A DNA stretch of 53,334 nt from assembly GCA_938091905.1 (NCBI GenBank), contig CALKOM010000035.1, forward strand, positions 1-53,334, read 5' to 3'. This stretch comes from an uncultured Verrucomicrobiales bacterium (GTDB lineage: Bacteria; Verrucomicrobiota; Verrucomicrobiia; Verrucomicrobiales; DEV007). The notes beneath the pieces are model-generated. The model ran no database searches. It was given only the letters and a program-made list of their open reading frames with translations, and was not told where the DNA came from. The position numbers were made by a program, and so were the translations under genes. This document shows positions 1 to 53,334 of the stretch, piece by piece; positions within the stretch are counted from its first letter, which is position 1; each line of letters opens with the position of its first letter.

Positions 1-1362
1 AACTATCTCTATCATCAAAAGGACGGCGGCAAGTTTGACCTGGTGTCTGGCTTGAAGCCGCCAACGATGCAGGTCGCCAAAGCAGGCTGGGGCTGGGGCG
101 GGCAGTTCGCCGATTTCAACAACGACGGCTGGCTGGATATCTATTCGCTCAACGGCTACTTCACCGCGCCCAAGGAGGTGGCGACCGAGGTCGACTTGTG
201 AAGTAACCTCTGGCGCACGTTCGTGCGCACCGATGAAAGCGTCTCCCGCAAGAGTTTCCGCTTTTCCGACGAATGGAAACGGAGCGAAGGCGGTGCGGAA
301 CTGACCCCAGAGATCGACAGTCGTCTGGCCGGTGGCGAAATGCGTAACGGTCGCTATGTCGCCCATTCGCTCAGCGGCAATGAGCGCAACAAGTTGTTCA
401 TGAACAGCGCGGGCAAGTCGTTTAGTGACATGTCAGGAATTTCGGGGCTGGACAACATTGGGGACGGTCGTGGTTTCGCGCTCTTCGACTACAATCGCGA
501 CGGTCGGCAGGACATCGCCCTGGTGAATGCTAACGCGCCGTTATTCAATCTCTACCGCAATGCGATGAAGAATCACGGCAATGTCATTGCTGTTAGGTTC
601 GAAGGTAGCAACAACGCTGCTTCTCCATCAAAGGCACAGACCAACCGTGACGGTTTCGGTGCCACGGTCATTGCTCAAGTCACCAACGGCCCGACCCTGA
701 AACGCGAGCACCGTTGTGGCGAAGGATTCTCCGCCCAGAATAGCAACACGATGCTGATCGGTATTGGCAGTGCTGAAAGTGTCTCACGTCTAACAGTGCG
801 TTGGCCATCGTCAAGGCAGGTCTACACATTACAGAATGTCGCCGCAGGAGCCCTGGTCACGGTGCGCGAAAGTGCTAGCAAACCATTCGACGTGAGCACC
901 TATCTCAAGTCGCTGCCAGTGGCTGATCGCCAAACAACCGAACGACCAACGTTTGCGGTCGCCGCACGTGACATTGGCGCAAAGCCAGGCACGAAACTCC
1001 GCCTCTACGTCACCACGGCCACCTGGTGCGAAGCCTGTCTTCGCCACTTGCCGCAAATCAATGCCATGACCAAACAGCTTGCTGCAGATGGCATCGAAAT
1101 CTTCGCCATCCCAATCGATCCAGAAGACAACCAAGCCAAGCTTGAGAAGTATCTTGCGAAATGGAAGCCAGCCTATCAGCTGATGAGCGACTTGCCGGTC
1201 ACGGAGCGTGCTACAGTAGGCGCTTTCCTCGCCAAACACACGGGAACCGAAGGCCCACCTCTTCCATCATCGGTCGTCACGGACGCTGAGGGTAAGGCAT
1301 TGTTAGTTACTGCTGGGATCCCGACTGTTTCAGATCTGCGGCGTTTGTTGGATCGAGAGTAG
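1..1362 (+). CDS. 5'-partial FG-GAP repeat / ASPIC-UnbV (CRTAC1-like) protein with C-terminal TlpA-like thioredoxin domain; in-frame UGA at 199-201 (candidate selenocysteine)
   Basis: Frame 1 is open from base 1 (NYLYHQKD...GWGWGGQFADFNNDGWLDIYSLNGYFTAPKEVATEVDL) to TGA 199-201 and continues in the same frame (SNLWRTFV...) into the listed ORF 223..1362. It has FG-GAP motifs DFNNDGWLD and DYNRDGRQD, an ASPIC/UnbV-like segment (NRDGFGATV...GEGFSAQN...VRWPS), and WCEAC plus a downstream LP motif of a Trx fold. Confidence 0.8.
213..228 (+). promoter_or_regulatory. Candidate bacterial SECIS hairpin
   Basis: GCGCAC-GTTC-GTGCGC forms a perfect 6-bp stem starting 11 nt after the UGA (199-201), with G then U as the first loop bases. 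Confidence 0.65.
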
Positions 1363-1607
1363 CGTCGCCGCGCCCGTGCTGTGTGAAACTTCCGATGAAG
1401 ATGGCCAAATGGTACACGAGGTCAAGGCAACACAGGAAAAGAGTAGAGCTCTGAGACGTTAAAAGGCATTCCCAATTTTTAACGTAATGTTAGACTGGTA
1501 TTCGATATTTCGCGTCGTTTTGGATAACAATCAAGGGCATCGATAAGTTGCTAGGATCTCTTATTAAAGCTCTGTTAGTTGTTGCTCCGTGACGTTGAAG
1601 GGTGCTT

Positions 1608-4600
1608 CTACTTCGCGGGCGAGAACTTAAAGTAGTCAATATCGCCGATGCTGTTCGAGGGGCCATTCTCGTCCATGATCGCGCGGATGGTGTGGATGCC
1701 TTTCTTGAGTTGGACACCTTTATGCGAGATGGTTTTGAGAATGGTCCAGCCGCCTGTGTCCGGGATGCGAATGGGCCCGGTGAGATCTTCGCCCTCAATT
1801 TCAAGGTGAAACAAGCCGCCCTGTTTGTCCGAGGCCACGGGCATGGTGATCTGATAGACTCCATCCTTGGCTACTTCAACCGTGTAGTGCAGCCACTCAC
1901 CCTTTCTCGTCCAGCCGATGCCGTGACCATTGGAGGCGTCGTCTCGCTTCTCGATATCGACCTGCGTGTTCTTCCGATAGTCGGTACCCTGGTTCTGTGG
2001 ATCGTTGTCATGATAGGCTAACTCAGCGGGTCCCTCGTCGTAGTGCTCGGCTTCGATGGTGCCTGGAATGGCGTGTGGCTTGCCTCCATAAGGGCCCGGC
2101 TTGGGAGCGACCTCGGTGCCTACATGGATAACTGACCAGTCGATGCCATCCTCGATCGGGCCGCTCTCTTTGGGGATGAGCCGAATGGTTCTGAGATCGA
2201 TCAAGGATCCTGCTTGAAAAGGGCCATCGCTCTTAGCGACCAGCCTATGAGTGCCTGCGACCAGGTTAAGGCTTCCCACCTGACCCCAGCGATAGTCGTC
2301 CCAAGTGCCTGTAGCCGGGACATCGGCACTGAGGGTCTTGTTGGCGACGGCGAAGAGGATGCGCCCGTCGTCGCTGCCAGCCTGGAGGGCCCAGTCGACC
2401 CAGAGGTCAAAGTCGCCGTCTTCGCTAAGGTGAAAGGTCCATTCGGCGCGATCCCGTTCGCTGCTCCAGAAACCGAGGTTTCGATAGCGCTGCTCAAAGA
2501 GGATGTTTGGGCCGTAGACTTCGGCGACTGAGGCTGGAAGCGTGACGGTGCTGTCGTTGGCCTGAGACATGAGCTTTGGTTCGTTGTTCTCAAACTTCTT
2601 TCGTGGTTCACCGGCGACTTGCAAGTAGGCGAGAAGATCGGTCATGGCGCTTACGGAAATCGACGCTTCAAGTCCCTCTGGCATGAGTGAGAATCCCATC
2701 GATTTGAGTGAGGCCAAGTCGGTGCGGGGTACTTGGTGACGCACGCCATCGATCCCGACAAGCGTGATGGACGCGCTGGTTTCCTCGACCAAGGCACCTG
2801 CCAGGGTTCTCTCATCCTTGATGGTGGCGACGAACTGCATCCAGTTCTCTTGAACCGATTGATTGGGATCGAGAATCGCCGTGAGGTAAGTTTGAGGGGT
2901 ACGCGTTGTGAGGGCGGCTATGTCAGGGCCGATGGCGTTGCCAATCCCGTCCAGGACATGGCAAGCAGCACAGTGGGTGGCGAAGACTTCGCGCCCTTTT
3001 TGCCGGTCACCCGCGATGGAAAGCGCGCTCGTGTAACGTTGGATGACCTCCGCACGATTGCGATTGGTTGCTCCGCCTAGCAGTGTCTCTGCTTGCTTCC
3101 GAATGGCTTCGTTCTCGTGGCGAAGCAGTCGCTGCCTTCTGGTCGCGTCAAGGGAGGCTCGCAGTTCACGATTCACCGCGAGTTCAGCAAAGAAGTTGGG
3201 CAGCTGATCTTCTCGTTTCAAGAAGCCGTCTACTAACGCTGATCGAACTTTAGGTCCATATTTGGGCCAATCAGCGAGCAATTGCCTGGTCATCGTGGGG
3301 TCATTCCCGTTGAGGAGCGCCTGGACGGCGGCAATTTGCAGCTCAACAGGCGTGCTCAGATCGAGGAGTTTCGTCAGTCGACTCCCATCGATTTCAGGAA
3401 ACTTATGTCCTGATGTCAGGAACGCCACCGAGGCGAGGCGATTTTCCAATGAGGCCCGCGAATCATCGATCGCCGTTCGCGCCGCCGCGAGCATGGGAGC
3501 CATTTCCTCTTTGAGTGACGCGAGGTTGTCGACGGTTGCCAGGATCTTGGAGGCGACCTCATATTGCCAGGCTTGGTAAGCGTCGTTGGCGTCTGCTTTC
3601 GCAACTCGAGCAAGAAGACGCGGCACGAGACGCCGGGCATCACTTCCCAAGAGTTCCATTAAGGCATTGGTGAGAGCCGCGGTGCTTGGCGTTCGCTCAG
3701 CCTCGAGCACGGTGAGGAGGACTTCATCGGGGAAACGAGCCGCAGACGTGAGGGCCGCCGCGCGAAGATAGGGGCGTTTCGCTTGAACCAAGAGAAAGGT
3801 TGCCAGGGCTTTGCCGGCTCGCGGATCGTTCCAGGAACCGAGAGACAGCGCCGCTTGTCGTTGCACGTGAGCGTCGTCGTCTTGGAGAAGATGCAGCGCG
3901 AGAAGCCCGAGGCGTTCTTCCTGACCAATGAGCCGTTCTCCCACACGCAGGGCATGAAGGCGCACGCCTGGATGGGAATCGTTGAGACCTGCTTGCACGT
4001 CGTCTGCGGTCAGCGTGTTGGTGTCTGCTAGGGCGCTCAGAGCTTGTAGCCGTGCCTGCGGCAGGGTGCTGGCGAGGACCTGACGCAGGGACGCCGTCGC
4101 CTCGCCCTGCTTGGCATCGTCCAACCAGGTGAGCATCATGTGCGCGGTATCGCGCTGCCACCCGTTTGGCGAATCTAGGGCTTTGGCGAGGACCGCTGGT
4201 TTCAGTCCTGCGAGTTTGACTGGGGTTCTTAGCGTCTGCCCCTTGGGATGGATTTTATAAATGCGTCCCCGATCTTCTCCTGCGCGGAGGCGACCATCGG
4301 CAATCATTTCGCGCTCGAGACGATCATCGATCCATTCAGGATGCTCGATGACGAGTCGGTAAAGATCCGCTACATAAAGTGCTCCGTCAGGACCCGTGCG
4401 GAGTGCGGTTGGGCGAAACCAGGAATCGCGACTGCGGAGAAACTCGCTTTGCGATTCGTCGGCCGCGCGCCTCGTTTGCATGAGGACACCATTCCATTCA
4501 ATGACATCGCGATGGATACAATTGTGAACCGGGCAGGAGAAGTAGACTGACGGTTCAATAAGATTATCAAAGAGTTGATCGCGATAAAACGTGTACCCGC

Positions 4601-7262
4601 AGCCTGAGGTGAGTTTGCCAGGCGATCCGGCTGGCGGCGGCACGTAACCCTCCCAATGACTCAACACTTGGCTGAGAGGAAAGAGATCAATCACGCCATG
4701 CAAACTCTGCTTGGCCGAAGGTTGGGCGACCTTGGGGGCGCGTTTCACATCGTGATCTTCAAGAGCGATCTGCCATCCAAAGGAGTTGTTGCCCGCGATC
4801 CAGTTTCCCCAGTCATCACGATTTCGCCCATGCTGCGTCATGCCCGTGGCGTGTTCGATTTCGCCAGTGTCAGGACGGATACGTAAGTCAAAGCCACCTC
4901 CGAGATCTAACGCTTTGCCCGTCTTGGTGGATCGAATGGCTCCACCACTATCGCCATTGGCGACATAGATCCAACCATCGAGCCCCCAGGCCAAGCCGTT
5001 GCCTCGGTGCTGTTCATTGCCACGGCCAAAGCCTTCGTAAAGAACCGTTCTTTCGTCTGCGACGCCGTCGCCTGTCGTGTCACAGAGAAACCAGATGCAC
5101 GGCGGGGCCACGGCAAGCACGCCATCACGCCAGGGGAGAACGGTATTGGACGTTTCCAAGCCATCGGCAAACACGGTCCGTCTATCATAGGCGCCATCCT
5201 CATCGGTATCTGTGAGGGCGACCACGCGTGAGCCTGGTTTGCCCGCATGATCCAGCCCATTCGGATAACAGGCGAACTCAGCAATCCAGAGTGTTCCGTC
5301 AGGACCCCAAGCGACATCCACCGGATCCATGACGAGGGGTTCTGCCGCCACCAATGCAATCTCAAAGCCGGGGCGCGTTTCCATGGAACGCAATGAGGCT
5401 TGAGGCGAACGCGGTTGACTCACGTGATCACCCATCAGATCGGCAAAGCTTCGTTGATCAATGTGATGGGGGAGGAGAGCCCCCGTGTCTTCGTTCTGCC
5501 AATAGAGATGGCCTCGCTTGATCCACGCCCCATTGTTCGTTCCATTCTTGCGGACAATGGCAGGAATTACTCGGCGATCACGGGAATGCTCTTCGTTCTC
5601 ACGCGTGCCGCTTACACCTTGCTTCGACCAGCCTTCTTCCATACTGGCAAACAGCCAGGTGCTAAAGGAATCTCCGTCCGAGTGAATGATATCTAGATTG
5701 CCGTCCTGGTCGAGGTCGGCGAAGCGCAGACCAGCGTCAGCGCCATCGTTGGTCACGATGGCCGTGCCCTCGGGGAGAGCGAAGGGAAGCTTCTTCCAAC
5801 CATCCTCACTTCTTTCAAAAGCCACAGAATGCCCTGTCATCCCAACGACTAATTCACAGATCCCATCGCCGTTGAGATCGAGCAGTCGGGCTCCACCATC
5901 GGCTCCATTTGTCTGGGGCGCTATCTTTTCAGAACGACCGAGCGACTTTTCATAAATCCATTCCTGGCCATCAAATCTCCAACCCATGACCGCGGCGTCA
6001 TGAATGGCAATCATACCCGCCAGACCGCTCTCATCGAAGATTCCAAAGCGGACGTTCCCATCAATGCGCCATGGAAACGAGCTTTCTTTCCAATTGCTGG
6101 TGGAGGGATCCCAAATCCGCGTGAGCTTGGCATTCGCATTGCCAATCACAACGTCCATGTAGCCATCTGCATTGAGATCGAGGAGGCGCACGCCATTGTC
6201 CTCACCGTTCTCGTCCCGCAGTGGATGGCCCCCTAGCAGATTCTTCACCATGAGGTCGTGCAGTTCGGGCATGTTCAGAAATTTGACCTTCTTACCGTGC
6301 GTATGATCCGCATGGTCCACCACTTCGACCATCTGATCATTGCGCATCCATTCGCCGGCATGGAAACACAGCGACACCGCACCGCGCTTGGCCACGGTGG
6401 CATCGATCGCCGCCTTGTAATCAGCGATCATGATAGGATTCTGAGCTCCGTAGAGTGCCTGACCGGTGTAATCGTTCGGATAGACAAAGGGCAATTCCAA
6501 GATCTTGTTCCCAATGACATAGGGGTAAGGATAGTCTTCAAGATAATTGACAAACCCCGTCATGAGATAGCGTGAGAATCGGTTCGCCCCGCCCATGTTC
6601 GGATCAAAGAGCGCCTTGGGCAGTTCAGGATCCTCCGTGGTAAAGACCATCCCCACACTGGTGCTCATGGACATGAAATGGCCCTTAGGAGACACGCCAT
6701 TGAGAATCTCTGCATAAGCTCTTGGGCTTGGCGTGTTCTGCCCATCCATGCACCCAAACCGAAAACCAACTGAACGATTGTTAGGAATTTGAGCTAACAA
6801 ATCAACGCAACCATGGTAATCGATCACAGCCCTGCGGAAACGGTGCCGTTGCAAGAGCGGGCAGGGATGCGTTATGGTATGCGTCTCCAGGGAAACGCCC
6901 TGCTGCAAGAACCACTGCATGTTCGGATGCGCTGGCTCAGGTTGATTGCACGTGATGCTAACGGGACCGCGCCCATCAATGTCCTGCAGACGGTCAATGA
7001 TTGGAGAGAGGTAATTTCTAAAATGCTGACCGTCCCCTGACATGTCATCAATTGCCAAGACAATGGCCGCTTCTACCCCCATTTCCCCGATCCATTGCGG
7101 CGTGATGAGCTTCGCCGATCCGCGATCCATCAGCCACGGGTTGTTTGGATCGTCGAGATAGGCCAGGCGATTCCCGACTGAGACCTCTCCCTGTGTCGAC
7201 TCCAGAAGGGGTAGGAAGCTTATTCCAAGGAGGAGGAAGGTACGAACGTCGAAGAGCTTCAT
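1608..7262 (-). CDS. Large secreted multidomain protein: polysaccharide-deacetylase-like domain, FG-GAP repeats, PVC-type dehydrogenase propeller, HEAT-like repeats, cytochrome c (CAACH) and C-terminal CBM6/35-like domains
   Basis: 1884 aa ORF with a signal peptide; LAIDD...HTITHP; DLNADGYMD, DLNGDGICE and DLDQDGNLD; AAEPLVMDPVDVAWGPDG...GPDGALYVADLYR; CAACH...GPDI...SLMPEGLE; IPGTIEAEHYDEG...GEWLHYTV. Confidence 0.85.
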   Translation of the reverse strand: MKLFDVRTFLLLGISFLPLLESTQGEVSVGNRLAYLDDPNNPWLMDRGSAKLITPQWIGEMGVEAAIVLAIDDMSGDGQHFRNYLSPIIDRLQDIDGRGPVSITCNQPEPAHPNMQWFLQQGVSLETHTITHPCPLLQRHRFRRAVIDYHGCVDLLAQIPNNRSVGFRFGCMDGQNTPSPRAYAEILNGVSPKGHFMSMSTSVGMVFTTEDPELPKALFDPNMGGANRFSRYLMTGFVNYLEDYPYPYVIGNKILELPFVYPNDYTGQALYGAQNPIMIADYKAAIDATVAKRGAVSLCFHAGEWMRNDQMVEVVDHADHTHGKKVKFLNMPELHDLMVKNLLGGHPLRDENGEDNGVRLLDLNADGYMDVVIGNANAKLTRIWDPSTSNWKESSFPWRIDGNVRFGIFDESGLAGMIAIHDAAVMGWRFDGQEWIYEKSLGRSEKIAPQTNGADGGARLLDLNGDGICELVVGMTGHSVAFERSEDGWKKLPFALPEGTAIVTNDGADAGLRFADLDQDGNLDIIHSDGDSFSTWLFASMEEGWSKQGVSGTRENEEHSRDRRVIPAIVRKNGTNNGAWIKRGHLYWQNEDTGALLPHHIDQRSFADLMGDHVSQPRSPQASLRSMETRPGFEIALVAAEPLVMDPVDVAWGPDGTLWIAEFACYPNGLDHAGKPGSRVVALTDTDEDGAYDRRTVFADGLETSNTVLPWRDGVLAVAPPCIWFLCDTTGDGVADERTVLYEGFGRGNEQHRGNGLAWGLDGWIYVANGDSGGAIRSTKTGKALDLGGGFDLRIRPDTGEIEHATGMTQHGRNRDDWGNWIAGNNSFGWQIALEDHDVKRAPKVAQPSAKQSLHGVIDLFPLSQVLSHWEGYVPPPAGSPGKLTSGCGYTFYRDQLFDNLIEPSVYFSCPVHNCIHRDVIEWNGVLMQTRRAADESQSEFLRSRDSWFRPTALRTGPDGALYVADLYRLVIEHPEWIDDRLEREMIADGRLRAGEDRGRIYKIHPKGQTLRTPVKLAGLKPAVLAKALDSPNGWQRDTAHMMLTWLDDAKQGEATASLRQVLASTLPQARLQALSALADTNTLTADDVQAGLNDSHPGVRLHALRVGERLIGQEERLGLLALHLLQDDDAHVQRQAALSLGSWNDPRAGKALATFLLVQAKRPYLRAAALTSAARFPDEVLLTVLEAERTPSTAALTNALMELLGSDARRLVPRLLARVAKADANDAYQAWQYEVASKILATVDNLASLKEEMAPMLAAARTAIDDSRASLENRLASVAFLTSGHKFPEIDGSRLTKLLDLSTPVELQIAAVQALLNGNDPTMTRQLLADWPKYGPKVRSALVDGFLKREDQLPNFFAELAVNRELRASLDATRRQRLLRHENEAIRKQAETLLGGATNRNRAEVIQRYTSALSIAGDRQKGREVFATHCAACHVLDGIGNAIGPDIAALTTRTPQTYLTAILDPNQSVQENWMQFVATIKDERTLAGALVEETSASITLVGIDGVRHQVPRTDLASLKSMGFSLMPEGLEASISVSAMTDLLAYLQVAGEPRKKFENNEPKLMSQANDSTVTLPASVAEVYGPNILFEQRYRNLGFWSSERDRAEWTFHLSEDGDFDLWVDWALQAGSDDGRILFAVANKTLSADVPATGTWDDYRWGQVGSLNLVAGTHRLVAKSDGPFQAGSLIDLRTIRLIPKESGPIEDGIDWSVIHVGTEVAPKPGPYGGKPHAIPGTIEAEHYDEGPAELAYHDNDPQNQGTDYRKNTQVDIEKRDDASNGHGIGWTRKGEWLHYTVEVAKDGVYQITMPVASDKQGGLFHLEIEGEDLTGPIRIPDTGGWTILKTISHKGVQLKKGIHTIRAIMDENGPSNSIGDIDYFKFSPAK

Positions 7263-7323
7263 AGCAGGAGATCAAGGTAACGCCGACTCCGATCTTGGGG
7301 AAGCCTCAACGTGAGAGATGGTC

Positions 7324-8478
7324 TCAGGGTGCCGCAGGTACATCGCCATCGCCTGTCGGCTCGCCGGCCATGAGCCAGGAGAGGTTGAACCGAGCCACGT
7401 GGGCCTGGGGGAGTTTGCCTTCAAAGTGCAGGTAGATCCAACCTTCGCTTGGTGTCTCAGGGCGTCCTGCGGAGAGTGAAGAATATTGAAAGGCGTCTTT
7501 CCACACGAGCCGCTTCAAAGGCCAGGTCTTGCCGCCGTCGAAGCTCACCCAGATCGTACCATGACTGCGACCCGATGGACTATCACAGTTACTATAGAGC
7601 ACGATGTCTCGGCCTGCGATGGGTAGGCGGATGAGGCCAGCGAAGCATCCGTAGTTGGTGTCCTGCGGTCCATCCGGCAGGATCTCAACGATCCGATAGC
7701 TGGTCCAGGTCTCACCACCGTCGTTGCTCCAAGCCTCGCGTCGTCGCAATGGCGGCTTCTTCGCGTTCCAATGCGAGCGGACATTGTAGTAGAGCCGACC
7801 GTCGGACAATTCGACGATTCCGGCTTCGCCGGTTCCCATCTCTGCAAACGGCTTGCTGGTCTTCCAGGTTTTCCCACGGTCGTCGCTGTAGATGGCGGTG
7901 GAGTAGTGCGTCGGCCAATGTTCTTTAGGGTAATTGGCTTCGCCGTAATGGCGGGCCGCGCGAATCAATCGGCCCGCGTGTTTGCCATGTCGCAAGGTGA
8001 TGCCGTGTTCATTCATGTGCATTGACGGCACGTTGCCTCGAGTGTCGGGACGAATGGTGACGTCTATCTTCTGCCAAGTCTTTCCGTCGTCTTGGCTGCG
8101 GTAGACCGACAAAGGAGCGGGCGGGTGCTTGTCTTCGGCAAATGCTAGGATATCTCCGGTGGTCTCGTCGACGGTCAAGCCCCCTGATTGAAAGGCTGGC
8201 TCCGCGATGATGATCTCGTCTCCCCAGGTCTTGCCGCCATTGACACTGCGACGCGCGAGAAGCTTCTTGTCTCCCAAGGTGGCCAGAACCGTCCCCGCCA
8301 GCGTGACCACAACGTTGGGGTGGCGTATTATGTTGAAGAGCGGCTGGACTTCCAGCTGGGGCTTGCCGAGAAAGACAGCGATCGGTCCTTCCATGGGGTT
8401 CTCTGCGGCAGCAAGCATGGGGGCAAAGCAGGCCAAGATGATGGACATGGCAGCAAAGGTGGGGCAGTGTTTTATCAT
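7324..8478 (-). CDS. Secreted sialidase-family (BNR/Asp-box, GH33-like) protein
   Basis: Signal peptide; RHP near the N-terminus (RIP-like); five Asp-boxes SVNGGKTW, SQDDGKTW, SDDRGKTW, SNDGGETW and SFDGGKTW; YSSL near the C-terminus. Confidence 0.85.
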   Translation of the reverse strand: MIKHCPTFAAMSIILACFAPMLAAAENPMEGPIAVFLGKPQLEVQPLFNIIRHPNVVVTLAGTVLATLGDKKLLARRSVNGGKTWGDEIIIAEPAFQSGGLTVDETTGDILAFAEDKHPPAPLSVYRSQDDGKTWQKIDVTIRPDTRGNVPSMHMNEHGITLRHGKHAGRLIRAARHYGEANYPKEHWPTHYSTAIYSDDRGKTWKTSKPFAEMGTGEAGIVELSDGRLYYNVRSHWNAKKPPLRRREAWSNDGGETWTSYRIVEILPDGPQDTNYGCFAGLIRLPIAGRDIVLYSNCDSPSGRSHGTIWVSFDGGKTWPLKRLVWKDAFQYSSLSAGRPETPSEGWIYLHFEGKLPQAHVARFNLSWLMAGEPTGDGDVPAAP

Positions 8479-8606
8479 GTTGTCCTCGAAGCTTTAGATT
8501 CAGATGGACCAGATCTCCTCAGAGTTACGTTTCGTTTGCAACGCTGGTGAGCATGTAGAGACTGGCCTCAGTAGATTCAACGGGTAGTCGAAGCCACAGG
8601 AGCAGG

Positions 8607-10487
8607 CTACCTCTCAACTAAAATTGAAACTATCGAGTTCACCGCCTTCTGGCCGAGCAACTTGTAGGCGGGACCTGTCCAGTGAAAGCAGTCGCCCTTG
8701 GCAAGGCTGCGCTTCGCGTCCAGCATGGCATAGAAGTCGTTGACTGGGACGCCCGCTTCCTTCATGACCTTGGCGGCGAGTCTATTGTGTTCGACGATGA
8801 TAGGATTGATCTGGGGCTCAAGTTGGGTTGGATTTCCCTTGGCCGTGACAGGGGTGCTGCTGGCCCAGATAAGTTTGGCTTTGGGCAGCTTCGTCTTGAG
8901 TACGTCGACATAGGCTTTTGTTAGGGGTTCGAAGGTGCCATCCGCAATTCGGCCTTCGGTCCAACCATGCAGGCCCATGTTGAAATGGACGACGTCATAA
9001 GGAGCATTGTTCGTGAGAAGGTCTGCCAACAATTTGTTAGTTCCTTCGGACTGCCAATGCGGGTTGACCCAGGCATCGACGTAAGCTTTGCCTTGCAGGG
9101 CGGTGACCACGCTCATGAAATACCCGTTTAGGATGGAGTCACCGATGAGCAAGACATGCGGACGCTTGGGATCGGTGACCTTGGCCTTGTCGAGCCGCCA
9201 GCCTTTGCCATCTGCGTGAAGCCGGGCGTCGGGCTCATGCGCCTTGGCTTGAATCAGTAGTGTAGCGGGCTTGCTAGTAATGGTGAGTCCTGGCACGGTG
9301 AGGAGACCTCGCGCATCGCTCTTGGCTTGGCCTTGAGAGGTGCCGAATTGCCAGCGAAAGCTTGTTCCAGGCGCATGCTTGAAGTTCTGCAAACGACGCA
9401 AGGAGACATCAGCGGTGGCCGTCTTGGGAATCTCGAACCTGGTCTGCAAATCATCGGCCGAGATTAGGAAAAGCGAGGTTTCCAACACCTCTGTGGTGTC
9501 TTCTAACACCTTCCAACGAAAGAACGCATTGATCTGTCCAGCTTCGTTGCTCTCGAGATCATCCGGCCAGGGAAGCGGCGAATTGGACGAGGCGTTGGTG
9601 AAGACGGGGTAGGCTTCATTCTTCTTCACACTTAACCAGTCGAAGGAATTGAGGAGGTCATTCACCTTCATGACCCTTGCTGAATTGTTCTCGTGACCGA
9701 ACGGGCCCCAGTAGAAAAGATAGGGGTACTTGCGTTCGTTCATCGCGTTCGCCAAACGATCGTGCCCGAACGACCAGTCATCGTTCTGAGCGGAGTAGTC
9801 GAGGCAGATCGGCGGATCGGGCAAGGTCATGCCTTCGGGAATCGATTTCGGCGGGAAGCATAGACGCTCGGCCACGTGGCCGATGCCAGCTGGCACATTC
9901 GCTTTGATCGCTGCGAACACGTCCCCATGCCGCATGCCAATCCCAAGCGCGCCGCTGCCGCCCATGGAATTTCCGGAAAGGTAGACTCTGTTAGGATCAA
10001 TCTTGTAGTGCTCGATGGCCCACGCGACGGTGTCAATGACACGCTTCTCGACGGGCACGGTGTCTTTGCCAGAATTCTTAGCCACTAACCCTTTGTCTCG
10101 GCGATGCATTCCGCCCCACCACCAGTCGTTGGCCTCATGCTTACGGCAATCGAGGAAGAGCGCGTAGTGGTCGTCGGGCGAGTGGTAGATATCGTGATCG
10201 CCGATTGTCTTCGTGCACTCAATGGAGGAGAAGGCATCGTGCCCGGCAGAGTGTAGGACAACATACAAAGGAGCGTTCTCGCGCGCGGTCTTCGGATGCA
10301 CCATGGCAAATGTGTCTACCTGCGGCGTCTTGTAGCCCCACTCCGGCTTCGAGGCGTGGTCGAACGTTTCCACCGCCCGGCCATTGATGGTCGAGTCCTT
10401 GGAGGAATCGATTTCAGGAGGCCACCCCGCGGCGAACAGTGAGAAGTTTCCGAGAAGAAGGAGGGTGAAGGTGAGTATCTGTTTCAT
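8607..10487 (-). CDS. Secreted alpha/beta-hydrolase plus SGNH/GDSL hydrolase fusion
   Basis: Likely start MKQILTF at 10487 gives a signal peptide; [11 protein letters not shown] nucleophile elbow; C-terminal LLIGDSI...FNMGLH...DCFHW SGNH blocks. Confidence 0.8.
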
Positions 10488-10584
10488 GGGCAGGGTTTCA
10501 TCAAGCATCCAACAACAAATGAAAACCAACTGTCGATGAAATCAGTGGGTCTTCTATCAGGCGTCTTGCTGCTCGCCTGCTCAG

Positions 10585-10676
10585 CAGCCATCGCTGAGCC
10601 CGCTGATCGCATCGTGGACCCCCACCTCGACAGCCATCGCTGAGCCCGCTGATCGCACCGTGGCCCCCCACCTAGA
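10585..10676. repeat. 46-bp tandem duplication
   Basis: cagccatcgctgagcccgctgatcgcatcgtggacccccacctcga (10585-10630) is followed by a near-identical copy (10631-10676). Confidence 0.95.
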
Positions 10677-10848
10677 AGAACGACGCGGGCAAGGACGGCC
10701 CCAACAGTAGTTGGTGTGATTGCTTCATGTCCCTCCACTAAACGGCAAGGGAGAGATTTGTTGCTCCTAACTGAGAATACCACCAAGTCTCAGCCTTGGC
10801 TGTGAAGTTTTCGTAATGTCAAGACGGTCAATAGAAGCGCTAGGTCTA

Positions 10849-10867
10849 CCTTTCTCGGAGCGAAAGG
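10849..10867. repeat. Short REP-like palindrome CCTTTC-TCGGAGC-GAAAGG
   Basis: Perfect 6-bp inverted repeat in intergenic DNA. From memory it resembles CCTTTCGCGGAGCGAAAGG-type repeats of PVC genomes (not verified). Confidence 0.45.
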
Positions 10868-10954
10868 AAAGGGCTAAGCTATCAGCTCTAGTGTTAGGGA
10901 AGTGTCTCATGCGCCTGAATTGGATTCAAGAAGTTCGCATTTCGGTGTCACGCG

Positions 10955-10975
10955 GATGGCGGACAGGGTGGGATT
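10955..10975 (-). repeat. Direct-repeat copy of the tRNA-Ser 3' end (att-like or tRNA-linked repeat)
   Basis: gatggcggacagggtgggatt at 10955-10975 is identical to 11067-11087. Confidence 0.9.
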
Positions 10976-11068
10976 ATCCTTCGCTTCTCTCAGGCTCTCT
11001 CCGCTTTGCTCCGAGTCGAACGGCGTTCTCATCTAACCTTCGCTTTATCACTTCCCTGCGTTCAGTGA

Positions 11069-11158
11069 TGGCGGACAGGGTGGGATTCGAACCCACGGTA
11101 GAGTTTCCCCTACACACGCTTTCCAAGCGTGCTCCTTAAACCACTCAGACACCTGTCC
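11069..11158 (-). tRNA. tRNA-Ser (anticodon GGA)
   Basis: The reverse complement GGACAGGTGTCTGAGTGGTTTAAGGAGCACGCTTGGAAAGCGTGTGTAGGGGAAACTCTACCGTGGGTTCGAATCCCACCCTGTCCGCCA has an acceptor stem, a CACGC-TTGGAAA-GCGTG anticodon arm, a long variable arm, a GTTCGAATC T-loop and an encoded CCA. Confidence 0.98.
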
Positions 11159-11213
11159 ATTTTTGTTTGAGGTCTCCTTTCAGAAAACAGCGAGCCGCTC
11201 TGTCAGGGGAGGG

Positions 11214-11242
11214 ACCGTGGACTTCACCCTAATCCTTGGCAA
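11214..11242 (-). promoter_or_regulatory. Possible sigma70 promoter for tRNA-Ser
   Basis: On the minus strand TTGCCA-N17-CACGGT lies about 55 nt upstream of the tRNA; the -10 match is weak. Confidence 0.3.
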
Positions 11243-11670
11243 GTGGGATTTTAGGTGGGCGGTAGAGGAGGAGCTAGGGAGGTTGACAATGGTGATCGCA
11301 GAAATTTAAGGAACTCTCTACTTTCTTTGTGATGATCCGATCCTATGAACGAGCTATGATTGTGAATCGAGTTTGCTCGGTTCTATTTGGCGGCACCCGG
11401 GGGTGCCGCGACACAATCTCTATTTTGCCGGCATTCGCGTCTCCCGCGAGCGTGATTCTTTTATTTTAGGGGTTGCTGTGTGACGTTACTTCAGCCTTTG
11501 GTGGCAGGTGGCGCAGAGGTTTTCAGAGTTTGAGGTCTTATGTATTAAAGCGATATTGAAATCCAAGTGTCCTGGTAGATAATCTATTTTGCGCCTGCAT
11601 CCAAGAATCCATAGATTCTAGAAATTAGTTTCATTCGAGCAGATTGCCGCTAGGATGGTCCCACTGAAAG

Positions 11671-12144
11671 ATGATGGAGCTCAATCTTCGAGAAATGCCT
11701 CACTTAGTTGTGGGGTCCTTGATGGAAGTGCACAAGGCTTTGGGGCCAGGCTTACTCGTCGAGGCTTACTGGGTAAGTTTAGCCCATGAGCTGCGCATGC
11801 GAGAGATCATTTTCAAAGAGCGCCACCCCGTTTCTGTGGATTACAAGGGGGCGGAGATCGAGACGGCTTTTGCGATTGATTTCGTGGTGGAGGATATCAT
11901 TGCCCTGCACCTCTATGCCGTGGACACCCTCGAGCAGGTACACAAAGAGCGGCTGAGGAATCATCTGCAACTTTCTGGGTTGGAGGTCGGGTTCATGGTG
12001 AATTTTGACTGTGTTGACTTCCGCAAAGGTGGTCTTAAGCGTCTGATCGTGTCTCCCAATGAGCCGGACATGCCGTGGCGTGGCGTGGACGACGATGATG
12101 AGGATGCTGATAAGGACAACGTGCGTCGGGTTCACGAGTGGTAG
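11671..12144 (+). CDS. GxxExxY family protein (PD-(D/E)xK-like fold), degenerate motifs
   Basis: VHKALGPGLLVEAY...VDYKG...IDFVVED...GFMVNF matches the family pattern, with an acidic C-terminal tail. Confidence 0.8.
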   Translation: MMELNLREMPHLVVGSLMEVHKALGPGLLVEAYWVSLAHELRMREIIFKERHPVSVDYKGAEIETAFAIDFVVEDIIALHLYAVDTLEQVHKERLRNHLQLSGLEVGFMVNFDCVDFRKGGLKRLIVSPNEPDMPWRGVDDDDEDADKDNVRRVHEW

Positions 12145-12197
12145 GGGTGGCCTTCTGAGGTGGACGTGGGCACGGTGTTCGGCTCCAGTGGGCAGTC

Positions 12198-12878
12198 TTG
12201 GCCAAGTCTGCTCTTAAAAAACTCCGTTCGAATCATGGCGCGATTGCCTTCCTTCTGAGTGTGCTGATTCGTGTGCTCCGCACGACGTTGCGTTACGAGA
12301 CGGTCGACCAATGTGGGATCATACGGCAGATGGTCAATGGCCCGGTCATTTGGTTGTTCTGGCACAACAGGATCATTCTTATGATCCATGCGGCGAAGAA
12401 ATTCTGTGGTGATCGGCCTGCGGCCGTGTTGACGAGCCCAAGCGAAGATGGAGAGATTCTTGCCGGCGTGATGAAACGGTTTGAAGCGGAGTCCGTTCGC
12501 GGGTCGTCTAACAAGCGCTCAACGGCGGCTTTAAGAGAAATGGTGCGGGTGGTCAAAGGGGGGACTGACATGTTCATCACGCCAGATGGACCACGTGGGC
12601 CACGCTATCAGTTGCAGGCGGGTGCGGTGAAGCTGGCACAGCTTTCAAAGTGCCCACTCATGCCGGTGCACTTTACCTACAAGAGCGCGTGGACACTAAA
12701 GACGTGGGACGGTTTGGTGATCCCTAGGCCCTTCACAAAGGTTCGGGTGACCTTTGGGGAGCTTGTGGTCGTGGAGCGTGCGGCTGACGAAGCGACTTTG
12801 GAGAGCATCCGCGAAGAACTTCAAATATCGATGACGGCCGAAGCCGAGCGGTCTTGGGAAGAGAATACGAAGAATTAG
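12198..12878 (+). CDS. Lysophospholipid acyltransferase family protein (DUF374-like)
   Basis: FWHNR, SPSEDGEI, VRGSS, TPDGPRGP and WDGLVIPRPF motifs. Confidence 0.85.
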   Translation: MAKSALKKLRSNHGAIAFLLSVLIRVLRTTLRYETVDQCGIIRQMVNGPVIWLFWHNRIILMIHAAKKFCGDRPAAVLTSPSEDGEILAGVMKRFEAESVRGSSNKRSTAALREMVRVVKGGTDMFITPDGPRGPRYQLQAGAVKLAQLSKCPLMPVHFTYKSAWTLKTWDGLVIPRPFTKVRVTFGELVVVERAADEATLESIREELQISMTAEAERSWEENTKN

Positions 12879-15094
12879 GAGGTGGACTCGGTGCCACCGA
12901 GTTCTTCCAAGGCTCCGTCTCCGAGTGCCCTTGGTCCCGTGAGTTGTTCGAAGCGTTCGATGAAGGCATTGAAGTAGCCGTCTTGGCTGGAGCTGCGTCG
13001 GCTCCGTAGGCGGAGCGTCGGTGGGGTTCCTTCCTCAGGTACTTGCGTGTGACTTTCCTCCCAGGTGCCGCCGCGCAGACGGTAAGCCTGCGTGATGAAG
13101 GTCTTCGAGTGATTAAGTTCTAGCGGAGTGCCGTCGGCACGCCAGATGGCCTGCGCTTGCATCCGCCTTCCGGCGCTGGGCTCCATTCCAACGAGTGCGA
13201 GTGAGCGTTTGTTAGTGCCGATCAAGAGCAATGCTTTGAAGTCTTGCTGAAAGGTAATGTCCCCCTCGACACCGCTGACAGGATAGACGAGGTGTAGGCG
13301 TTCGTCGGGTCCTAAATTGGTAAGAAGCGCTTGAGAGACGCGTGGTTCCAGGTGAGGGCGGGGGGCTTCTGGGAGGAGTTGTTCTAACAAGACGTCTCGG
13401 CACCGTTCCTCCGTCTTTTCGATCCAGGGAGCGGGCTTCTCACGGAAATAGGTGGCCGATTCTTCAATGACTTCACTGTTAGGCTCTCTAGGGTAGACTC
13501 CGAGCTGGAGGTCGATTAGGTCTTCGAGGTAAGACTTGGCCACAGATTTCGAGAGTAGGCTGTCTGGATAGTCAAAGACCATGGGAGGAGCTTGACGCAA
13601 CTGGAGTAGACTAGTCGACAGGGCAGCGCCTTCCATAGTGGCGGCAAGACGGGTGGCGCTGAGGTGCTTCTCAGCGGCGTCGAGCTCGAGCATCTTGTGT
13701 CCGAGAAGATAGCTCGAGAGCGAATAGAAGGCGCCTTGAAGTTCTTGGGGCCGATCCACTGAATTGGCGATACCCGTTAGCTGGAGCTTGACGCCGAGTC
13801 GTGTTTCGACACCGCGCTTCCATTTCTCGACACCTTCTGTGGATTCTCTCACATAGAACTCATCGTAATAGCGTTCGAGGCGTTTGGCGACTTGAACGCC
13901 ATCAGCCATGCCGATGACTTCACGTGTGCGGACCTCTTTCGGTTTGGCGCTGAAGCGGTTGGCCATGCAGCGGTAGAGATAGACTCTGTCGTATTCGCTA
14001 TGAAGTGGGAGGCGGCCGATTTCTTTGAGCCCAGCCTCAAGAGATTCGCGCGATGGCGGGAAGGCGTGAACCATTTCAATGAGCTCCGTGGCAAAGATCC
14101 AGTCGGGGTCCCGTTCCCTGAATCCCGCTCCATAGACGGCGGCGGTCTCGCTTCCGACGATGCGAATGGCTTCGTGAAACATGCGCAAGCCGTACTTTTT
14201 AGTGTAGCGTGAGGATATCTTCTTGCCGCTGAGTGATGCGAGTTCGGTGATGGTCCAGCTTAGTCCAAGCGTGATTGGGTTGGCGCCCAAGGCAAAGCGT
14301 CCGAGGAAGATGGCAGGCTTGGCATAGTTCCAGTAGGGGTTCACTTTTTTGTACATGCCATAGTAGTCCATGGCCTTTTTCACAAAGCGGTAGGTCTCAC
14401 GGAGATTCAGCCGCTTTACATCCATGGGCAGTTGTTCTAACTGCACTAGCAATTGCAGAGACACGTTGTGAAGGAAACGGAGCACCTGTTCCATGCTGGT
14501 TTCCAAGAGAGGTTGGTCCGAATTTGGCTGATAGATGCGGGCGACTCCGTCGAAGAGATGCATCACATCTTTGTAGATCTCTTCAGGTTGAAGGGTACCA
14601 TCGACGACATAGCCATTCTCGATGACTTTGTTAAACAAGCGCTCCGACTCGACTTTACAAAAGGCCAAGACTGCGGCTTCGCGTTCGTCGGTTTGTGGAA
14701 CGGCGGCCGCTTCGGACTCGATCGCCTGCGCGTCGAGGTCCCACCAGCCGACGGTTTGGGCAAGTTGATGAGAAAGCTTGTGGCGCCGTTTCTCAAGAGT
14801 GAGGGCTTCTTCCTCGATCTCGGACTTATAAAGTTCGAGCGCGCGTTGCTCGCGGCTTACGAGCTCCCGATCATTCACGAGCTGAGTCTTGGTTTCCTCA
14901 AGCAAGCGATCAGGCTCGCGATCGCGCAGGCGGAACCACCAAGCGCCTGCGCCAGAAAGGCAAGCGCCTAGGATGAGAAGCCAGGTGGAGATCTGGCCGA
15001 GGCCGCCGCTGGCAATCGCGGTGATGAGCACAATGAGTCCGCCCGCCGCTGAGATCAGGGCGGGGCGCACATCGAGGCCCGGTGGCTTCTGCAT
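12875..15094 (-). CDS. Hypothetical membrane-anchored protein with N-terminal coiled coil
   Basis: 739 aa ORF with two N-terminal hydrophobic segments, then a charged heptad-rich stretch; no catalytic motif recognised. Confidence 0.7.
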   Translation of the reverse strand: MQKPPGLDVRPALISAAGGLIVLITAIASGGLGQISTWLLILGACLSGAGAWWFRLRDREPDRLLEETKTQLVNDRELVSREQRALELYKSEIEEEALTLEKRRHKLSHQLAQTVGWWDLDAQAIESEAAAVPQTDEREAAVLAFCKVESERLFNKVIENGYVVDGTLQPEEIYKDVMHLFDGVARIYQPNSDQPLLETSMEQVLRFLHNVSLQLLVQLEQLPMDVKRLNLRETYRFVKKAMDYYGMYKKVNPYWNYAKPAIFLGRFALGANPITLGLSWTITELASLSGKKISSRYTKKYGLRMFHEAIRIVGSETAAVYGAGFRERDPDWIFATELIEMVHAFPPSRESLEAGLKEIGRLPLHSEYDRVYLYRCMANRFSAKPKEVRTREVIGMADGVQVAKRLERYYDEFYVRESTEGVEKWKRGVETRLGVKLQLTGIANSVDRPQELQGAFYSLSSYLLGHKMLELDAAEKHLSATRLAATMEGAALSTSLLQLRQAPPMVFDYPDSLLSKSVAKSYLEDLIDLQLGVYPREPNSEVIEESATYFREKPAPWIEKTEERCRDVLLEQLLPEAPRPHLEPRVSQALLTNLGPDERLHLVYPVSGVEGDITFQQDFKALLLIGTNKRSLALVGMEPSAGRRMQAQAIWRADGTPLELNHSKTFITQAYRLRGGTWEESHTQVPEEGTPPTLRLRSRRSSSQDGYFNAFIERFEQLTGPRALGDGALEELGGTESTS

Positions 15095-15144
15095 GGCGCA
15101 GTTTAGAGGAGATCAGGCCGGTGCGCAGGTGAATTCTGGCGTTT

Positions 15145-16674
15145 CTAACGCTCCCTCAACCCCACTTCTTCAGCCCACTTCTCCCAGAGATCGGCGAGAT
15201 GGCGGGTGACGCCTGCCTGCAAATGGGAAACATCGCGCATCTCGGTTCGATCCTTGGCGATATCGTAGAGCTCCCAGGGGCCACCATGGGAAACAAGCTT
15301 CCACTGATTCTTCCGGATTGCCCGGCCCTTGCGCCACTGCCAGTAGATTGGTTCGGAGCGGGTGAATGGTTGTCCTTCGAGCAGTGGTCGCAAGCTCACG
15401 CCTTGCGACGGTGTGATTGGCTTGCCTTTCCATGATGCAGGATAGTCTGACTGACCTATGTCGCAGAGCGTGGCCATGATATCGATGAGGTGGCTAGGTT
15501 GTCTAACGAGCCCATCAGGCGTATTTATACGACCTGGCCAAGAGACGATGAAGGGTGACGTGATGCCGCCTTCCATGCTGTCGTTTTTGTACTTTCTGAA
15601 AGGCGTATTACTGACATTTGCCCAATCGCGTTTCAACGATGTCCAGCGAGTTATCGAACCAATAGGGCCGTCCCCACGTTCGACAGCAACGGCCGACCCT
15701 CCATTGTCTGAGGCAAAGAAGATAATGGTATTGTCTCGTTTGCCCGTTGAATCCAGTTTGCTGAGGAGCCGACCGATATTCTGATCGAGGCAGTCAATCA
15801 TCGCTGCATAGACTGCCATTCGTAAGTCGGCGTCGTCTTTCTCTGCGTCGTTTAACTTATTCCAGGCAATGGATTCCTGGTCTGACAGAGTCACGTCATT
15901 GCTGAAGATCCCCATGGCTTGCTGTTTGGCCCAGCGCGCCTTGCGTGTCTCTCCGTAGCCAGCACGGTATTTGCCGCGGTACTTTGCGATGTCTTCGGGC
16001 CAAGCTTGCAGAGGATCGTGCGGCGCATTGTAGGAGAGGTAGAGAAAGAACGGCTTTGTTTCGTTTTGATAGTCGTCAAGGTAGCCGAGAGCGGCATCCG
16101 TGAACGCGTCCGTGGTATAGAAGTCTTGCTTTGGTGGTGTGTAAGGCTTGTAGGTAATGTGGTCGATGCACCAGGCGCGTCGTGGACTCTTTTGCGCAGG
16201 CTTACCTTCGCCAACGCGTTGACGTCCGGGGTTGAAATAGTTACACGCTCCATCACGCAGCCCGAAGTAGCGATCAAACCCACGTTCGAAAGGATTTTCT
16301 GTGCCGTGATGTTTGCCAGACATCAACGTGCGGTAGCCTGCGCCTCTAAGGACCTCAGCTAGGGTGACGGCATTTCGCATCTTGCCGTGAGAGCGATGCA
16401 TTTTTGATTGCTGAGCGTAGATGCCTGTGAGCAAGCAGGCGCGACTTGGAAAACACTTCGAGGTGCTGTAGAACTGGGTGAAGCGGAGACCGTCCTTGGC
16501 TAGAGAATCCAAATGAGGAGTGGCTATTTCACTGCCATAGCACCCAAGATCCGAGAATCCCATGTCATCCGCCAGGATAAAGACGATGTTAGGTTTAGTG
16601 TTCGCGAGGCCGATGATTGCGGTGAGTAGGAGCGCGGCCAAGAAGAGCACGGCACGGTCAATCATCGTCATCAA
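15145..16674 (-). CDS. Arylsulfatase (formylglycine-dependent)
   Basis: Signal peptide; PNIVFILADDMG; CFPSRACLLTG; GKHH; APHDP; SDNG; WELYD. Confidence 0.92.
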   Translation of the reverse strand: MMTMIDRAVLFLAALLLTAIIGLANTKPNIVFILADDMGFSDLGCYGSEIATPHLDSLAKDGLRFTQFYSTSKCFPSRACLLTGIYAQQSKMHRSHGKMRNAVTLAEVLRGAGYRTLMSGKHHGTENPFERGFDRYFGLRDGACNYFNPGRQRVGEGKPAQKSPRRAWCIDHITYKPYTPPKQDFYTTDAFTDAALGYLDDYQNETKPFFLYLSYNAPHDPLQAWPEDIAKYRGKYRAGYGETRKARWAKQQAMGIFSNDVTLSDQESIAWNKLNDAEKDDADLRMAVYAAMIDCLDQNIGRLLSKLDSTGKRDNTIIFFASDNGGSAVAVERGDGPIGSITRWTSLKRDWANVSNTPFRKYKNDSMEGGITSPFIVSWPGRINTPDGLVRQPSHLIDIMATLCDIGQSDYPASWKGKPITPSQGVSLRPLLEGQPFTRSEPIYWQWRKGRAIRKNQWKLVSHGGPWELYDIAKDRTEMRDVSHLQAGVTRHLADLWEKWAEEVGLRER

Positions 16675-16915
16675 AGCTGATGATACCTGCCGTTTCTTCT
16701 TCGCGCTCCGGGTTGCGACCCAACAGGAACGAGAAGAGGAAGATGAGGCCGAGAAATACCAGCAGTTCGCCCGTCATGGGAGTGCCCGACGGTTCCAGCC
16801 CGTAGGCCATCGCCACGGCAACCCCCAACCAAACTACGGAGGCGACAAAGTAGCGAAATCGGAGCCAATTCATGAGGGGAAAACGTAGCGACCGAGGCGC
16901 TTTTCGCAAACTCAT
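16658..16915 (-). CDS. Small two-TM membrane protein
   Basis: 85 aa with two hydrophobic segments; overlaps the fur stop (ATGA) and the sulfatase start, suggesting an operon. Confidence 0.55.
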   Translation of the reverse strand: MSLRKAPRSLRFPLMNWLRFRYFVASVVWLGVAVAMAYGLEPSGTPMTGELLVFLGLIFLFSFLLGRNPEREEETAGIISFDDDD

Positions 16916-17388
16916 TCAGTGCAGGCAGGGCAAACCCCAAAGAATTCGAGCTCATGACGCAGGCTTTTCCAGCCGAAATCAGCCATGATCTGTTGCTCGA
17001 CTTTGGCTAGCGTGCAGGCGAGGGGAACTTCGGTCACCGTGCCGCAGCATTCGCAGAGCAGGTAGTCGTGATGGTGCCCCGGAACGACGAGTTGGAAGTG
17101 ACTGACGCGACCTGCGAGATTGAGCTGCCGGACCTTGCCGACTTCTTTTAGCTTGGTCACCAGCCGGTAGATGGTGGCCTGATCGCGGTCGCGCAAGGCG
17201 GGGATTTCGGAGAGTTCTGCCAGGGTGAACGGAAGGTGGCGCAACATCATCGCTCGTAAAAGATCGACCAATGCGCCAGTGCGACGAAACCCCAGACTGC
17301 GGAGTTCTTCAACCATCGCTTCGACGAGGGATCCCGTCTCCTTTTGGGAGAGCGAGCAATTGTCGTGAGAGTGGTCGTGTCCGGCCAT
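16912..17388 (-). CDS. fur: Fur-family metalloregulator (Zur-like)
   Basis: GFRRT...ATIYR helix-turn-helix region; HHHDYLLCECCG and HELEFFGVCPAC metal motifs; His-rich N-terminus GHDHSHD. Confidence 0.88.
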   Translation of the reverse strand: MAGHDHSHDNCSLSQKETGSLVEAMVEELRSLGFRRTGALVDLLRAMMLRHLPFTLAELSEIPALRDRDQATIYRLVTKLKEVGKVRQLNLAGRVSHFQLVVPGHHHDYLLCECCGTVTEVPLACTLAKVEQQIMADFGWKSLRHELEFFGVCPACTE

Positions 17389-17535
17389 CGGTTAGGCGTG
17401 AGATTCGACGCAAGGACGCCGCCTTCGTAGCATGCGGACGACTCTATACTTCGGTCTGATGAGAAAAGCGATCACAAAGACTAAGCCCGATCCTGTGAGC
17501 TGATCCAGCCAGCAGGATATGGGAGGTGTGCCAAG

Positions 17536-17552
17536 TTGCAATCTGTTTACAA
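17536..17552. promoter_or_regulatory. Candidate Fur-family operator TTGCAA-N5-TTACAA
   Basis: Near-perfect inverted repeat about 150 bp upstream of the fur start in an AT-rich intergenic region. Confidence 0.35.
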
Positions 17553-17625
17553 TAAAAACTTTGATCGAAGAAAGGAAGATTCTTTCGTAACGTCTGTTTC
17601 GGAATTTTTCAGGTAGCCCTCAGAT

Positions 17626-19080
17626 ATGAATACCAACTCTACCTGCCCTCAATGCCAAGCGCCCATACCGGAGAAGGCGCCGCGTGGTCTTTGCCCACGT
17701 TGTTTGATGGATGGTGCCCTTTCCGGCGAGCCTCAGGCCAGTCCGCCGCCGCCGCTGCCCTCCGTCCCAGCCATTGAAGCTGTCTTCCCGCAGCTCGAAG
17801 TTCTGGAGCCGCTCGGTGCTGGAGGCATGGGGCGCGTATACAGGGCGCGCGTATACAGGGCGCGCCAAACGCACCTTGATCGCATCGTCGCCTTGAAAGT
17901 TCTGCCTCCTGAGCTAGCGCGGGATCCCGCCTTTGCAGAACGCTTTGCGGGGGAGGCACGTGCGTTGGCTCGGCTCAATCACCCAAATATCGTGCAATGT
18001 TATGATTTTGGGCGGTCGAGCTCAGCGGAGGATGGTGAGTCCTATTTCTACCTTCTGTTAGAGTTTGTCGATGGCGTGAATCTTCGTCAGAGCATGCGCA
18101 CGGAAGCGTTGACTTCGCGGGAGGCGTTAGGCATTGTGCCCCGTCTTTGTGATGCTCTGAACTACGCGCATGAGCAGGGCGTGCTTCATCGTGACATCAA
18201 GCCCGAGAATATCCTCATTGATAAACAGGGCCGTGTGAAGATTGCCGACTTTGGATCGGCTCGTTTTCAGAAAGAAGGGGATACCGATGCGATGACGCTT
18301 ACATGGCGCCTGAACAGATCGAAAAGCCCCATGATGTCGATCACCGGGCGGATATCTACAGTCTAGGGGTTGTCTTCTACTGAATGCTCACAGGTGAACT
18401 TCCGTTAGGGAGATTCGCGCCTCCGAGTGAGACTCAAGGGGTGGATCCTCGCTTGGACAACGTGGTCTTTCGAACCCTAGAGAAACAAGTGGACGAGCGC
18501 TATCAGAGTGCGGGAGAAGTTCAAACTCAGGTCGAGACCATTGCCGGATCGGCCACTCCAAATGCGGATGCCGCCTTCTCGAAGGCGACGCCTGAGCCCA
18601 GTGACAATGCGCTTAAGGAAGATGCGGCTCTGGCCTTTCCGCCTTCGTGGACCACGGCTGTGAACTGGATTTTGAGGCAGCCGTTTCTCTTTCAGCGTGG
18701 CGTCCTGAGGTTAGAGGAGGGCCAGTTCGTCTACGTATCTTCCAAGGCGACCTTAGCCATTCCGTTAGCATCTATTGGTGAAGTGTCGCTGGCTCCACTT
18801 TCGTTCAGTGTCGAACCTCTTGCGCGCTGTCCTGTGAACATCCGCTGGCGTGATGCTAGCAAGCGCCAGCAGGTGACAAGCTTCCTGTTAGGCTCTAGTT
18901 CGTGGGCGACTAGGCTTCCGCTGGAACAGGGGAATACAGATAGTTGGGTTAGGGCGATTCGTGAGGCGGTCAAAACGAAGACGGGAACAGAACCATCTTG
19001 TGCGCACGATGTTGATCTGACGGCAGAGCAAGTGACTCCACCATTGCCGACTCTCTCAAGGCACCCGGCTCGGACTCGAG
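17626..19080 (+). pseudogene. Ser/Thr protein kinase pseudogene
   Basis: CPQC..CPRC, LGAGGMG, VALK, HRDIKPEN and DFG are present. Lesions: a 15-nt duplication at 17833-17862 (RVYRARVYRAR), a deletion/frameshift near 18300 removing the GTP part of the activation loop (YMAPEQ resumes in another frame), and a TGA at 18381-18383 where YEML is expected. The 3' boundary is approximate. Confidence 0.85.
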
Positions 19081-19087
19081 CTTGCCA

Positions 19088-19429
19088 GGAATCCAAGTGG
19101 CGAATGAGAAGGCGGTCCCGCCGGACGAAGCCTTTGATCGTCTTTGGGCAAATGCGGTGCTCGCGCGTTCGCCTCGAAGCTGACTGTGTGTCTGAAGGCA
19201 AGGCGAAGCAGTTCGAGATCCTGCAGCCTTGGCTTGCGGGCGGTGCAGATCGACCACAAGCAGATGCCGCGTTCGAGCTAAGCATGAGCGAGTCTGCCGT
19301 GCGCGTTGCCATTCACCGCATGCGGCAGCGTTTCCGTAAAGCGGTCTTGGGGGAACTCGCTCAGACGGTGGCCCAGACATTCCAGTTCAGGAAGAGATGC
19401 AGCACCTCTTTGCAGCACTCAGCCGCTGA
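19088..19429 (+). pseudogene. C-terminal remnant of an ECF sigma factor
   Basis: Across frames it reads PDEAFDRLWANAVL / RLEADC..GKAKQFEILQPWL..ELSMSESAVRVAIHRMRQRFR..ELAQTV / VQEEMQHLFAALSR*, which parallels PERLFDREWA...MTENAVRVAAHRLRSRY...IREEIRYLFEALTS in the ECF at 38074-38811. Confidence 0.75.
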
Positions 19430-19470
19430 AGGTGTTTGCCCTCGTAGGCGATCGCGGACACACTTGACGC

Positions 19471-20205
19471 ATGACTCGCTATTGCTTGCTCGCTATCCTT
19501 CTTGTCTGCTCGAGCTCTGTTAGAGCGGAAGAGCCAACGCTTGCCTTCAAAGATCTCTTTAACGGCAAAGACTTGACGAACTGGGTCGACGTCAACACGT
19601 CGCCTGAGACGTGGTCTGTCAAAGATGGGCTTCTGGTGTGCAGTGGGTTACCCATTGGTGTCATGCGATCTGAAAAGCAATACGAGAACTTCATCCTCGT
19701 GATCGAGTGGCGACACATGGAAGCCGGTGGCAACTCAGGCGTCTTTCTTTGGAGCGATGCCAAGCCTGAAGGCAACCGTTTGCCCAAAGGCATGGAAGTG
19801 CAGATGCTTGAGCTTGAATGGCCGATCATCAACGCGAAGAAAGACGGAAAACCGCGTCACATGGGCTATGTCAGTGGCGAGCTCTTCGGGGCTGGTGGGA
19901 TGAAGGCCGTGCCCGAGAACCCCAGAGGCACTCGCAGCATGTCCTATGAAATGCGCTGCAAAGGCAAAGGCGAGTGGAACCGCTATGTCGTTGTTGCGGT
20001 GGACGGCACGGTGAAACTTTCGATCAATGGGAAGTTCGTTAACGGCATCCGCGAGGCGGACCTGCGCAAGGGGTATCTTTGTTTGGAATCCGAAGGGGCC
20101 GAGATTCACTTTCGTAAAGTTCAGATCATGGAGCTGCCTGCGGGACGGGCGGAGGACTTGGGGATGGTGCTAGAAGATTCTGAAACCGCGAATGGACGCG
20201 AATAA
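19471..20205 (+). CDS. DUF1080 (3-keto-disaccharide hydrolase-like) secreted protein
   Basis: Signal peptide; [33 protein letters not shown] and IHFRK. Confidence 0.9.
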
Positions 20206-20215
20206 ACACGAATGG
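20186..20215. repeat. Three copies of a 10-bp-period repeat (cRcgaat core)
   Basis: ccgcgaatgg acgcgaataa acacgaatgg overlaps the DUF1080 stop codon. Confidence 0.7.
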
Positions 20216-21143
20216 ATTGTGGAGACTTCGCCAATCGTTCTTGGAGCGTTTTCTTCTCTTCCTGCGTGATGGGGAGGGTGGCTAGGGCACGGTGTTCTCG
20301 GCCTAGTTCATCGAGCTGAATCAGGCTTTGTTTGAAAGCTTGCAGACGTTTCGTAGGATCGGACAGCTGGGCGTGCCATCGCAGTGCGGTGGCTGGGGCG
20401 ATCTCGCCGATGAGTCTATTGCTAAGCAATCGCTTTTCAGCCCCGGCGTTCCTGGGCGCCTATCGGTCGGGGAAGGAGGGGGTGCAGAGGGAGGAAGGGG
20501 CAAATCCCGTTCACTGGCTCGGGTTGACTGGGGATGATGGGCTCCTTCCAGCCTAAAATTGGCTCCGGCGCGCCAGAATTCCCGCTTTAGGGGTGAAATC
20601 GCCGACGTCTGGGCGCGGGTGTGTGTTCCGGACTCGAGCGCTGGTATGAGGCTGACTCAGTCGGAGGAGTAAGCCGGCCATTCGTCACGGGGGTCTGGAT
20701 CTTCTTTCTGGGCGTCTTCTTCTTGACTGTAATGTCGGTCCCTGACCTGTGATTCTCAAAACTGCCGATGACGACTGTCTTGCCTATGGGAGCCTTGACG
20801 GTCGCGCGATGTTGGGTCGCTACGAAGACCATGTCGACCGTTGGATTCTCCTCCGGTCCTTTGCGCTGCCCTGCTTGAGAGATGGTCTACCAGAACCCTA
20901 CGATAGGGTTGAAGGGACAACATTCGTTGGCTGATGGTGAGTGTGTTGGCGTGCGTTAGCAGCGCTTCTTGGGCGCAAGCCGCAAGGGTCGGGCGAGCTG
21001 CTCATAGGTCTCACCATTTTTCTCTTTAGCGGCGAGTTACTCTTTGTGGTTTGTCGGCAAATAGTTTGGGACGGTCTGCGCGTCCGCGCTGGTGTGAGCC
21101 AACCCGATGAGGATCATCCATCCAAGGATCCATTCCTTGACGC

Positions 21144-21506
21144 TCACTTCAACAACGGGTCGTAGAGTTCTTCTGTGAATCCCACGTAAATCGTCTTGCC
21201 GACCCAGATGGTGGGGGCTCGGAGGTTGCCAGAGGGGCCGATGATGGCTTTGCGGAGGTCGTCGTCTGTGGCCTCGCCTTGAAGCTTGCCGCCTTTGAGT
21301 CTGAAGGAGACGAGCTTCTTGCCTTTGGCGGCATGAATGGCCGTGGCTGCATTGGCAAGTTTGAGGCCTTCTTTTGCGACGATGGTTTCCTTCTTGGCGT
21401 CGGTGATGGCTTTTACTTCTAGCTGGTGTTCCTCCATCCAGGAGGACGCTCGTTTGCAAGAAGTTCAGCCGCCGCGGTGGTAGTAACGTGTGATGGATTT
21501 GGCCAT
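21144..21506 (-). CDS. ArsC-like (seleno)protein with UxxC motif
   Basis: ATG at 21506 reads MAKSITRYYHRGG-TGA(21467-21465)-TSCKRASSW, in frame with the listed ORF 21144..21437. The C-terminal GPSGNLRAPT..VGF is ArsC/Spx-like. Confidence 0.88.
21430..21446 (-). promoter_or_regulatory. Candidate bacterial SECIS hairpin
   Basis: mRNA sense UCCUCC-UGGAU-GGAGGA is a perfect 6-bp stem starting 18 nt after the UGA, with G at the second loop position. Confidence 0.6.
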
Positions 21507-21566
21507 GATGGAATCAGTGTAGGTTCGGTTGCCAGTGGTTCAAATGTTTCGGGTATTGGGTTTGGG

Positions 21567-21693
21567 CTCACGCAGAGACGCGGAGGGTTGGTTGTGTGTG
21601 GGGTTCGCACCGAGGCAACGAGGTTTGGTTGTGTGTGGGTAGTAGGAACGGCCAGGGATGACCGTCCTACGAAGTGGTTGTGCTTTGTTTGGG
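21567..21693. repeat. Composite intergenic repeat cluster
   Basis: Contains ctcacgcagagacgc (21567-21581), gaggKttggttgtgtgtggg twice (21583-21602 and 21620-21639), a GTAGG..ACGG...CCGT-CCTAC palindrome (21642-21670) and a degenerate third GT-rich copy. Confidence 0.7.
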
Positions 21694-21712
21694 TTTGGAC
21701 GTTGGTGATGAC

Positions 21713-22492
21713 ATGGTTCAGCCTTCTGCTCTTGCTGTGGTGGCGCATCCGGATGACATCGAGTTCATGGCGGCGGGGACGCTATTGCTACTGAAAGAGT
21801 CTGGGTATGGAATTCATTACATGACGGTGGCGAGTGGGAATTGTGGGAGTATGACGATGGATGCGGCGACGACGCGTGAGGTGCGGCGGAAGGAGAGCCA
21901 GGAGGCGGCGGCGTATCTGGGGGCGACTTGGCATGCGCCGCTTTGTGATGATTTGGAGATTGTTTATAGTGTGGAGTTGGTGAGGCGATTGGCAGCGGTG
22001 ATTCGGTTGGTGAATCCTGCGATTGTGCTGACGCATTCGCCTCAGGATTACATGGAGGATCACATGGCAACCTCGCGGCTTGCGGTGACGGCGGCGTTTG
22101 CCAAGCACATGCCTAACTTTGACACATCGCCCCCACAGGCGTCTGCGCCAGGTGACGTTTCGATTTATCACGGGATGCCGCATGGGCTTTGTGATCAATT
22201 ACGTCAGCCGGTCGTTCCTGAAATGTTTGTGGAAACGACGAATGTCCATGCGGCGAAGCGAGAGGCGTTGGCACTGCATGCGAGTCAGAAGGCATGGCTC
22301 GACCAAAGTCAGGGCATGGATTCATACCTGGTGGCTTTGGATGAGATGTCGGCGCAGGTGGGTAAGTTGCATGGGACGTTTGCACATGCCGAGGGGTGGC
22401 GTCGGCATTTACATCTTGGGTTCAGTACGGAAGATGCCGATCCTTTGGCCAAGGCGCTTGGTCAGCGTTGCCAAAGGGGGATTGACCAATGA
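21713..22492 (+). CDS. PIG-L / LmbE family N-deacetylase
   Basis: AHPDDIE, RRKE, THSPQDYMEDH and HASQ; likely start ATG at 21713. Confidence 0.9.
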   Translation: MVQPSALAVVAHPDDIEFMAAGTLLLLKESGYGIHYMTVASGNCGSMTMDAATTREVRRKESQEAAAYLGATWHAPLCDDLEIVYSVELVRRLAAVIRLVNPAIVLTHSPQDYMEDHMATSRLAVTAAFAKHMPNFDTSPPQASAPGDVSIYHGMPHGLCDQLRQPVVPEMFVETTNVHAAKREALALHASQKAWLDQSQGMDSYLVALDEMSAQVGKLHGTFAHAEGWRRHLHLGFSTEDADPLAKALGQRCQRGIDQ

Positions 22493-22516
22493 CTCGAGAT
22501 AGCTGCAGGCTGAGGC

Positions 22517-23443
22517 ATGGCTAGAAAGCTCAGTACGATTGCGCCGGATTGGTGGGATTACACGACCCTGGACGATGAGATCATTCGCGATGCGGCGGCG
22601 TTGGCGCTTGAGGATCTGGCGCAGCTTTCGCGGCCGGGGTTTCGCGTGGTTTTGTATGACACGCTGGAGGATTTTTATCTTGCGGAAGCGCTAGAGTACA
22701 TCGAGGCGTGGAGACAAGCGACGGCGGATAATCCGGTGGGGATTTGTGGTCCGATTGGACCGACAGAACAGCTGCCACTGGTGGCGCGCTTGGCGAATGC
22801 GCTGGAGTTGGATCTTTCCAATGCGCATTTCTGGGGCATGGACGAGTGGCTTGGGGACGACGGTGAGGCGGTGCCAACCTCGCATCCGCTTTCCTTTGAG
22901 CGGGCGGACCGTGAGTTGTGTTTTGACAAAATCACCAACGGCTTGCCCGAGGCGAATCTTCATTTCCCGACGGCTGATACAGGCGTCTACCAGAAGTCGT
23001 GGGATGGAGTGCGTTGTGCCGTGATGCAGGGAGGGCAAGGGGATATCAAGCACTGGGCTTTCAACGATCCTCCACGTAGAGAGGGTGCCTACGCGGAGTC
23101 GCCGCCAAGTCCTGCCGAGTATCGGAAGTTGTCGACGCGTGTGGTGGAGTTGCATCCGATCACGTTGGCGCAGAATGCGCGGACATCGGGTGGAGGAAAT
23201 ATTACGCTGGTACCGCAGAAGGCGGTGACCGTAGGGCCGGTGGAAACTTGGCAGGCGGAGAAGGTGTCCATCTGGCAGGCGGGCACGCATGACAATCCGT
23301 TTGGGCAGCGGCTGACGGCGTTCATGATCTCGAAGGGCTTGGCGGATGCGGCAGTACCGATGTCGCTCTTGGCGGATCATCCGAATGTGCAGTTCAACTA
23401 CTTCCGTGGTGGGGTGGGGAGTTGTTCGGTGGAGATGCATTAG
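22517..23443 (+). CDS. Glucosamine-6-phosphate isomerase/deaminase-like (NagB-fold) protein
   Basis: FWGMDEW, HPLSF and HWAFNDP are divergent versions of the NagB DEY, HPxS and HxxFNEP motifs. Confidence 0.7.
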
Positions 23444-23479
23444 CTCGCAATGGGTGGGGAGAGTCGTGTAGATTGGGGC

Positions 23480-26400
23480 ATGCGTGTTGTCTTGCTTCTG
23501 CTTCTCACACTTTCCGTAGTCACAGCTGAATTTCGGGCGGGTGCGAGTGCGGTCGATATTTCGCCACCGAAGCTTCCCGTCATTCAGAATGGTGGATTCA
23601 TAGAAAGCACGCTGAGTATCGTGCTGGATACGTTGCACGCGCGGGCGATTGTGTTGGATGATGGGAATAGCATGATTGCTATAGTGGTAGTGGATAGCTG
23701 CATGATGCCGCGAGAGTTGATCGACAAGGCGAAGGATCTGGCGGTGGCTGAAACGGGCATTCGCAAAGATCGCATCTTGGTGTCCGCGACGCATACACAC
23801 TCGGCTCCGAGTGTGATGAATCATACGCTGGGGGCGCGTGGGGATCCTCACTACATAGCGTTTCTGCCAGGGAAGATTGCGGAAGCGATTCGGCTGGCGA
23901 AGGCGAATCTCCAGCCGGCGCAGGTCGGTTCGGCCAAGATTGATGCGAGTGACCTCACGGCGAATCGTCGTTGGATCATGCACCCTGACAAGTTGTCGAA
24001 AGATCCGTTTGGCGCGCTGACGGTCAGGGCGAACATGCATCCGGGTCACAACAATCCGAATGCGATGGGGCCTTCCGGGCCGATCGATCCCTGGCTGTCG
24101 ATGCTCAGTATCCAAACGCGGGAGGGCAAGCCCCTGGCTCTTCTGGCCAACTTTTCGATGCATTATTTCAGTGGGCACGCAGGTGTGTCGTCAGATTACT
24201 TTGGCAGGTTTGCTAAGGAGATGGGGAAACGACTTGCCCCTGATGATTCGACCTTTGTAGCGGCTCTTTCGCAGGGCACAAGTGGGGATCTCTTCTGGGC
24301 GGATTACAGCCGTGACAAGCGTCGGGCGTGGAATCTTGAGGAATACACCAATCGACTGGCGGACAAGGCAATGACAGCGGTGGAGACGATAAGCCATCGA
24401 TCAGACCTACCGCTGAGGATGGCGGAGAAGCGGATAGAACTCGCACATCGGCAGCCGAGTGAGGAGCGTTTGCAATGGGCACAGAAACTTGTCGATGAAA
24501 TGGGTGATCGTGTGGTGGCAAAGAATCGGCCGGAGGTGTATGCGCAACAAGCGTTCTACCTCAAAGAGAACCCTTCTCGTGAAGTCGTGCTCCAATCGAT
24601 TGGCATTGGCGACCTGACGATCAATGCCCTGCCAAACGAAGTCTATGCCATCACGGGTCTGAAACTGAAGGCAGGCCAAGGTGAGCGGACAGTCTTCAAT
24701 GTATCTTTGGCGAATGGGGCTTCTGGCTACATCCCTCCGAAAGAACAGCATGCGTTGGGAGGTTACACCACGTGGCCGGCCCGCACGGCGGGACTTGAAG
24801 TGGGGGCTGAGAGGAGGATTGTGGAAGAGCTAGGCTTGCTTGCGCAACGTCCGCTTGATATGGTTGAACCTCCATCGATGTACTCGAAAGCGATTGGCGC
24901 TTCTCCGTCCCTCATCGATCAGTGGCGGATGGGTGAACTCGACTTAGGGGATGGCTTCTCATCCGGTGTGGCTCCTGGGGTGCCGGGCGTTTCCTCGTCA
25001 GCTTTTGGATCTGACTATCACAATCGGTGTGTCCACTTTGCGGGCGGCAAATTTACGCACACTCGGGAGTCTCCCACGGGAGACTATTCGCTGTCCTTGT
25101 GGTTTTGGAATGCGCTGCCTCTGGATGTGCGCGAGACTACGGGAATTCTCTTTGCCAGTGGCGGTGATCAAGTTTCGATTAGTCGGCAAGGTAAGCTGGT
25201 CGCTGGGTCACTTGATGGAGAGTCCGTGATCGATTCAAAGCGTTGGTATCATCTAGCGTTCGTGCGAAAAGGCGATGCGGTTAAAGTCTTCTTGAATGGC
25301 AGGCTGGAGATTGAAGGAGCGGGGCCCGCGCGGCAGGGTGGTCCTCTCTATTTCGCAGGCGACCGCGAGAATACGGCGAATTTCGAGGGAAAGATGGATG
25401 AGGTCGCTCTCTTTGATCGGGCCCTGACGGAAGCCAAAGTTTCTGAGCAGGTGCGGGTGGCGCAACTTCCCGAGTCGCCACCGCTTTCGCCCAAGCAGTC
25501 GATGAAGTCGATTCATGTAAGGGATGGCTTTGAGTTGGAGCTAGTTGCTGCTGAGCCGTTTGTTAGGGATCCTGTGGCCATCGATTGGGATGCGGACGGG
25601 AAGCTTTGGGTGTCGGAGATGGCGGACTATCCCTACGGCATCGATGGCAAGGGCAAAGCCGGTGGCCGCGTGCGCTGGTTGGAGGATGCGGATGCCAATG
25701 GAGTGTTTGAGAAATCTGTCTTGTTTCTAGATGGGCTTTCGTTTCCGACGAGCGTGATGCCTTGGCGTGATGGCGTGCTGATCACGGCGGCGCCTGACAT
25801 TCTCTTTGCGCGGGATACGGATGGCGATGGTCGCGCCGATGAGCAGGAGGTGTTGTTCACGGGATTCATCGAAGGGAACCAGCAACTGCGCGTGAACTCG
25901 CTGCGTTGGGGATTGGATGGGTGGATCTACGCGGCGAGTGGGGGGCACCATGCGGGCTTTGGGGTGAAGACGGAGATTACGAGCACGAAGACGGGCAAGA
26001 AGACTGCCCTTGGCAGTCGTGATTTTAAGTTTCGACCTGATAGCGGGGAGCTGGAAGCGCTTTCAGGTCCCTCACAGTATGGTCGTGTGCGCGATGACTG
26101 GGGGAACTGGTTTGGAGTGCAGAATTCGTATCCGCTCTGGCATTATGTCCTTCCGGATCACTATCTGAGGCGCAATGCTTTCCACCCGGCTCGGGATCCG
26201 CGTCGGCAATTGCGTGGGCAAGCGCCTCGGGTGTTTCCTAACAAGCCTCCTCAGAAACGTTTTCATGGGTTTGATCACGCCGGGCGTTACACCTCGGCTT
26301 GTGGGATTTCTATTTATCGGGATGTCTTGTTGTTTCCGTCTAGTCCGGAAAGGATGCATGCGTTTACTTGTGAGCCGTTTCACAATGTGGTGCAGCACCA

Positions 26401-28174
26401 TGTGTTAGATCGGGATGGCGTGACCTTCACAGCAGCGCGCGGCGATGATGGTGAGAAGGATTTCTTTGCTTCGGCGGATCGCTGGTGTCGGCCGGTAAGT
26501 ACGCGTACGGGGCCGGATGGGGCGCTTTATGTAGTCGACATGTATCGTTACATGATCGAGCACCCGGATTGGTTGCCTCAAGAAGGGCAAAATGAGCTTC
26601 GACCGTTTTATCGGCATGGAGAGGATCGCGGTAGGATCTATCGGATCATAGCGAAAGAAAGAGAAACCTTTGCTCGGATAGATTTCGATGATTTGGTTCG
26701 GGACATGGGAAGCTCGAATGGGCATGTTCGGGACACGGCACATCGATTGCTGATGGAGCGTGGTGATCGGAAGGCGGCGGAGGAGGTCGTCAAGACTCAG
26801 TGGATTCCTATGGCGAGGTTTCAGGCTTACAGCGCGTTGCAATCGTTGCCGGGAACGTTTCCTTGGCTAAGTGCTGCGGTGGATGACGATCCTAACGTGC
26901 GTCGACTTGCCGCACACGCTCCTGAGATGCTTGAGCGACTTTGTGAAGATGATGATGTGCGTGTGCGTTTGCAAGTGGCGCTGACGGCGGGCTCTGTTCC
27001 TGGTGAGGAGGCGGCGGCGGCTCTCATCAGTGTGGCGAAGCAAGATGGCAGTGATCCATTTGTCCATGCGGCGGTGATGAGTTCAGCAGACCTGCACTTC
27101 GACGCTTTGGTGGCCGCGTTGATCGATGATGAGTGCTTTGCGAAGGGGTTAGCTGTCATGGCCGCGCGGCGAGGCGGTGAGGGTTCCGAAGCGATGATAG
27201 AGACGTTCGTTTCTGATTCAGCTTCCAGCATGGAATTGTGCGCGGCGTGGTTGGACCATCTTGAGGAGCCCATTGTGGACCCTCGGTTGGAGGAGCTGTT
27301 TGGCAGGGCGCGCACGTTGGTCCAAGACACGACGACGGATGAAGCCCATCGGGTGGCGGCGATAGGGCTTTTGGCGCGTGGAGAAGGAGATGATGCGCCT
27401 GTGTTAGCGGCTTTGCTTAGCCCAATACATCCGCTCGCGTTGCAATTAGCGGCAACGGCTCGGTTGCGTACGCTGGGAGATGGAGCTTCGTTTGGGTATT
27501 TGCGAGAAGCGTTGTCGGCGAGTGAGCCGACGACGAGAGAGGCGATTCTGGCAGCGTTGCTTTCGCGGAAAGACTGGTGTGCTCGCCTGCTTGATGCGGT
27601 TGAGGAGGTGCCTGCATACGGTCGTCTGTTAGATGCGTCGCGTCGGCAACAGTTGAGTGGTCATCCAGACAAAGCTGTTTCTCAGCGCGCCAAGACGTTG
27701 TTTGCACAGTCGACGAGTAGTCGCTTGGACGTGGTGGCGGCGCTTCGTCCGGCACTGGCGTTGGATGGGGATACGGCGTCTGGGAAGGTGATCTTTGAAG
27801 CGCGCTGTGCTCTGTGTCATCAGGTTGGGGACGTGGGCAAGGCGATTGGGCCGGACTTGCGTTCGATCACGGACAAGTCGGCTGCTGGTTTGTTAGCGGC
27901 GATTGTCGATCCGAGTCGGAATGTGGAACCTAAGTATTTAAGCTATTTGCTAGAGTTAGAGGGTGGAGAGACGTTGTATGGACTGATCCGAGCGGAGACG
28001 GGAAATAGTCTGATTGTCGTGCAGCTGGATGGGAATGAGCGCACGATTCTTCGGTCAGCGGTGAAGACGCTTAAGAGTACGGACCGGTCGCTTATGCCTG
28101 ATGGCTTGGAAGCGGATCTTGGGGTGCAGGAGATGGTGGATCTGATTGAGTATGTGCAGTCGTTGAGGGAATGA
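23480..28174 (+). CDS. Secreted neutral-ceramidase-like plus LamG plus PVC-type heme-binding CxxCH protein
   Basis: Signal peptide MRVVLLLL; SATHTHSAP, NFSMHY, GTSGD and LANGASGYIP; LamG WYHLAFV...GKMDEVALFDRALT; AAEPFVRDPVAIDW; GPDGALYVVDMYR; CALCH...GPDL...SLMPDGLE. Confidence 0.88.
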   Translation: MRVVLLLLLTLSVVTAEFRAGASAVDISPPKLPVIQNGGFIESTLSIVLDTLHARAIVLDDGNSMIAIVVVDSCMMPRELIDKAKDLAVAETGIRKDRILVSATHTHSAPSVMNHTLGARGDPHYIAFLPGKIAEAIRLAKANLQPAQVGSAKIDASDLTANRRWIMHPDKLSKDPFGALTVRANMHPGHNNPNAMGPSGPIDPWLSMLSIQTREGKPLALLANFSMHYFSGHAGVSSDYFGRFAKEMGKRLAPDDSTFVAALSQGTSGDLFWADYSRDKRRAWNLEEYTNRLADKAMTAVETISHRSDLPLRMAEKRIELAHRQPSEERLQWAQKLVDEMGDRVVAKNRPEVYAQQAFYLKENPSREVVLQSIGIGDLTINALPNEVYAITGLKLKAGQGERTVFNVSLANGASGYIPPKEQHALGGYTTWPARTAGLEVGAERRIVEELGLLAQRPLDMVEPPSMYSKAIGASPSLIDQWRMGELDLGDGFSSGVAPGVPGVSSSAFGSDYHNRCVHFAGGKFTHTRESPTGDYSLSLWFWNALPLDVRETTGILFASGGDQVSISRQGKLVAGSLDGESVIDSKRWYHLAFVRKGDAVKVFLNGRLEIEGAGPARQGGPLYFAGDRENTANFEGKMDEVALFDRALTEAKVSEQVRVAQLPESPPLSPKQSMKSIHVRDGFELELVAAEPFVRDPVAIDWDADGKLWVSEMADYPYGIDGKGKAGGRVRWLEDADANGVFEKSVLFLDGLSFPTSVMPWRDGVLITAAPDILFARDTDGDGRADEQEVLFTGFIEGNQQLRVNSLRWGLDGWIYAASGGHHAGFGVKTEITSTKTGKKTALGSRDFKFRPDSGELEALSGPSQYGRVRDDWGNWFGVQNSYPLWHYVLPDHYLRRNAFHPARDPRRQLRGQAPRVFPNKPPQKRFHGFDHAGRYTSACGISIYRDVLLFPSSPERMHAFTCEPFHNVVQHHVLDRDGVTFTAARGDDGEKDFFASADRWCRPVSTRTGPDGALYVVDMYRYMIEHPDWLPQEGQNELRPFYRHGEDRGRIYRIIAKERETFARIDFDDLVRDMGSSNGHVRDTAHRLLMERGDRKAAEEVVKTQWIPMARFQAYSALQSLPGTFPWLSAAVDDDPNVRRLAAHAPEMLERLCEDDDVRVRLQVALTAGSVPGEEAAAALISVAKQDGSDPFVHAAVMSSADLHFDALVAALIDDECFAKGLAVMAARRGGEGSEAMIETFVSDSASSMELCAAWLDHLEEPIVDPRLEELFGRARTLVQDTTTDEAHRVAAIGLLARGEGDDAPVLAALLSPIHPLALQLAATARLRTLGDGASFGYLREALSASEPTTREAILAALLSRKDWCARLLDAVEEVPAYGRLLDASRRQQLSGHPDKAVSQRAKTLFAQSTSSRLDVVAALRPALALDGDTASGKVIFEARCALCHQVGDVGKAIGPDLRSITDKSAAGLLAAIVDPSRNVEPKYLSYLLELEGGETLYGLIRAETGNSLIVVQLDGNERTILRSAVKTLKSTDRSLMPDGLEADLGVQEMVDLIEYVQSLRE

Positions 28175-28194
28175 GGTGTGCTTGTGAGAATTGG

Positions 28195-28209
28195 CTCACG
28201 CGGAGTCGC
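28195..28209 (+). repeat. Dispersed repeat copy ctcacgcggagtcgc
   Basis: 13/15 identical to the copies at 21567 and 32518, same orientation, 20 bp after a stop codon. Confidence 0.6.
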
Positions 28210-28506
28210 AGAAGTTTCTTTGTTAAAAAGGTGATCTTGTGGGCTGTGGACGACGTTTCTGTGCGAGCTTGCTGAGGCTGGCGTCTCTTTCTGATTGGAA
28301 TGTGTCTCCAACAAGGCCTGCCATGTATAAAAACGGTATGAGACGATAATTGATTACACGTTTGTTTCAAAAATAGGGTGCCTTCTAATACTAAGATTTC
28401 TGCGAATCCGAACTTGTAGTGAGGCCGCCTCGAAAGCTGCTGGCTCAGCGGAATCGGATCTTTCAGTTACCCACCGTATTGAACCTGAAAACAGACCCCA
28501 TCCCCT

Positions 28507-29417
28507 ATGCGTATCCCTCTCCCGCTGGCAGTCGCTCTGTGCCTCCCACAATACGCTTTTGCCGTTGTCCTCGCTGGAAGTAACGGAGGAAATAACCTCC
28601 TCAATGCGATCGGTTGGCAGACGTTCGACAACGCTGGTGCCAACAACAGTTCGGGTATTAATGATTCGACTCCGGATAGCAATTCAACCTTCGATGCGAC
28701 TACAAGCTCGCACTACCTCAGCGGCGGCATCGGGGCCGTTCTGCCTCTTCTCTAGGCCGTCAAGGATTCGGGCAAACGACTACGAATACCTTCCTCCAGG
28801 GAGCTGACTTTGGCAACGGACTTAGCATCGTCGATGTCCCTGACTCGAACGTGGATGGGCTCAGCGGCACGCCAGGCACCCGGCAGAATATGCAGGGTGC
28901 CACCAGCAGTGCCTGGAAATTCCAGACGAACGGGAACCAGGAGTTTGGAGATGTCTCTGTCACCAATGTGAGTGTTTTCACCTTCCGGCTGCAGACTGTC
29001 CACTACGACGCGAGGCGAGGGGCAACAAACTCCCCAATGAATCTCGACCTGATTTATCTAGCGACCGGGAGCAATCTCGTGCTGAGCGATAATGGTGTTG
29101 AGATCGCCGACAATGCGATCATCGAAGCGATTAGTTTTGGATCCCCTGGAGCTCAGAACCGCTCCGTGGGCCTCGCAGCCCGGTTCGGGACGTCCGTCCG
29201 ACTCGCTCCTGGCGATTCAGCGATCTTCCGCTTTCGCTGGACGAGCTCTAACACTGATTTTGCACAGTCACAGATCGATAACCTTGCCTTCTCTGGCACG
29301 TTTCAAGATCAAAACAATGGGTTTGCGCTGATCGACCCTGCGGCGGTGCCCGAGCCGGGCGTCATCATTCTTTTGGCGCTGGCTGGAGGTTGTGGCGTGC
29401 TCCGGCGCAAGCGCTAG
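28507..29417 (+). pseudogene. PEP-CTERM protein, frameshifted near 28731-28741
   Basis: The signal peptide and IGWQTFDN... lie in one frame; after ...SGGIG the homologous reading continues in another frame (SASSLGRQGFGQ...) to VPEPGVIILLALAGGCGVLRRKR*. This could be a true lesion or an assembly error. Confidence 0.8.
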
Positions 29418-29480
29418 CCAGCTGTGCTATTGTCACTGGTTCTCTAATCAGTTTTCCGTTGAGTCTATTCCCTCGTTTCA

Positions 29481-32400
29481 ATGCCGACTCCACTTGTTGC
29501 GTGTTGTTATTCATTGCGGGCTTCTTTCTCGTCCAAAGCGCCTCTGCTCAGCGGCATGTCATCGGATGGCAAACCTTCGAAAACGCCACCGCTGGCAACA
29601 ACAATTCGGGGATTCAAGACGACACACCTGACACGAATTCCACGTATGATCCCACACCGCGGGGATCGAATGTGGGAAGGCGTTACCTGAGTGGCAACGT
29701 CGGGCGCAATGCGTCGGCTGATGGCTGGGGTGGGTTTGGCCAGGCTAGCAACAACGACTTTCTAAACGGTCCCACTTTCGGTGAGGCGCTGACGATCACG
29801 AATGCCGCGCTTGCCGACGGCTCTCCAGGACGTCGGATCGGGCCGTTTGGGAATCCGCCGCCGAATGGCGAAGTGAACGAGGGAACGAGCTCGTGGAAGT
29901 TCGCGGAGGCTGGGGGGATCAACCCGTTGAGAGGCGACATCTCAATCACGAACCACAGTGACTACCATTTCGGGCTGGAGCACATCCACTTTGATGCGCG
30001 TGGGTTGGCCAACCCGGCGACTTCACCCAACACGTTGGCGCTTCGATACCTAGCGGACTCCGGGGAACTGATCAATGTCACCACGGGATCCGAAGTCGAG
30101 GATGGCACACGGTTGTATGGGCATACTTGGGCTGCCAGAGGCACTGAGAATGTTTCCCAGAGCATCGAAGCCGCCATCGGTTCCACCACGCGCATTGCGC
30201 CAGGTCAAAAGGCCTCGTTTCGGTTCGTCTGGTCGGGGAATGCCGGGGCCGGACATGCTCAGATTGATAACATTGCCTTTTCCGGAACCTTTCAGGATCA
30301 GGACGACGGATTCATGGCCATCGATCCCACGCAAGATCCTCGTCCGATCGCGGACGGCCCTAATATCATTGTTATTATCCCCGATGATCAGCGATGGGAT
30401 GCGACGAGTTACATGCAGGAGACGATTGAGGCGAGCGGACGTAGAGCGCGTTTCCCTTGGCTTACCGACCCAACGCAAAGGACCCCAAACATGGACCGGC
30501 TATCGAGCGAGGGAGTGCATTTCAACAACGCTTTTGTGGTCTATTCCATTTGCTCTCCTTCAGGGGCCACGATGCTGACGGGCCAGTACCCTCACATTCA
30601 CCAAGTGACTGACAACCACACTGACTTCCCTGCCTCGGCCACGACCTATGCTACGTTGTTACGAGACGAGGGCTATGCGACGGGATACTTTGGGAAATGG
30701 CACATGGGCAACCAGAAAGCACGCCCCGGATTTGATACCGCCGTCACGATTAAAGGGCAGGGCACTTACTTTAATACGGAGTTCTTTGATGAAGTTGGTG
30801 ACTTGCTTTTTACTTCGTCAGAGAGCGATTGGGTCGATGACGTTTCGACGCAGCATGCAGAAGATTTCATTTCGGCTCAGCACGCTGCGGAGCGTCCCTT
30901 TCTAGCGGTTCTCGGGTTCAAGACGCCCCACCAGCCTTGGCAGCCGCCGGCCCGCAGCACAGACCTGTTCTCGACGGACACGGCTGTTGCCGTTCCTAAC
31001 CTCACGGTTCCGCCGCCTTTTGCCCCGGATGCGAATGAGGGGGCGAGTATTGGTGAGCTGCGAAGCTACATGCGGACGGTGGTCGGCATCGATCAGAATG
31101 TCGGCGATGTGTTAGCGCTTCTGGACGATTTAGAGATCGCCGAGGACACCGCAGTTTTCTTCATCAGTGATAACGGATTCTTCCGCGGCGAACATCGGCT
31201 TGGGGACAAGCGTTCTGCCTACGAAGAGAGCCTTCGAATTCCCTTCATGATCCGCTATCCCAAGGTGCAGCCTGGCCCTCTGCTTGTGAATCAGATGGCG
31301 CTGAACTTGGATGTGGTAGTGACGGTTTTAGATATTGCTGGAGTTCCTATTCCCTCGAGCATGCAAGGGCGCAGCCTACTTCCGTTTCTTACCGGTGCCA
31401 CTCCAGGGGATTGGCGAGATTCTTTCCTGTTTTCCTATAACATTGATCCGGAATTTCCCATGGCGGCTGTAGTTCCCCATATCGGGTTGCGGCGTTCAGA
31501 TGGTCTTAAGATCGGTAACTACTCAGACGAACCCGGCTGGAACGAACTCTATGATACCAGTGTAGGCGCCGACCCGTACGAGATCATTAACCAATTTACT
31601 TCCGCTTCTCACCCAGGCGAACGTGCTTCTTTGACGGCTGAACTGGTCGGCACTGTGGAGGAGTTCGGGTTCCTCAACGTATCGGATTCCTTTGCGAACC
31701 GGCAGGGAGGCTCAATCACCATGCAGGTGGGAGACGCGTCCCTCTTTCGGATCGAGAAATCACCCGGTTTATTGAGCTGGCAGACGTCCGGGACTATCGA
31801 GGGCGGGGGAACTCCAACGACACTTAGCCTCACCAACGCTGGCTTCACCAGCAGCGAGACCGTCGAGGGTGACTCCGTGGACTATGGATTGGCAGAGGGG
31901 CCACCGGTGACTGCGATCCAAGGCTTCAGTACTTTGCGAACCGGTTCCACGTCTTCTGCTGGCGGACGGAATGCTGTTTTCGTGTTGGAACTGCCGACGG
32001 TGACCGCTCCGCTGAAGATCGCTCTAGCGGAACTAAAGTGACCGTGGTTCGGACGTTTGCGCAATGGGATGCGGATCTGTGGATACTCGGAATTAAGGAT
32101 GACTCCGGCCCCATACTCGAGTATAGCGAATCTCCCAGTGGCAATCCAGAAGTGGTAAAGCTAGAAGATGCGATCTTTGATTATACGACGAGCAACCGTG
32201 GGGAAACCGTGACCTCCAATCCGGTCAGCGGATTGACTCAATACTTGAATTCATTCTACGAAGCCAATCCATCCTATGCAGGCGGCAAGTACCTCTTCCT
32301 GCGGATCAATCTGGATGCCGACATCGGCGTCAACGAGCAGCGTTACGCAATTTCAGCGACTGAGAGCCCGACAGCGAGTGAACGACCCAAGTTAAACTTG

Positions 32401-32481
32401 TACTTTCAGGATCCGGCCGCAAACCCGAGTCAGCAATTCTATCGAGTCCAGTATGGCAAGAACGCTCCGACTGCGCCTTAA
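29481..32481 (+). pseudogene. Multidomain secreted sulfatase with an unrecognised N-terminal domain; apparently disrupted
   Basis: PNIIVIIPDDQR, CSPSGATMLTG (the expected CxPxR Arg is Gly), GKWH, KTPH, SDNG and DKR. A frameshift at 32035-32041 (CTAAAGTGACC) joins the ORF to 32038..32481, and the plausible ATG at 29481 is out of frame with the main ORF. Confidence 0.75.
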
Positions 32482-32517
32482 GCGGTTCGTGTTTTGAGGC
32501 GGGTTTGTGGGGATTGA

Positions 32518-32551
32518 CTCACGCAGAGACGCCTAGGTTTGGTTGTTTGTG
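32518..32551 (+). repeat. Dispersed repeat copy
   Basis: ctcacgcagagacgcctaggtttggttgtttgtg matches 21567-21600 at 30/34 positions. Confidence 0.8.
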
Positions 32552-32612
32552 TTGAGGTTGGTGTGGGGGCTGCAACCTCTTTCCGATAGAAGGTCTGGTC
32601 CTTGGTTGGCCG

Positions 32613-33293
32613 TCATGCCACTTCATCTCCCGATGGATGGTTCCGAATCTCGACTAATCTATCAGCATTTCCAATCGACTCTTGAATTACCAGTTCCGCA
32701 TTCGGGCCATCGTTGGTCATCAGCCTCCACATGGATTCCTCTCGCGACATCTTCATCACCTGATGATGCCGTTTCAAGACGCGCCGTTTGCATTCTTCGA
32801 GAGTAACATAGAGAAACCACCCTTCGTCAAACACCTCGCTTTGGAGCCGATTCCAAGGATGTTCGTTTAACAACAAGTAGTTTCCCTCCACGATTACGAT
32901 CCTCTTTCCCGGTTTCAGGGAGATACGACCCTCTACTGGGTCGCGTTCTTTGTGATCAAAATCTGGGAAGTGGCCACTCCCAGTTCGACGTGCTTCGATC
33001 AGATCATCGACTAACTTTCGTGAGTTAAATGTGAATGGTGCCCCCCTTCTCTCATGGGCTTGCTCAGGGTTCTCCATCTCGTTCAGTTCAGAACAAGAGT
33101 AGTGATAGCCGTCCATCGGAATGATATCAACCTGGTCACGGAGAGCTTCTTTTATCTTACCTGCGACGGTGCTCTTTCCGCTCCCTGGCCCCCCAGCAAG
33201 CCCGATCCAGTGCTGGGAACTCCCAGACAATAAATCATACTTTAAGGAAAGCTCGTCAATGAGCTCGCTGTGGTTTTTTATTTCTTTCTGCAT
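32613..33293 (-). CDS. P-loop small-molecule kinase (uridine kinase/PRK/pantothenate kinase-like)
   Basis: IGLAGGPGSGKST, PMDGYH, RRGAPFTF, DFDH..RDP and IVEGNYLLL. Confidence 0.88.
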   Translation of the reverse strand: MQKEIKNHSELIDELSLKYDLLSGSSQHWIGLAGGPGSGKSTVAGKIKEALRDQVDIIPMDGYHYSCSELNEMENPEQAHERRGAPFTFNSRKLVDDLIEARRTGSGHFPDFDHKERDPVEGRISLKPGKRIVIVEGNYLLLNEHPWNRLQSEVFDEGWFLYVTLEECKRRVLKRHHQVMKMSREESMWRLMTNDGPNAELVIQESIGNADRLVEIRNHPSGDEVA

Positions 33294-33360
33294 TACAGAA
33301 ACTAGTTTGAGGATAGTCTATTCTCATAAATTAAGTGTTAGCCTACCTTGGGGTGTAGGT

Positions 33361-34800
33361 TCAATCGTCCTCTGGCCAGCCTGCGCTGTTGTCGGTAAGC
33401 TCGTCAGGGTTCTGAGTGACCGTAGGGTGTAGTTCATAGGGGTCTGGAAAGGCGACCATACGATCTGCCCAGCGGACGCAGTCCCAGTCAATGATGTAGT
33501 TTTCATCTAAAGGGTCAATCTGTCTCATGAACCGGGAACGCGCGAGAGCTCGGGTGTCCGGAGGCGGCTCTGTTAGGCATCGCTTGACCGCCGCTTCAAG
33601 GTTTAGCGACCAATGGCCATCTTTAGCGAGCGGGTGGGCAAGGCTGCGCTCTGGGGAAATGTGGTGGTATTCTAAATCCTGAGCTTGGAGCCAGTCGTTG
33701 TTCAGATCGATTCGCTCGGCTTCGCAGAAGTGTTGGAAGAGGTAGCGCTTGGTGACCCAATCGAGGATGCCGACCATGCCGGTAGGGTCATTGCTAGCGA
33801 AGGCCTCGTTGGCTCGCTTCCATAGATCCAGAAGGGCATCGGTTTCGGTGTCGCGCCCCGTGAAGTGTTGAGCGGCTCGTTCGCGATAGATTTCTAACAC
33901 GTCAACCGCATTGCAGGTTTCAGCGGGGTTCATAAATACCTGCCAGGGGCCTTCGGCTTGGTAGGATATCTGTTTTAGCGTGCTCACGGGTTCGTGTAGG
34001 CGGAGCATCGGTAAGTCGTCGATCTCTAAGAGGTCGAGAATAAGAGCCGTGGTGCCGATTTTAAGAAAGGCTGCTCCTGGTAGTACATTTGTGTCGCCGT
34101 GGAGTAGGTGCAGACGCCGATAGAGGGTAGGATCGGCGAGGGGTTCGTCACGTGTGTTGATGATCGCCCGGTTCCCCTGGACCCACCTGAAGAAATCGTT
34201 CTCGACGTAGTCTGCTCGTTGAGTGATTTGGAACCCATCGAAGTTGTCGAGTAGAGGCTCGCGTTCTTGGCGCATGAGTTGCCGCTGAGTTTCTAGCCCG
34301 CCCACACGGCCTGCCCCTGTGTAGAGGCTGCGGAGTGTGAGAAAGGTGAGCAATGAAAAGATGGCTTCGTCGGAGGAAACGGCTTGTCGATCAAGGGAGT
34401 AGTTCTCGTGACATCCAAAGGTTGCTCCCGTGTAGTGGTCGATGTTGTTGCGGATGATACTGACAGTGTCGTCGAGTTCCAACTCGTGGAGCGCTTGAGC
34501 AAGCAGGTGATCATTCGCCCGATCATAGTGCACGACCTCAAGGAAACTGGAACACTCAGGCGTGCACATCTCCAGATGTCCCATGTCTTCATACATGCGA
34601 CCACCATTGAATAGAAAGCCGCCGTTGCCGGGTGGTTCGTCCCAGTCACGGTGATGAACATCGATTAATCCATGGCGCTGGTTCTCAAAAAACCAGTCGC
34701 GCAGACGACCGATCACTTGATGCATCGGCAGGTTATCCTCGACTAGGCAACCATACTCGGTTTCCAGACCAATGAGACGCCTGCGCGACGAGTTAGGCAT
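33361..34800 (-). CDS. pafA: Pup/UBact-protein ligase (PafA family)
   Basis: GLETEYG, GGFLFNGGRMYEDMGHLE..TPE, GCHENY, TQRAD, INTRDEPLADP..YRRLH and DLEYH; last gene of the proteasome operon. Confidence 0.93.
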   Translation of the reverse strand: MPNSSRRRLIGLETEYGCLVEDNLPMHQVIGRLRDWFFENQRHGLIDVHHRDWDEPPGNGGFLFNGGRMYEDMGHLEMCTPECSSFLEVVHYDRANDHLLAQALHELELDDTVSIIRNNIDHYTGATFGCHENYSLDRQAVSSDEAIFSLLTFLTLRSLYTGAGRVGGLETQRQLMRQEREPLLDNFDGFQITQRADYVENDFFRWVQGNRAIINTRDEPLADPTLYRRLHLLHGDTNVLPGAAFLKIGTTALILDLLEIDDLPMLRLHEPVSTLKQISYQAEGPWQVFMNPAETCNAVDVLEIYRERAAQHFTGRDTETDALLDLWKRANEAFASNDPTGMVGILDWVTKRYLFQHFCEAERIDLNNDWLQAQDLEYHHISPERSLAHPLAKDGHWSLNLEAAVKRCLTEPPPDTRALARSRFMRQIDPLDENYIIDWDCVRWADRMVAFPDPYELHPTVTQNPDELTDNSAGWPEDD

Positions 34801-35509
34801 TGCCTGCGAGGGCCTGATATTTCACTTTGTTCGGTGTCTTGCGGTCTAGCAAAGCCATTTCTAGGACGCGTCCGCCAAGATCGACAGTTTCGAGATTGGC
34901 ACATTTGATGGAGTTTCCAATGCGTTCCCCATTGGTCATGGCTTGCCACATAGCTAACAAGAGACCTAATACGCGATTGCGGTTGGAATGAGGCTTGAGG
35001 CGCGTGCGCAGCCAATCCTTGGCTTGCGTGGCGGCGGCTGTGTTGGATGACACAACGGCGAGGCCATCGTGAACGACCCCAAAGTTGCCATCATGGCTGA
35101 ACTCCATGAGGACATCGTCTTGAGGGGTCTCCCCGACTTCAGCGAAGACACCCTCCACAATGAGTGGAGGCTGGAAGACGCTCTCGAAGCTATTTTTAAG
35201 TGCAGGGCTGAGTGAGTAGCTCATGAGTCGTCGCAAGGTGACGTCCTGCGGAGATCGGTTGAAGCCTTCTAGATGCGCCGCTTCAATAGCGGTTTGACGA
35301 ATCTTCTCGATATCGACCGGGTTGCCAAGTGCGGCGATCGCGTGCCTGTCATAGATCTCAAAGACCTTTGACTGACCCAAGCCGACGCCTACGAGCAAGA
35401 TTCCTTCTGGGCGAGAAAGGGCAAAGACAGGAGTGGCATGCGAAAGTTGGTCGCGAACATACTCGCCGCGGTCATGGATGGCTTCGAGCCATTGAAATAG
35501 TTCGCTCAT
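34793..35509 (-). CDS. prcA: 20S proteasome alpha subunit
   Basis: SKVFEIYDRHAIAALG..DIEKIR...GFNRSPQDVT; likely start ATG 35509 overlaps the prcB stop (ATGA). Confidence 0.9.
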   Translation of the reverse strand: MSELFQWLEAIHDRGEYVRDQLSHATPVFALSRPEGILLVGVGLGQSKVFEIYDRHAIAALGNPVDIEKIRQTAIEAAHLEGFNRSPQDVTLRRLMSYSLSPALKNSFESVFQPPLIVEGVFAEVGETPQDDVLMEFSHDGNFGVVHDGLAVVSSNTAAATQAKDWLRTRLKPHSNRNRVLGLLLAMWQAMTNGERIGNSIKCANLETVDLGGRVLEMALLDRKTPNKVKYQALAGNA

Positions 35510-36306
35510 GCCTTCTTCTCCTTGCCCCACCATTGAGCTTGTTCTTCATCGGTGACCTGGCGGACCTCGCCAGGACGCAAACTATAGACCGAGGCGTAGC
35601 GATTTAGGCGTGGGTCCACGCCGCCTGTGGCCGAGTCAAACTGCGCTGCCGTGGTGAGCAAACGCAGGGCAAAGGTGGTGGCTTGTTTCAGATCCATCTT
35701 GTGCGGGGCCGGGCTGCCCCAACGTTCTTGGAAGGCGAGAATGCTTTTCACATTTCCTGCGCCGGATCCTGACGATGCAAAGCTAGTGGTTTCAAATTGA
35801 GCACCTAACGGATCATAGAAATGAATCGTGGGGGCTGGCTTAGGCAATGAGTAATCGACTCCGGCGAAGATAGGTACGACTGTACCGATGCCCTGCATCA
35901 CCATGGGGATGTTCTCTTTAAGCAGTTGTGAGAGTGCGCGGGTCTTCGCTTGCAAGCTCATGGTTTGCAGCTGGCTCCTTCGGTAAAACTCGAAGCTCGT
36001 TTCTAGTGTGCGTGCCATTTCCAAGGCGACGGCGGGAGAGCCAGCGATGGCCATGAGGGAATCGCTGTCGAGCGGGAGGATCTTATCGACACGATCCGAG
36101 AAGATCAGATTGTCTGCGGTCGCGCGGTGATCGCCAGCCATGAGCACGCCTTGGCGATAATGAAAGGCCAGGACAGTTGTGGCCTCGATTTGATGACCGG
36201 CGAGTGCCTGGGAATCACTTGTTAGAACACGTGAAAGTGGATGCTCGGGAAGGAGGCTGAGGAAGTCGCCATCCATCCGTGGTTGAGGTGCGGACGGTGA
36301 TTTCAT
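35506..36306 (-). CDS. prcB: 20S proteasome beta subunit with propeptide
   Basis: The mature chain starts TTVLAF; counting from that Thr gives Asp17 and Lys33. Also SGSG and DSATGG. Confidence 0.95.
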   Translation of the reverse strand: MKSPSAPQPRMDGDFLSLLPEHPLSRVLTSDSQALAGHQIEATTVLAFHYRQGVLMAGDHRATADNLIFSDRVDKILPLDSDSLMAIAGSPAVALEMARTLETSFEFYRRSQLQTMSLQAKTRALSQLLKENIPMVMQGIGTVVPIFAGVDYSLPKPAPTIHFYDPLGAQFETTSFASSGSGAGNVKSILAFQERWGSPAPHKMDLKQATTFALRLLTTAAQFDSATGGVDPRLNRYASVYSLRPGEVRQVTDEEQAQWWGKEKKA

Positions 36307-36485
36307 TCTCCAGTTCGCTGGCGATAGCGCCGTGCCTGATCGGGATCCACTTTGCGCATGCGCTCGAGCAAATCGTCTGTATTCGGCTTCTCCACCTTGG
36401 GTGTGGATGGTCCCTCCCCTTCGTCATCCCCACCGCCGCCTGGTGCCGGTGCGGGAGGCCGCGTTCTTCTGGCTGATTCAGGCAT
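36303..36485 (-). CDS. ubact: Ubiquitin-like modifier UBact (Pup analogue)
   Basis: 60 aa with a disordered Pro/Gly/acidic N-terminus, then LLERMRKVDPDQARRYRQRTGE ending in R[T/S]G[E/Q]; lies between dop and prcB. Confidence 0.93.
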   Translation of the reverse strand: MPESARRTRPPAPAPGGGGDDEGEGPSTPKVEKPNTDDLLERMRKVDPDQARRYRQRTGE

Positions 36486-36494
36486 GAGAGGACT

Positions 36495-38027
36495 CTAAAC
36501 AGATTTGAAGGGCTTTGCAAAGAGTAGCGGCGAAAGATCTGCCACCCGACGGGCTTTTTCAATGACGGCCACGGCCTCCTCGACAGCCTCGGGAGTGAAG
36601 AGTCGGCGTAGATCTAGCTCGAGTGCGGCGGTCTTGTCCCGTAGACGCACGTGGTCCCATTGGGCGGCTTCAACGTGTTGCCCAAAGCGTTCGATACAGA
36701 GACCGCGGACGCGGGCGCGTGTGTCGGTGGGCGGCGGAAATTGTCCCTCCGATAGCGTGGTGACCCCGGGAGGTTGTCTGAACTGGCCTTGATCGCGTAG
36801 ACCATAGTAAAGCCCTTCGCTTTCGTCTAACAGATGATACGAAAGGTCCAAACTGATGAGCCATGGGTCTTCCTCGCCAAGATTCTCCGCATCGCGGAAC
36901 GTAGACACGATGTCGAGCTTGGCTGTCCAGTCTAACCGGTCTACGGTGGTTTCCGGTCCCTTCTCCAGATCATCTAGGATTTGTTCCCAATCATCTAACT
37001 GAAACCCATCGGTTGGTTCGGGAAGGACTTCCCGAACCAAGGACAAGTATTGGCGTTGAATCTCAATGGCGGTTGTGGGAGAACCGTCCTTTAGATCGCA
37101 ATCCCAGTACCAACTTGGATCGCGGGATATTTCGCGCATGGTGCCGACAGGATCGTCAAGTTGAGGCAGGCGAGCTGGATCGACTTGATTTAGCATGGCA
37201 AGCACGGAGGCCGTGGAGCCGACTTTCAGATAGGTGGCATAGGGGGACATGTTTGCATCGCCCACAATGACATGGAAACGCCTCCATGTTTCGGGATCGG
37301 CGTGGGGTTCGTCGCGCGTGTTGATGAGTGGCCGCTTCTGCATGGTGTCCACGCTTTCCATAACCGAGAAGAAGTCGCTCCGCTGTGCGATTTGAAAGCC
37401 TGGACCGACATAGCGATCTTCGTCTTCCCACCCAAATTTACCTGCTCCACAGAAGATCTGACGCGTCGCGAGGAAAGCGCGCATGCCTCGACTGACGTTC
37501 TCCCAAGCGAGGTCGCGTGGGAGAAGATAGTTCTCGTGGCAGCCATAGCTGTGCCCTTGGAAGTCGGTATTGTTCTTGTAAAGTCGCACGCGGCCTTCGT
37601 CGCGTTCTGCAGTCTTTGCGGAAAGCTCCTCGGCGCATTCCGTGACGAGCCGATCGCCTAACTGATCTTGCTCGACGAGGTCCGCGATCGTTCGACATTC
37701 TGGCGTGCAGTACTCTGGGTGGGCGTGATCATTGTAGAAGCGAGCGCCGTTCTTGAGAGCGAGATCGCTCTTGATCTCTGAGAAACTCAGAGGGCGTGCC
37801 GCATCTTGAGCGAAATAGTTCGCCTCATCTGTATCTTGACGCAGGGCGTCGACTCGGAACCCACGCGCATCGACGTGCGGATCCTCATAGGAATAATCCC
37901 AACGCATGCGCACACCTGATTGTGTCGCCGCTTGGACTAGCGCAATGGATTCGGCCACGACGTCATAGTCGGTTCTAGGCCTTTCTCGGCTGATGCCATA
38001 CTCAGTTTCGAGTCCGTAAAGGATCAT
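36495..38027 (-). CDS. dop: Dop-family deamidase/depupylase
   Basis: GLETEYG, NGARFYNDHAHPEY.TPE, KNNTD..GHSYGCHENY, QRSDFF and TMQKRPLINTRDEPHAD...RRFHVIVGDANMS. Confidence 0.93.
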   Translation of the reverse strand: MILYGLETEYGISRERPRTDYDVVAESIALVQAATQSGVRMRWDYSYEDPHVDARGFRVDALRQDTDEANYFAQDAARPLSFSEIKSDLALKNGARFYNDHAHPEYCTPECRTIADLVEQDQLGDRLVTECAEELSAKTAERDEGRVRLYKNNTDFQGHSYGCHENYLLPRDLAWENVSRGMRAFLATRQIFCGAGKFGWEDEDRYVGPGFQIAQRSDFFSVMESVDTMQKRPLINTRDEPHADPETWRRFHVIVGDANMSPYATYLKVGSTASVLAMLNQVDPARLPQLDDPVGTMREISRDPSWYWDCDLKDGSPTTAIEIQRQYLSLVREVLPEPTDGFQLDDWEQILDDLEKGPETTVDRLDWTAKLDIVSTFRDAENLGEEDPWLISLDLSYHLLDESEGLYYGLRDQGQFRQPPGVTTLSEGQFPPPTDTRARVRGLCIERFGQHVEAAQWDHVRLRDKTAALELDLRRLFTPEAVEEAVAVIEKARRVADLSPLLFAKPFKSV

Positions 38028-38073
38028 GAAGACAGATTACCGGACTAACACCAAATGGCCGACAAGAAAGCGA

Positions 38074-38811
38074 CTAACTCGTCAGCGCTTCAAAGAGATA
38101 ACGGATCTCCTCGCGGATCTGTTCTTCGGTCGGATTGTCGAGAAGATCGGCCACCTCATCCTTCAAGAGCTTACCGTAGCGGCTGCGCAGTCGATGTGCG
38201 GCCACGCGGACGGCGTTCTCGGTCATTTCAAAGCGCTTGGCCAGATCGGTGTAGAAATGACTTTCTGGGCGACCTTGGATGATTTCTTGCAAGGAATTGA
38301 AGAAAGCAGCCTTTCCTAGCTGATCGTACTCGAGGTGCAATTTCTCGAGCACGGATTCGACGACCGTGACGGCCCATTCTCGATCGAATAGGCGCTCGGG
38401 CGATGCTTCACTCGTCGGCAGGGGCTGGGCGAAACGGGCCTCAGCGACCTCCTGATCGAGTGGAATCCGCGTCACATGCCCACCGCGGCGCTGGGTGTGG
38501 TTTCGTAAGTGATTGCTGATGAGCTGATTCTTCACCGCCTTGAGAACGTAGCTGCGGAATTTGCCTCGTTCGCGATCAAGTTGGCGTAGGGTACCTTCGG
38601 CAAAGAACCGCCCAAAGAAGTCTTGAGTCAGGTCCTCGGCATCCGCGGGTGATTGACCAGACCGGCGCACATAGGCGTAAACAGGATACCAGTAGCGTCG
38701 GCAGAGCTCATCCATCGCATCTTTGGCACTGACATCGTTCCCACCCGCGCGAGAGATAAGACTCCAGCGAGTTTCTTCAAAACGTTGCTGTTCGGGGACC
38801 GGCGGGGGCAT
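38074..38811 (-). CDS. ECF sigma factor (sigma70 regions 2 and 4)
   Basis: Likely start MPPP at 38811; TRWSLI, YWYPVYAYVRR, DAEDLTQDFF, GKFRSYV, RRGG and AVRVAAHRLR. Confidence 0.9.
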   Translation of the reverse strand: MPPPVPEQQRFEETRWSLISRAGGNDVSAKDAMDELCRRYWYPVYAYVRRSGQSPADAEDLTQDFFGRFFAEGTLRQLDRERGKFRSYVLKAVKNQLISNHLRNHTQRRGGHVTRIPLDQEVAEARFAQPLPTSEASPERLFDREWAVTVVESVLEKLHLEYDQLGKAAFFNSLQEIIQGRPESHFYTDLAKRFEMTENAVRVAAHRLRSRYGKLLKDEVADLLDNPTEEQIREEIRYLFEALTS

Positions 38812-38923
38812 TGCTACGGGTAGGGGGCACTGGAGGCTAGCATGGTTGGTAAATACTGCCGAGCGATTTCCGTAGCGTCTCGAGCTTGCATTCACACCGA
38901 GAAAGAGTTCCGATTCACCAGCA

Positions 38924-40903
38924 ATGGGTACGGCAGCTCCAGAATTCGGGAAAACGTGCCCTAAGTGTGGGTTTGCGTGGGAACGCCCTGGGTTGGCGAT
39001 CTGCTCGCGCTGCGTTCTCTCGACTCAGTTCGAAGGCGGCGAGGAAGATGGGGTGTGTTTGCCAGGAGAGGGCAGGTTCGAAGGCGAACGCGCTCATTTG
39101 GTGCCGGGTTATGTGATAGGAGAGGTGTTGGGAAGAGGGGGATGTGGTACCGTATACAAGGCTACCCAGACCGCGTTAGATCGACCTGTAGCGATCAAGT
39201 TTCTTCGTCAAGACCGTGCGGTTTCTCGACAGGGGTTGGAAAGGCTTCAAGGAGAATCTGTGAGTCTCGCGCAGTTGCAGCACCCACACATTCTCTCAGT
39301 CATCGATTCCGGAGAGATTAGCGGGGAAAGTTATATTGTGATGGAGTATGCGTCGGGAGGTGATTTGCGTGGGATGATGCGTGACGGTCCGCTACCTCAT
39401 GAGAAGGTGGTGAGCGTGATCAAAGAAGCGGCCTCTGCGTTGTCCCAGGCTCATTCTGAAGGCTTTGTTCATCGGGATATCAAGCCAGAGAATCTCTTGT
39501 TGGATCGTGATGGCCGTGTGCGCGTGGCCGACTTTGGGCTGGCGGCATCTTCCGAGGGATCGGCGCATCTGGGGCTAGCTGAATCGTCCGTGGGTACGCC
39601 GGTTTACATGGCACCGGAACAGCGCGGGAAGGCAAATGCTGAGCAAGTGGACAAACGGGCGGACATCTACAGTCTTGGGTGCCTCGCCTACGAGATGCTT
39701 ATGGGTGGACTTCCAAGCAATGATCCGAGTCCACCTTCAGCTAGGTCCGGCATTCCCAAAGCGGTGGATGCCCCGGTGTTCAAGGCGATGGCGGTGTCAC
39801 CTGGGGAGCGCTACGAGACCGCCGATGTGTTTGCCATCGCGCTTGAAGACGCCTTGCTCAGCAGAACGGCAGGCCCGCAGATTCTGTGGGCAGTGGGCAC
39901 TGGCTTATTGGCGCTCGTGCTGGTAGTCGCTTGGGGTGTTGCGAAACCCATGAGAATGGGAGAGCCCTCTCTGCCGTTGAAAATGGTGTCGGTGCCTCCA
40001 AAGCTCTACTGGTCAGAAGCCGAGATTGCTGAACAAAGGGATAGGTTGATGCAACAGTTGAAGGCTGCACCAAAGCCGGTCGGTGTTTCAGTGAGCGAAA
40101 TTGTAGCGTGCTATGATAGAGGGCTTGATGATACCTCTGCTTCTAGCGGTGAACTTGTCTGGGGGAAAGAGGGGGCTGTTCGTCTTGTTCAGCGCTACCT
40201 GCAGTCGAAGAGGGCTGAAGGTGAAGAGGCGTGGTTTGATCGTGAGGTGGACTACTTGTATGAAGGCGTCGTGTCGCGAGAGAGGGTTCGTGAGACCCTG
40301 ACGAATGATCAGTCGATCTGGCCGCAGCGTTGGCAGTATCTTCAAGAATCTCCCAAGGTTACGGAAACTCCGGAGGGGCTCATTGAGGTGCGTGTTCGCT
40401 ATGTTTATCTTGCGTTGAATGCGAGGCGTTTGCGCAAATGGACACTGCAGCGCTGTTACGGTATCAAAAAAGGGTCTAACGGAAAACCTGTGATCTCGGC
40501 CTTTCTCAATGACGAGGTGCGTGAGAGAACGCCTCTCACGAAAGCGGAGCGGCACTTTCTGCTCATGCATTTCTGTGAGAATTACTATAAAGCTGGGTGT
40601 GCGCGTACAGATTTAGATCAGATCAATTTCCTCAGTGACCCGACGTATTATATTGATGCGGATCGGTCGCTGACCGAGATCAATCAATCCTTCGAGCACT
40701 ACTATTTGATCCGTCCGAATCGAAAGCTAACCTTGTTAATCATGCCGGAAGTTGAGCGCTTGAGTGAGGATCTTTACCTGGCCGCTTGTCGCTTTGAAGC
40801 TAGTCGAGGAGAAGGTAAAGGATCTGCTGAAGTGACGGACATCATCCAGATCCTCTTCACAGACGATGAGCCTCACATGGTCTACGTGAAGCCGATCAAC
40901 TAG
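38924..40903 (+). CDS. Membrane Ser/Thr protein kinase with extracytoplasmic domain
   Basis: N-terminal CPKC..CSRC; LGRGGCGTVY, VAIK, HRDIKPEN, DFG, GTPVYMAPE and DIYSLG; TM helix ILWAVGTGLLALVLVVAWGVA. Confidence 0.93.
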   Translation: MGTAAPEFGKTCPKCGFAWERPGLAICSRCVLSTQFEGGEEDGVCLPGEGRFEGERAHLVPGYVIGEVLGRGGCGTVYKATQTALDRPVAIKFLRQDRAVSRQGLERLQGESVSLAQLQHPHILSVIDSGEISGESYIVMEYASGGDLRGMMRDGPLPHEKVVSVIKEAASALSQAHSEGFVHRDIKPENLLLDRDGRVRVADFGLAASSEGSAHLGLAESSVGTPVYMAPEQRGKANAEQVDKRADIYSLGCLAYEMLMGGLPSNDPSPPSARSGIPKAVDAPVFKAMAVSPGERYETADVFAIALEDALLSRTAGPQILWAVGTGLLALVLVVAWGVAKPMRMGEPSLPLKMVSVPPKLYWSEAEIAEQRDRLMQQLKAAPKPVGVSVSEIVACYDRGLDDTSASSGELVWGKEGAVRLVQRYLQSKRAEGEEAWFDREVDYLYEGVVSRERVRETLTNDQSIWPQRWQYLQESPKVTETPEGLIEVRVRYVYLALNARRLRKWTLQRCYGIKKGSNGKPVISAFLNDEVRERTPLTKAERHFLLMHFCENYYKAGCARTDLDQINFLSDPTYYIDADRSLTEINQSFEHYYLIRPNRKLTLLIMPEVERLSEDLYLAACRFEASRGEGKGSAEVTDIIQILFTDDEPHMVYVKPIN

Positions 40904-41682
40904 CAACAGGCTCGTGCTGCTGCCGTAAGAAATCGCCGATGCGCATCGATTCGGTCTGTAAGAGCGAATTCTGATGGTGTTTCGAAGGTGAGTGTCCGTT
41001 CGGCTAATTTGTTGACGTAAAAGAAGACGGCTTCTGGTAGACCGGGGATATTCCGCATGTCCAATCGCTGCCGGTAGAGGACGCCGTCCTTGGCCTTGCG
41101 GCCATCGATTCTCTTTCGTCCATCGATCGGCAGGCGTTTGTTAGTAGCTTTGGCCAGCAAGGCTCGTCCCGTGGCATCGCTTCCCGTGCGATTGAGATCA
41201 TAGAGATACGCGCCCTGTGCGTCATAGTCCTCGTGGAGGCAGATTGCCGTATGGAAGAGGAGGCCCTTGACGGCGGCGCGGACTTCGCGGATTGGCGAGA
41301 CTTTGACTTGATCAAAGATGCGATTGAGATCTCGGCCTTTACCATCAACGCGATGATTCTCCGCGATACCTAACGGATTAAGACAAGGAAAGAGGAGGAT
41401 TGGGCGGTTCCCTAGAGGTTTGTAGCCACCCTGGAGAAACCATTCTAACAATCCCCAAGGTGGTGCGGGTTCGTCTCCATGAATACCGGTGGAGACGTAG
41501 AATCCAGGAAGGTCGCTTGGCTTGCCATTACCGACTTGAATCAGAGGGAATCCATCTTTCTTTCCAGGGGTGGCCACTTGAAATGGGGTGCCCTTGATAG
41601 CTTTTCTCCAAGCTCTCAGGAGCGCTCGAACGTCATGTGCGCGGTGCTGGCGGAGATAGTTGTACCCACGCGGTTCTGCCAT
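40900..41682 (-). CDS. M14 family zinc carboxypeptidase (MpaA/AstE-like)
   Basis: GIHGDEP, NPLG...R, DLNR, CLHED and TFETPS; likely start MAEPR at 41682. Confidence 0.85.
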   Translation of the reverse strand: MAEPRGYNYLRQHRAHDVRALLRAWRKAIKGTPFQVATPGKKDGFPLIQVGNGKPSDLPGFYVSTGIHGDEPAPPWGLLEWFLQGGYKPLGNRPILLFPCLNPLGIAENHRVDGKGRDLNRIFDQVKVSPIREVRAAVKGLLFHTAICLHEDYDAQGAYLYDLNRTGSDATGRALLAKATNKRLPIDGRKRIDGRKAKDGVLYRQRLDMRNIPGLPEAVFFYVNKLAERTLTFETPSEFALTDRIDAHRRFLTAAARACC

Positions 41683-41689
41683 GACGATG

Positions 41690-43075
41690 TTAGAGTTCGT
41701 TGAGCAGGCGGTTGTGAATGCCGCCAAAGCCACCATTACTCAAGACGACGATGGTGTCGCCGTCTTGGACGAGTGGCTTCAGCCTAGCGATGATTGCATC
41801 GACACCGGGCTCGTAGTAGCAGTCTTTTCCTGCAGCACGGACGGCAGCGACCACCGCTTCTGGGTCGAGTCGATCTTCTGGTTTGAACTTCTCAGGTGCA
41901 GAAATCGGGGGAATGAGCGAGCCATCGGCTTCTGCTAGGGCCTCGCCTAGTTCTTTTTGAAAGATGTTTCTCTGGGAGGTGTTCGACCGCGGCTCGAAGA
42001 CTGCCCAAATCTTCCCGTTGGGATACTGGTTGCGCATTGCCTGGATGGCCTGGGCGATTGCGGTTGGGTGGTGGCCGAAGTCGTCGATGACTCGAACGCC
42101 CCGCACGATGCCTCTGACCTCCTGACGACGGGCAATGCCTTCGAACTTGGCCAGTGACCCTTGAACCTTTTCTTGGGAGAGTCCGGCGTGACGTGCGGCT
42201 GAAACAGCCATCGCTGCGTTCCTGACATTGAATTCGCCTGCCATGGGGACTTCGTAGCGCTCTCCTGCAAGGGTAAAGGCTGAACCGGTTTCCGAATAGG
42301 TGACGCCCGTTAGCCGGCGGTCGCAGTCTTTACCAAAGCCGACTCGACTGACAGGCGCGGGGGCTGAACTGGCGACGTCAATGCAGTTGGCATCATCACC
42401 ATTGATAAACGCGATGCCGTTGCGGGGGACGATGTTGAGCAATCGCCGGAAAGACAACTTTATTTCATCAAGACTATCATAGATGTCAGCGTGATCGAAC
42501 TCGATGTTGTTGATGATGACGACTTCGGGGAGATAATGCAGAAACTTTGAGCGCTTGTCGAAGAACGCTGTATCATACTCGTCCCCCTCGAGTACGGTGT
42601 GCTGACTTTCGGTAAATTGAGCCCCAACCCCAAGATTCTTTGGGAGGCCGCCAATCATGAAGCTTGGGTCGAGACCGCCGTCCAGCATGATCCAAGCGAG
42701 TAGTGAGGTGGTCGTGGTCTTGCCGTGTGTACCAGCGACGACGTGGTTGCTCTTTCCGCGAAGGAACTCTGTTTTAAGAATCTCTGGCAGAGACACATAG
42801 AGGAGCTTTCTTTCCAAGACAGCCTCAGCTTCTTCGTTTCCACGGCTGATGGCATTTCCAATGATAACCTGATCGGCCGAAGCAGGAATGTTCTCTGCCG
42901 CAAATCCAGAGGTGATCTCAACGCCTTGGTCTAACAGAAAGGTGGACATGGGTGGATAGACGTTGCTGTCTGAACCCGTGATGGTGTGCCCACGCTGCTT
43001 CATCGCCGCCGCTACTGAACCCATTGCCGTGCCGCAGATCCCCACGAAATGGAAGTGTTTGCTCGTGTCCGCCAT
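41690..43075 (-). CDS. mpl: UDP-MurNAc:L-Ala-gamma-D-Glu-meso-DAP ligase
   Basis: GICGTAMG, GSD..VYPPMS, GNAISRGN, AGTHGKTTT, EGDEYDTAFFDKRSKF, DDFGHHPTAI, FEPRSNT and SNGGFGG. Confidence 0.95.
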   Translation of the reverse strand: MADTSKHFHFVGICGTAMGSVAAAMKQRGHTITGSDSNVYPPMSTFLLDQGVEITSGFAAENIPASADQVIIGNAISRGNEEAEAVLERKLLYVSLPEILKTEFLRGKSNHVVAGTHGKTTTTSLLAWIMLDGGLDPSFMIGGLPKNLGVGAQFTESQHTVLEGDEYDTAFFDKRSKFLHYLPEVVIINNIEFDHADIYDSLDEIKLSFRRLLNIVPRNGIAFINGDDANCIDVASSAPAPVSRVGFGKDCDRRLTGVTYSETGSAFTLAGERYEVPMAGEFNVRNAAMAVSAARHAGLSQEKVQGSLAKFEGIARRQEVRGIVRGVRVIDDFGHHPTAIAQAIQAMRNQYPNGKIWAVFEPRSNTSQRNIFQKELGEALAEADGSLIPPISAPEKFKPEDRLDPEAVVAAVRAAGKDCYYEPGVDAIIARLKPLVQDGDTIVVLSNGGFGGIHNRLLNEL

Positions 43076-43126
43076 GATTGGCCGGCATCCTAGAGCAGAA
43101 GGTGCGTTTGGCAATCAGAGACCGTT

Positions 43127-44164
43127 CTAAGGCTGCACGATGCCAGTAGAGTTGCTAAGAATTGCTCCTGCGAAGCTGGCCCCGCTTAACCTCGTCTCGC
43201 GGAAGTCAGCTCGATCGAGGCGGGCGAAACGGAAGTCGGAGCTTCGTACGTCTCCGCGCCTGAGATCCACATAAATCATGATTGCCCATTTGAAATCCGC
43301 TAGGGTTGCGATTGTGCGATCCATGTTGGAGTACCGAAGATCGGCTGAACTGAAGGAGGTTTGGGTCAACAAAGCGCTGTGAAAGTTGCTGTAGCTGAGC
43401 TGAGCGCGGATGAAGCTCGCTCTGGTTAGGTTCGCGAGGGTAAACCGGCTGTTGTAGAGAGTGGCGTCTACTGCCGAAAAGCCCTCGATTTGAGCCTGAG
43501 AGAAATCAGCGCGCGTGTAGAGGACACTTGCGAATTGAGGCTTCGCGAAATTGACGAGTGTGAAGCGAATATCTTCGCCTTTGCTGGCTTGGAAATTGAT
43601 ATTGTCGCCGGACGCTTCGTTGAAGTTTGTTCGGTCTAAGGTGGCTCCTGCAAAGATGGCGGAGGTCAGTCTGGCGTCGTCCAGATTGGCATCCGTTAGA
43701 TCGGCTTCGGCGAAGTTCGTCCCGGTGAGGTTATAACCCGAGAGATCGAATCCAGAGAAGTCTCGACGGCTAAGATCGTCGTGACGGAAGATCGTCTCCT
43801 TGTCCAGGCTAGCCACGAAACGATAGAGTTGCGACCGCGCCGTTAGCCCTCGTTTCACGGTGGTGTAGCGTCGTCGCGAGTTTGGCTGCCCGCCTGCGAA
43901 ATCTAAAGTCGCACGGAATACGGGCTGAGTACTTCGCGTCCAGTGGCGTCCGCCATCGCCGCTCGTTTCCAAGTGATAGGTCGGCAGCAGGAGGGTATGC
44001 GCGTTCTTTTGTATTGGCTGCGGTGTGTAGCGGATCTGAACCAGGTTGTCTTTGGTGATGACCAAACGGATGTCCGTTGGTAGGGCCGTGTCGGGAGACG
44101 CCTGGATCGGTTGCATCCAGAGGCCTACGGACAGGAGGACCGAGAAGAACGCGGCTTTCATCAT
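43127..44164 (-). CDS. Secreted pentapeptide-repeat protein
   Basis: Signal peptide MMKAAFF...; long A(D/N)(L/F)xx repeats in the C-terminal half. Confidence 0.88.
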   Translation of the reverse strand: MMKAAFFSVLLSVGLWMQPIQASPDTALPTDIRLVITKDNLVQIRYTPQPIQKNAHTLLLPTYHLETSGDGGRHWTRSTQPVFRATLDFAGGQPNSRRRYTTVKRGLTARSQLYRFVASLDKETIFRHDDLSRRDFSGFDLSGYNLTGTNFAEADLTDANLDDARLTSAIFAGATLDRTNFNEASGDNINFQASKGEDIRFTLVNFAKPQFASVLYTRADFSQAQIEGFSAVDATLYNSRFTLANLTRASFIRAQLSYSNFHSALLTQTSFSSADLRYSNMDRTIATLADFKWAIMIYVDLRRGDVRSSDFRFARLDRADFRETRLSGASFAGAILSNSTGIVQP

Positions 44165-44391
44165 CGGGAAATTAGACGAAGAATTTCCGCAGGTCTTCAT
44201 TTTGTCTTCTAATTGGCCATAAGTCGTTGTTTGGTAGTGGGTTGTGAATTTTGTTTCTTGTATGCACGTATTCTTCGTTGTCGACTGCTCTCAATCGTGC
44301 GAGCCTCGGTTTAAATGAGCAGTTCGAAAGGAATTTCCCAGGAAGAGGTGAAGGGGTGAGGACCAAGGCGCGTGTAGCGGCTCCTTAGAGG

Positions 44392-45528
44392 ATGGACTGG
44401 AATCAGATCAATCAGTTGGTGAACTCTCCGGTCGTCCTATGGGTCGGCGTGGCCTTTTGCCTCAGCCAGTCAGCCATGTTCTCAGGGTTGAACCTCGCTT
44501 TCTTCTCTCTTGGGCGCTTGCGCCTTGAAGCAGTGGCTGAGCAAGGCAACGAAGGGGCTCGGCGTATCCTGGATCTTCGTCGGGATTCGAACTTCCTCCT
44601 GTGCACGATCCTGTGGGGGAACGTTGCGGTCAACGTGGCCCTAACCTTGTTGTTGAAGGCTGTGTTTGGAGCAGAGGGCGCCCTCATGGCATTCGCCTTC
44701 TCAACCGTCGGCATCACCTTCTTCGGAGAGATTATCCCGCAGGCTTATTTTTCAAGGCATGTGCTCAATGTGGCTTCACGGTTGGCTCCAATCATCCGCA
44801 TCTACCAGTTTCTCCTCTACCCCTTAGCAAAGCCTAGCGCCTTTATCTTGGACACGTGGATCGGCAAAGAGGGCCCTAACTACATGCGTGAACGTGATAT
44901 CGAGATCATTCTTCACAAACACATTAATGAGGTGGACTCCGAGATCGGTGAAACGGAAGGCCAGGGAGCTCTCAACTTCCTCGACCTTGATGATCGGAAG
45001 GTGATCTCTGAAGGCCAAGAGATCGACCCCGACACGATCCATGCGTTTCCTGTGAAGCTAGACCTGCCGATCCTTCCCCAGTACGGCGAAGATGGGTCGG
45101 ATGAGTTCATCGAGGAGCTGAAGAAGAATGACAAGAAATGGCGAATCATCGTCGATGAAGCCACGGGGCTTCCATTACTTGTTTTGGAAGCCGAGGCCTA
45201 CGTCTATTCGATTTTCTCTGAGGACGACGACCTCGATATCTACGAGGACTGCCATCGTCCTATCATCGTGACGGATCCGAGTGTCACCCTGGATAAGGTG
45301 CTGGATCAACTCCAGGTAGACGCCGAGCATCGGGATGACTTGGTTGTGGATGATGACGTGATTCTCTTCTGGAGCGAGTCTAGCAAGCGAATCATCACGG
45401 GTGCGGACATCCTCGGGCGCCTGCTCAAGGGGATTGTGCGGCAAACGATCACCGATGAGAAGCCAACAGCATCTCCTGCGCCAGCAATCGAGACTTCGGT
45501 CGAAGAAGCTTCTGTGATCAAGGGTTAG
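44392..45528 (+). CDS. CNNM/DUF21 domain membrane protein (CorB-like)
   Basis: SAMFSGLNLA, LLCTILWGNVAVN and FGEIIPQA; degenerate CBS-like C-terminus. Confidence 0.88.
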   Translation: MDWNQINQLVNSPVVLWVGVAFCLSQSAMFSGLNLAFFSLGRLRLEAVAEQGNEGARRILDLRRDSNFLLCTILWGNVAVNVALTLLLKAVFGAEGALMAFAFSTVGITFFGEIIPQAYFSRHVLNVASRLAPIIRIYQFLLYPLAKPSAFILDTWIGKEGPNYMRERDIEIILHKHINEVDSEIGETEGQGALNFLDLDDRKVISEGQEIDPDTIHAFPVKLDLPILPQYGEDGSDEFIEELKKNDKKWRIIVDEATGLPLLVLEAEAYVYSIFSEDDDLDIYEDCHRPIIVTDPSVTLDKVLDQLQVDAEHRDDLVVDDDVILFWSESSKRIITGADILGRLLKGIVRQTITDEKPTASPAPAIETSVEEASVIKG

Positions 45529-45584
45529 GGAGAACGCTTTGCTCCAGAGATTGCCTCGCCCGATATAGGGTATAGGATTGGGGT

Positions 45585-48500
45585 GTGAAGGTTCTGAGTT
45601 TCTTACTACTTCTGGTCGGCACAGCATCCTGGTCGCTAGCCGACCTACCGGCGATGCGGCCGCAAGAAGGGCTGCGAGAGAACGCCCCAAACGTTCATGC
45701 CCTGACCAAGGCGCGTATGGTGCCTCGACCGGGAGAGGTCATCGAGTCGGGCACCATATTGGTTCGCAATGGCCTCATCGTAGCAGTTGGTTCGAATGTG
45801 CCGATCCCTGAGGATGCGAGAATTTGGGATCTAAGCGGGCTGACGATTTATTCAGGATTCATCGACGCCTACGCTCAATTTGGAAAAGAGGTAGAGTCAC
45901 CCAAACAGAACCAGCCAGCTCATTGGAACACAGAGGTATTGCCTCAACGTTCGGTCTTAGATGCGGTGACAATTTCTCAAGACGACGTGAAGAAGCGCCG
46001 GGAGCTGGGTTTCACGACCGCGCATCTGGTGCCCACTGGAGGTATCTTCTCTGGTAAAGGCGCCGTGGTCCAGATGACGGCGCCTGAAGCCGCGAGTTTC
46101 GTGTTGAAGCGGCGGGCGTCGCAGCATCTTGCGTTTGTGACCCTGGGGAGCACGTATCCCAAGTCACTCATGGGATGCTTGGCCTTGATCCGTCAGACGC
46201 TTTCGGATGCGGATTGGTATCGCCGGTATAAGCAAGTCTACAAGCAACATCCTAACGAGATTCGACCGGGAGAGCACGTCGCGCTGAATGCTCTTGCTGC
46301 TACCGTTAGTAGGAAAGAGCCAGTCTTCTTCCACCTTGGAGATGAGGCCGATGTACAGCGTGCGCTGGCAATTGCTGATCAGTACAAGTTGCGTCGAGTG
46401 TTGGTAGATTCGGGACACGGCTATCGGCAAGCGAAGCGATTTCGTCGCAGTGGAACCGAATTGGTTCTATCGATAGACTTCCCGGAGGCACCTATTGTTT
46501 CAGCCCCCGATCGAGCCCTAGATGTTTCGCTCGAGAAGATGCAGCACTGGGAGCAAGCTCCCACCAATGCCGCTGTCCTTCACGAGCGTGGGGTGAAGTT
46601 CGCGCTTTCAACGCACCGGTTAGGTTCGAAGTTGAACGAATTCTGGCCGAATGTTCGCCGCGCGATTCAGCATGGCCTTGATGAACAGGCTGCGATCGAA
46701 GCCCTGACCAGCGCACCGGCACGGATGCTAGGCGAAAGTGCTCGGCTGGGAGAGATTTCCAATGGGCGGCTTGCGAATTTGGTGGTGACGGACGGCAATC
46801 CATTCCGTGAGAAAGAAGCGAAGATACGCCAAGTTTGGGTTGATGGGCATCCTTGGTACAGTGCGCTTGAGCGTGCTGAGGATAGTCCAGTGGGCACCTG
46901 GGAAGCGGCCTGGACAGGAGTGATCGGGCCGGAACGCCTGGTGGTGAGCGGCTCTAACGAAAAGCCTAAAGTGAAGGTCGGAGACGATGGTGCCGCCGTT
47001 GATCTAGTCATGGCCGGAAGCGATGAATTCAGCTGCACCTTGTCTTCCAAGCATTTCGGGTTTGAGGAAGGCCAGGTTCGACTGAATGCCTATCTCAATG
47101 CCAAGACCATGGTAGGACAAGGGGTCTTGCCTGATGGGCAACGTCTTTCCTGGTCGGCCAAACGCCTGCTACCGGAGGACCACAGTGCGAAGGAACAGAA
47201 GCTGCTTGAAGCGATTTCGCTGAATCCTGTAGATCAATACCCTGCCGGGGCCTATCCGGGTAAGTTGCCTGGGATGAATCTCCGGAAACGTCGGGTTTTC
47301 ATTGAGAATGCGACGATCTGGACCTGTGGGCCTCAGGGTATTCTGACTAACGCTAATGTTGTCATCGAGGATGGGCGGATTATCGCGATTGGGTCAGAAG
47401 TTCAAGCGCCGAAGCGTTCTTACACGATCGACGGTAAGGGCAAGCATATTACGCCAGGACTTGTAGACTGCCATTCTCACACGGCAATCAGTCGAGGTGT
47501 TAATGAAGGTTCTCACGCTGTTACCTGCGAGGTCCGGATAGGAGACGTGCTCGATCCGACGGATATCAGTATCTACCGCCAATTGGCAGGGGGCTTGACG
47601 ACAGCAAACTTGCTGCACGGCTCGGCCAATCCCATGGGGGGCCAAAGCCAAGTCATTAAGCTGCGCTGGGGGCACGATGCCGAAGGTCTTAAGCTTATAG
47701 GGGCGAAGCCTGGGGTGAAGTTTGCCCTTGGTGAGAATGTGAAACAATCAAACTGGGGTTCTCGTTCCAACAATCGCTACCCGCAGTCCCGAATGGGCGT
47801 GGAGCAATTGATGCGTGATACATTTCTGGCAGCGCGCGAGTATGGCGAACGCAAGCAGCATCATGCTGAGCAGGAAAAGGCTGTTCCCTTTCGCTCAGAC
47901 TTCCGCCTAGATGCGGTGTTGGAGATTCTCCGTGGGGAACGCATTGTACATATCCACTCCTACCGGCAGGACGAAATCTTGATGTTTGTCAGATTGGCTC
48001 AGGAATTCGGATTCACGGTGGGCACCTTTCAGCATGTCTTGGAGGGATACAAGGTGGCGCGTCACCTGCGTGAGATCAATGCGGGGGCATCGACCTTTAG
48101 CGATTGGTGGGCCTACAAGTTTGAGGTGTATGATGCTATTCCCTACAACGGAGCGATGCTGCACAGTGCTGGGGTGATCACCTCATTCAATTCTGACGAC
48201 AATGAGCTGGCAACGCGCATGAACACCGAAGCGGCCAAGGCTGTCAAATACGGGGGCGTTTCGCCTGAAGAGGCACTCAAGTTCGTCACGATCAATCCTG
48301 CGAAACAGCTTCGGATAGCGAACCGGATAGGTTCATTAGAAGAAGGCAAAGATGCAGATTTCGTGGTCTGGAGCGGACCACCGCTTTCGACGTTGTCGCG
48401 TTGTGAACAGACGTGGATTGATGGCGTGCCCTATTTCCAGCGATCGTCACAGACGAAACGAAGGCGATGGGTCGAGGTCGAGCGTCGACGGTTGGTCGGA

Positions 48501-48698
48501 AAGATTCTGAAGGAATCCGAAGGTTCAGAGAAAGAAGACAAGCCTAAAGATGATAAGGCCGAAGAGACACAGAGTATTGCCGAGCGGCTCCGTCTACTGA
48601 GTCCGTGGGGACAATATCAACAGATTGACTATCAGAGTCTTTATCATGATGGTCAGAGCCTCCATGCCTGCACCGGGTGTTATTGTGAATTCCGCTAG
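45585..48698 (+). CDS. Secreted two-domain amidohydrolase-family protein
   Basis: Signal peptide; first barrel GFIDAY...YPKSLMG; second barrel PGLVDCHSH, KFALGENVK, IHSYR, FQH, NSDD and GSLEEGKDADFV. Confidence 0.9.
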   Translation: MKVLSFLLLLVGTASWSLADLPAMRPQEGLRENAPNVHALTKARMVPRPGEVIESGTILVRNGLIVAVGSNVPIPEDARIWDLSGLTIYSGFIDAYAQFGKEVESPKQNQPAHWNTEVLPQRSVLDAVTISQDDVKKRRELGFTTAHLVPTGGIFSGKGAVVQMTAPEAASFVLKRRASQHLAFVTLGSTYPKSLMGCLALIRQTLSDADWYRRYKQVYKQHPNEIRPGEHVALNALAATVSRKEPVFFHLGDEADVQRALAIADQYKLRRVLVDSGHGYRQAKRFRRSGTELVLSIDFPEAPIVSAPDRALDVSLEKMQHWEQAPTNAAVLHERGVKFALSTHRLGSKLNEFWPNVRRAIQHGLDEQAAIEALTSAPARMLGESARLGEISNGRLANLVVTDGNPFREKEAKIRQVWVDGHPWYSALERAEDSPVGTWEAAWTGVIGPERLVVSGSNEKPKVKVGDDGAAVDLVMAGSDEFSCTLSSKHFGFEEGQVRLNAYLNAKTMVGQGVLPDGQRLSWSAKRLLPEDHSAKEQKLLEAISLNPVDQYPAGAYPGKLPGMNLRKRRVFIENATIWTCGPQGILTNANVVIEDGRIIAIGSEVQAPKRSYTIDGKGKHITPGLVDCHSHTAISRGVNEGSHAVTCEVRIGDVLDPTDISIYRQLAGGLTTANLLHGSANPMGGQSQVIKLRWGHDAEGLKLIGAKPGVKFALGENVKQSNWGSRSNNRYPQSRMGVEQLMRDTFLAAREYGERKQHHAEQEKAVPFRSDFRLDAVLEILRGERIVHIHSYRQDEILMFVRLAQEFGFTVGTFQHVLEGYKVARHLREINAGASTFSDWWAYKFEVYDAIPYNGAMLHSAGVITSFNSDDNELATRMNTEAAKAVKYGGVSPEEALKFVTINPAKQLRIANRIGSLEEGKDADFVVWSGPPLSTLSRCEQTWIDGVPYFQRSSQTKRRRWVEVERRRLVGKILKESEGSEKEDKPKDDKAEETQSIAERLRLLSPWGQYQQIDYQSLYHDGQSLHACTGCYCEFR

Positions 48699-48708
48699 TC
48701 CAATAAAG

Positions 48709-50034
48709 ATGCGCTCTCCTACCACACTCTTGTTTGCCGTTGCTCTGCTCCACTCTGGGTGGGCAAATGATGTGCTTCCTGCTGCGAAAGAGGACCGTGC
48801 GATTCTCTTGCATGGCGGGATGTTGCACCCCATCTCGGATGAGCCCATCCCCGAGGGGAAATTGCTCATGAGCGGTGGCCGTATCCTGGCGATTGGTCGT
48901 GCGGATGAGGTTCTCGATGGCGAAGAGAATGCCCTCAAGGTGTCTTGCAGCGGGAGCCATGTTTACCCTGGGTTGATTTCTGCCAATGGCACGCTTGGGC
49001 TCGTGGAGATCTCTGCCGTGCGTGCCACCGTGGACTTGCGCGAGCCCGGCATGATCAATCCAAGTGTGCGTGCCGAGAGTGCGGTGAACCCGGATAGTGA
49101 ACTCTTTCCCGTGGCGCGAGCTAACGGCATTCTATCTACCCTGACGGTACCACAGAGCGGAGGGCTGCTTAGCGGGCGCTCAGCCTTGCTTCAGCTCGAT
49201 GGGTGGACTTGGGAAGACATGGTGGTGAAGGCGCCGGTCGGGATGCATCTGTTCTGGCCTCGCATGCGCTACGGGTCGAGTGCCTCAGCCGATGCTCAGA
49301 AGAGCCAGCGCGAGAATTGGGAAGAGCGATTGAAGACGCTCCAGACGTTCTTTGATGAGGCGCGTGCTTATCAGAAAGCCAAGCTGAATCGAGATGTCAC
49401 GTTTCGCTCTGATGTGAGACTGGATGCAATGATCCCCGTGTTAGAAAAACGTTTGCGATTGTTCGTGCATGCCGTGGGAGTGGTCGAGATCCAACGTGCC
49501 TTGCAGTTTGTAGAAGAGCAGGACCTTTCAGTCGTGCTCGTCTCGGGACAAGATGTTGCGCGTGTCGCTGCATTGCTCAAAGAGCGCGAGGTCCCGGTTA
49601 TTTTAAGTACGGTCCAAGCCCTGCCACTGCGCAGGTGGGAGCCCTATGACTCTGCTTCGAGAGTTCCCGCGAGCTTGCTGGCGGCGGGAGTGCCATTCTG
49701 CATTGCAAATGGTTCTGGCGCCTCGAATGCACGAAACCTTCCTTACATCGCAGCGGCGGCAGTGGGTGAGGGATTCTCTGCCGATGACGCCATGCGATCA
49801 ATCACACTTTCGTCTGCCGAAGTTCTTGGTGTCGCGGACCAGTTAGGCTCACTTCAAGTGGGTAAGTTGGGCACGTTGATCATTGCTGACGGGAATCCGT
49901 TAGAAATTACGACCAATGTCCAGCGAGCTTTCATTCGGGGCAGCGAGATCGACTTGTCGAGTAGACACACGAAGCTCTATAAAAAATACCTAGAGAAGCA
50001 GCGTCGATTGGGGCAACCTTCTGAAGCACGATGA
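48709..50034 (+). CDS. Secreted amidohydrolase-family partner protein
   Basis: Likely start MRSPTT at 48709; HVYPGLIS...LGLVEI.AVRAT.D, RNLP and GSLQVGK..TLII..GNPLEI. Confidence 0.88.
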   Translation: MRSPTTLLFAVALLHSGWANDVLPAAKEDRAILLHGGMLHPISDEPIPEGKLLMSGGRILAIGRADEVLDGEENALKVSCSGSHVYPGLISANGTLGLVEISAVRATVDLREPGMINPSVRAESAVNPDSELFPVARANGILSTLTVPQSGGLLSGRSALLQLDGWTWEDMVVKAPVGMHLFWPRMRYGSSASADAQKSQRENWEERLKTLQTFFDEARAYQKAKLNRDVTFRSDVRLDAMIPVLEKRLRLFVHAVGVVEIQRALQFVEEQDLSVVLVSGQDVARVAALLKEREVPVILSTVQALPLRRWEPYDSASRVPASLLAAGVPFCIANGSGASNARNLPYIAAAAVGEGFSADDAMRSITLSSAEVLGVADQLGSLQVGKLGTLIIADGNPLEITTNVQRAFIRGSEIDLSSRHTKLYKKYLEKQRRLGQPSEAR

Positions 50035-51506
50035 CACCATTGAATGATTACAGGAGCTTCAAGGATCTGCCGCCACTCGCAGGCGTAGCGGATTTCGAAC
50101 AGGCGGCGTCTCCAGGGCTGAGTGTCCAAGAGTGTGTGAATCGTCTCAAGCGTTATCATTACGGTCTCCAGCGCGTGTGGCAGACCTGTTTGGCTCGCCT
50201 CACGGCAGAGCCGATTTATGAGATCAAGATGGGTCTGAGCCATCATACGCATCTGGCTGCGGAACACATCGGGGCTATCCGTGCTCGTGTCGCGGAGATG
50301 CGGCATCCACCGCTTGGTCTCGATGCGGTGCCTGATCCCTATCTTGAGTGCTGCTTTGATGAGATTCTCAATGCGCCGACGAGCTACGCATTGATTGCAG
50401 GACTCTACGGAAAGGGATTGTCCGCGATTCTTGAGGGCATGAACCATCACTTGGAGGACACTAATCTCTTGGTGGACTCGCCGAGTGTGAGGATTCTGAA
50501 GCACGCGATCATAGAGATCGAGGGGATGATCGAGTGGGGTGATGCGACTGGAGCCGCACTGAAGAACGAGGCTTCGGAGGAACATGTAGCTGAAGTAGCC
50601 GTATGGTTAGGTGAGTTGGATCAGCGACTTGCTGCTGCGGGAGGACTTGATGGTATCCAGGTGGCGGTGACTTCGCAGGTGCCAGGTCCTCGTTACAGTA
50701 AGGCTGCGTTCGTTTATGATAGTGATCCGAAGCGCGACGAACGCTTTCAAGACCCCTACAATATGGGGGTGCATGCGGAGGTCTTTCTCCATGAGGATCG
50801 CTTTGCAGATCGAGATAAGGTCCTGATGATGTATTATCGTCGTCTCCGAGAGATCGATGTGCCGGAGATGATGGCATCTATTCTCTATGAGATGGTGCAG
50901 GCCAAGGGCGATGAAGAATCCGGGGGCTATCCCTGGAAATTTCACCAAGAAATGACTCGTCAGCTATGGGACGAAGCGCGCCATGCCATGATGGGCGAAG
51001 TTGGCTTTGCCAAACTTGGAATTGATTGGTCGAAATTAGTTAGGATTAATTTCACCTGGTCGAAGGGGCTGAACGAGCAACTCACGCCGAAAGAGCGGCA
51101 CGCCGTCTTGTGGTACATCGAGCAAGGGCAGATGAGTAAGATGGGCAAACGGTATGAGTGGGAGGTCGGTCGTGACTCCGGCGATCACTTTGCCGAACTC
51201 ATTCAAGACTACGATTGGGCCGATGAAGTGTTGCATGCCCGCATTGGTAGAGACTGGTACGTCGAGGGTTTCGAAGACGTCGCCAAAGCCGCTGCTTACG
51301 GGACGAAGTGTTGGGACAAGGTGGTTTCAGGATGGGAACAATGGAAGAGTGAGGGCCTCACCGAACACTACAATTGGTGGCCAGATCTCTATGCGGAGGC
51401 CTGTCGTCTTAGAGGTGAAACGCCCGATAAAGAAACGGCAGCCTACGACACTTCGTACGCGGATACCCGTGCCGATCTTAAACGGATCTCTGGTGCTTCA
51501 GGTTAG
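50031..51506 (+). CDS. Ferritin-like (DUF455-like) protein
   Basis: RLREID...RQLWDEARH...IEQG...DWADEVLH gives the E/ExxH/E/ExxH pattern of diiron four-helix bundles; ATGA overlap with the upstream gene. Confidence 0.7.
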   Translation: MTPLNDYRSFKDLPPLAGVADFEQAASPGLSVQECVNRLKRYHYGLQRVWQTCLARLTAEPIYEIKMGLSHHTHLAAEHIGAIRARVAEMRHPPLGLDAVPDPYLECCFDEILNAPTSYALIAGLYGKGLSAILEGMNHHLEDTNLLVDSPSVRILKHAIIEIEGMIEWGDATGAALKNEASEEHVAEVAVWLGELDQRLAAAGGLDGIQVAVTSQVPGPRYSKAAFVYDSDPKRDERFQDPYNMGVHAEVFLHEDRFADRDKVLMMYYRRLREIDVPEMMASILYEMVQAKGDEESGGYPWKFHQEMTRQLWDEARHAMMGEVGFAKLGIDWSKLVRINFTWSKGLNEQLTPKERHAVLWYIEQGQMSKMGKRYEWEVGRDSGDHFAELIQDYDWADEVLHARIGRDWYVEGFEDVAKAAAYGTKCWDKVVSGWEQWKSEGLTEHYNWWPDLYAEACRLRGETPDKETAAYDTSYADTRADLKRISGASG

Positions 51507-51629
51507 TCGATCTAGTTCGAAAGAATCCCTATCCTCGTTGGCAGGAACTGTGATAATGAATGAATCAAGCGAGTTATTGTGTCGTTGTTAGTTGAGGCTC
51601 GCTCGGAGATACTAGCGGATAACGCAGTG

Positions 51630-52097
51630 TCAGTGCTCATGGGGAATCCTGTTCTCATGCCTGGCGCGATCCTGGATACGGGCGAGTTCGGCGCTCAAGC
51701 CTAACGTCGTTAAGCCAGTGTAGGCAGCCACGTTCTTTGCTAGGCCCGCCATCCGATTGCTGGGCCAATCTGCCGCAGCCACTTGCAGAGCAACGCTTCC
51801 CTCGTCGGCGAGTTCGTGAAGGGTCGCCGCAGAGCTGTCCTTCACACCATTTTTCGGAATGAAGAAACGAATGCCGGTGTCGCCAGCGTGTACCCAATGT
51901 CCGTGTGCAGGCGTGGTGGGTGCTTCTGCTGAGAGACCTTTCGGGTAGAACGCAAAAGGATCTTCGGAGGCGATATACCAGTGGGAACGCAAGGCTTCCG
52001 CTTCGGCCGACTGCGCAAAAGCGTTATCGATGCGATTAGGCGTGGCAGCGCACCCCACGAAAAGAGTGAGTACCAAAGGAATGAAGTGCATTTTCAT
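51630..52097 (-). CDS. Putative lipoprotein
   Basis: Basic N-terminus, hydrophobic core and FVGC lipobox. Confidence 0.65.
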   Translation of the reverse strand: MKMHFIPLVLTLFVGCAATPNRIDNAFAQSAEAEALRSHWYIASEDPFAFYPKGLSAEAPTTPAHGHWVHAGDTGIRFFIPKNGVKDSSAATLHELADEGSVALQVAAADWPSNRMAGLAKNVAAYTGLTTLGLSAELARIQDRARHENRIPHEH

Positions 52098-52313
52098 GGT
52101 TGGAGGAGTGTATAGCTTGTGTAGAAGGAGATGAGAAGATAGAAAGATGCTAATAACGGCATACCTACGAAATCCCCGGCCGCCAGGTCGTAGTCAGCCA
52201 TCGTCAAGAATGCGTCCAGCGTGACCATGCGGGCCAGGAGTTTAGTGTGTGCGTCGGACATCGGCGTTTACACCGAGGAAGGCATTCGGTTCTCGTTTAA
52301 TCGCGCGGCTCTG

Positions 52314-53333
52314 CTAATCAAAGCGCGTGAAGCTATCGAGGTACTTGCCTGTGCCATCGATCGCTTCGAACTGTTGGCGGCCTTGATAGAGTTTGACGCG
52401 GATGAGGTGGTTGAGATCTTCGGCGCGAGCGATGTATTTTAGTGGGCGTAGCTTGGCCCAATCGACTTTGCGCACACCGACGCCCCAAGCGCCGTCGCCC
52501 ATGTAGGTGACTCCACTAATGTCTACTTGATTGTGCTTGATCGGCATGGTGCGCTTGTAAACGTGGTGGTCGTTCTCGAAGGCCACATCGACACCGTACT
52601 TTTCAAACAAGGGGACCCATTCTTTGCGGATCTCTTGCATGTCATCCTTGATCAAGGTCCCATACGCTGGGCGATGGTAACAGGCAAAGAGGTGAGGGAA
52701 GTTCGTTCGTTGTTTTAGAGTGCTCTCTAGCCACTCCGTTTGGGCTTTGGGAGTTTGGGTGTGATAGGAATCGAGGCAAGCGATGCTCAAGTAATTGCCG
52801 AAGTCGATGACGTAGTTCGACACCTCTTGTGGAAGCGGGAATAAGCTGTAATAGAACTTCGCGACCTTCCTCGGATCGAAATCTTTACGATCAGCTTCTT
52901 TCACTTCATTGAGATTCTGCGTTTTGATACACTCGTGATTGCCAATGACGGCGATCATAGGAATGAGGTAGTCATCAGCGGTCACGGCGTTGTCATGCCA
53001 GGAATCGATCCACTCATACCAGCGATCGACTTCTTTGCCGTTAGCGTATGCCAGGTCGCCGCCTAAGAGGGCAAAGAGAGGGCGTTCCAGGCCGGCACGG
53101 CGGTTCATCTCATCGAGCAACTTACGCTCGTAGTACATATCTCCGCCGGTGACAAACGTGACGGGATCCGTTAGGCGGTCGGGAGCAGTTCTAAAGAACC
53201 ACTTACGATCGCGCAGCCGCTGACTGCCCTCCCGTATGTCGAAGACATAGGGCGTATCCGGGTTCAGGTCTTTGAGAATGACCCGGTGAATGACGCGACC
53301 GCTATCGGCAAAGGCATGCGTCGTGGGCGTGGC
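52314..53333 (-). CDS. Purple acid phosphatase-family metallophosphoesterase (5'-partial)
   Basis: The frame is open to the window end: HRVILKDLNPDTPY...FRTAP (FN3-like), GGD, GDLAY, GNHE, YHRP and ENDHH. Confidence 0.9.
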   Translation of the reverse strand, partial: ATPTTHAFADSGRVIHRVILKDLNPDTPYVFDIREGSQRLRDRKWFFRTAPDRLTDPVTFVTGGDMYYERKLLDEMNRRAGLERPLFALLGGDLAYANGKEVDRWYEWIDSWHDNAVTADDYLIPMIAVIGNHECIKTQNLNEVKEADRKDFDPRKVAKFYYSLFPLPQEVSNYVIDFGNYLSIACLDSYHTQTPKAQTEWLESTLKQRTNFPHLFACYHRPAYGTLIKDDMQEIRKEWVPLFEKYGVDVAFENDHHVYKRTMPIKHNQVDISGVTYMGDGAWGVGVRKVDWAKLRPLKYIARAEDLNHLIRVKLYQGRQQFEAIDGTGKYLDSFTRFD

Positions 53334-53334
53334 T

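Follow-up and report, generated by a model that had tools for sequence, protein, structure and literature searches.

The gene described here opens a window of 53,334 nucleotides (the whole stretch of DNA that was analysed) from an uncultured Verrucomicrobiales bacterium, contig CALKOM010000035.1. The gene runs off the window start, so its 5′ end lies outside. On the forward strand, frame 1 reads from base 1 up to the TAG stop at 1360-1362, and its sole interruption is an in-frame TGA at 199-201. The upstream coding part (1-198), which is the 3′ portion of the upstream region, encodes FG-GAP propeller repeats and ends in ATEVDL; the downstream part of the same protein occupies 202-1362. Pfam identified three elements in the 453-residue fragment: FG-GAP_3 repeats, found on either side of the UGA; UnbV_ASPIC (PF07593, residues 218-286, positions 652-858; 47.5 bits versus a cut-off of 23.4); and a thioredoxin fold of the AhpC-TSA/Redoxin type, TlpA/ResA-like (PF00578, residues 329-432, positions 985-1296; 32.6 bits versus a cut-off of 26). 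The last of these contains the two Cys codons, 1027-1029 and 1036-1038, of a WCEAC (CxxC) motif. Directly downstream of the TGA, on the same strand, a SECIS-like hairpin spans 213-228. Its 6-bp stem is formed by arms GCGCAC (213-218) and GTGCGC (223-228) closing a GTTC (GUUC) loop at 219-222, which places the stem 11 nt and the loop 17 nt from the TGA.

A first-pass annotation, made from the letters of the window, had described these parts: a frame that is coding on both sides of TGA 199-201 without frameshift; the GCGCAC/GTGCGC hairpin with its GUUC loop 11 nt past the UGA; a thioredoxin-like C-terminal domain with WCEAC; and a CRTAC1-like β-propeller. The frame and the hairpin agree with the coordinates above, and the thioredoxin-like fold scores above its Pfam cut-off. 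The CRTAC1-like character is borne out both by the FG-GAP and UnbV_ASPIC matches and by structure comparison.

For that comparison the complete gene was taken from the Verrucomicrobiales metagenome-assembled genome L001, which with L002-L005 is among the closest relatives of the window. The L001 gene has 1031 codons, of which the TGA is codon 645; the window fragment is 83% identical to its protein, which begins with a hydrophobic segment at the N-terminus. An AlphaFold model of the L001 protein, built with 143 sequences, has a mean pLDDT of 88.5 and a pTM of 0.89. The best Foldseek match of the model is murine CRTAC1 (9etn_A, E 1.5e-25, TM 0.69 on the target), and CRTAC1 (9etn) is also the sole sequence match in the PDB. 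In the model, residue 645, the proposed selenocysteine (Sec), starts the helix 645-654 directly after the strand 639-643; redox-active Cys and Sec are typically found at such helix starts. The region around the UGA is modelled as one continuous domain, as is expected of one protein rather than two.

Related loci, 75 in all and 33-88% identical to the window, were collected by scanning one genome per species. A tblastn search of these loci with window residues 21-130 gave 90 matches that cover the site (12 more fall short). The codon at the site is TGA in 88 and TGT (Cys) in two; TAA, TAG, and other sense codons do not occur among them. Both TGT sites belong to distant paralogues, which are encoded on the opposite strand in L023 and L032. 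The 88 TGA sites are spread over 72 of the 75 loci, the region around the site being uncovered in the other three (L005, L031, and L054). By phylum, the 72 comprise 32 from Planctomycetota, 31 from Verrucomicrobiota, four from Acidobacteriota, three from Myxococcota, one from Binatota, and one unplaced; 14 loci hold two or three copies of the TGA gene. Complete family genes contain exactly one internal TGA, always in the same column (74 of 74), and their flanking frames are intact. Every one of these 74 Sec forms has D643, U645, and W649, and no Cys elsewhere is present in all of them. Between the UGA and the GTG codon in the hairpin, Ser is conserved in 67 of the 74 and Trp in all. The first-pass annotation had expected TGA or Cys codons in this column, and that is what the covering matches hold.

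Does the hairpin qualify as a bacterial SECIS element? The Zhang and Gladyshev consensus, as given in PMC13188914, specifies 3-9 nt in the loop, 4 bp or more in the stem, G within the first two loop positions, a distance of 16-37 nt from the UGA, and an energy of −7.5 kcal/mol or lower. The window hairpin lies inside every limit: its 6-bp stem carries a GUUC loop 17 nt from the UGA, and the 45 nt that follow the UGA fold with −13.1 kcal/mol. On minimum-energy folds of the 45 nt past the UGA, 75 of the 88 sites, the window included, conform to the consensus, most often with the loop GGUC (46 sites) or GUUC (8). By comparison, in-frame positions drawn at random from these genes conform in 222 of 1390 cases, and sites past the family genes' own terminal TGA in 4 of 29. 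Most of the 13 sites that fail have a U-U mismatch, which opens the loop to UCGGUCGU.

Comparison among sites is informative at the RNA level. In a gap-free alignment (A1) of 85 distinct 57-nt regions, 87.1% of the cells in the 6-bp stem are paired, and four of the six pairs have changed on both sides. Covariation scores 0.213 versus 0.116 ± 0.010 for shuffles; none of 500 shuffles matched this score, and every measure drops when the stem partner is shifted by 1-3 columns. The covarying hairpin anticipated by the first-pass annotation is therefore present. At pair 25-38, 58 sequences have C-G and 14 have A-U, and intermediates changed on one side only are absent. With A-U, Arg gives way to Ser and Arg to Leu, converting WRTVVR to WSTVVL, so here pairing is preserved at the expense of the amino acids. 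Pair 27-36 joins two third codon positions and is seen as C-G, U-G, A-U, U-A, and G-C. Synonymous choice points the same way: of 79 Thr/Ser/Ala codons that supply the first loop base, 72 supply G, versus a 30-35% background in the same genes, and of 72 loop Val codons, 66 are GTC, versus a 38% background.

The peptide makes its own contribution. Given CGN codons for Arg, coding for the peptide W-R-T-x-V-R largely fixes four of the six stem pairs. Homologues with Glu at the site, which need no SECIS, likewise retain this peptide, so it is also selected at the protein level. The covariation and the synonymous sites show that the hairpin is under RNA-level selection, in a set of sequences that are related and whose peptide itself favours the stem. 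Taken singly, the window hairpin is unexceptional: the fold energy of 190-270 resembles that of shuffles (z = −0.30; 66 of 200 shuffles as good), so the case against chance rests on comparison. An Rfam search of window positions 1-1500 at E up to 10 found no SECIS family (its one match is a chance snoRNA). A covariance model (R1) built from the sites scores 69.4 bits at the window hairpin, and in the loci finds nothing beyond the 88 sites used to build it. A second match to this model, at window positions 31072-31105, was set aside as chance; it lies inside a sulfatase ORF without UGA.

Public protein collections hold this family largely in pieces. The first-pass annotation had predicted that gene callers would split the ORF, and public calls do cut it at the TGA, leaving fragments that end in D-L or start at residues 75-76. 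With an N-terminal query from L001, the 85 newly met matches that were examined divide into 46 that end exactly in D-L, 36 that span the site with Glu, and three that are unclear; the best 27 matches are all fragments ending in D-L. Among representatives at 50% identity, 139 of the best 150 matches stop short of the site; these are mostly C-terminal pieces of 300-420 residues that start at window residues 75-76 or about 120, and gene callers start the downstream part at GTG 223 or later. Where the source names the fragments, they are hypothetical, VCBS repeat-containing, or FG-GAP repeat proteins. The protein-database search returned no full-length form annotated with Sec.

Homologues that are translated whole carry other residues. 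The protein-database search listed 120 full-length homologues (850-1116 residues, about 50% identity, 99-100% coverage of the fragment), and each of the 120 listed has Glu in the TGA column, in the motif D-L-E-S-N-L-W-R-T; this uniformity is a selection effect, because only genes without the TGA get stored as long proteins. Eleven of the best 150 representatives span the site. Ten of these have Glu (4), Ser (4), Cys (1, P0143), or Thr (1), and the eleventh is a 1774-residue multi-repeat protein. Cys in the Sec column is therefore found in P0143 and the two TGT paralogues, the other spanning homologues having Glu, Ser, or Thr. That these three should be commoner than Cys among translated-whole homologues is unusual for a selenoprotein. 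Among the observations that the first-pass annotation had named as speaking against Sec are TAA or TAG at the site, which never occurs among the covering matches, and varied non-Cys residues with no conserved hairpin; the translated homologues do display such varied residues. A FastTree phylogeny of 86 proteins, computed with the columns near the site removed, nests the non-Sec forms among the Sec forms with at least nine changes of state; the tree is unrooted, so the direction of any change between Sec and non-Sec can only be presumed.

What might accompany a Sec residue as its redox partner? The complete Sec genes come in two architectures. The C-terminal CxxC is present in each of the 50 long or extra-long forms, and position U+2 is never Cys in these; conversely, none of the 24 short forms has the thioredoxin-like domain, and 20 have U-x-C. 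A candidate resolving thiol of one kind or the other is thus present in 70 of the 74 genes. The short U-x-C forms make up essentially one clade, so few evolutionary events are being counted. Among the 120 Glu forms listed, CxxC is retained in five; 87 have NxxY, 18 have SxxC, and the rest are scattered. When Sec was tested against CxxC across independent lineages, the 4 pairs available were too few for significance (median p 0.5). The first-pass idea that the fused thioredoxin domain could recycle Sec accordingly gains from the correlated thiols (50 of 50, 20 of 24, and 5 of 120) and draws nothing from the lineage test. As to function, the guess with the best support is a redox role in which the fused CxxC domain serves Sec, with about even chances of being right.

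Together, these observations make it very likely that UGA 199-201 encodes Sec, with a bacterial SECIS of canonical type, within one CRTAC1-like gene, and selenium incorporation is predicted. The Sec assignment made in the first-pass annotation is upheld by the conserved TGA/TGT column, the covarying hairpin, and the split gene calls. This would probably constitute a new selenoprotein family, decoded by a known mechanism. The gene product would be an exported CRTAC1-like protein of roughly 1030 residues, comprising, in order, an N-terminal membrane anchor or signal, the FG-GAP β-propeller, ASPIC/UnbV, and a C-terminal TlpA-like thioredoxin fold. The hairpin, 11 nt past the UGA, would act as a SECIS that brings in SelB with its Sec-tRNA as the ribosome waits at this codon, and the UGA would be decoded as selenocysteine. 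The Sec residue, at the start of a helix after a strand, may be redox-active. In long forms, that of the window included, it would be regenerated by the fused CxxC domain; in short forms this task would fall to the Cys at U+2 (U-x-C). Electrons for the CxxC domain would presumably come from the cell's extracytoplasmic reducing pathway.

The decoding machinery was sought in the DNA at hand. ARAGORN found no tRNA-Sec in the window or the 75 loci, whose flanks are a sliver of each genome. No G1 motif of EF-Tu/SelB type was found in six frames of the 1.17 Mb that make up the window and loci, and Pfam finds no sel genes among 32 window ORFs. Complete Sec-insertion gene sets are present in some marine Planctomycetes, according to PMC4807772; a literature search for a comparable statement on Verrucomicrobiota found none.

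Four other explanations of the TGA deserve consideration. One is that it arose as an error of sequencing or assembly, or by nonsense mutation in what is now a pseudogene. The site does lie only 199 bases from the window edge, full-length database homologues have a sense codon for Glu there, and the relatives L008, L027, and L028 contain frameshifts. Yet a TGA in the same column at 88 sites, in 72 independent loci from five phyla, contradicts the assembly-error alternative that the first-pass annotation had kept in view; 74 complete genes moreover have an intact frame on either side, and the RNA element is conserved. The chance that this account is correct is vanishingly small. The same can be said of a genome-wide reassignment of UGA to an amino acid, of the code 4 or code 25 type, which has in its favour only a literature report (PMC13462651) of UGA-to-Trp reassignment in Verrucomicrobiota. 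TGA terminates 7 of 28 long window ORFs, and no other long frame there needs read-through; window G+C is 55%. TGA also terminates 29 of the 74 complete family genes, so that one UGA is read and another stops translation on the same mRNA.

Two explanations remain. The UGA might be a real, conserved stop, followed by a second polypeptide that is initiated through translational coupling at GTG 223 within the hairpin: gene callers restart there, window residues 75-76 are where many representatives start, and DL is the end of 46 N-terminal fragments. But that codon is GTG in 67 of 85 sequences and a non-start triplet (GTT, GTA, GTC, GCG, or ACG) in 18. The in-frame residues between the UGA and the GTG are conserved (Ser 67/74, Trp 74/74), the model shows a continuous domain with propeller repeats on both sides, and an ordinary stop would leave the complete lack of TAA and TAG at the site unexplained. 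Two polypeptides are accordingly very improbable. Somewhat less so, and still improbable, is selenium-free read-through of the UGA by a standard tRNA (for Trp, Cys, Arg, or Gly), stimulated by the hairpin. The varied replacement residues (Glu, Ser, Thr, and Cys) would suit such read-through, as would the searches of the window and loci DNA, which turned up no Sec machinery. Against it, the hairpin has the geometry and the G-G/U loop of the SelB-dependent consensus, and the thiols that accompany the UGA in 70 of 74 genes, as CxxC or U-x-C, fit a redox-active chalcogen. Also counting against it, we know of no comparable class of conserved, hairpin-driven UGA read-through in bacteria.

Selenocysteine decoded through a SECIS, the preferred reading, invites comparison with known systems. 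Bacterial selenoproteins of the E. coli fdhF type share several features with this family: an in-frame UGA with an intragenic stem-loop directly downstream, and UGA used as a stop elsewhere; 17 nt between the UGA and a 4-nt apical loop that starts G-G or G-U; and at least one Cys homologue, with candidate thiols in U-x-C or CxxC. The differences from known bacterial selenoproteins are threefold. The scaffold here, an FG-GAP propeller with ASPIC/UnbV, is not among 119 catalogued families; the Sec form outnumbers the translated-whole forms; and the replacements are mostly Glu or Ser, whereas the usual one is Cys. Scaffold, Sec-form dominance, and Glu/Ser replacements are thus the unusual parts, and the decoding mechanism is known.

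Two protein groups resemble parts of the product. CRTAC1 (9etn) shares the FG-GAP propeller and the UnbV_ASPIC domain; it differs in having neither Sec (a weak alignment places Phe in the column) nor a fused thioredoxin-fold domain. To our knowledge, no enzymatic role is known for CRTAC1. The TlpA/ResA reductases, including selenoprotein versions (the UGC-containing TlpA, and the WAxxUGC ResA-like NF041054), have a thioredoxin fold with W-C-x-x-C, as does the C-terminal domain here. In contrast to those selenoproteins, Sec in this family lies about 275 residues upstream, in the propeller and outside the thioredoxin-fold motif. The NCBIfam TlpA and ResA models score far below cut-off (23.3 versus 230 and 25.1 versus 170), and the resemblance to these reductases is limited to the general fold and the CxxC.

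The first-pass annotation had remarked that this is not a classical selenoprotein scaffold, and the catalogues bear that out. Table 1 of a 2026 review, with 119 prokaryotic selenoprotein families, contains no FG-GAP, VCBS, ASPIC, or CRTAC1 entry. Family terms are likewise absent from the main text of that review and from those of a 2022 review, the GOS study, BSepDB, and deep-Sep; members might be listed in supplementary tables of deep-Sep, BSepDB, and PMC4807772 (S9, with selenoprotein candidates from two planctomycetes). Neither Verrucomicrob* nor Planctomyc* occurs in a 2016 ISME J study, and literature searches that combined selenoprotein or selenocysteine with FG-GAP, ASPIC, CRTAC1, VCBS, or UnbV found nothing relevant. 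No NCBIfam selenoprotein model scores above its cut-off (the best is WAxxUGC_long, 15.3 bits versus 300), and no other such match appears among 18950 models at E ≤0.01; NCBIfam contains no model of this family. The family, very probably one of selenoproteins, is widespread and so far uncatalogued. Searches for Sec/Cys pairs would tend to miss it because the translated-whole homologues mostly have Glu or Ser.

If confirmed, this would be a widespread selenoprotein family whose scaffold differs from those of the thioredoxin-fold families prevailing in the catalogue. It is common in abundant marine heterotrophs, with two or three copies in some loci. Confirmation would also provide a candidate catalytic residue for the poorly understood CRTAC1/ASPIC family. 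A systematic annotation error is exposed as well: most close relatives in the searches made here are stored as two UGA-cut fragments. A much bolder picture can be drawn, one that we regard as doubtful. Sec might be ancestral and dominant in a large, mostly extracytoplasmic family of propeller enzymes in marine Verrucomicrobiota and Planctomycetota, and might on several occasions have given way to Glu or Ser instead of Cys; the selenolate could then serve as nucleophile or ligand by virtue of its negative charge, within a type of active site undescribed for selenoenzymes and with a built-in TlpA-like reductase, and these phyla could be much heavier marine users of selenium than the catalogues indicate.

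Two scans looked beyond the family gene. Other in-frame TGAs of UxxC/CxxU type in the loci numbered 301; most of these candidates resembled off-frame noise, and they were dropped. The 49 flanking ORFs at 18 loci include no shared Pfam-annotated functional partner, and the flanking genes vary. One neighbour recurs, only in the window's own clade. It is divergently transcribed, its place in the window would be past the 5′ edge, and in most copies it ends in a PEP-CTERM or IPTL-CTERM-like tail. It has a domain of roughly 200 residues, within about 250-350 residues in the single-domain form, and lies just upstream of the family gene in L001, L002, L006, L009, L010, and L012; the copy in L025 is multi-domain.

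Two forms of the family gene adjoin in Akkermansiaceae and Verrucomicrobiales MAGs: the long form, which carries the carboxyl-terminal thioredoxin-like CxxC domain, and the short U-x-C form, which lacks it. Such pairs occur at eight of the related loci (L037, L042, L068, L070, L073, L034, L071, and L075), and the paired genes are often convergent, with overlapping ends. This side-by-side arrangement suggests that the long and short paralogues work together. In the family genes of L008, L027, and L028, the reading frame is lost on one side or the other of the conserved region around the TGA, reflecting either assembly indel errors or decaying paralogues.

In the window's clade, the immediate upstream neighbour of the selenoprotein gene is a divergently transcribed gene for a secreted protein. 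The encoded protein contains one, two, or three copies of a conserved, roughly 200-residue domain, for which no Pfam match was found, and in most copies of the neighbour the protein terminates with a tail of PEP-CTERM or IPTL-CTERM-like type. The copies, all on the (−) strand, are L001 5552–8278; L002 6496–7239 and 7299–8078; L006 6916–7956; L009 7217–8011; L010 7747–8481; L012 7335–8117; and L025 5231–8176. The window's own counterpart would be expected past its 5′ edge.

At 21674–23443 (+) of the window, an ORF encoding a PIG-L deacetylase and another of 308 residues share one frame; between them lie two TGA codons, six codons apart. Scanning with the covariance model, built from TGA sites with SECIS-like hairpins, gave no SECIS-like match in this interval, so these ORFs probably are merely adjacent genes. 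The same model matched 31072–31105 (+) weakly (16.6 bits), and through its hairpin half only. This match lies inside a sulfatase ORF, at the peptide YMRTVVGID, with no upstream UGA; the peptide and hairpin resemblance is due to chance.

The window also encodes two giant proteins that share DUF7133 and a cytochrome c domain: one of 1884 residues (1608–7262, −), and one of 1574 residues (23450–28174, +). Beyond these shared parts, one carries an FG-GAP repeat together with CBM6/CBM35, and the other a LamG domain together with an amino terminus that is ceramidase-like. At 33361–38027 (−), a proteasome subunit gene sits between two PafA/Dop-like genes of the Pup-ligase family. The three form a pupylation-proteasome cluster, and the genome that bears it probably belongs to the Verrucomicrobiales. 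Elsewhere, on the Planctomycetota MAG contig of locus L047, ARAGORN labelled a tRNA with anticodon CTA (10639–10715, −) as tRNA-Pyl; the call may be spurious, or the tRNA may act as a suppressor.

Follow-up and report, generated by a model that had tools for sequence, protein, structure and literature searches.

Among the described systems closest to the locus analysed here is the Pup system of actinobacteria, whose genes in M. tuberculosis are mpa, dop, pup, prcB, prcA and pafA. In mycobacteria, the unfoldase Mpa docks on the proteasome core through a GQYL tail. Some actinobacteria encode a Pup that already ends in Glu (PupE), and in these organisms Dop acts only as a depupylase. A UBact conjugation-proteasome system of Gram-negative bacteria was reportedly put forward by Lehmann, Udasin, Livneh and Ciechanover in 2017 (BBRC 483:946), and Verrucomicrobia are said to be among the phyla named. 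The verrucomicrobium Methylacidiphilum is named in the accessible part of Iyer et al. 2008, and the accessible part of a further paper (PMC7947786) describes PupE as a substrate used by the ligase. A literature search over sources available in part found no experimental work on UBact, and the word was mostly used there in other senses. Operons of this kind have appeared in publications since 2008/2017, and a single gene find adds little. The value of the present locus and its relatives lies instead in three testable differences from the mycobacterial system: the predicted ligase is without the residues demonstrated to confer ligase activity on PafA, unfoldases of this type carry a conserved tail that is free of Tyr where Mpa has GQYL, and the tag end alternates naturally between Glu and Gln among close relatives.

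The window (the whole stretch of DNA analysed, 53,334 nucleotides) carries an ordinary example of the already described UBact variant of the Pup-proteasome system, a variant for which dedicated Pfam and NCBIfam models exist. Five genes lie on the minus strand from 38027 to 33361 in the order dop-like, ubact, prcB, prcA and pafA-like (Table 1). This order, together with a tag that matches curated models and ends in R-T-G-E, is that of the UBact system of Gram-negative bacteria, and the gene families and their order are also shared with the actinobacterial Pup system. An earlier note on this DNA, made from the letters alone, had assigned these positions and gene names and a PVC-type host. All five open reading frames are intact at the coordinates it gave, the names are borne out by family matches, and the closest loci are those of Verrucomicrobiales. 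Unlike genes of the actinobacterial system, the two enzyme genes and the two subunit genes all score below the actinobacterial (NCBI) equivalog cut-offs.

Table 1. Genes of the UBact operon in the window, in the order of transcription
Gene	Position	Strand	Description
dop-like	36495..38027	minus	510 aa; Pup_ligase family with Dop-loop; predicted UBact deconjugase
ubact	36303..36485	minus	60 aa; small tag, end ...RYRQRTGE
prcB	35506..36306	minus	266 aa; 20S proteasome beta subunit, 42-aa propeptide
prcA	34793..35509	minus	238 aa from ATG at 35509; divergent 20S alpha subunit
pafA-like	33361..34800	minus	479 aa; Pup_ligase family without full Dop-loop; predicted UBact ligase

Very probably, these genes belong to a functioning system of the UBact type (Pup-like) by which a marine Verrucomicrobiales bacterium tags and degrades proteins. 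The basis for this reading is homology, conserved catalytic residues, a gene order in which translation is coupled, signs of purifying selection and the joint occurrence of the operon with an unlinked unfoldase gene, whereas we infer every biochemical activity from the mycobacterial Pup system. By that analogy, the 60-residue UBact, which already ends in Glu, would need no deamidation. The pafA-like enzyme would use ATP to activate the side-chain carboxylate of this terminal Glu and join it to lysines of target proteins, and an Mpa-like AAA+ unfoldase whose gene lies on a different contig would recognise and unfold the tagged proteins and feed them to a 20S core of PrcA and PrcB, in which removal of the PrcB propeptide would expose Thr1. 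The dop-like enzyme would take the tag off again.

The junctions between the operon genes were checked base by base. The stop codon of the dop-like gene is the TAG at 36497-36495, and the ubact ATG at 36485 follows after a spacer of 9 nt. The two ATGA overlaps and the 8-nt prcA/pafA overlap (34800-34793) that had been claimed earlier can be read directly in the bases: ubact and prcB share the ATGA at 36306-36303, and the second ATGA, between prcB and prcA, requires that prcA begin at the ATG at 35509, which has AAGGAGA directly upstream. The alternative prcA start at 35533, which gives the longest open reading frame (246 aa), would produce a 28-nt overlap with prcB. A scan for promoters and terminators gave no signal exceeding that of shuffled sequences. 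Compared with the nearest relative (G003), the dN/dS values of the five genes lie at 0.03-0.07, that of ubact being 0.06. Short contigs derived from RNA (four libraries, three studies) map to all five genes at 95-100% identity, which is a weak hint of expression because such libraries can contain DNA.

The tag is recognised by curated models of UBact, as the earlier reading had implied, with 82.1 bits against PF20513 (E 2e-23, cut-off 27.8) and 84.3 bits against NF033388 (cut-off 35); no other Pfam family, Pup included, matches at E <= 0.01. Its translation ends YRQRTGE, so the claimed RTGE terminus is present. The last three residues here are T-G-E, whereas Pup-type loci end in GG[EQ], and the tag family differs accordingly from that of the actinobacterial system (UBact, ...RTGE, here; Pup, ...GGE/Q, there). 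All 20 distinct UBact loci compared encode the C-terminus Q-R-[TS]-G-[EQ] at a gene position between dop and prcB, and the C-terminal half of the protein is conserved across them. The last residue is Glu in 11 of the 20 and Gln in the other 9, including one genome of the same genus as the host. Because UBact ends in either residue across these loci, the Glu-ended tag is not special to this one. Following established Pup biochemistry, in which a C-terminal Glu joins the tag to its targets, a Glu-ended tag would not have to be deamidated, and Dop would then act as a deconjugase. The locus resembles that of PupE actinobacteria in encoding a tag with a ligation-ready Glu while retaining Dop; it differs from them in its tag family and in the alternation of Glu and Gln forms even within the genus of the host.

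Two paralogs of the Pup_ligase family flank the tag and core genes, and the active-site motifs GxExEYG, NGxRxYxD..HxE, GCHENY, INTRDEP, RRxH and GDxN are invariant in both. The upstream protein matches PF03136 (Pup_ligase) with 466.9 bits (E 9e-140, profile positions 1-440). It scores higher with the Dop model TIGR03688 (410.2 bits) than with the PafA model TIGR03686 (315.5 bits) and falls below both equivalog cut-offs (492.3 for Dop and 551.3 for PafA). Full-length alignment with Acidothermus Dop 4b0r (E 5e-98, residues 4-460) matches the loop motif WDY..EDP..DARGF to the Dop loop of that protein. According to the accessible part of PMC7947786, Dop is marked by a Dop-loop about 40 residues long and by D-H-A beside its catalytic Asp, where the PafA insertion is lacking. 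The upstream protein has N-D100-H-A-H-P-E, with N99-D100-H101-A102 and no PafA insertion, and it carries the Dop residue in 7 of 11 discriminating columns and the PafA residue in 1. Its AF2 model has a pLDDT of 91.2. Of the two paralogs, only the upstream one has a Dop-loop with the conserved WDY..DARGF, and this agrees with its earlier naming as the Dop-type enzyme and with the loop found in actinobacterial Dop.

The downstream pafA-like protein is harder to place. It matches PF03136 with 340.1 bits (E 3e-101, profile positions 1-440), and the Dop and PafA models tie, at 248.9 bits for TIGR03688 and 243.0 bits for TIGR03686, both below the cut-offs. In a phmmer search, Acidothermus Dop (194.7 bits) ranked above C. 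glutamicum PafA (174.8 bits). The AF2 model (pLDDT 86.6 for the whole protein) gave TM scores of 0.80 vs 0.77 for Dop and PafA, and a fold search as a means of telling the two apart was set aside because both fit equally well. At the Dop-loop site the protein is about 40 residues shorter than its paralog, and the stretch retained there is about half the Dop length, yet longer than in actinobacterial PafA.

PafA traits listed in Table 1 of PMC7947786, within its accessible part, are an L-D-V-G-S motif with a one-residue insertion and a set of alpha-loop residues, and here the locus departs from the actinobacterial system. The corresponding motif, E71-D72-M73-G74-H75, keeps the Gly (G74, near the catalytic D72) and is one residue short of the PafA motif. 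In our own reading of the pairwise alignment against that table, none of nine PafA-specific alpha-loop residues is present, and AF2 predicts no helix in the alpha-loop region (pLDDT about 60). Compared with actinobacterial PafA, the protein has the PafA residue in only 1 of the 11 discriminating columns; the consensus of the UBact-type PafA-like clade has the PafA residue in 4 of 11 and the Dop residue in 1 of 11, and those include the PafA-specific Asp, at which position the protein has D438. An insert after GAGRVG was considered as a feature shared with PafA and was dropped, since it occurs in C. glutamicum PafA and is missing from the actinobacterial PafAs of the set.

By analogy, the pafA-like protein would be the ligase of the two paralogs. 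A predicted complex with UBact residues 24-60 scored 0.84, compared with 0.00 for the best control, although this score may reflect likeness because a similar complex (4BJR) has already been solved; among solved complexes 116 of 157 reached that mark, as did 2 of 215 mismatched pairs. Runs shared at least 92% of contacts, the partner pLDDT was at least 71, and the UBact C-terminus was placed at residues 15-19, 72-75 and 120-131.

Whether this presumed ligase is an ortholog of PafA was addressed with a maximum likelihood tree of 74 sequences, whose topology is (single-copy outgroup, (Pup-type PafA, (Pup-type Dop, (UBact-type PafA-like, UBact-type Dop-like)))) with SH-aLRT values of 86-89. The same split was obtained without long branches, with a support of only 55. 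The earlier note had named placement of both enzymes in one subfamily as evidence against its reading; the outcome of that check is mixed, as they form two separate supported clades, but these clades are sisters in the best tree (SH-aLRT 55-89). This pairing raises the possibility that function is unchanged but that the pafA-like ligase arose by a separate duplication of a Dop-like ancestor within the UBact lineage, an explanation that we regard as tenable but distinctly less probable than not. The tied models, the phmmer ranking, the missing insertion and alpha-loop residues, and the half-length stretch at the Dop-loop site are all in keeping with it. Weighing on the other side, an AU test tolerates a single clade of both PafA types (lnL difference 7.17, p-AU 0.304, no rejection), and the clade consensus leans towards PafA, including the Asp at D438. 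Furthermore, the UBact-type PafA-like clade is the most divergent, with 34% identity to each of the three others (the two Dop clades are 41% identical), so that long-branch effects are likely, and binding of the same tag by both paralogs could draw them together in the tree. Orthology with actinobacterial PafA thus appears neither shown nor rejected by these sequences (p-AU 0.30). It is conceivable, if somewhat doubtful, that the UBact ligase is not a PafA in the phylogenetic sense and has an independent origin and a different active-site surround, lacking the PafA insertion and alpha-loop residues and carrying a clade-specific insert after GAGRVG. If so, together with the Tyr-free unfoldase tail and the divergent alpha ring, UBact systems would be a parallel, and not a transferred copy, of the actinobacterial machine.

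The 20S subunits resemble their actinobacterial counterparts to different degrees. PrcB matches PF00227 (Proteasome) with 76.2 bits (E 3e-21) and TIGR03690 with 136.8 bits, below the cut-off of 191.9. When aligned to mature Rhodococcus beta (1q5q_H, position 1), its T43, D59 and K75 correspond to Thr1, Asp17 and Lys33, and this catalytic set, earlier described as intact, is accompanied by a GSG motif and a propeptide, as in the actinobacterial beta subunit. The Ala before Thr1 was considered an oddity and proved ordinary, as several actinobacterial betas have it too. PrcA has no Pfam match and scores 71.5 bits with NCBIfam TIGR03691 (20S_bact_alpha; E 7e-20, cut-off 139.05), and phmmer finds alpha chains of Rhodococcus and M. 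tuberculosis at E 2e-9 to 5e-8, with 2e-9 for Rhodococcus; at the sequence level, its homology to bacterial 20S alpha subunits is clear.

The unfoldase is missing from the operon. Its N-terminal 337 aa lie on a separate contig of the same genome (G000:C125), where the gene is cut by the contig end, and this fragment matches the Mpa/ARC ATPase model TIGR03689 with 231.8 bits over positions 11-300. The ortholog in G003 is 560 aa long and 91% identical, with OB_N, OB_C and AAA domains, in line with the Mpa/ARC architecture of coiled coil, double OB and AAA. A search of the host genome for the C-terminal half gave only generic AAA+ matches at 35-40% identity, and no Mpa-like C-terminus was found running off the end of the window. 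Placement of the unfoldase contig next to the window was rejected, since the last gene of the window (Metallophos, 52314-53138) shows no similarity to the phosphoesterase located after mpa in G003 and G005. The unfoldase was found in 5 of 41 related genomes, all of them among the 7 with UBact, and in none of the 34 without it. The mpa gene is unlinked in the lineage of the window (the window, G003, G005, G012, G026 and L025); unlike the Verrucomicrobiales loci examined, several other UBact-type loci (such as L027, L028, L043 and L044) have mpa directly before dop.

UBact-type unfoldases also differ from Mpa in their tails. A GQYL tail or a penultimate aromatic residue occurs in none of 25 UBact-type unfoldases, compared with 49 of 50 Pup-type ones. 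Instead, 24 of the 25 end in V, I, A, S or T followed by I or V; orthologs in the relatives end in NAI, HAI, GAI and VSI, the 21 UBact-type ATPases besides these have no penultimate Tyr or Phe either, and the tail of the host copy is not assembled. Because these unfoldases lack the GQYL tail, coupling of the ATPase to the 20S core is not assured. Loss of both the operon position and the docking tail, to which the highly divergent alpha subunit may be added, would also suit a system in which the tagging module and the core are uncoupled, so that tagging is mainly regulatory or some other activator feeds the core. Such uncoupling seems improbable: the Tyr-free tail is itself conserved, which fits a different docking motif rather than a loss, the ATPase is confined to genomes with UBact, and in most other UBact lineages mpa is the first gene of the core-containing operon. 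In other phyla, too, the order dop-ubact-prcB-prcA-pafA is preceded by mpa.

The same gene order is found in five of six related loci (G002, G003, G004, G005 and G026), prcA and pafA of G003 being separated by a 2.4-kb insert; the sixth (G012) has its dop gene on a different contig. It is very improbable that the operon is what is left of a system gained by horizontal transfer and no longer functions in this genome. In favour of such decay, UBact is patchily distributed (7 of 41 relatives; 10 of 301 genomes of a phylum sample), no part of the system was found in G001 (same genus, 95% complete), the pafA gene of G002 contains an in-frame TGA and a search of that genome gave no unfoldase, and the host unfoldase gene is incomplete in the assembly. 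Against it, that gene is cut by a contig end and not by mutation, and the five intact reading frames with their catalytic residues and coupled starts, the low dN/dS and, weakly, the RNA-library contigs speak for a functional operon.

A search for an empty site in G001 as a test for an island was given up. Of the two flank proteins searched, the Ser/Thr kinase has its only ortholog in G003, and for the sulfatase none of the four genomes gave a match at E <= 1e-50. The gene downstream of the operon, of the nucleoside-kinase family (32613-33293), was not found at any of the six related loci, and the upstream ECF sigma gene was found beside the operon only in G003; because of this poor linkage, neither is counted as part of the system.

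The UBact-proteasome operon is complete and conserved, and it is of an already known kind. Its reading in the earlier note stands. ORF analysis, junctions read base by base and an alignment of the beta subunit show that the gene order, the overlaps, the RTGE end of the tag and the beta-subunit Thr1, Asp17 and Lys33 had been described correctly in every detail. What can be added is an unlinked unfoldase that lacks the terminal Tyr motif, an alternation of Glu and Gln at the tag end, and a ligase assignment made on grounds other than orthology. The genes and their neighbors are listed below.

Features of the operon and its surroundings in the window
Feature	Positions	Strand	Product
dop-like	38027..36495	minus	510 aa, Pup_ligase family
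ubact	36485..36303	minus	60 aa, C-terminus RYRQRTGE
prcB	36306..35506	minus	266 aa, proteasome beta subunit
prcA	35509 or 35533..34793	minus	proteasome alpha subunit
pafA-like	34800..33361	minus	479 aa, second Pup_ligase-family protein
sigma factor gene	38074-38895	minus	ECF-type sigma factor
kinase gene	38924-40903	plus	659-aa Ser/Thr kinase
giant protein	1608-7262	minus	1884 aa; DUF7133, cytochrome c domain, carbohydrate-binding modules
giant protein	23450-28174	plus	1574 aa; DUF7133, cytochrome c domain, laminin-G-type lectin domain

The source genome is 95% complete (6.19 Mb, 212 contigs), and the window is the start of its contig C35. Nine nucleotides lie between the dop stop codon and the ubact ATG, and an ATGA is common to the end of ubact and the start of prcB. 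Another ATGA is common to prcB and prcA if translation of the latter begins with the ATG at 35509, downstream of an AAGGAGA sequence; the longest prcA ORF begins 24 nt farther upstream. The overlap between prcA and the pafA-like gene is 8 nt. Upstream of dop, the gap to the end of the co-oriented ECF-type sigma factor gene is 46 nt; the Ser/Thr kinase gene diverges from the latter. Among the related loci compared, this pair of neighbors is retained only in the nearest relative (G003), whose kinase gene carries an in-frame TAG. The window also encodes two sulfatases, a BNR sialidase-like protein and a 3-keto-disaccharide hydrolase, which together with the DUF7133 giants form a glycan-degrading repertoire of the kind common in marine Verrucomicrobiota.

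The tag is recognized by both the Pfam UBact profile (82.1 bits, cut-off 27.8) and the NCBIfam ubiq_like_UBact profile (84.3 bits, cut-off 35). The name UBact was reportedly coined by Lehmann et al. in 2017. No operon gene except the tag reaches its equivalog cut-off, these cut-offs having been trained on actinobacteria. The beta subunit scores 76.2 bits with Pfam Proteasome and 136.8 bits with NCBIfam 20S_bact_beta. In the alignment, position 1 of the mature beta chain of Rhodococcus pairs with T43 of this subunit, and thus Thr1, Asp17 and Lys33 correspond to T43, D59 and K75, and the propeptide comprises 42 residues. The Ala that precedes Thr1 also occurs in actinobacterial beta subunits. 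The alpha subunit yielded no match in the Pfam profile search; it scores 71.5 bits with NCBIfam 20S_bact_alpha and matches the Rhodococcus and M. tuberculosis alpha chains with E values of 2e-9 to 5e-8. In a Nitrospinaceae record (L046, 8380-11024), a single locus carries two beta-subunit genes on either side of UBact (dop, prcB-like, ..., ubact, prcB); the first of these reads RIMAG, against RATAG in the others.

All five operon genes are intact, and each has a dN/dS of 0.03-0.07 against its G003 ortholog, values that are rough because dS is near 1. The gene order is conserved in five of six related loci (G002, G003, G004, G005 and G026); in the sixth, G012, dop is on another contig. Four RNA libraries, which come from three studies, yield short contigs that match all five genes at 95-100% identity, and these contigs serve only as a hint of expression because such libraries can contain DNA. 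The operon is probably expressed. Near-identical DNA is present in seawater and marine metagenomes from several studies. A scan that sampled each species by a single genome gave 703 matching stretches, and among the best 80 of these the closest loci are in records titled as Verrucomicrobiales MAGs, one being a contig of G026, which the genome search graded as the same order. UBact was found in 7 of 41 related genomes, including five of the six in the genus, and in 10 of 301 genomes sampled evenly across the phylum; the system is thus rare and patchy there. It is not new to Verrucomicrobiota: the verrucomicrobium Methylacidiphilum and the G-[EQ] end were already listed (Iyer et al. 2008; PMC2588565).

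Several of the compared loci have peculiarities of their own. In G003 (L015, contig C66, 1660-4125), an insertion of three genes separates prcA from pafA; two are ORFs alike in size (307 and 312 aa), and the third is a 153-aa ORF on the opposite strand that, recognized by eye, looks like a CYTH domain. In G002, a genome of the same genus (L018, contig C66, 11133-12548), one in-frame TGA divides the pafA-like gene into contiguous parts of 389 and 81 aa, the tag is Gln-ended, and no Mpa-like gene was found in the 94% complete assembly; the split may reflect decay of this copy, an error in sequencing or read-through. Two records whose titles name MAGs of Chitinophaga pinensis and Klebsiella pneumoniae (L028 and L042) hold complete verrucomicrobial-type UBact operons with Dop 56-57% identical to that of the window, and these titles look like mislabels.

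The window contains no Mpa/ARC gene. An unfoldase gene is found on contig C125 of the same genome, where the contig end cuts it after 337 N-terminal residues that comprise a coiled coil, OB domains and the start of the AAA module; a search of the assembly did not recover the C-terminal half. Full-length orthologs of 559-695 aa occur in G003, G005, G012 and G026, the G003 protein having OB_N, OB_C and AAA domains. The unfoldase was found in five of the seven UBact-holding relatives as opposed to none of the 34 others. In other UBact-type loci (e.g., L027, L028, L043 and L044) mpa directly precedes dop, and it is unlinked from the operon in the Verrucomicrobiales loci examined (the window, G003, G005, G012, G026 and L025).

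The unfoldase tails separate the two systems when any locus that has a UBact match, or whose Dop falls in the UBact-type clade, is counted as UBact-type. Among the 50 Pup-type unfoldases in the loci compared, 49 have Tyr-Leu or Tyr-Phe as their last two residues and only that of a Luteococcus locus does not, whereas none of the 21 UBact-type unfoldases has such an end; Ile or Val is terminal in 20, and one Nitrospirae record ends in AIE. The four full-length orthologs of the relatives end in NAI, HAI, GAI and VSI. Both kinds of locus occur under the name Candidatus Poribacteria: L037, L040 and L041 are UBact-type, with tags ending in RTGE and unfoldases in VI, and other MAGs (L068, L070 and L085) are Pup-type, with RGGQ and YL. 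Certain loci from Chthoniobacterales, Udaeobacter and Limisphaerales (L029-L036, L038, L039, L047 and L050) hold a Dop-like gene, with mpa just upstream in most (not L029-L031 or L034), and UBact, prcB, prcA and pafA-like genes were not found downstream of dop within at most 8 kb, some loci being shorter. The rest of the system in these cases is elsewhere or absent.

By analogy with the Pup paradigm, a Glu-ended tag would need no deamidation, and Dop would then act as a deconjugase. Among 20 distinct UBact genes, 11 encode Glu and 9 encode Gln at the end, the latter including those of G002 and of the closest named MAG (L025). A deamidation-free tag would be a property of the allele in the window, not of UBact systems.

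The 510-aa enzyme is readily placed. It scores 466.9 bits with Pfam Pup_ligase and prefers NCBIfam Dop (410.2 bits) to PafA (315.5 bits), and it aligns end to end with the Acidothermus Dop structure (E 5e-98), an alignment that covers both the Dop-loop motif and N-D100-H-A-H-P-E. The 479-aa enzyme scores 340.1 bits with Pup_ligase, and its NCBIfam scores for Dop and PafA are 248.9 and 243.0 bits; against solved structures, it matches Dop (194.7 bits, residues 62-429) about as well as it does C. glutamicum PafA (174.8 bits, residues 7-441). All core active-site residues are common to both enzymes. Dop and PafA are distinguished by the Dop-loop, the surroundings of the catalytic Asp, nine alpha-loop residues and a few other positions; around this Asp, Dop has V-D-H-A and PafA has L-D-V-G-S, with one residue inserted (PMC7947786 and its Table 1). 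The 510-aa protein carries the Dop-loop, D-H-A, Ser27, Val31 and Pro109. The 479-aa protein lacks most of the Dop-loop, and its motif E-D72-M-G74-H retains the Gly and is one residue short; it has Asp438 at the PafA-specific Asp position, a Phe at each of two PafA-specific positions, and none of the nine PafA alpha-loop residues in a pairwise alignment with C. glutamicum PafA.

The comparison was extended to 11 columns that differ between 14 Pup-type PafA and 14 Pup-type Dop sequences and show at least 85% conservation within either group. The 510-aa protein matches Dop at seven and PafA at one, the 479-aa protein matches each at one, and the pafA-like clade consensus matches PafA at four and Dop at one. 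Confident AlphaFold2 models (pLDDT 91.2 for dop-like, 86.6 for pafA-like) share the same strand-loop pattern in the alpha-loop region, although confidence there is low, about 60, for the pafA-like model, for which Foldseek ranks Dop and PafA structures equally (TM 0.80 and 0.77). The pafA-like gene is a putative ligase, assigned by elimination and a few PafA-like residues rather than by orthology. In a predicted complex of this protein (43-row alignment) with UBact residues 24-60, the score was 0.84 against 0.00 for the best control, which indicates likeness to Pup-PafA rather than proof of binding because a like complex (4BJR) has already been solved. Among solved complexes, 116 of 157 attain this mark, and among mismatched pairs 2 of 215 do. 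Runs agreed in at least 92% of contacts with a partner pLDDT of at least 71, and the modeled C-terminal residues of the tag lie at active-site residues 15-19, 72-75 and 120-131.

For a quick maximum-likelihood tree, 74 of 143 family hits were kept: every UBact-type ORF with a length of 430 aa or more, seven loci of Chthoniobacterales or Limisphaerales type that have only Dop, 16 of the 28 loci in which both paralogs are Pup-type, and the single divergent G009 copy, which served as outgroup. Fragmentary sequences and L026, a duplicate, were excluded. The expectation in the earlier note that phylogeny would set PafA and Dop apart holds in that the two enzymes of the window fall in different, well-supported clades (SH-aLRT 92 for Pup-type PafA, 91 for Pup-type Dop, 100 for UBact-type PafA-like and 88 for UBact-type Dop-like). 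However, the two UBact-type clades are joined to each other (89), adjoining Pup-type Dop (86), a split that recurs with a support of only 55 once the outgroup and long Chloroflexota rows are removed (69 rows), and forcing both PafA types into one clade costs 7.17 log-likelihood units, which the AU test does not reject (p 0.304). Identity over 423 shared columns is 34% between the pafA-like clade and any of the other three, 41% between the two Dop clades, and 40.5% for Pup-type PafA against Pup-type Dop. The pafA-like clade may be either an ortholog group of PafA or a separate offshoot.

Two Chloroflexota records (L074 and L101) have both paralogs on long branches within the UBact-type clades, and a small ORF after dop has no match to the UBact profile and ends in PQPGGE, which differs from the usual end of Pup. 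The G009 genome, of the same family as that of the window, has no UBact match and a single, very divergent Pup_ligase homolog of 579 aa (L105, contig C113, 4701-6440) with a largely hydrophobic insertion of about 150 residues. From its sequence, this protein looks like the membrane-inserted Pup_ligase type that has been predicted (Iyer et al. 2008; PMC2588565).
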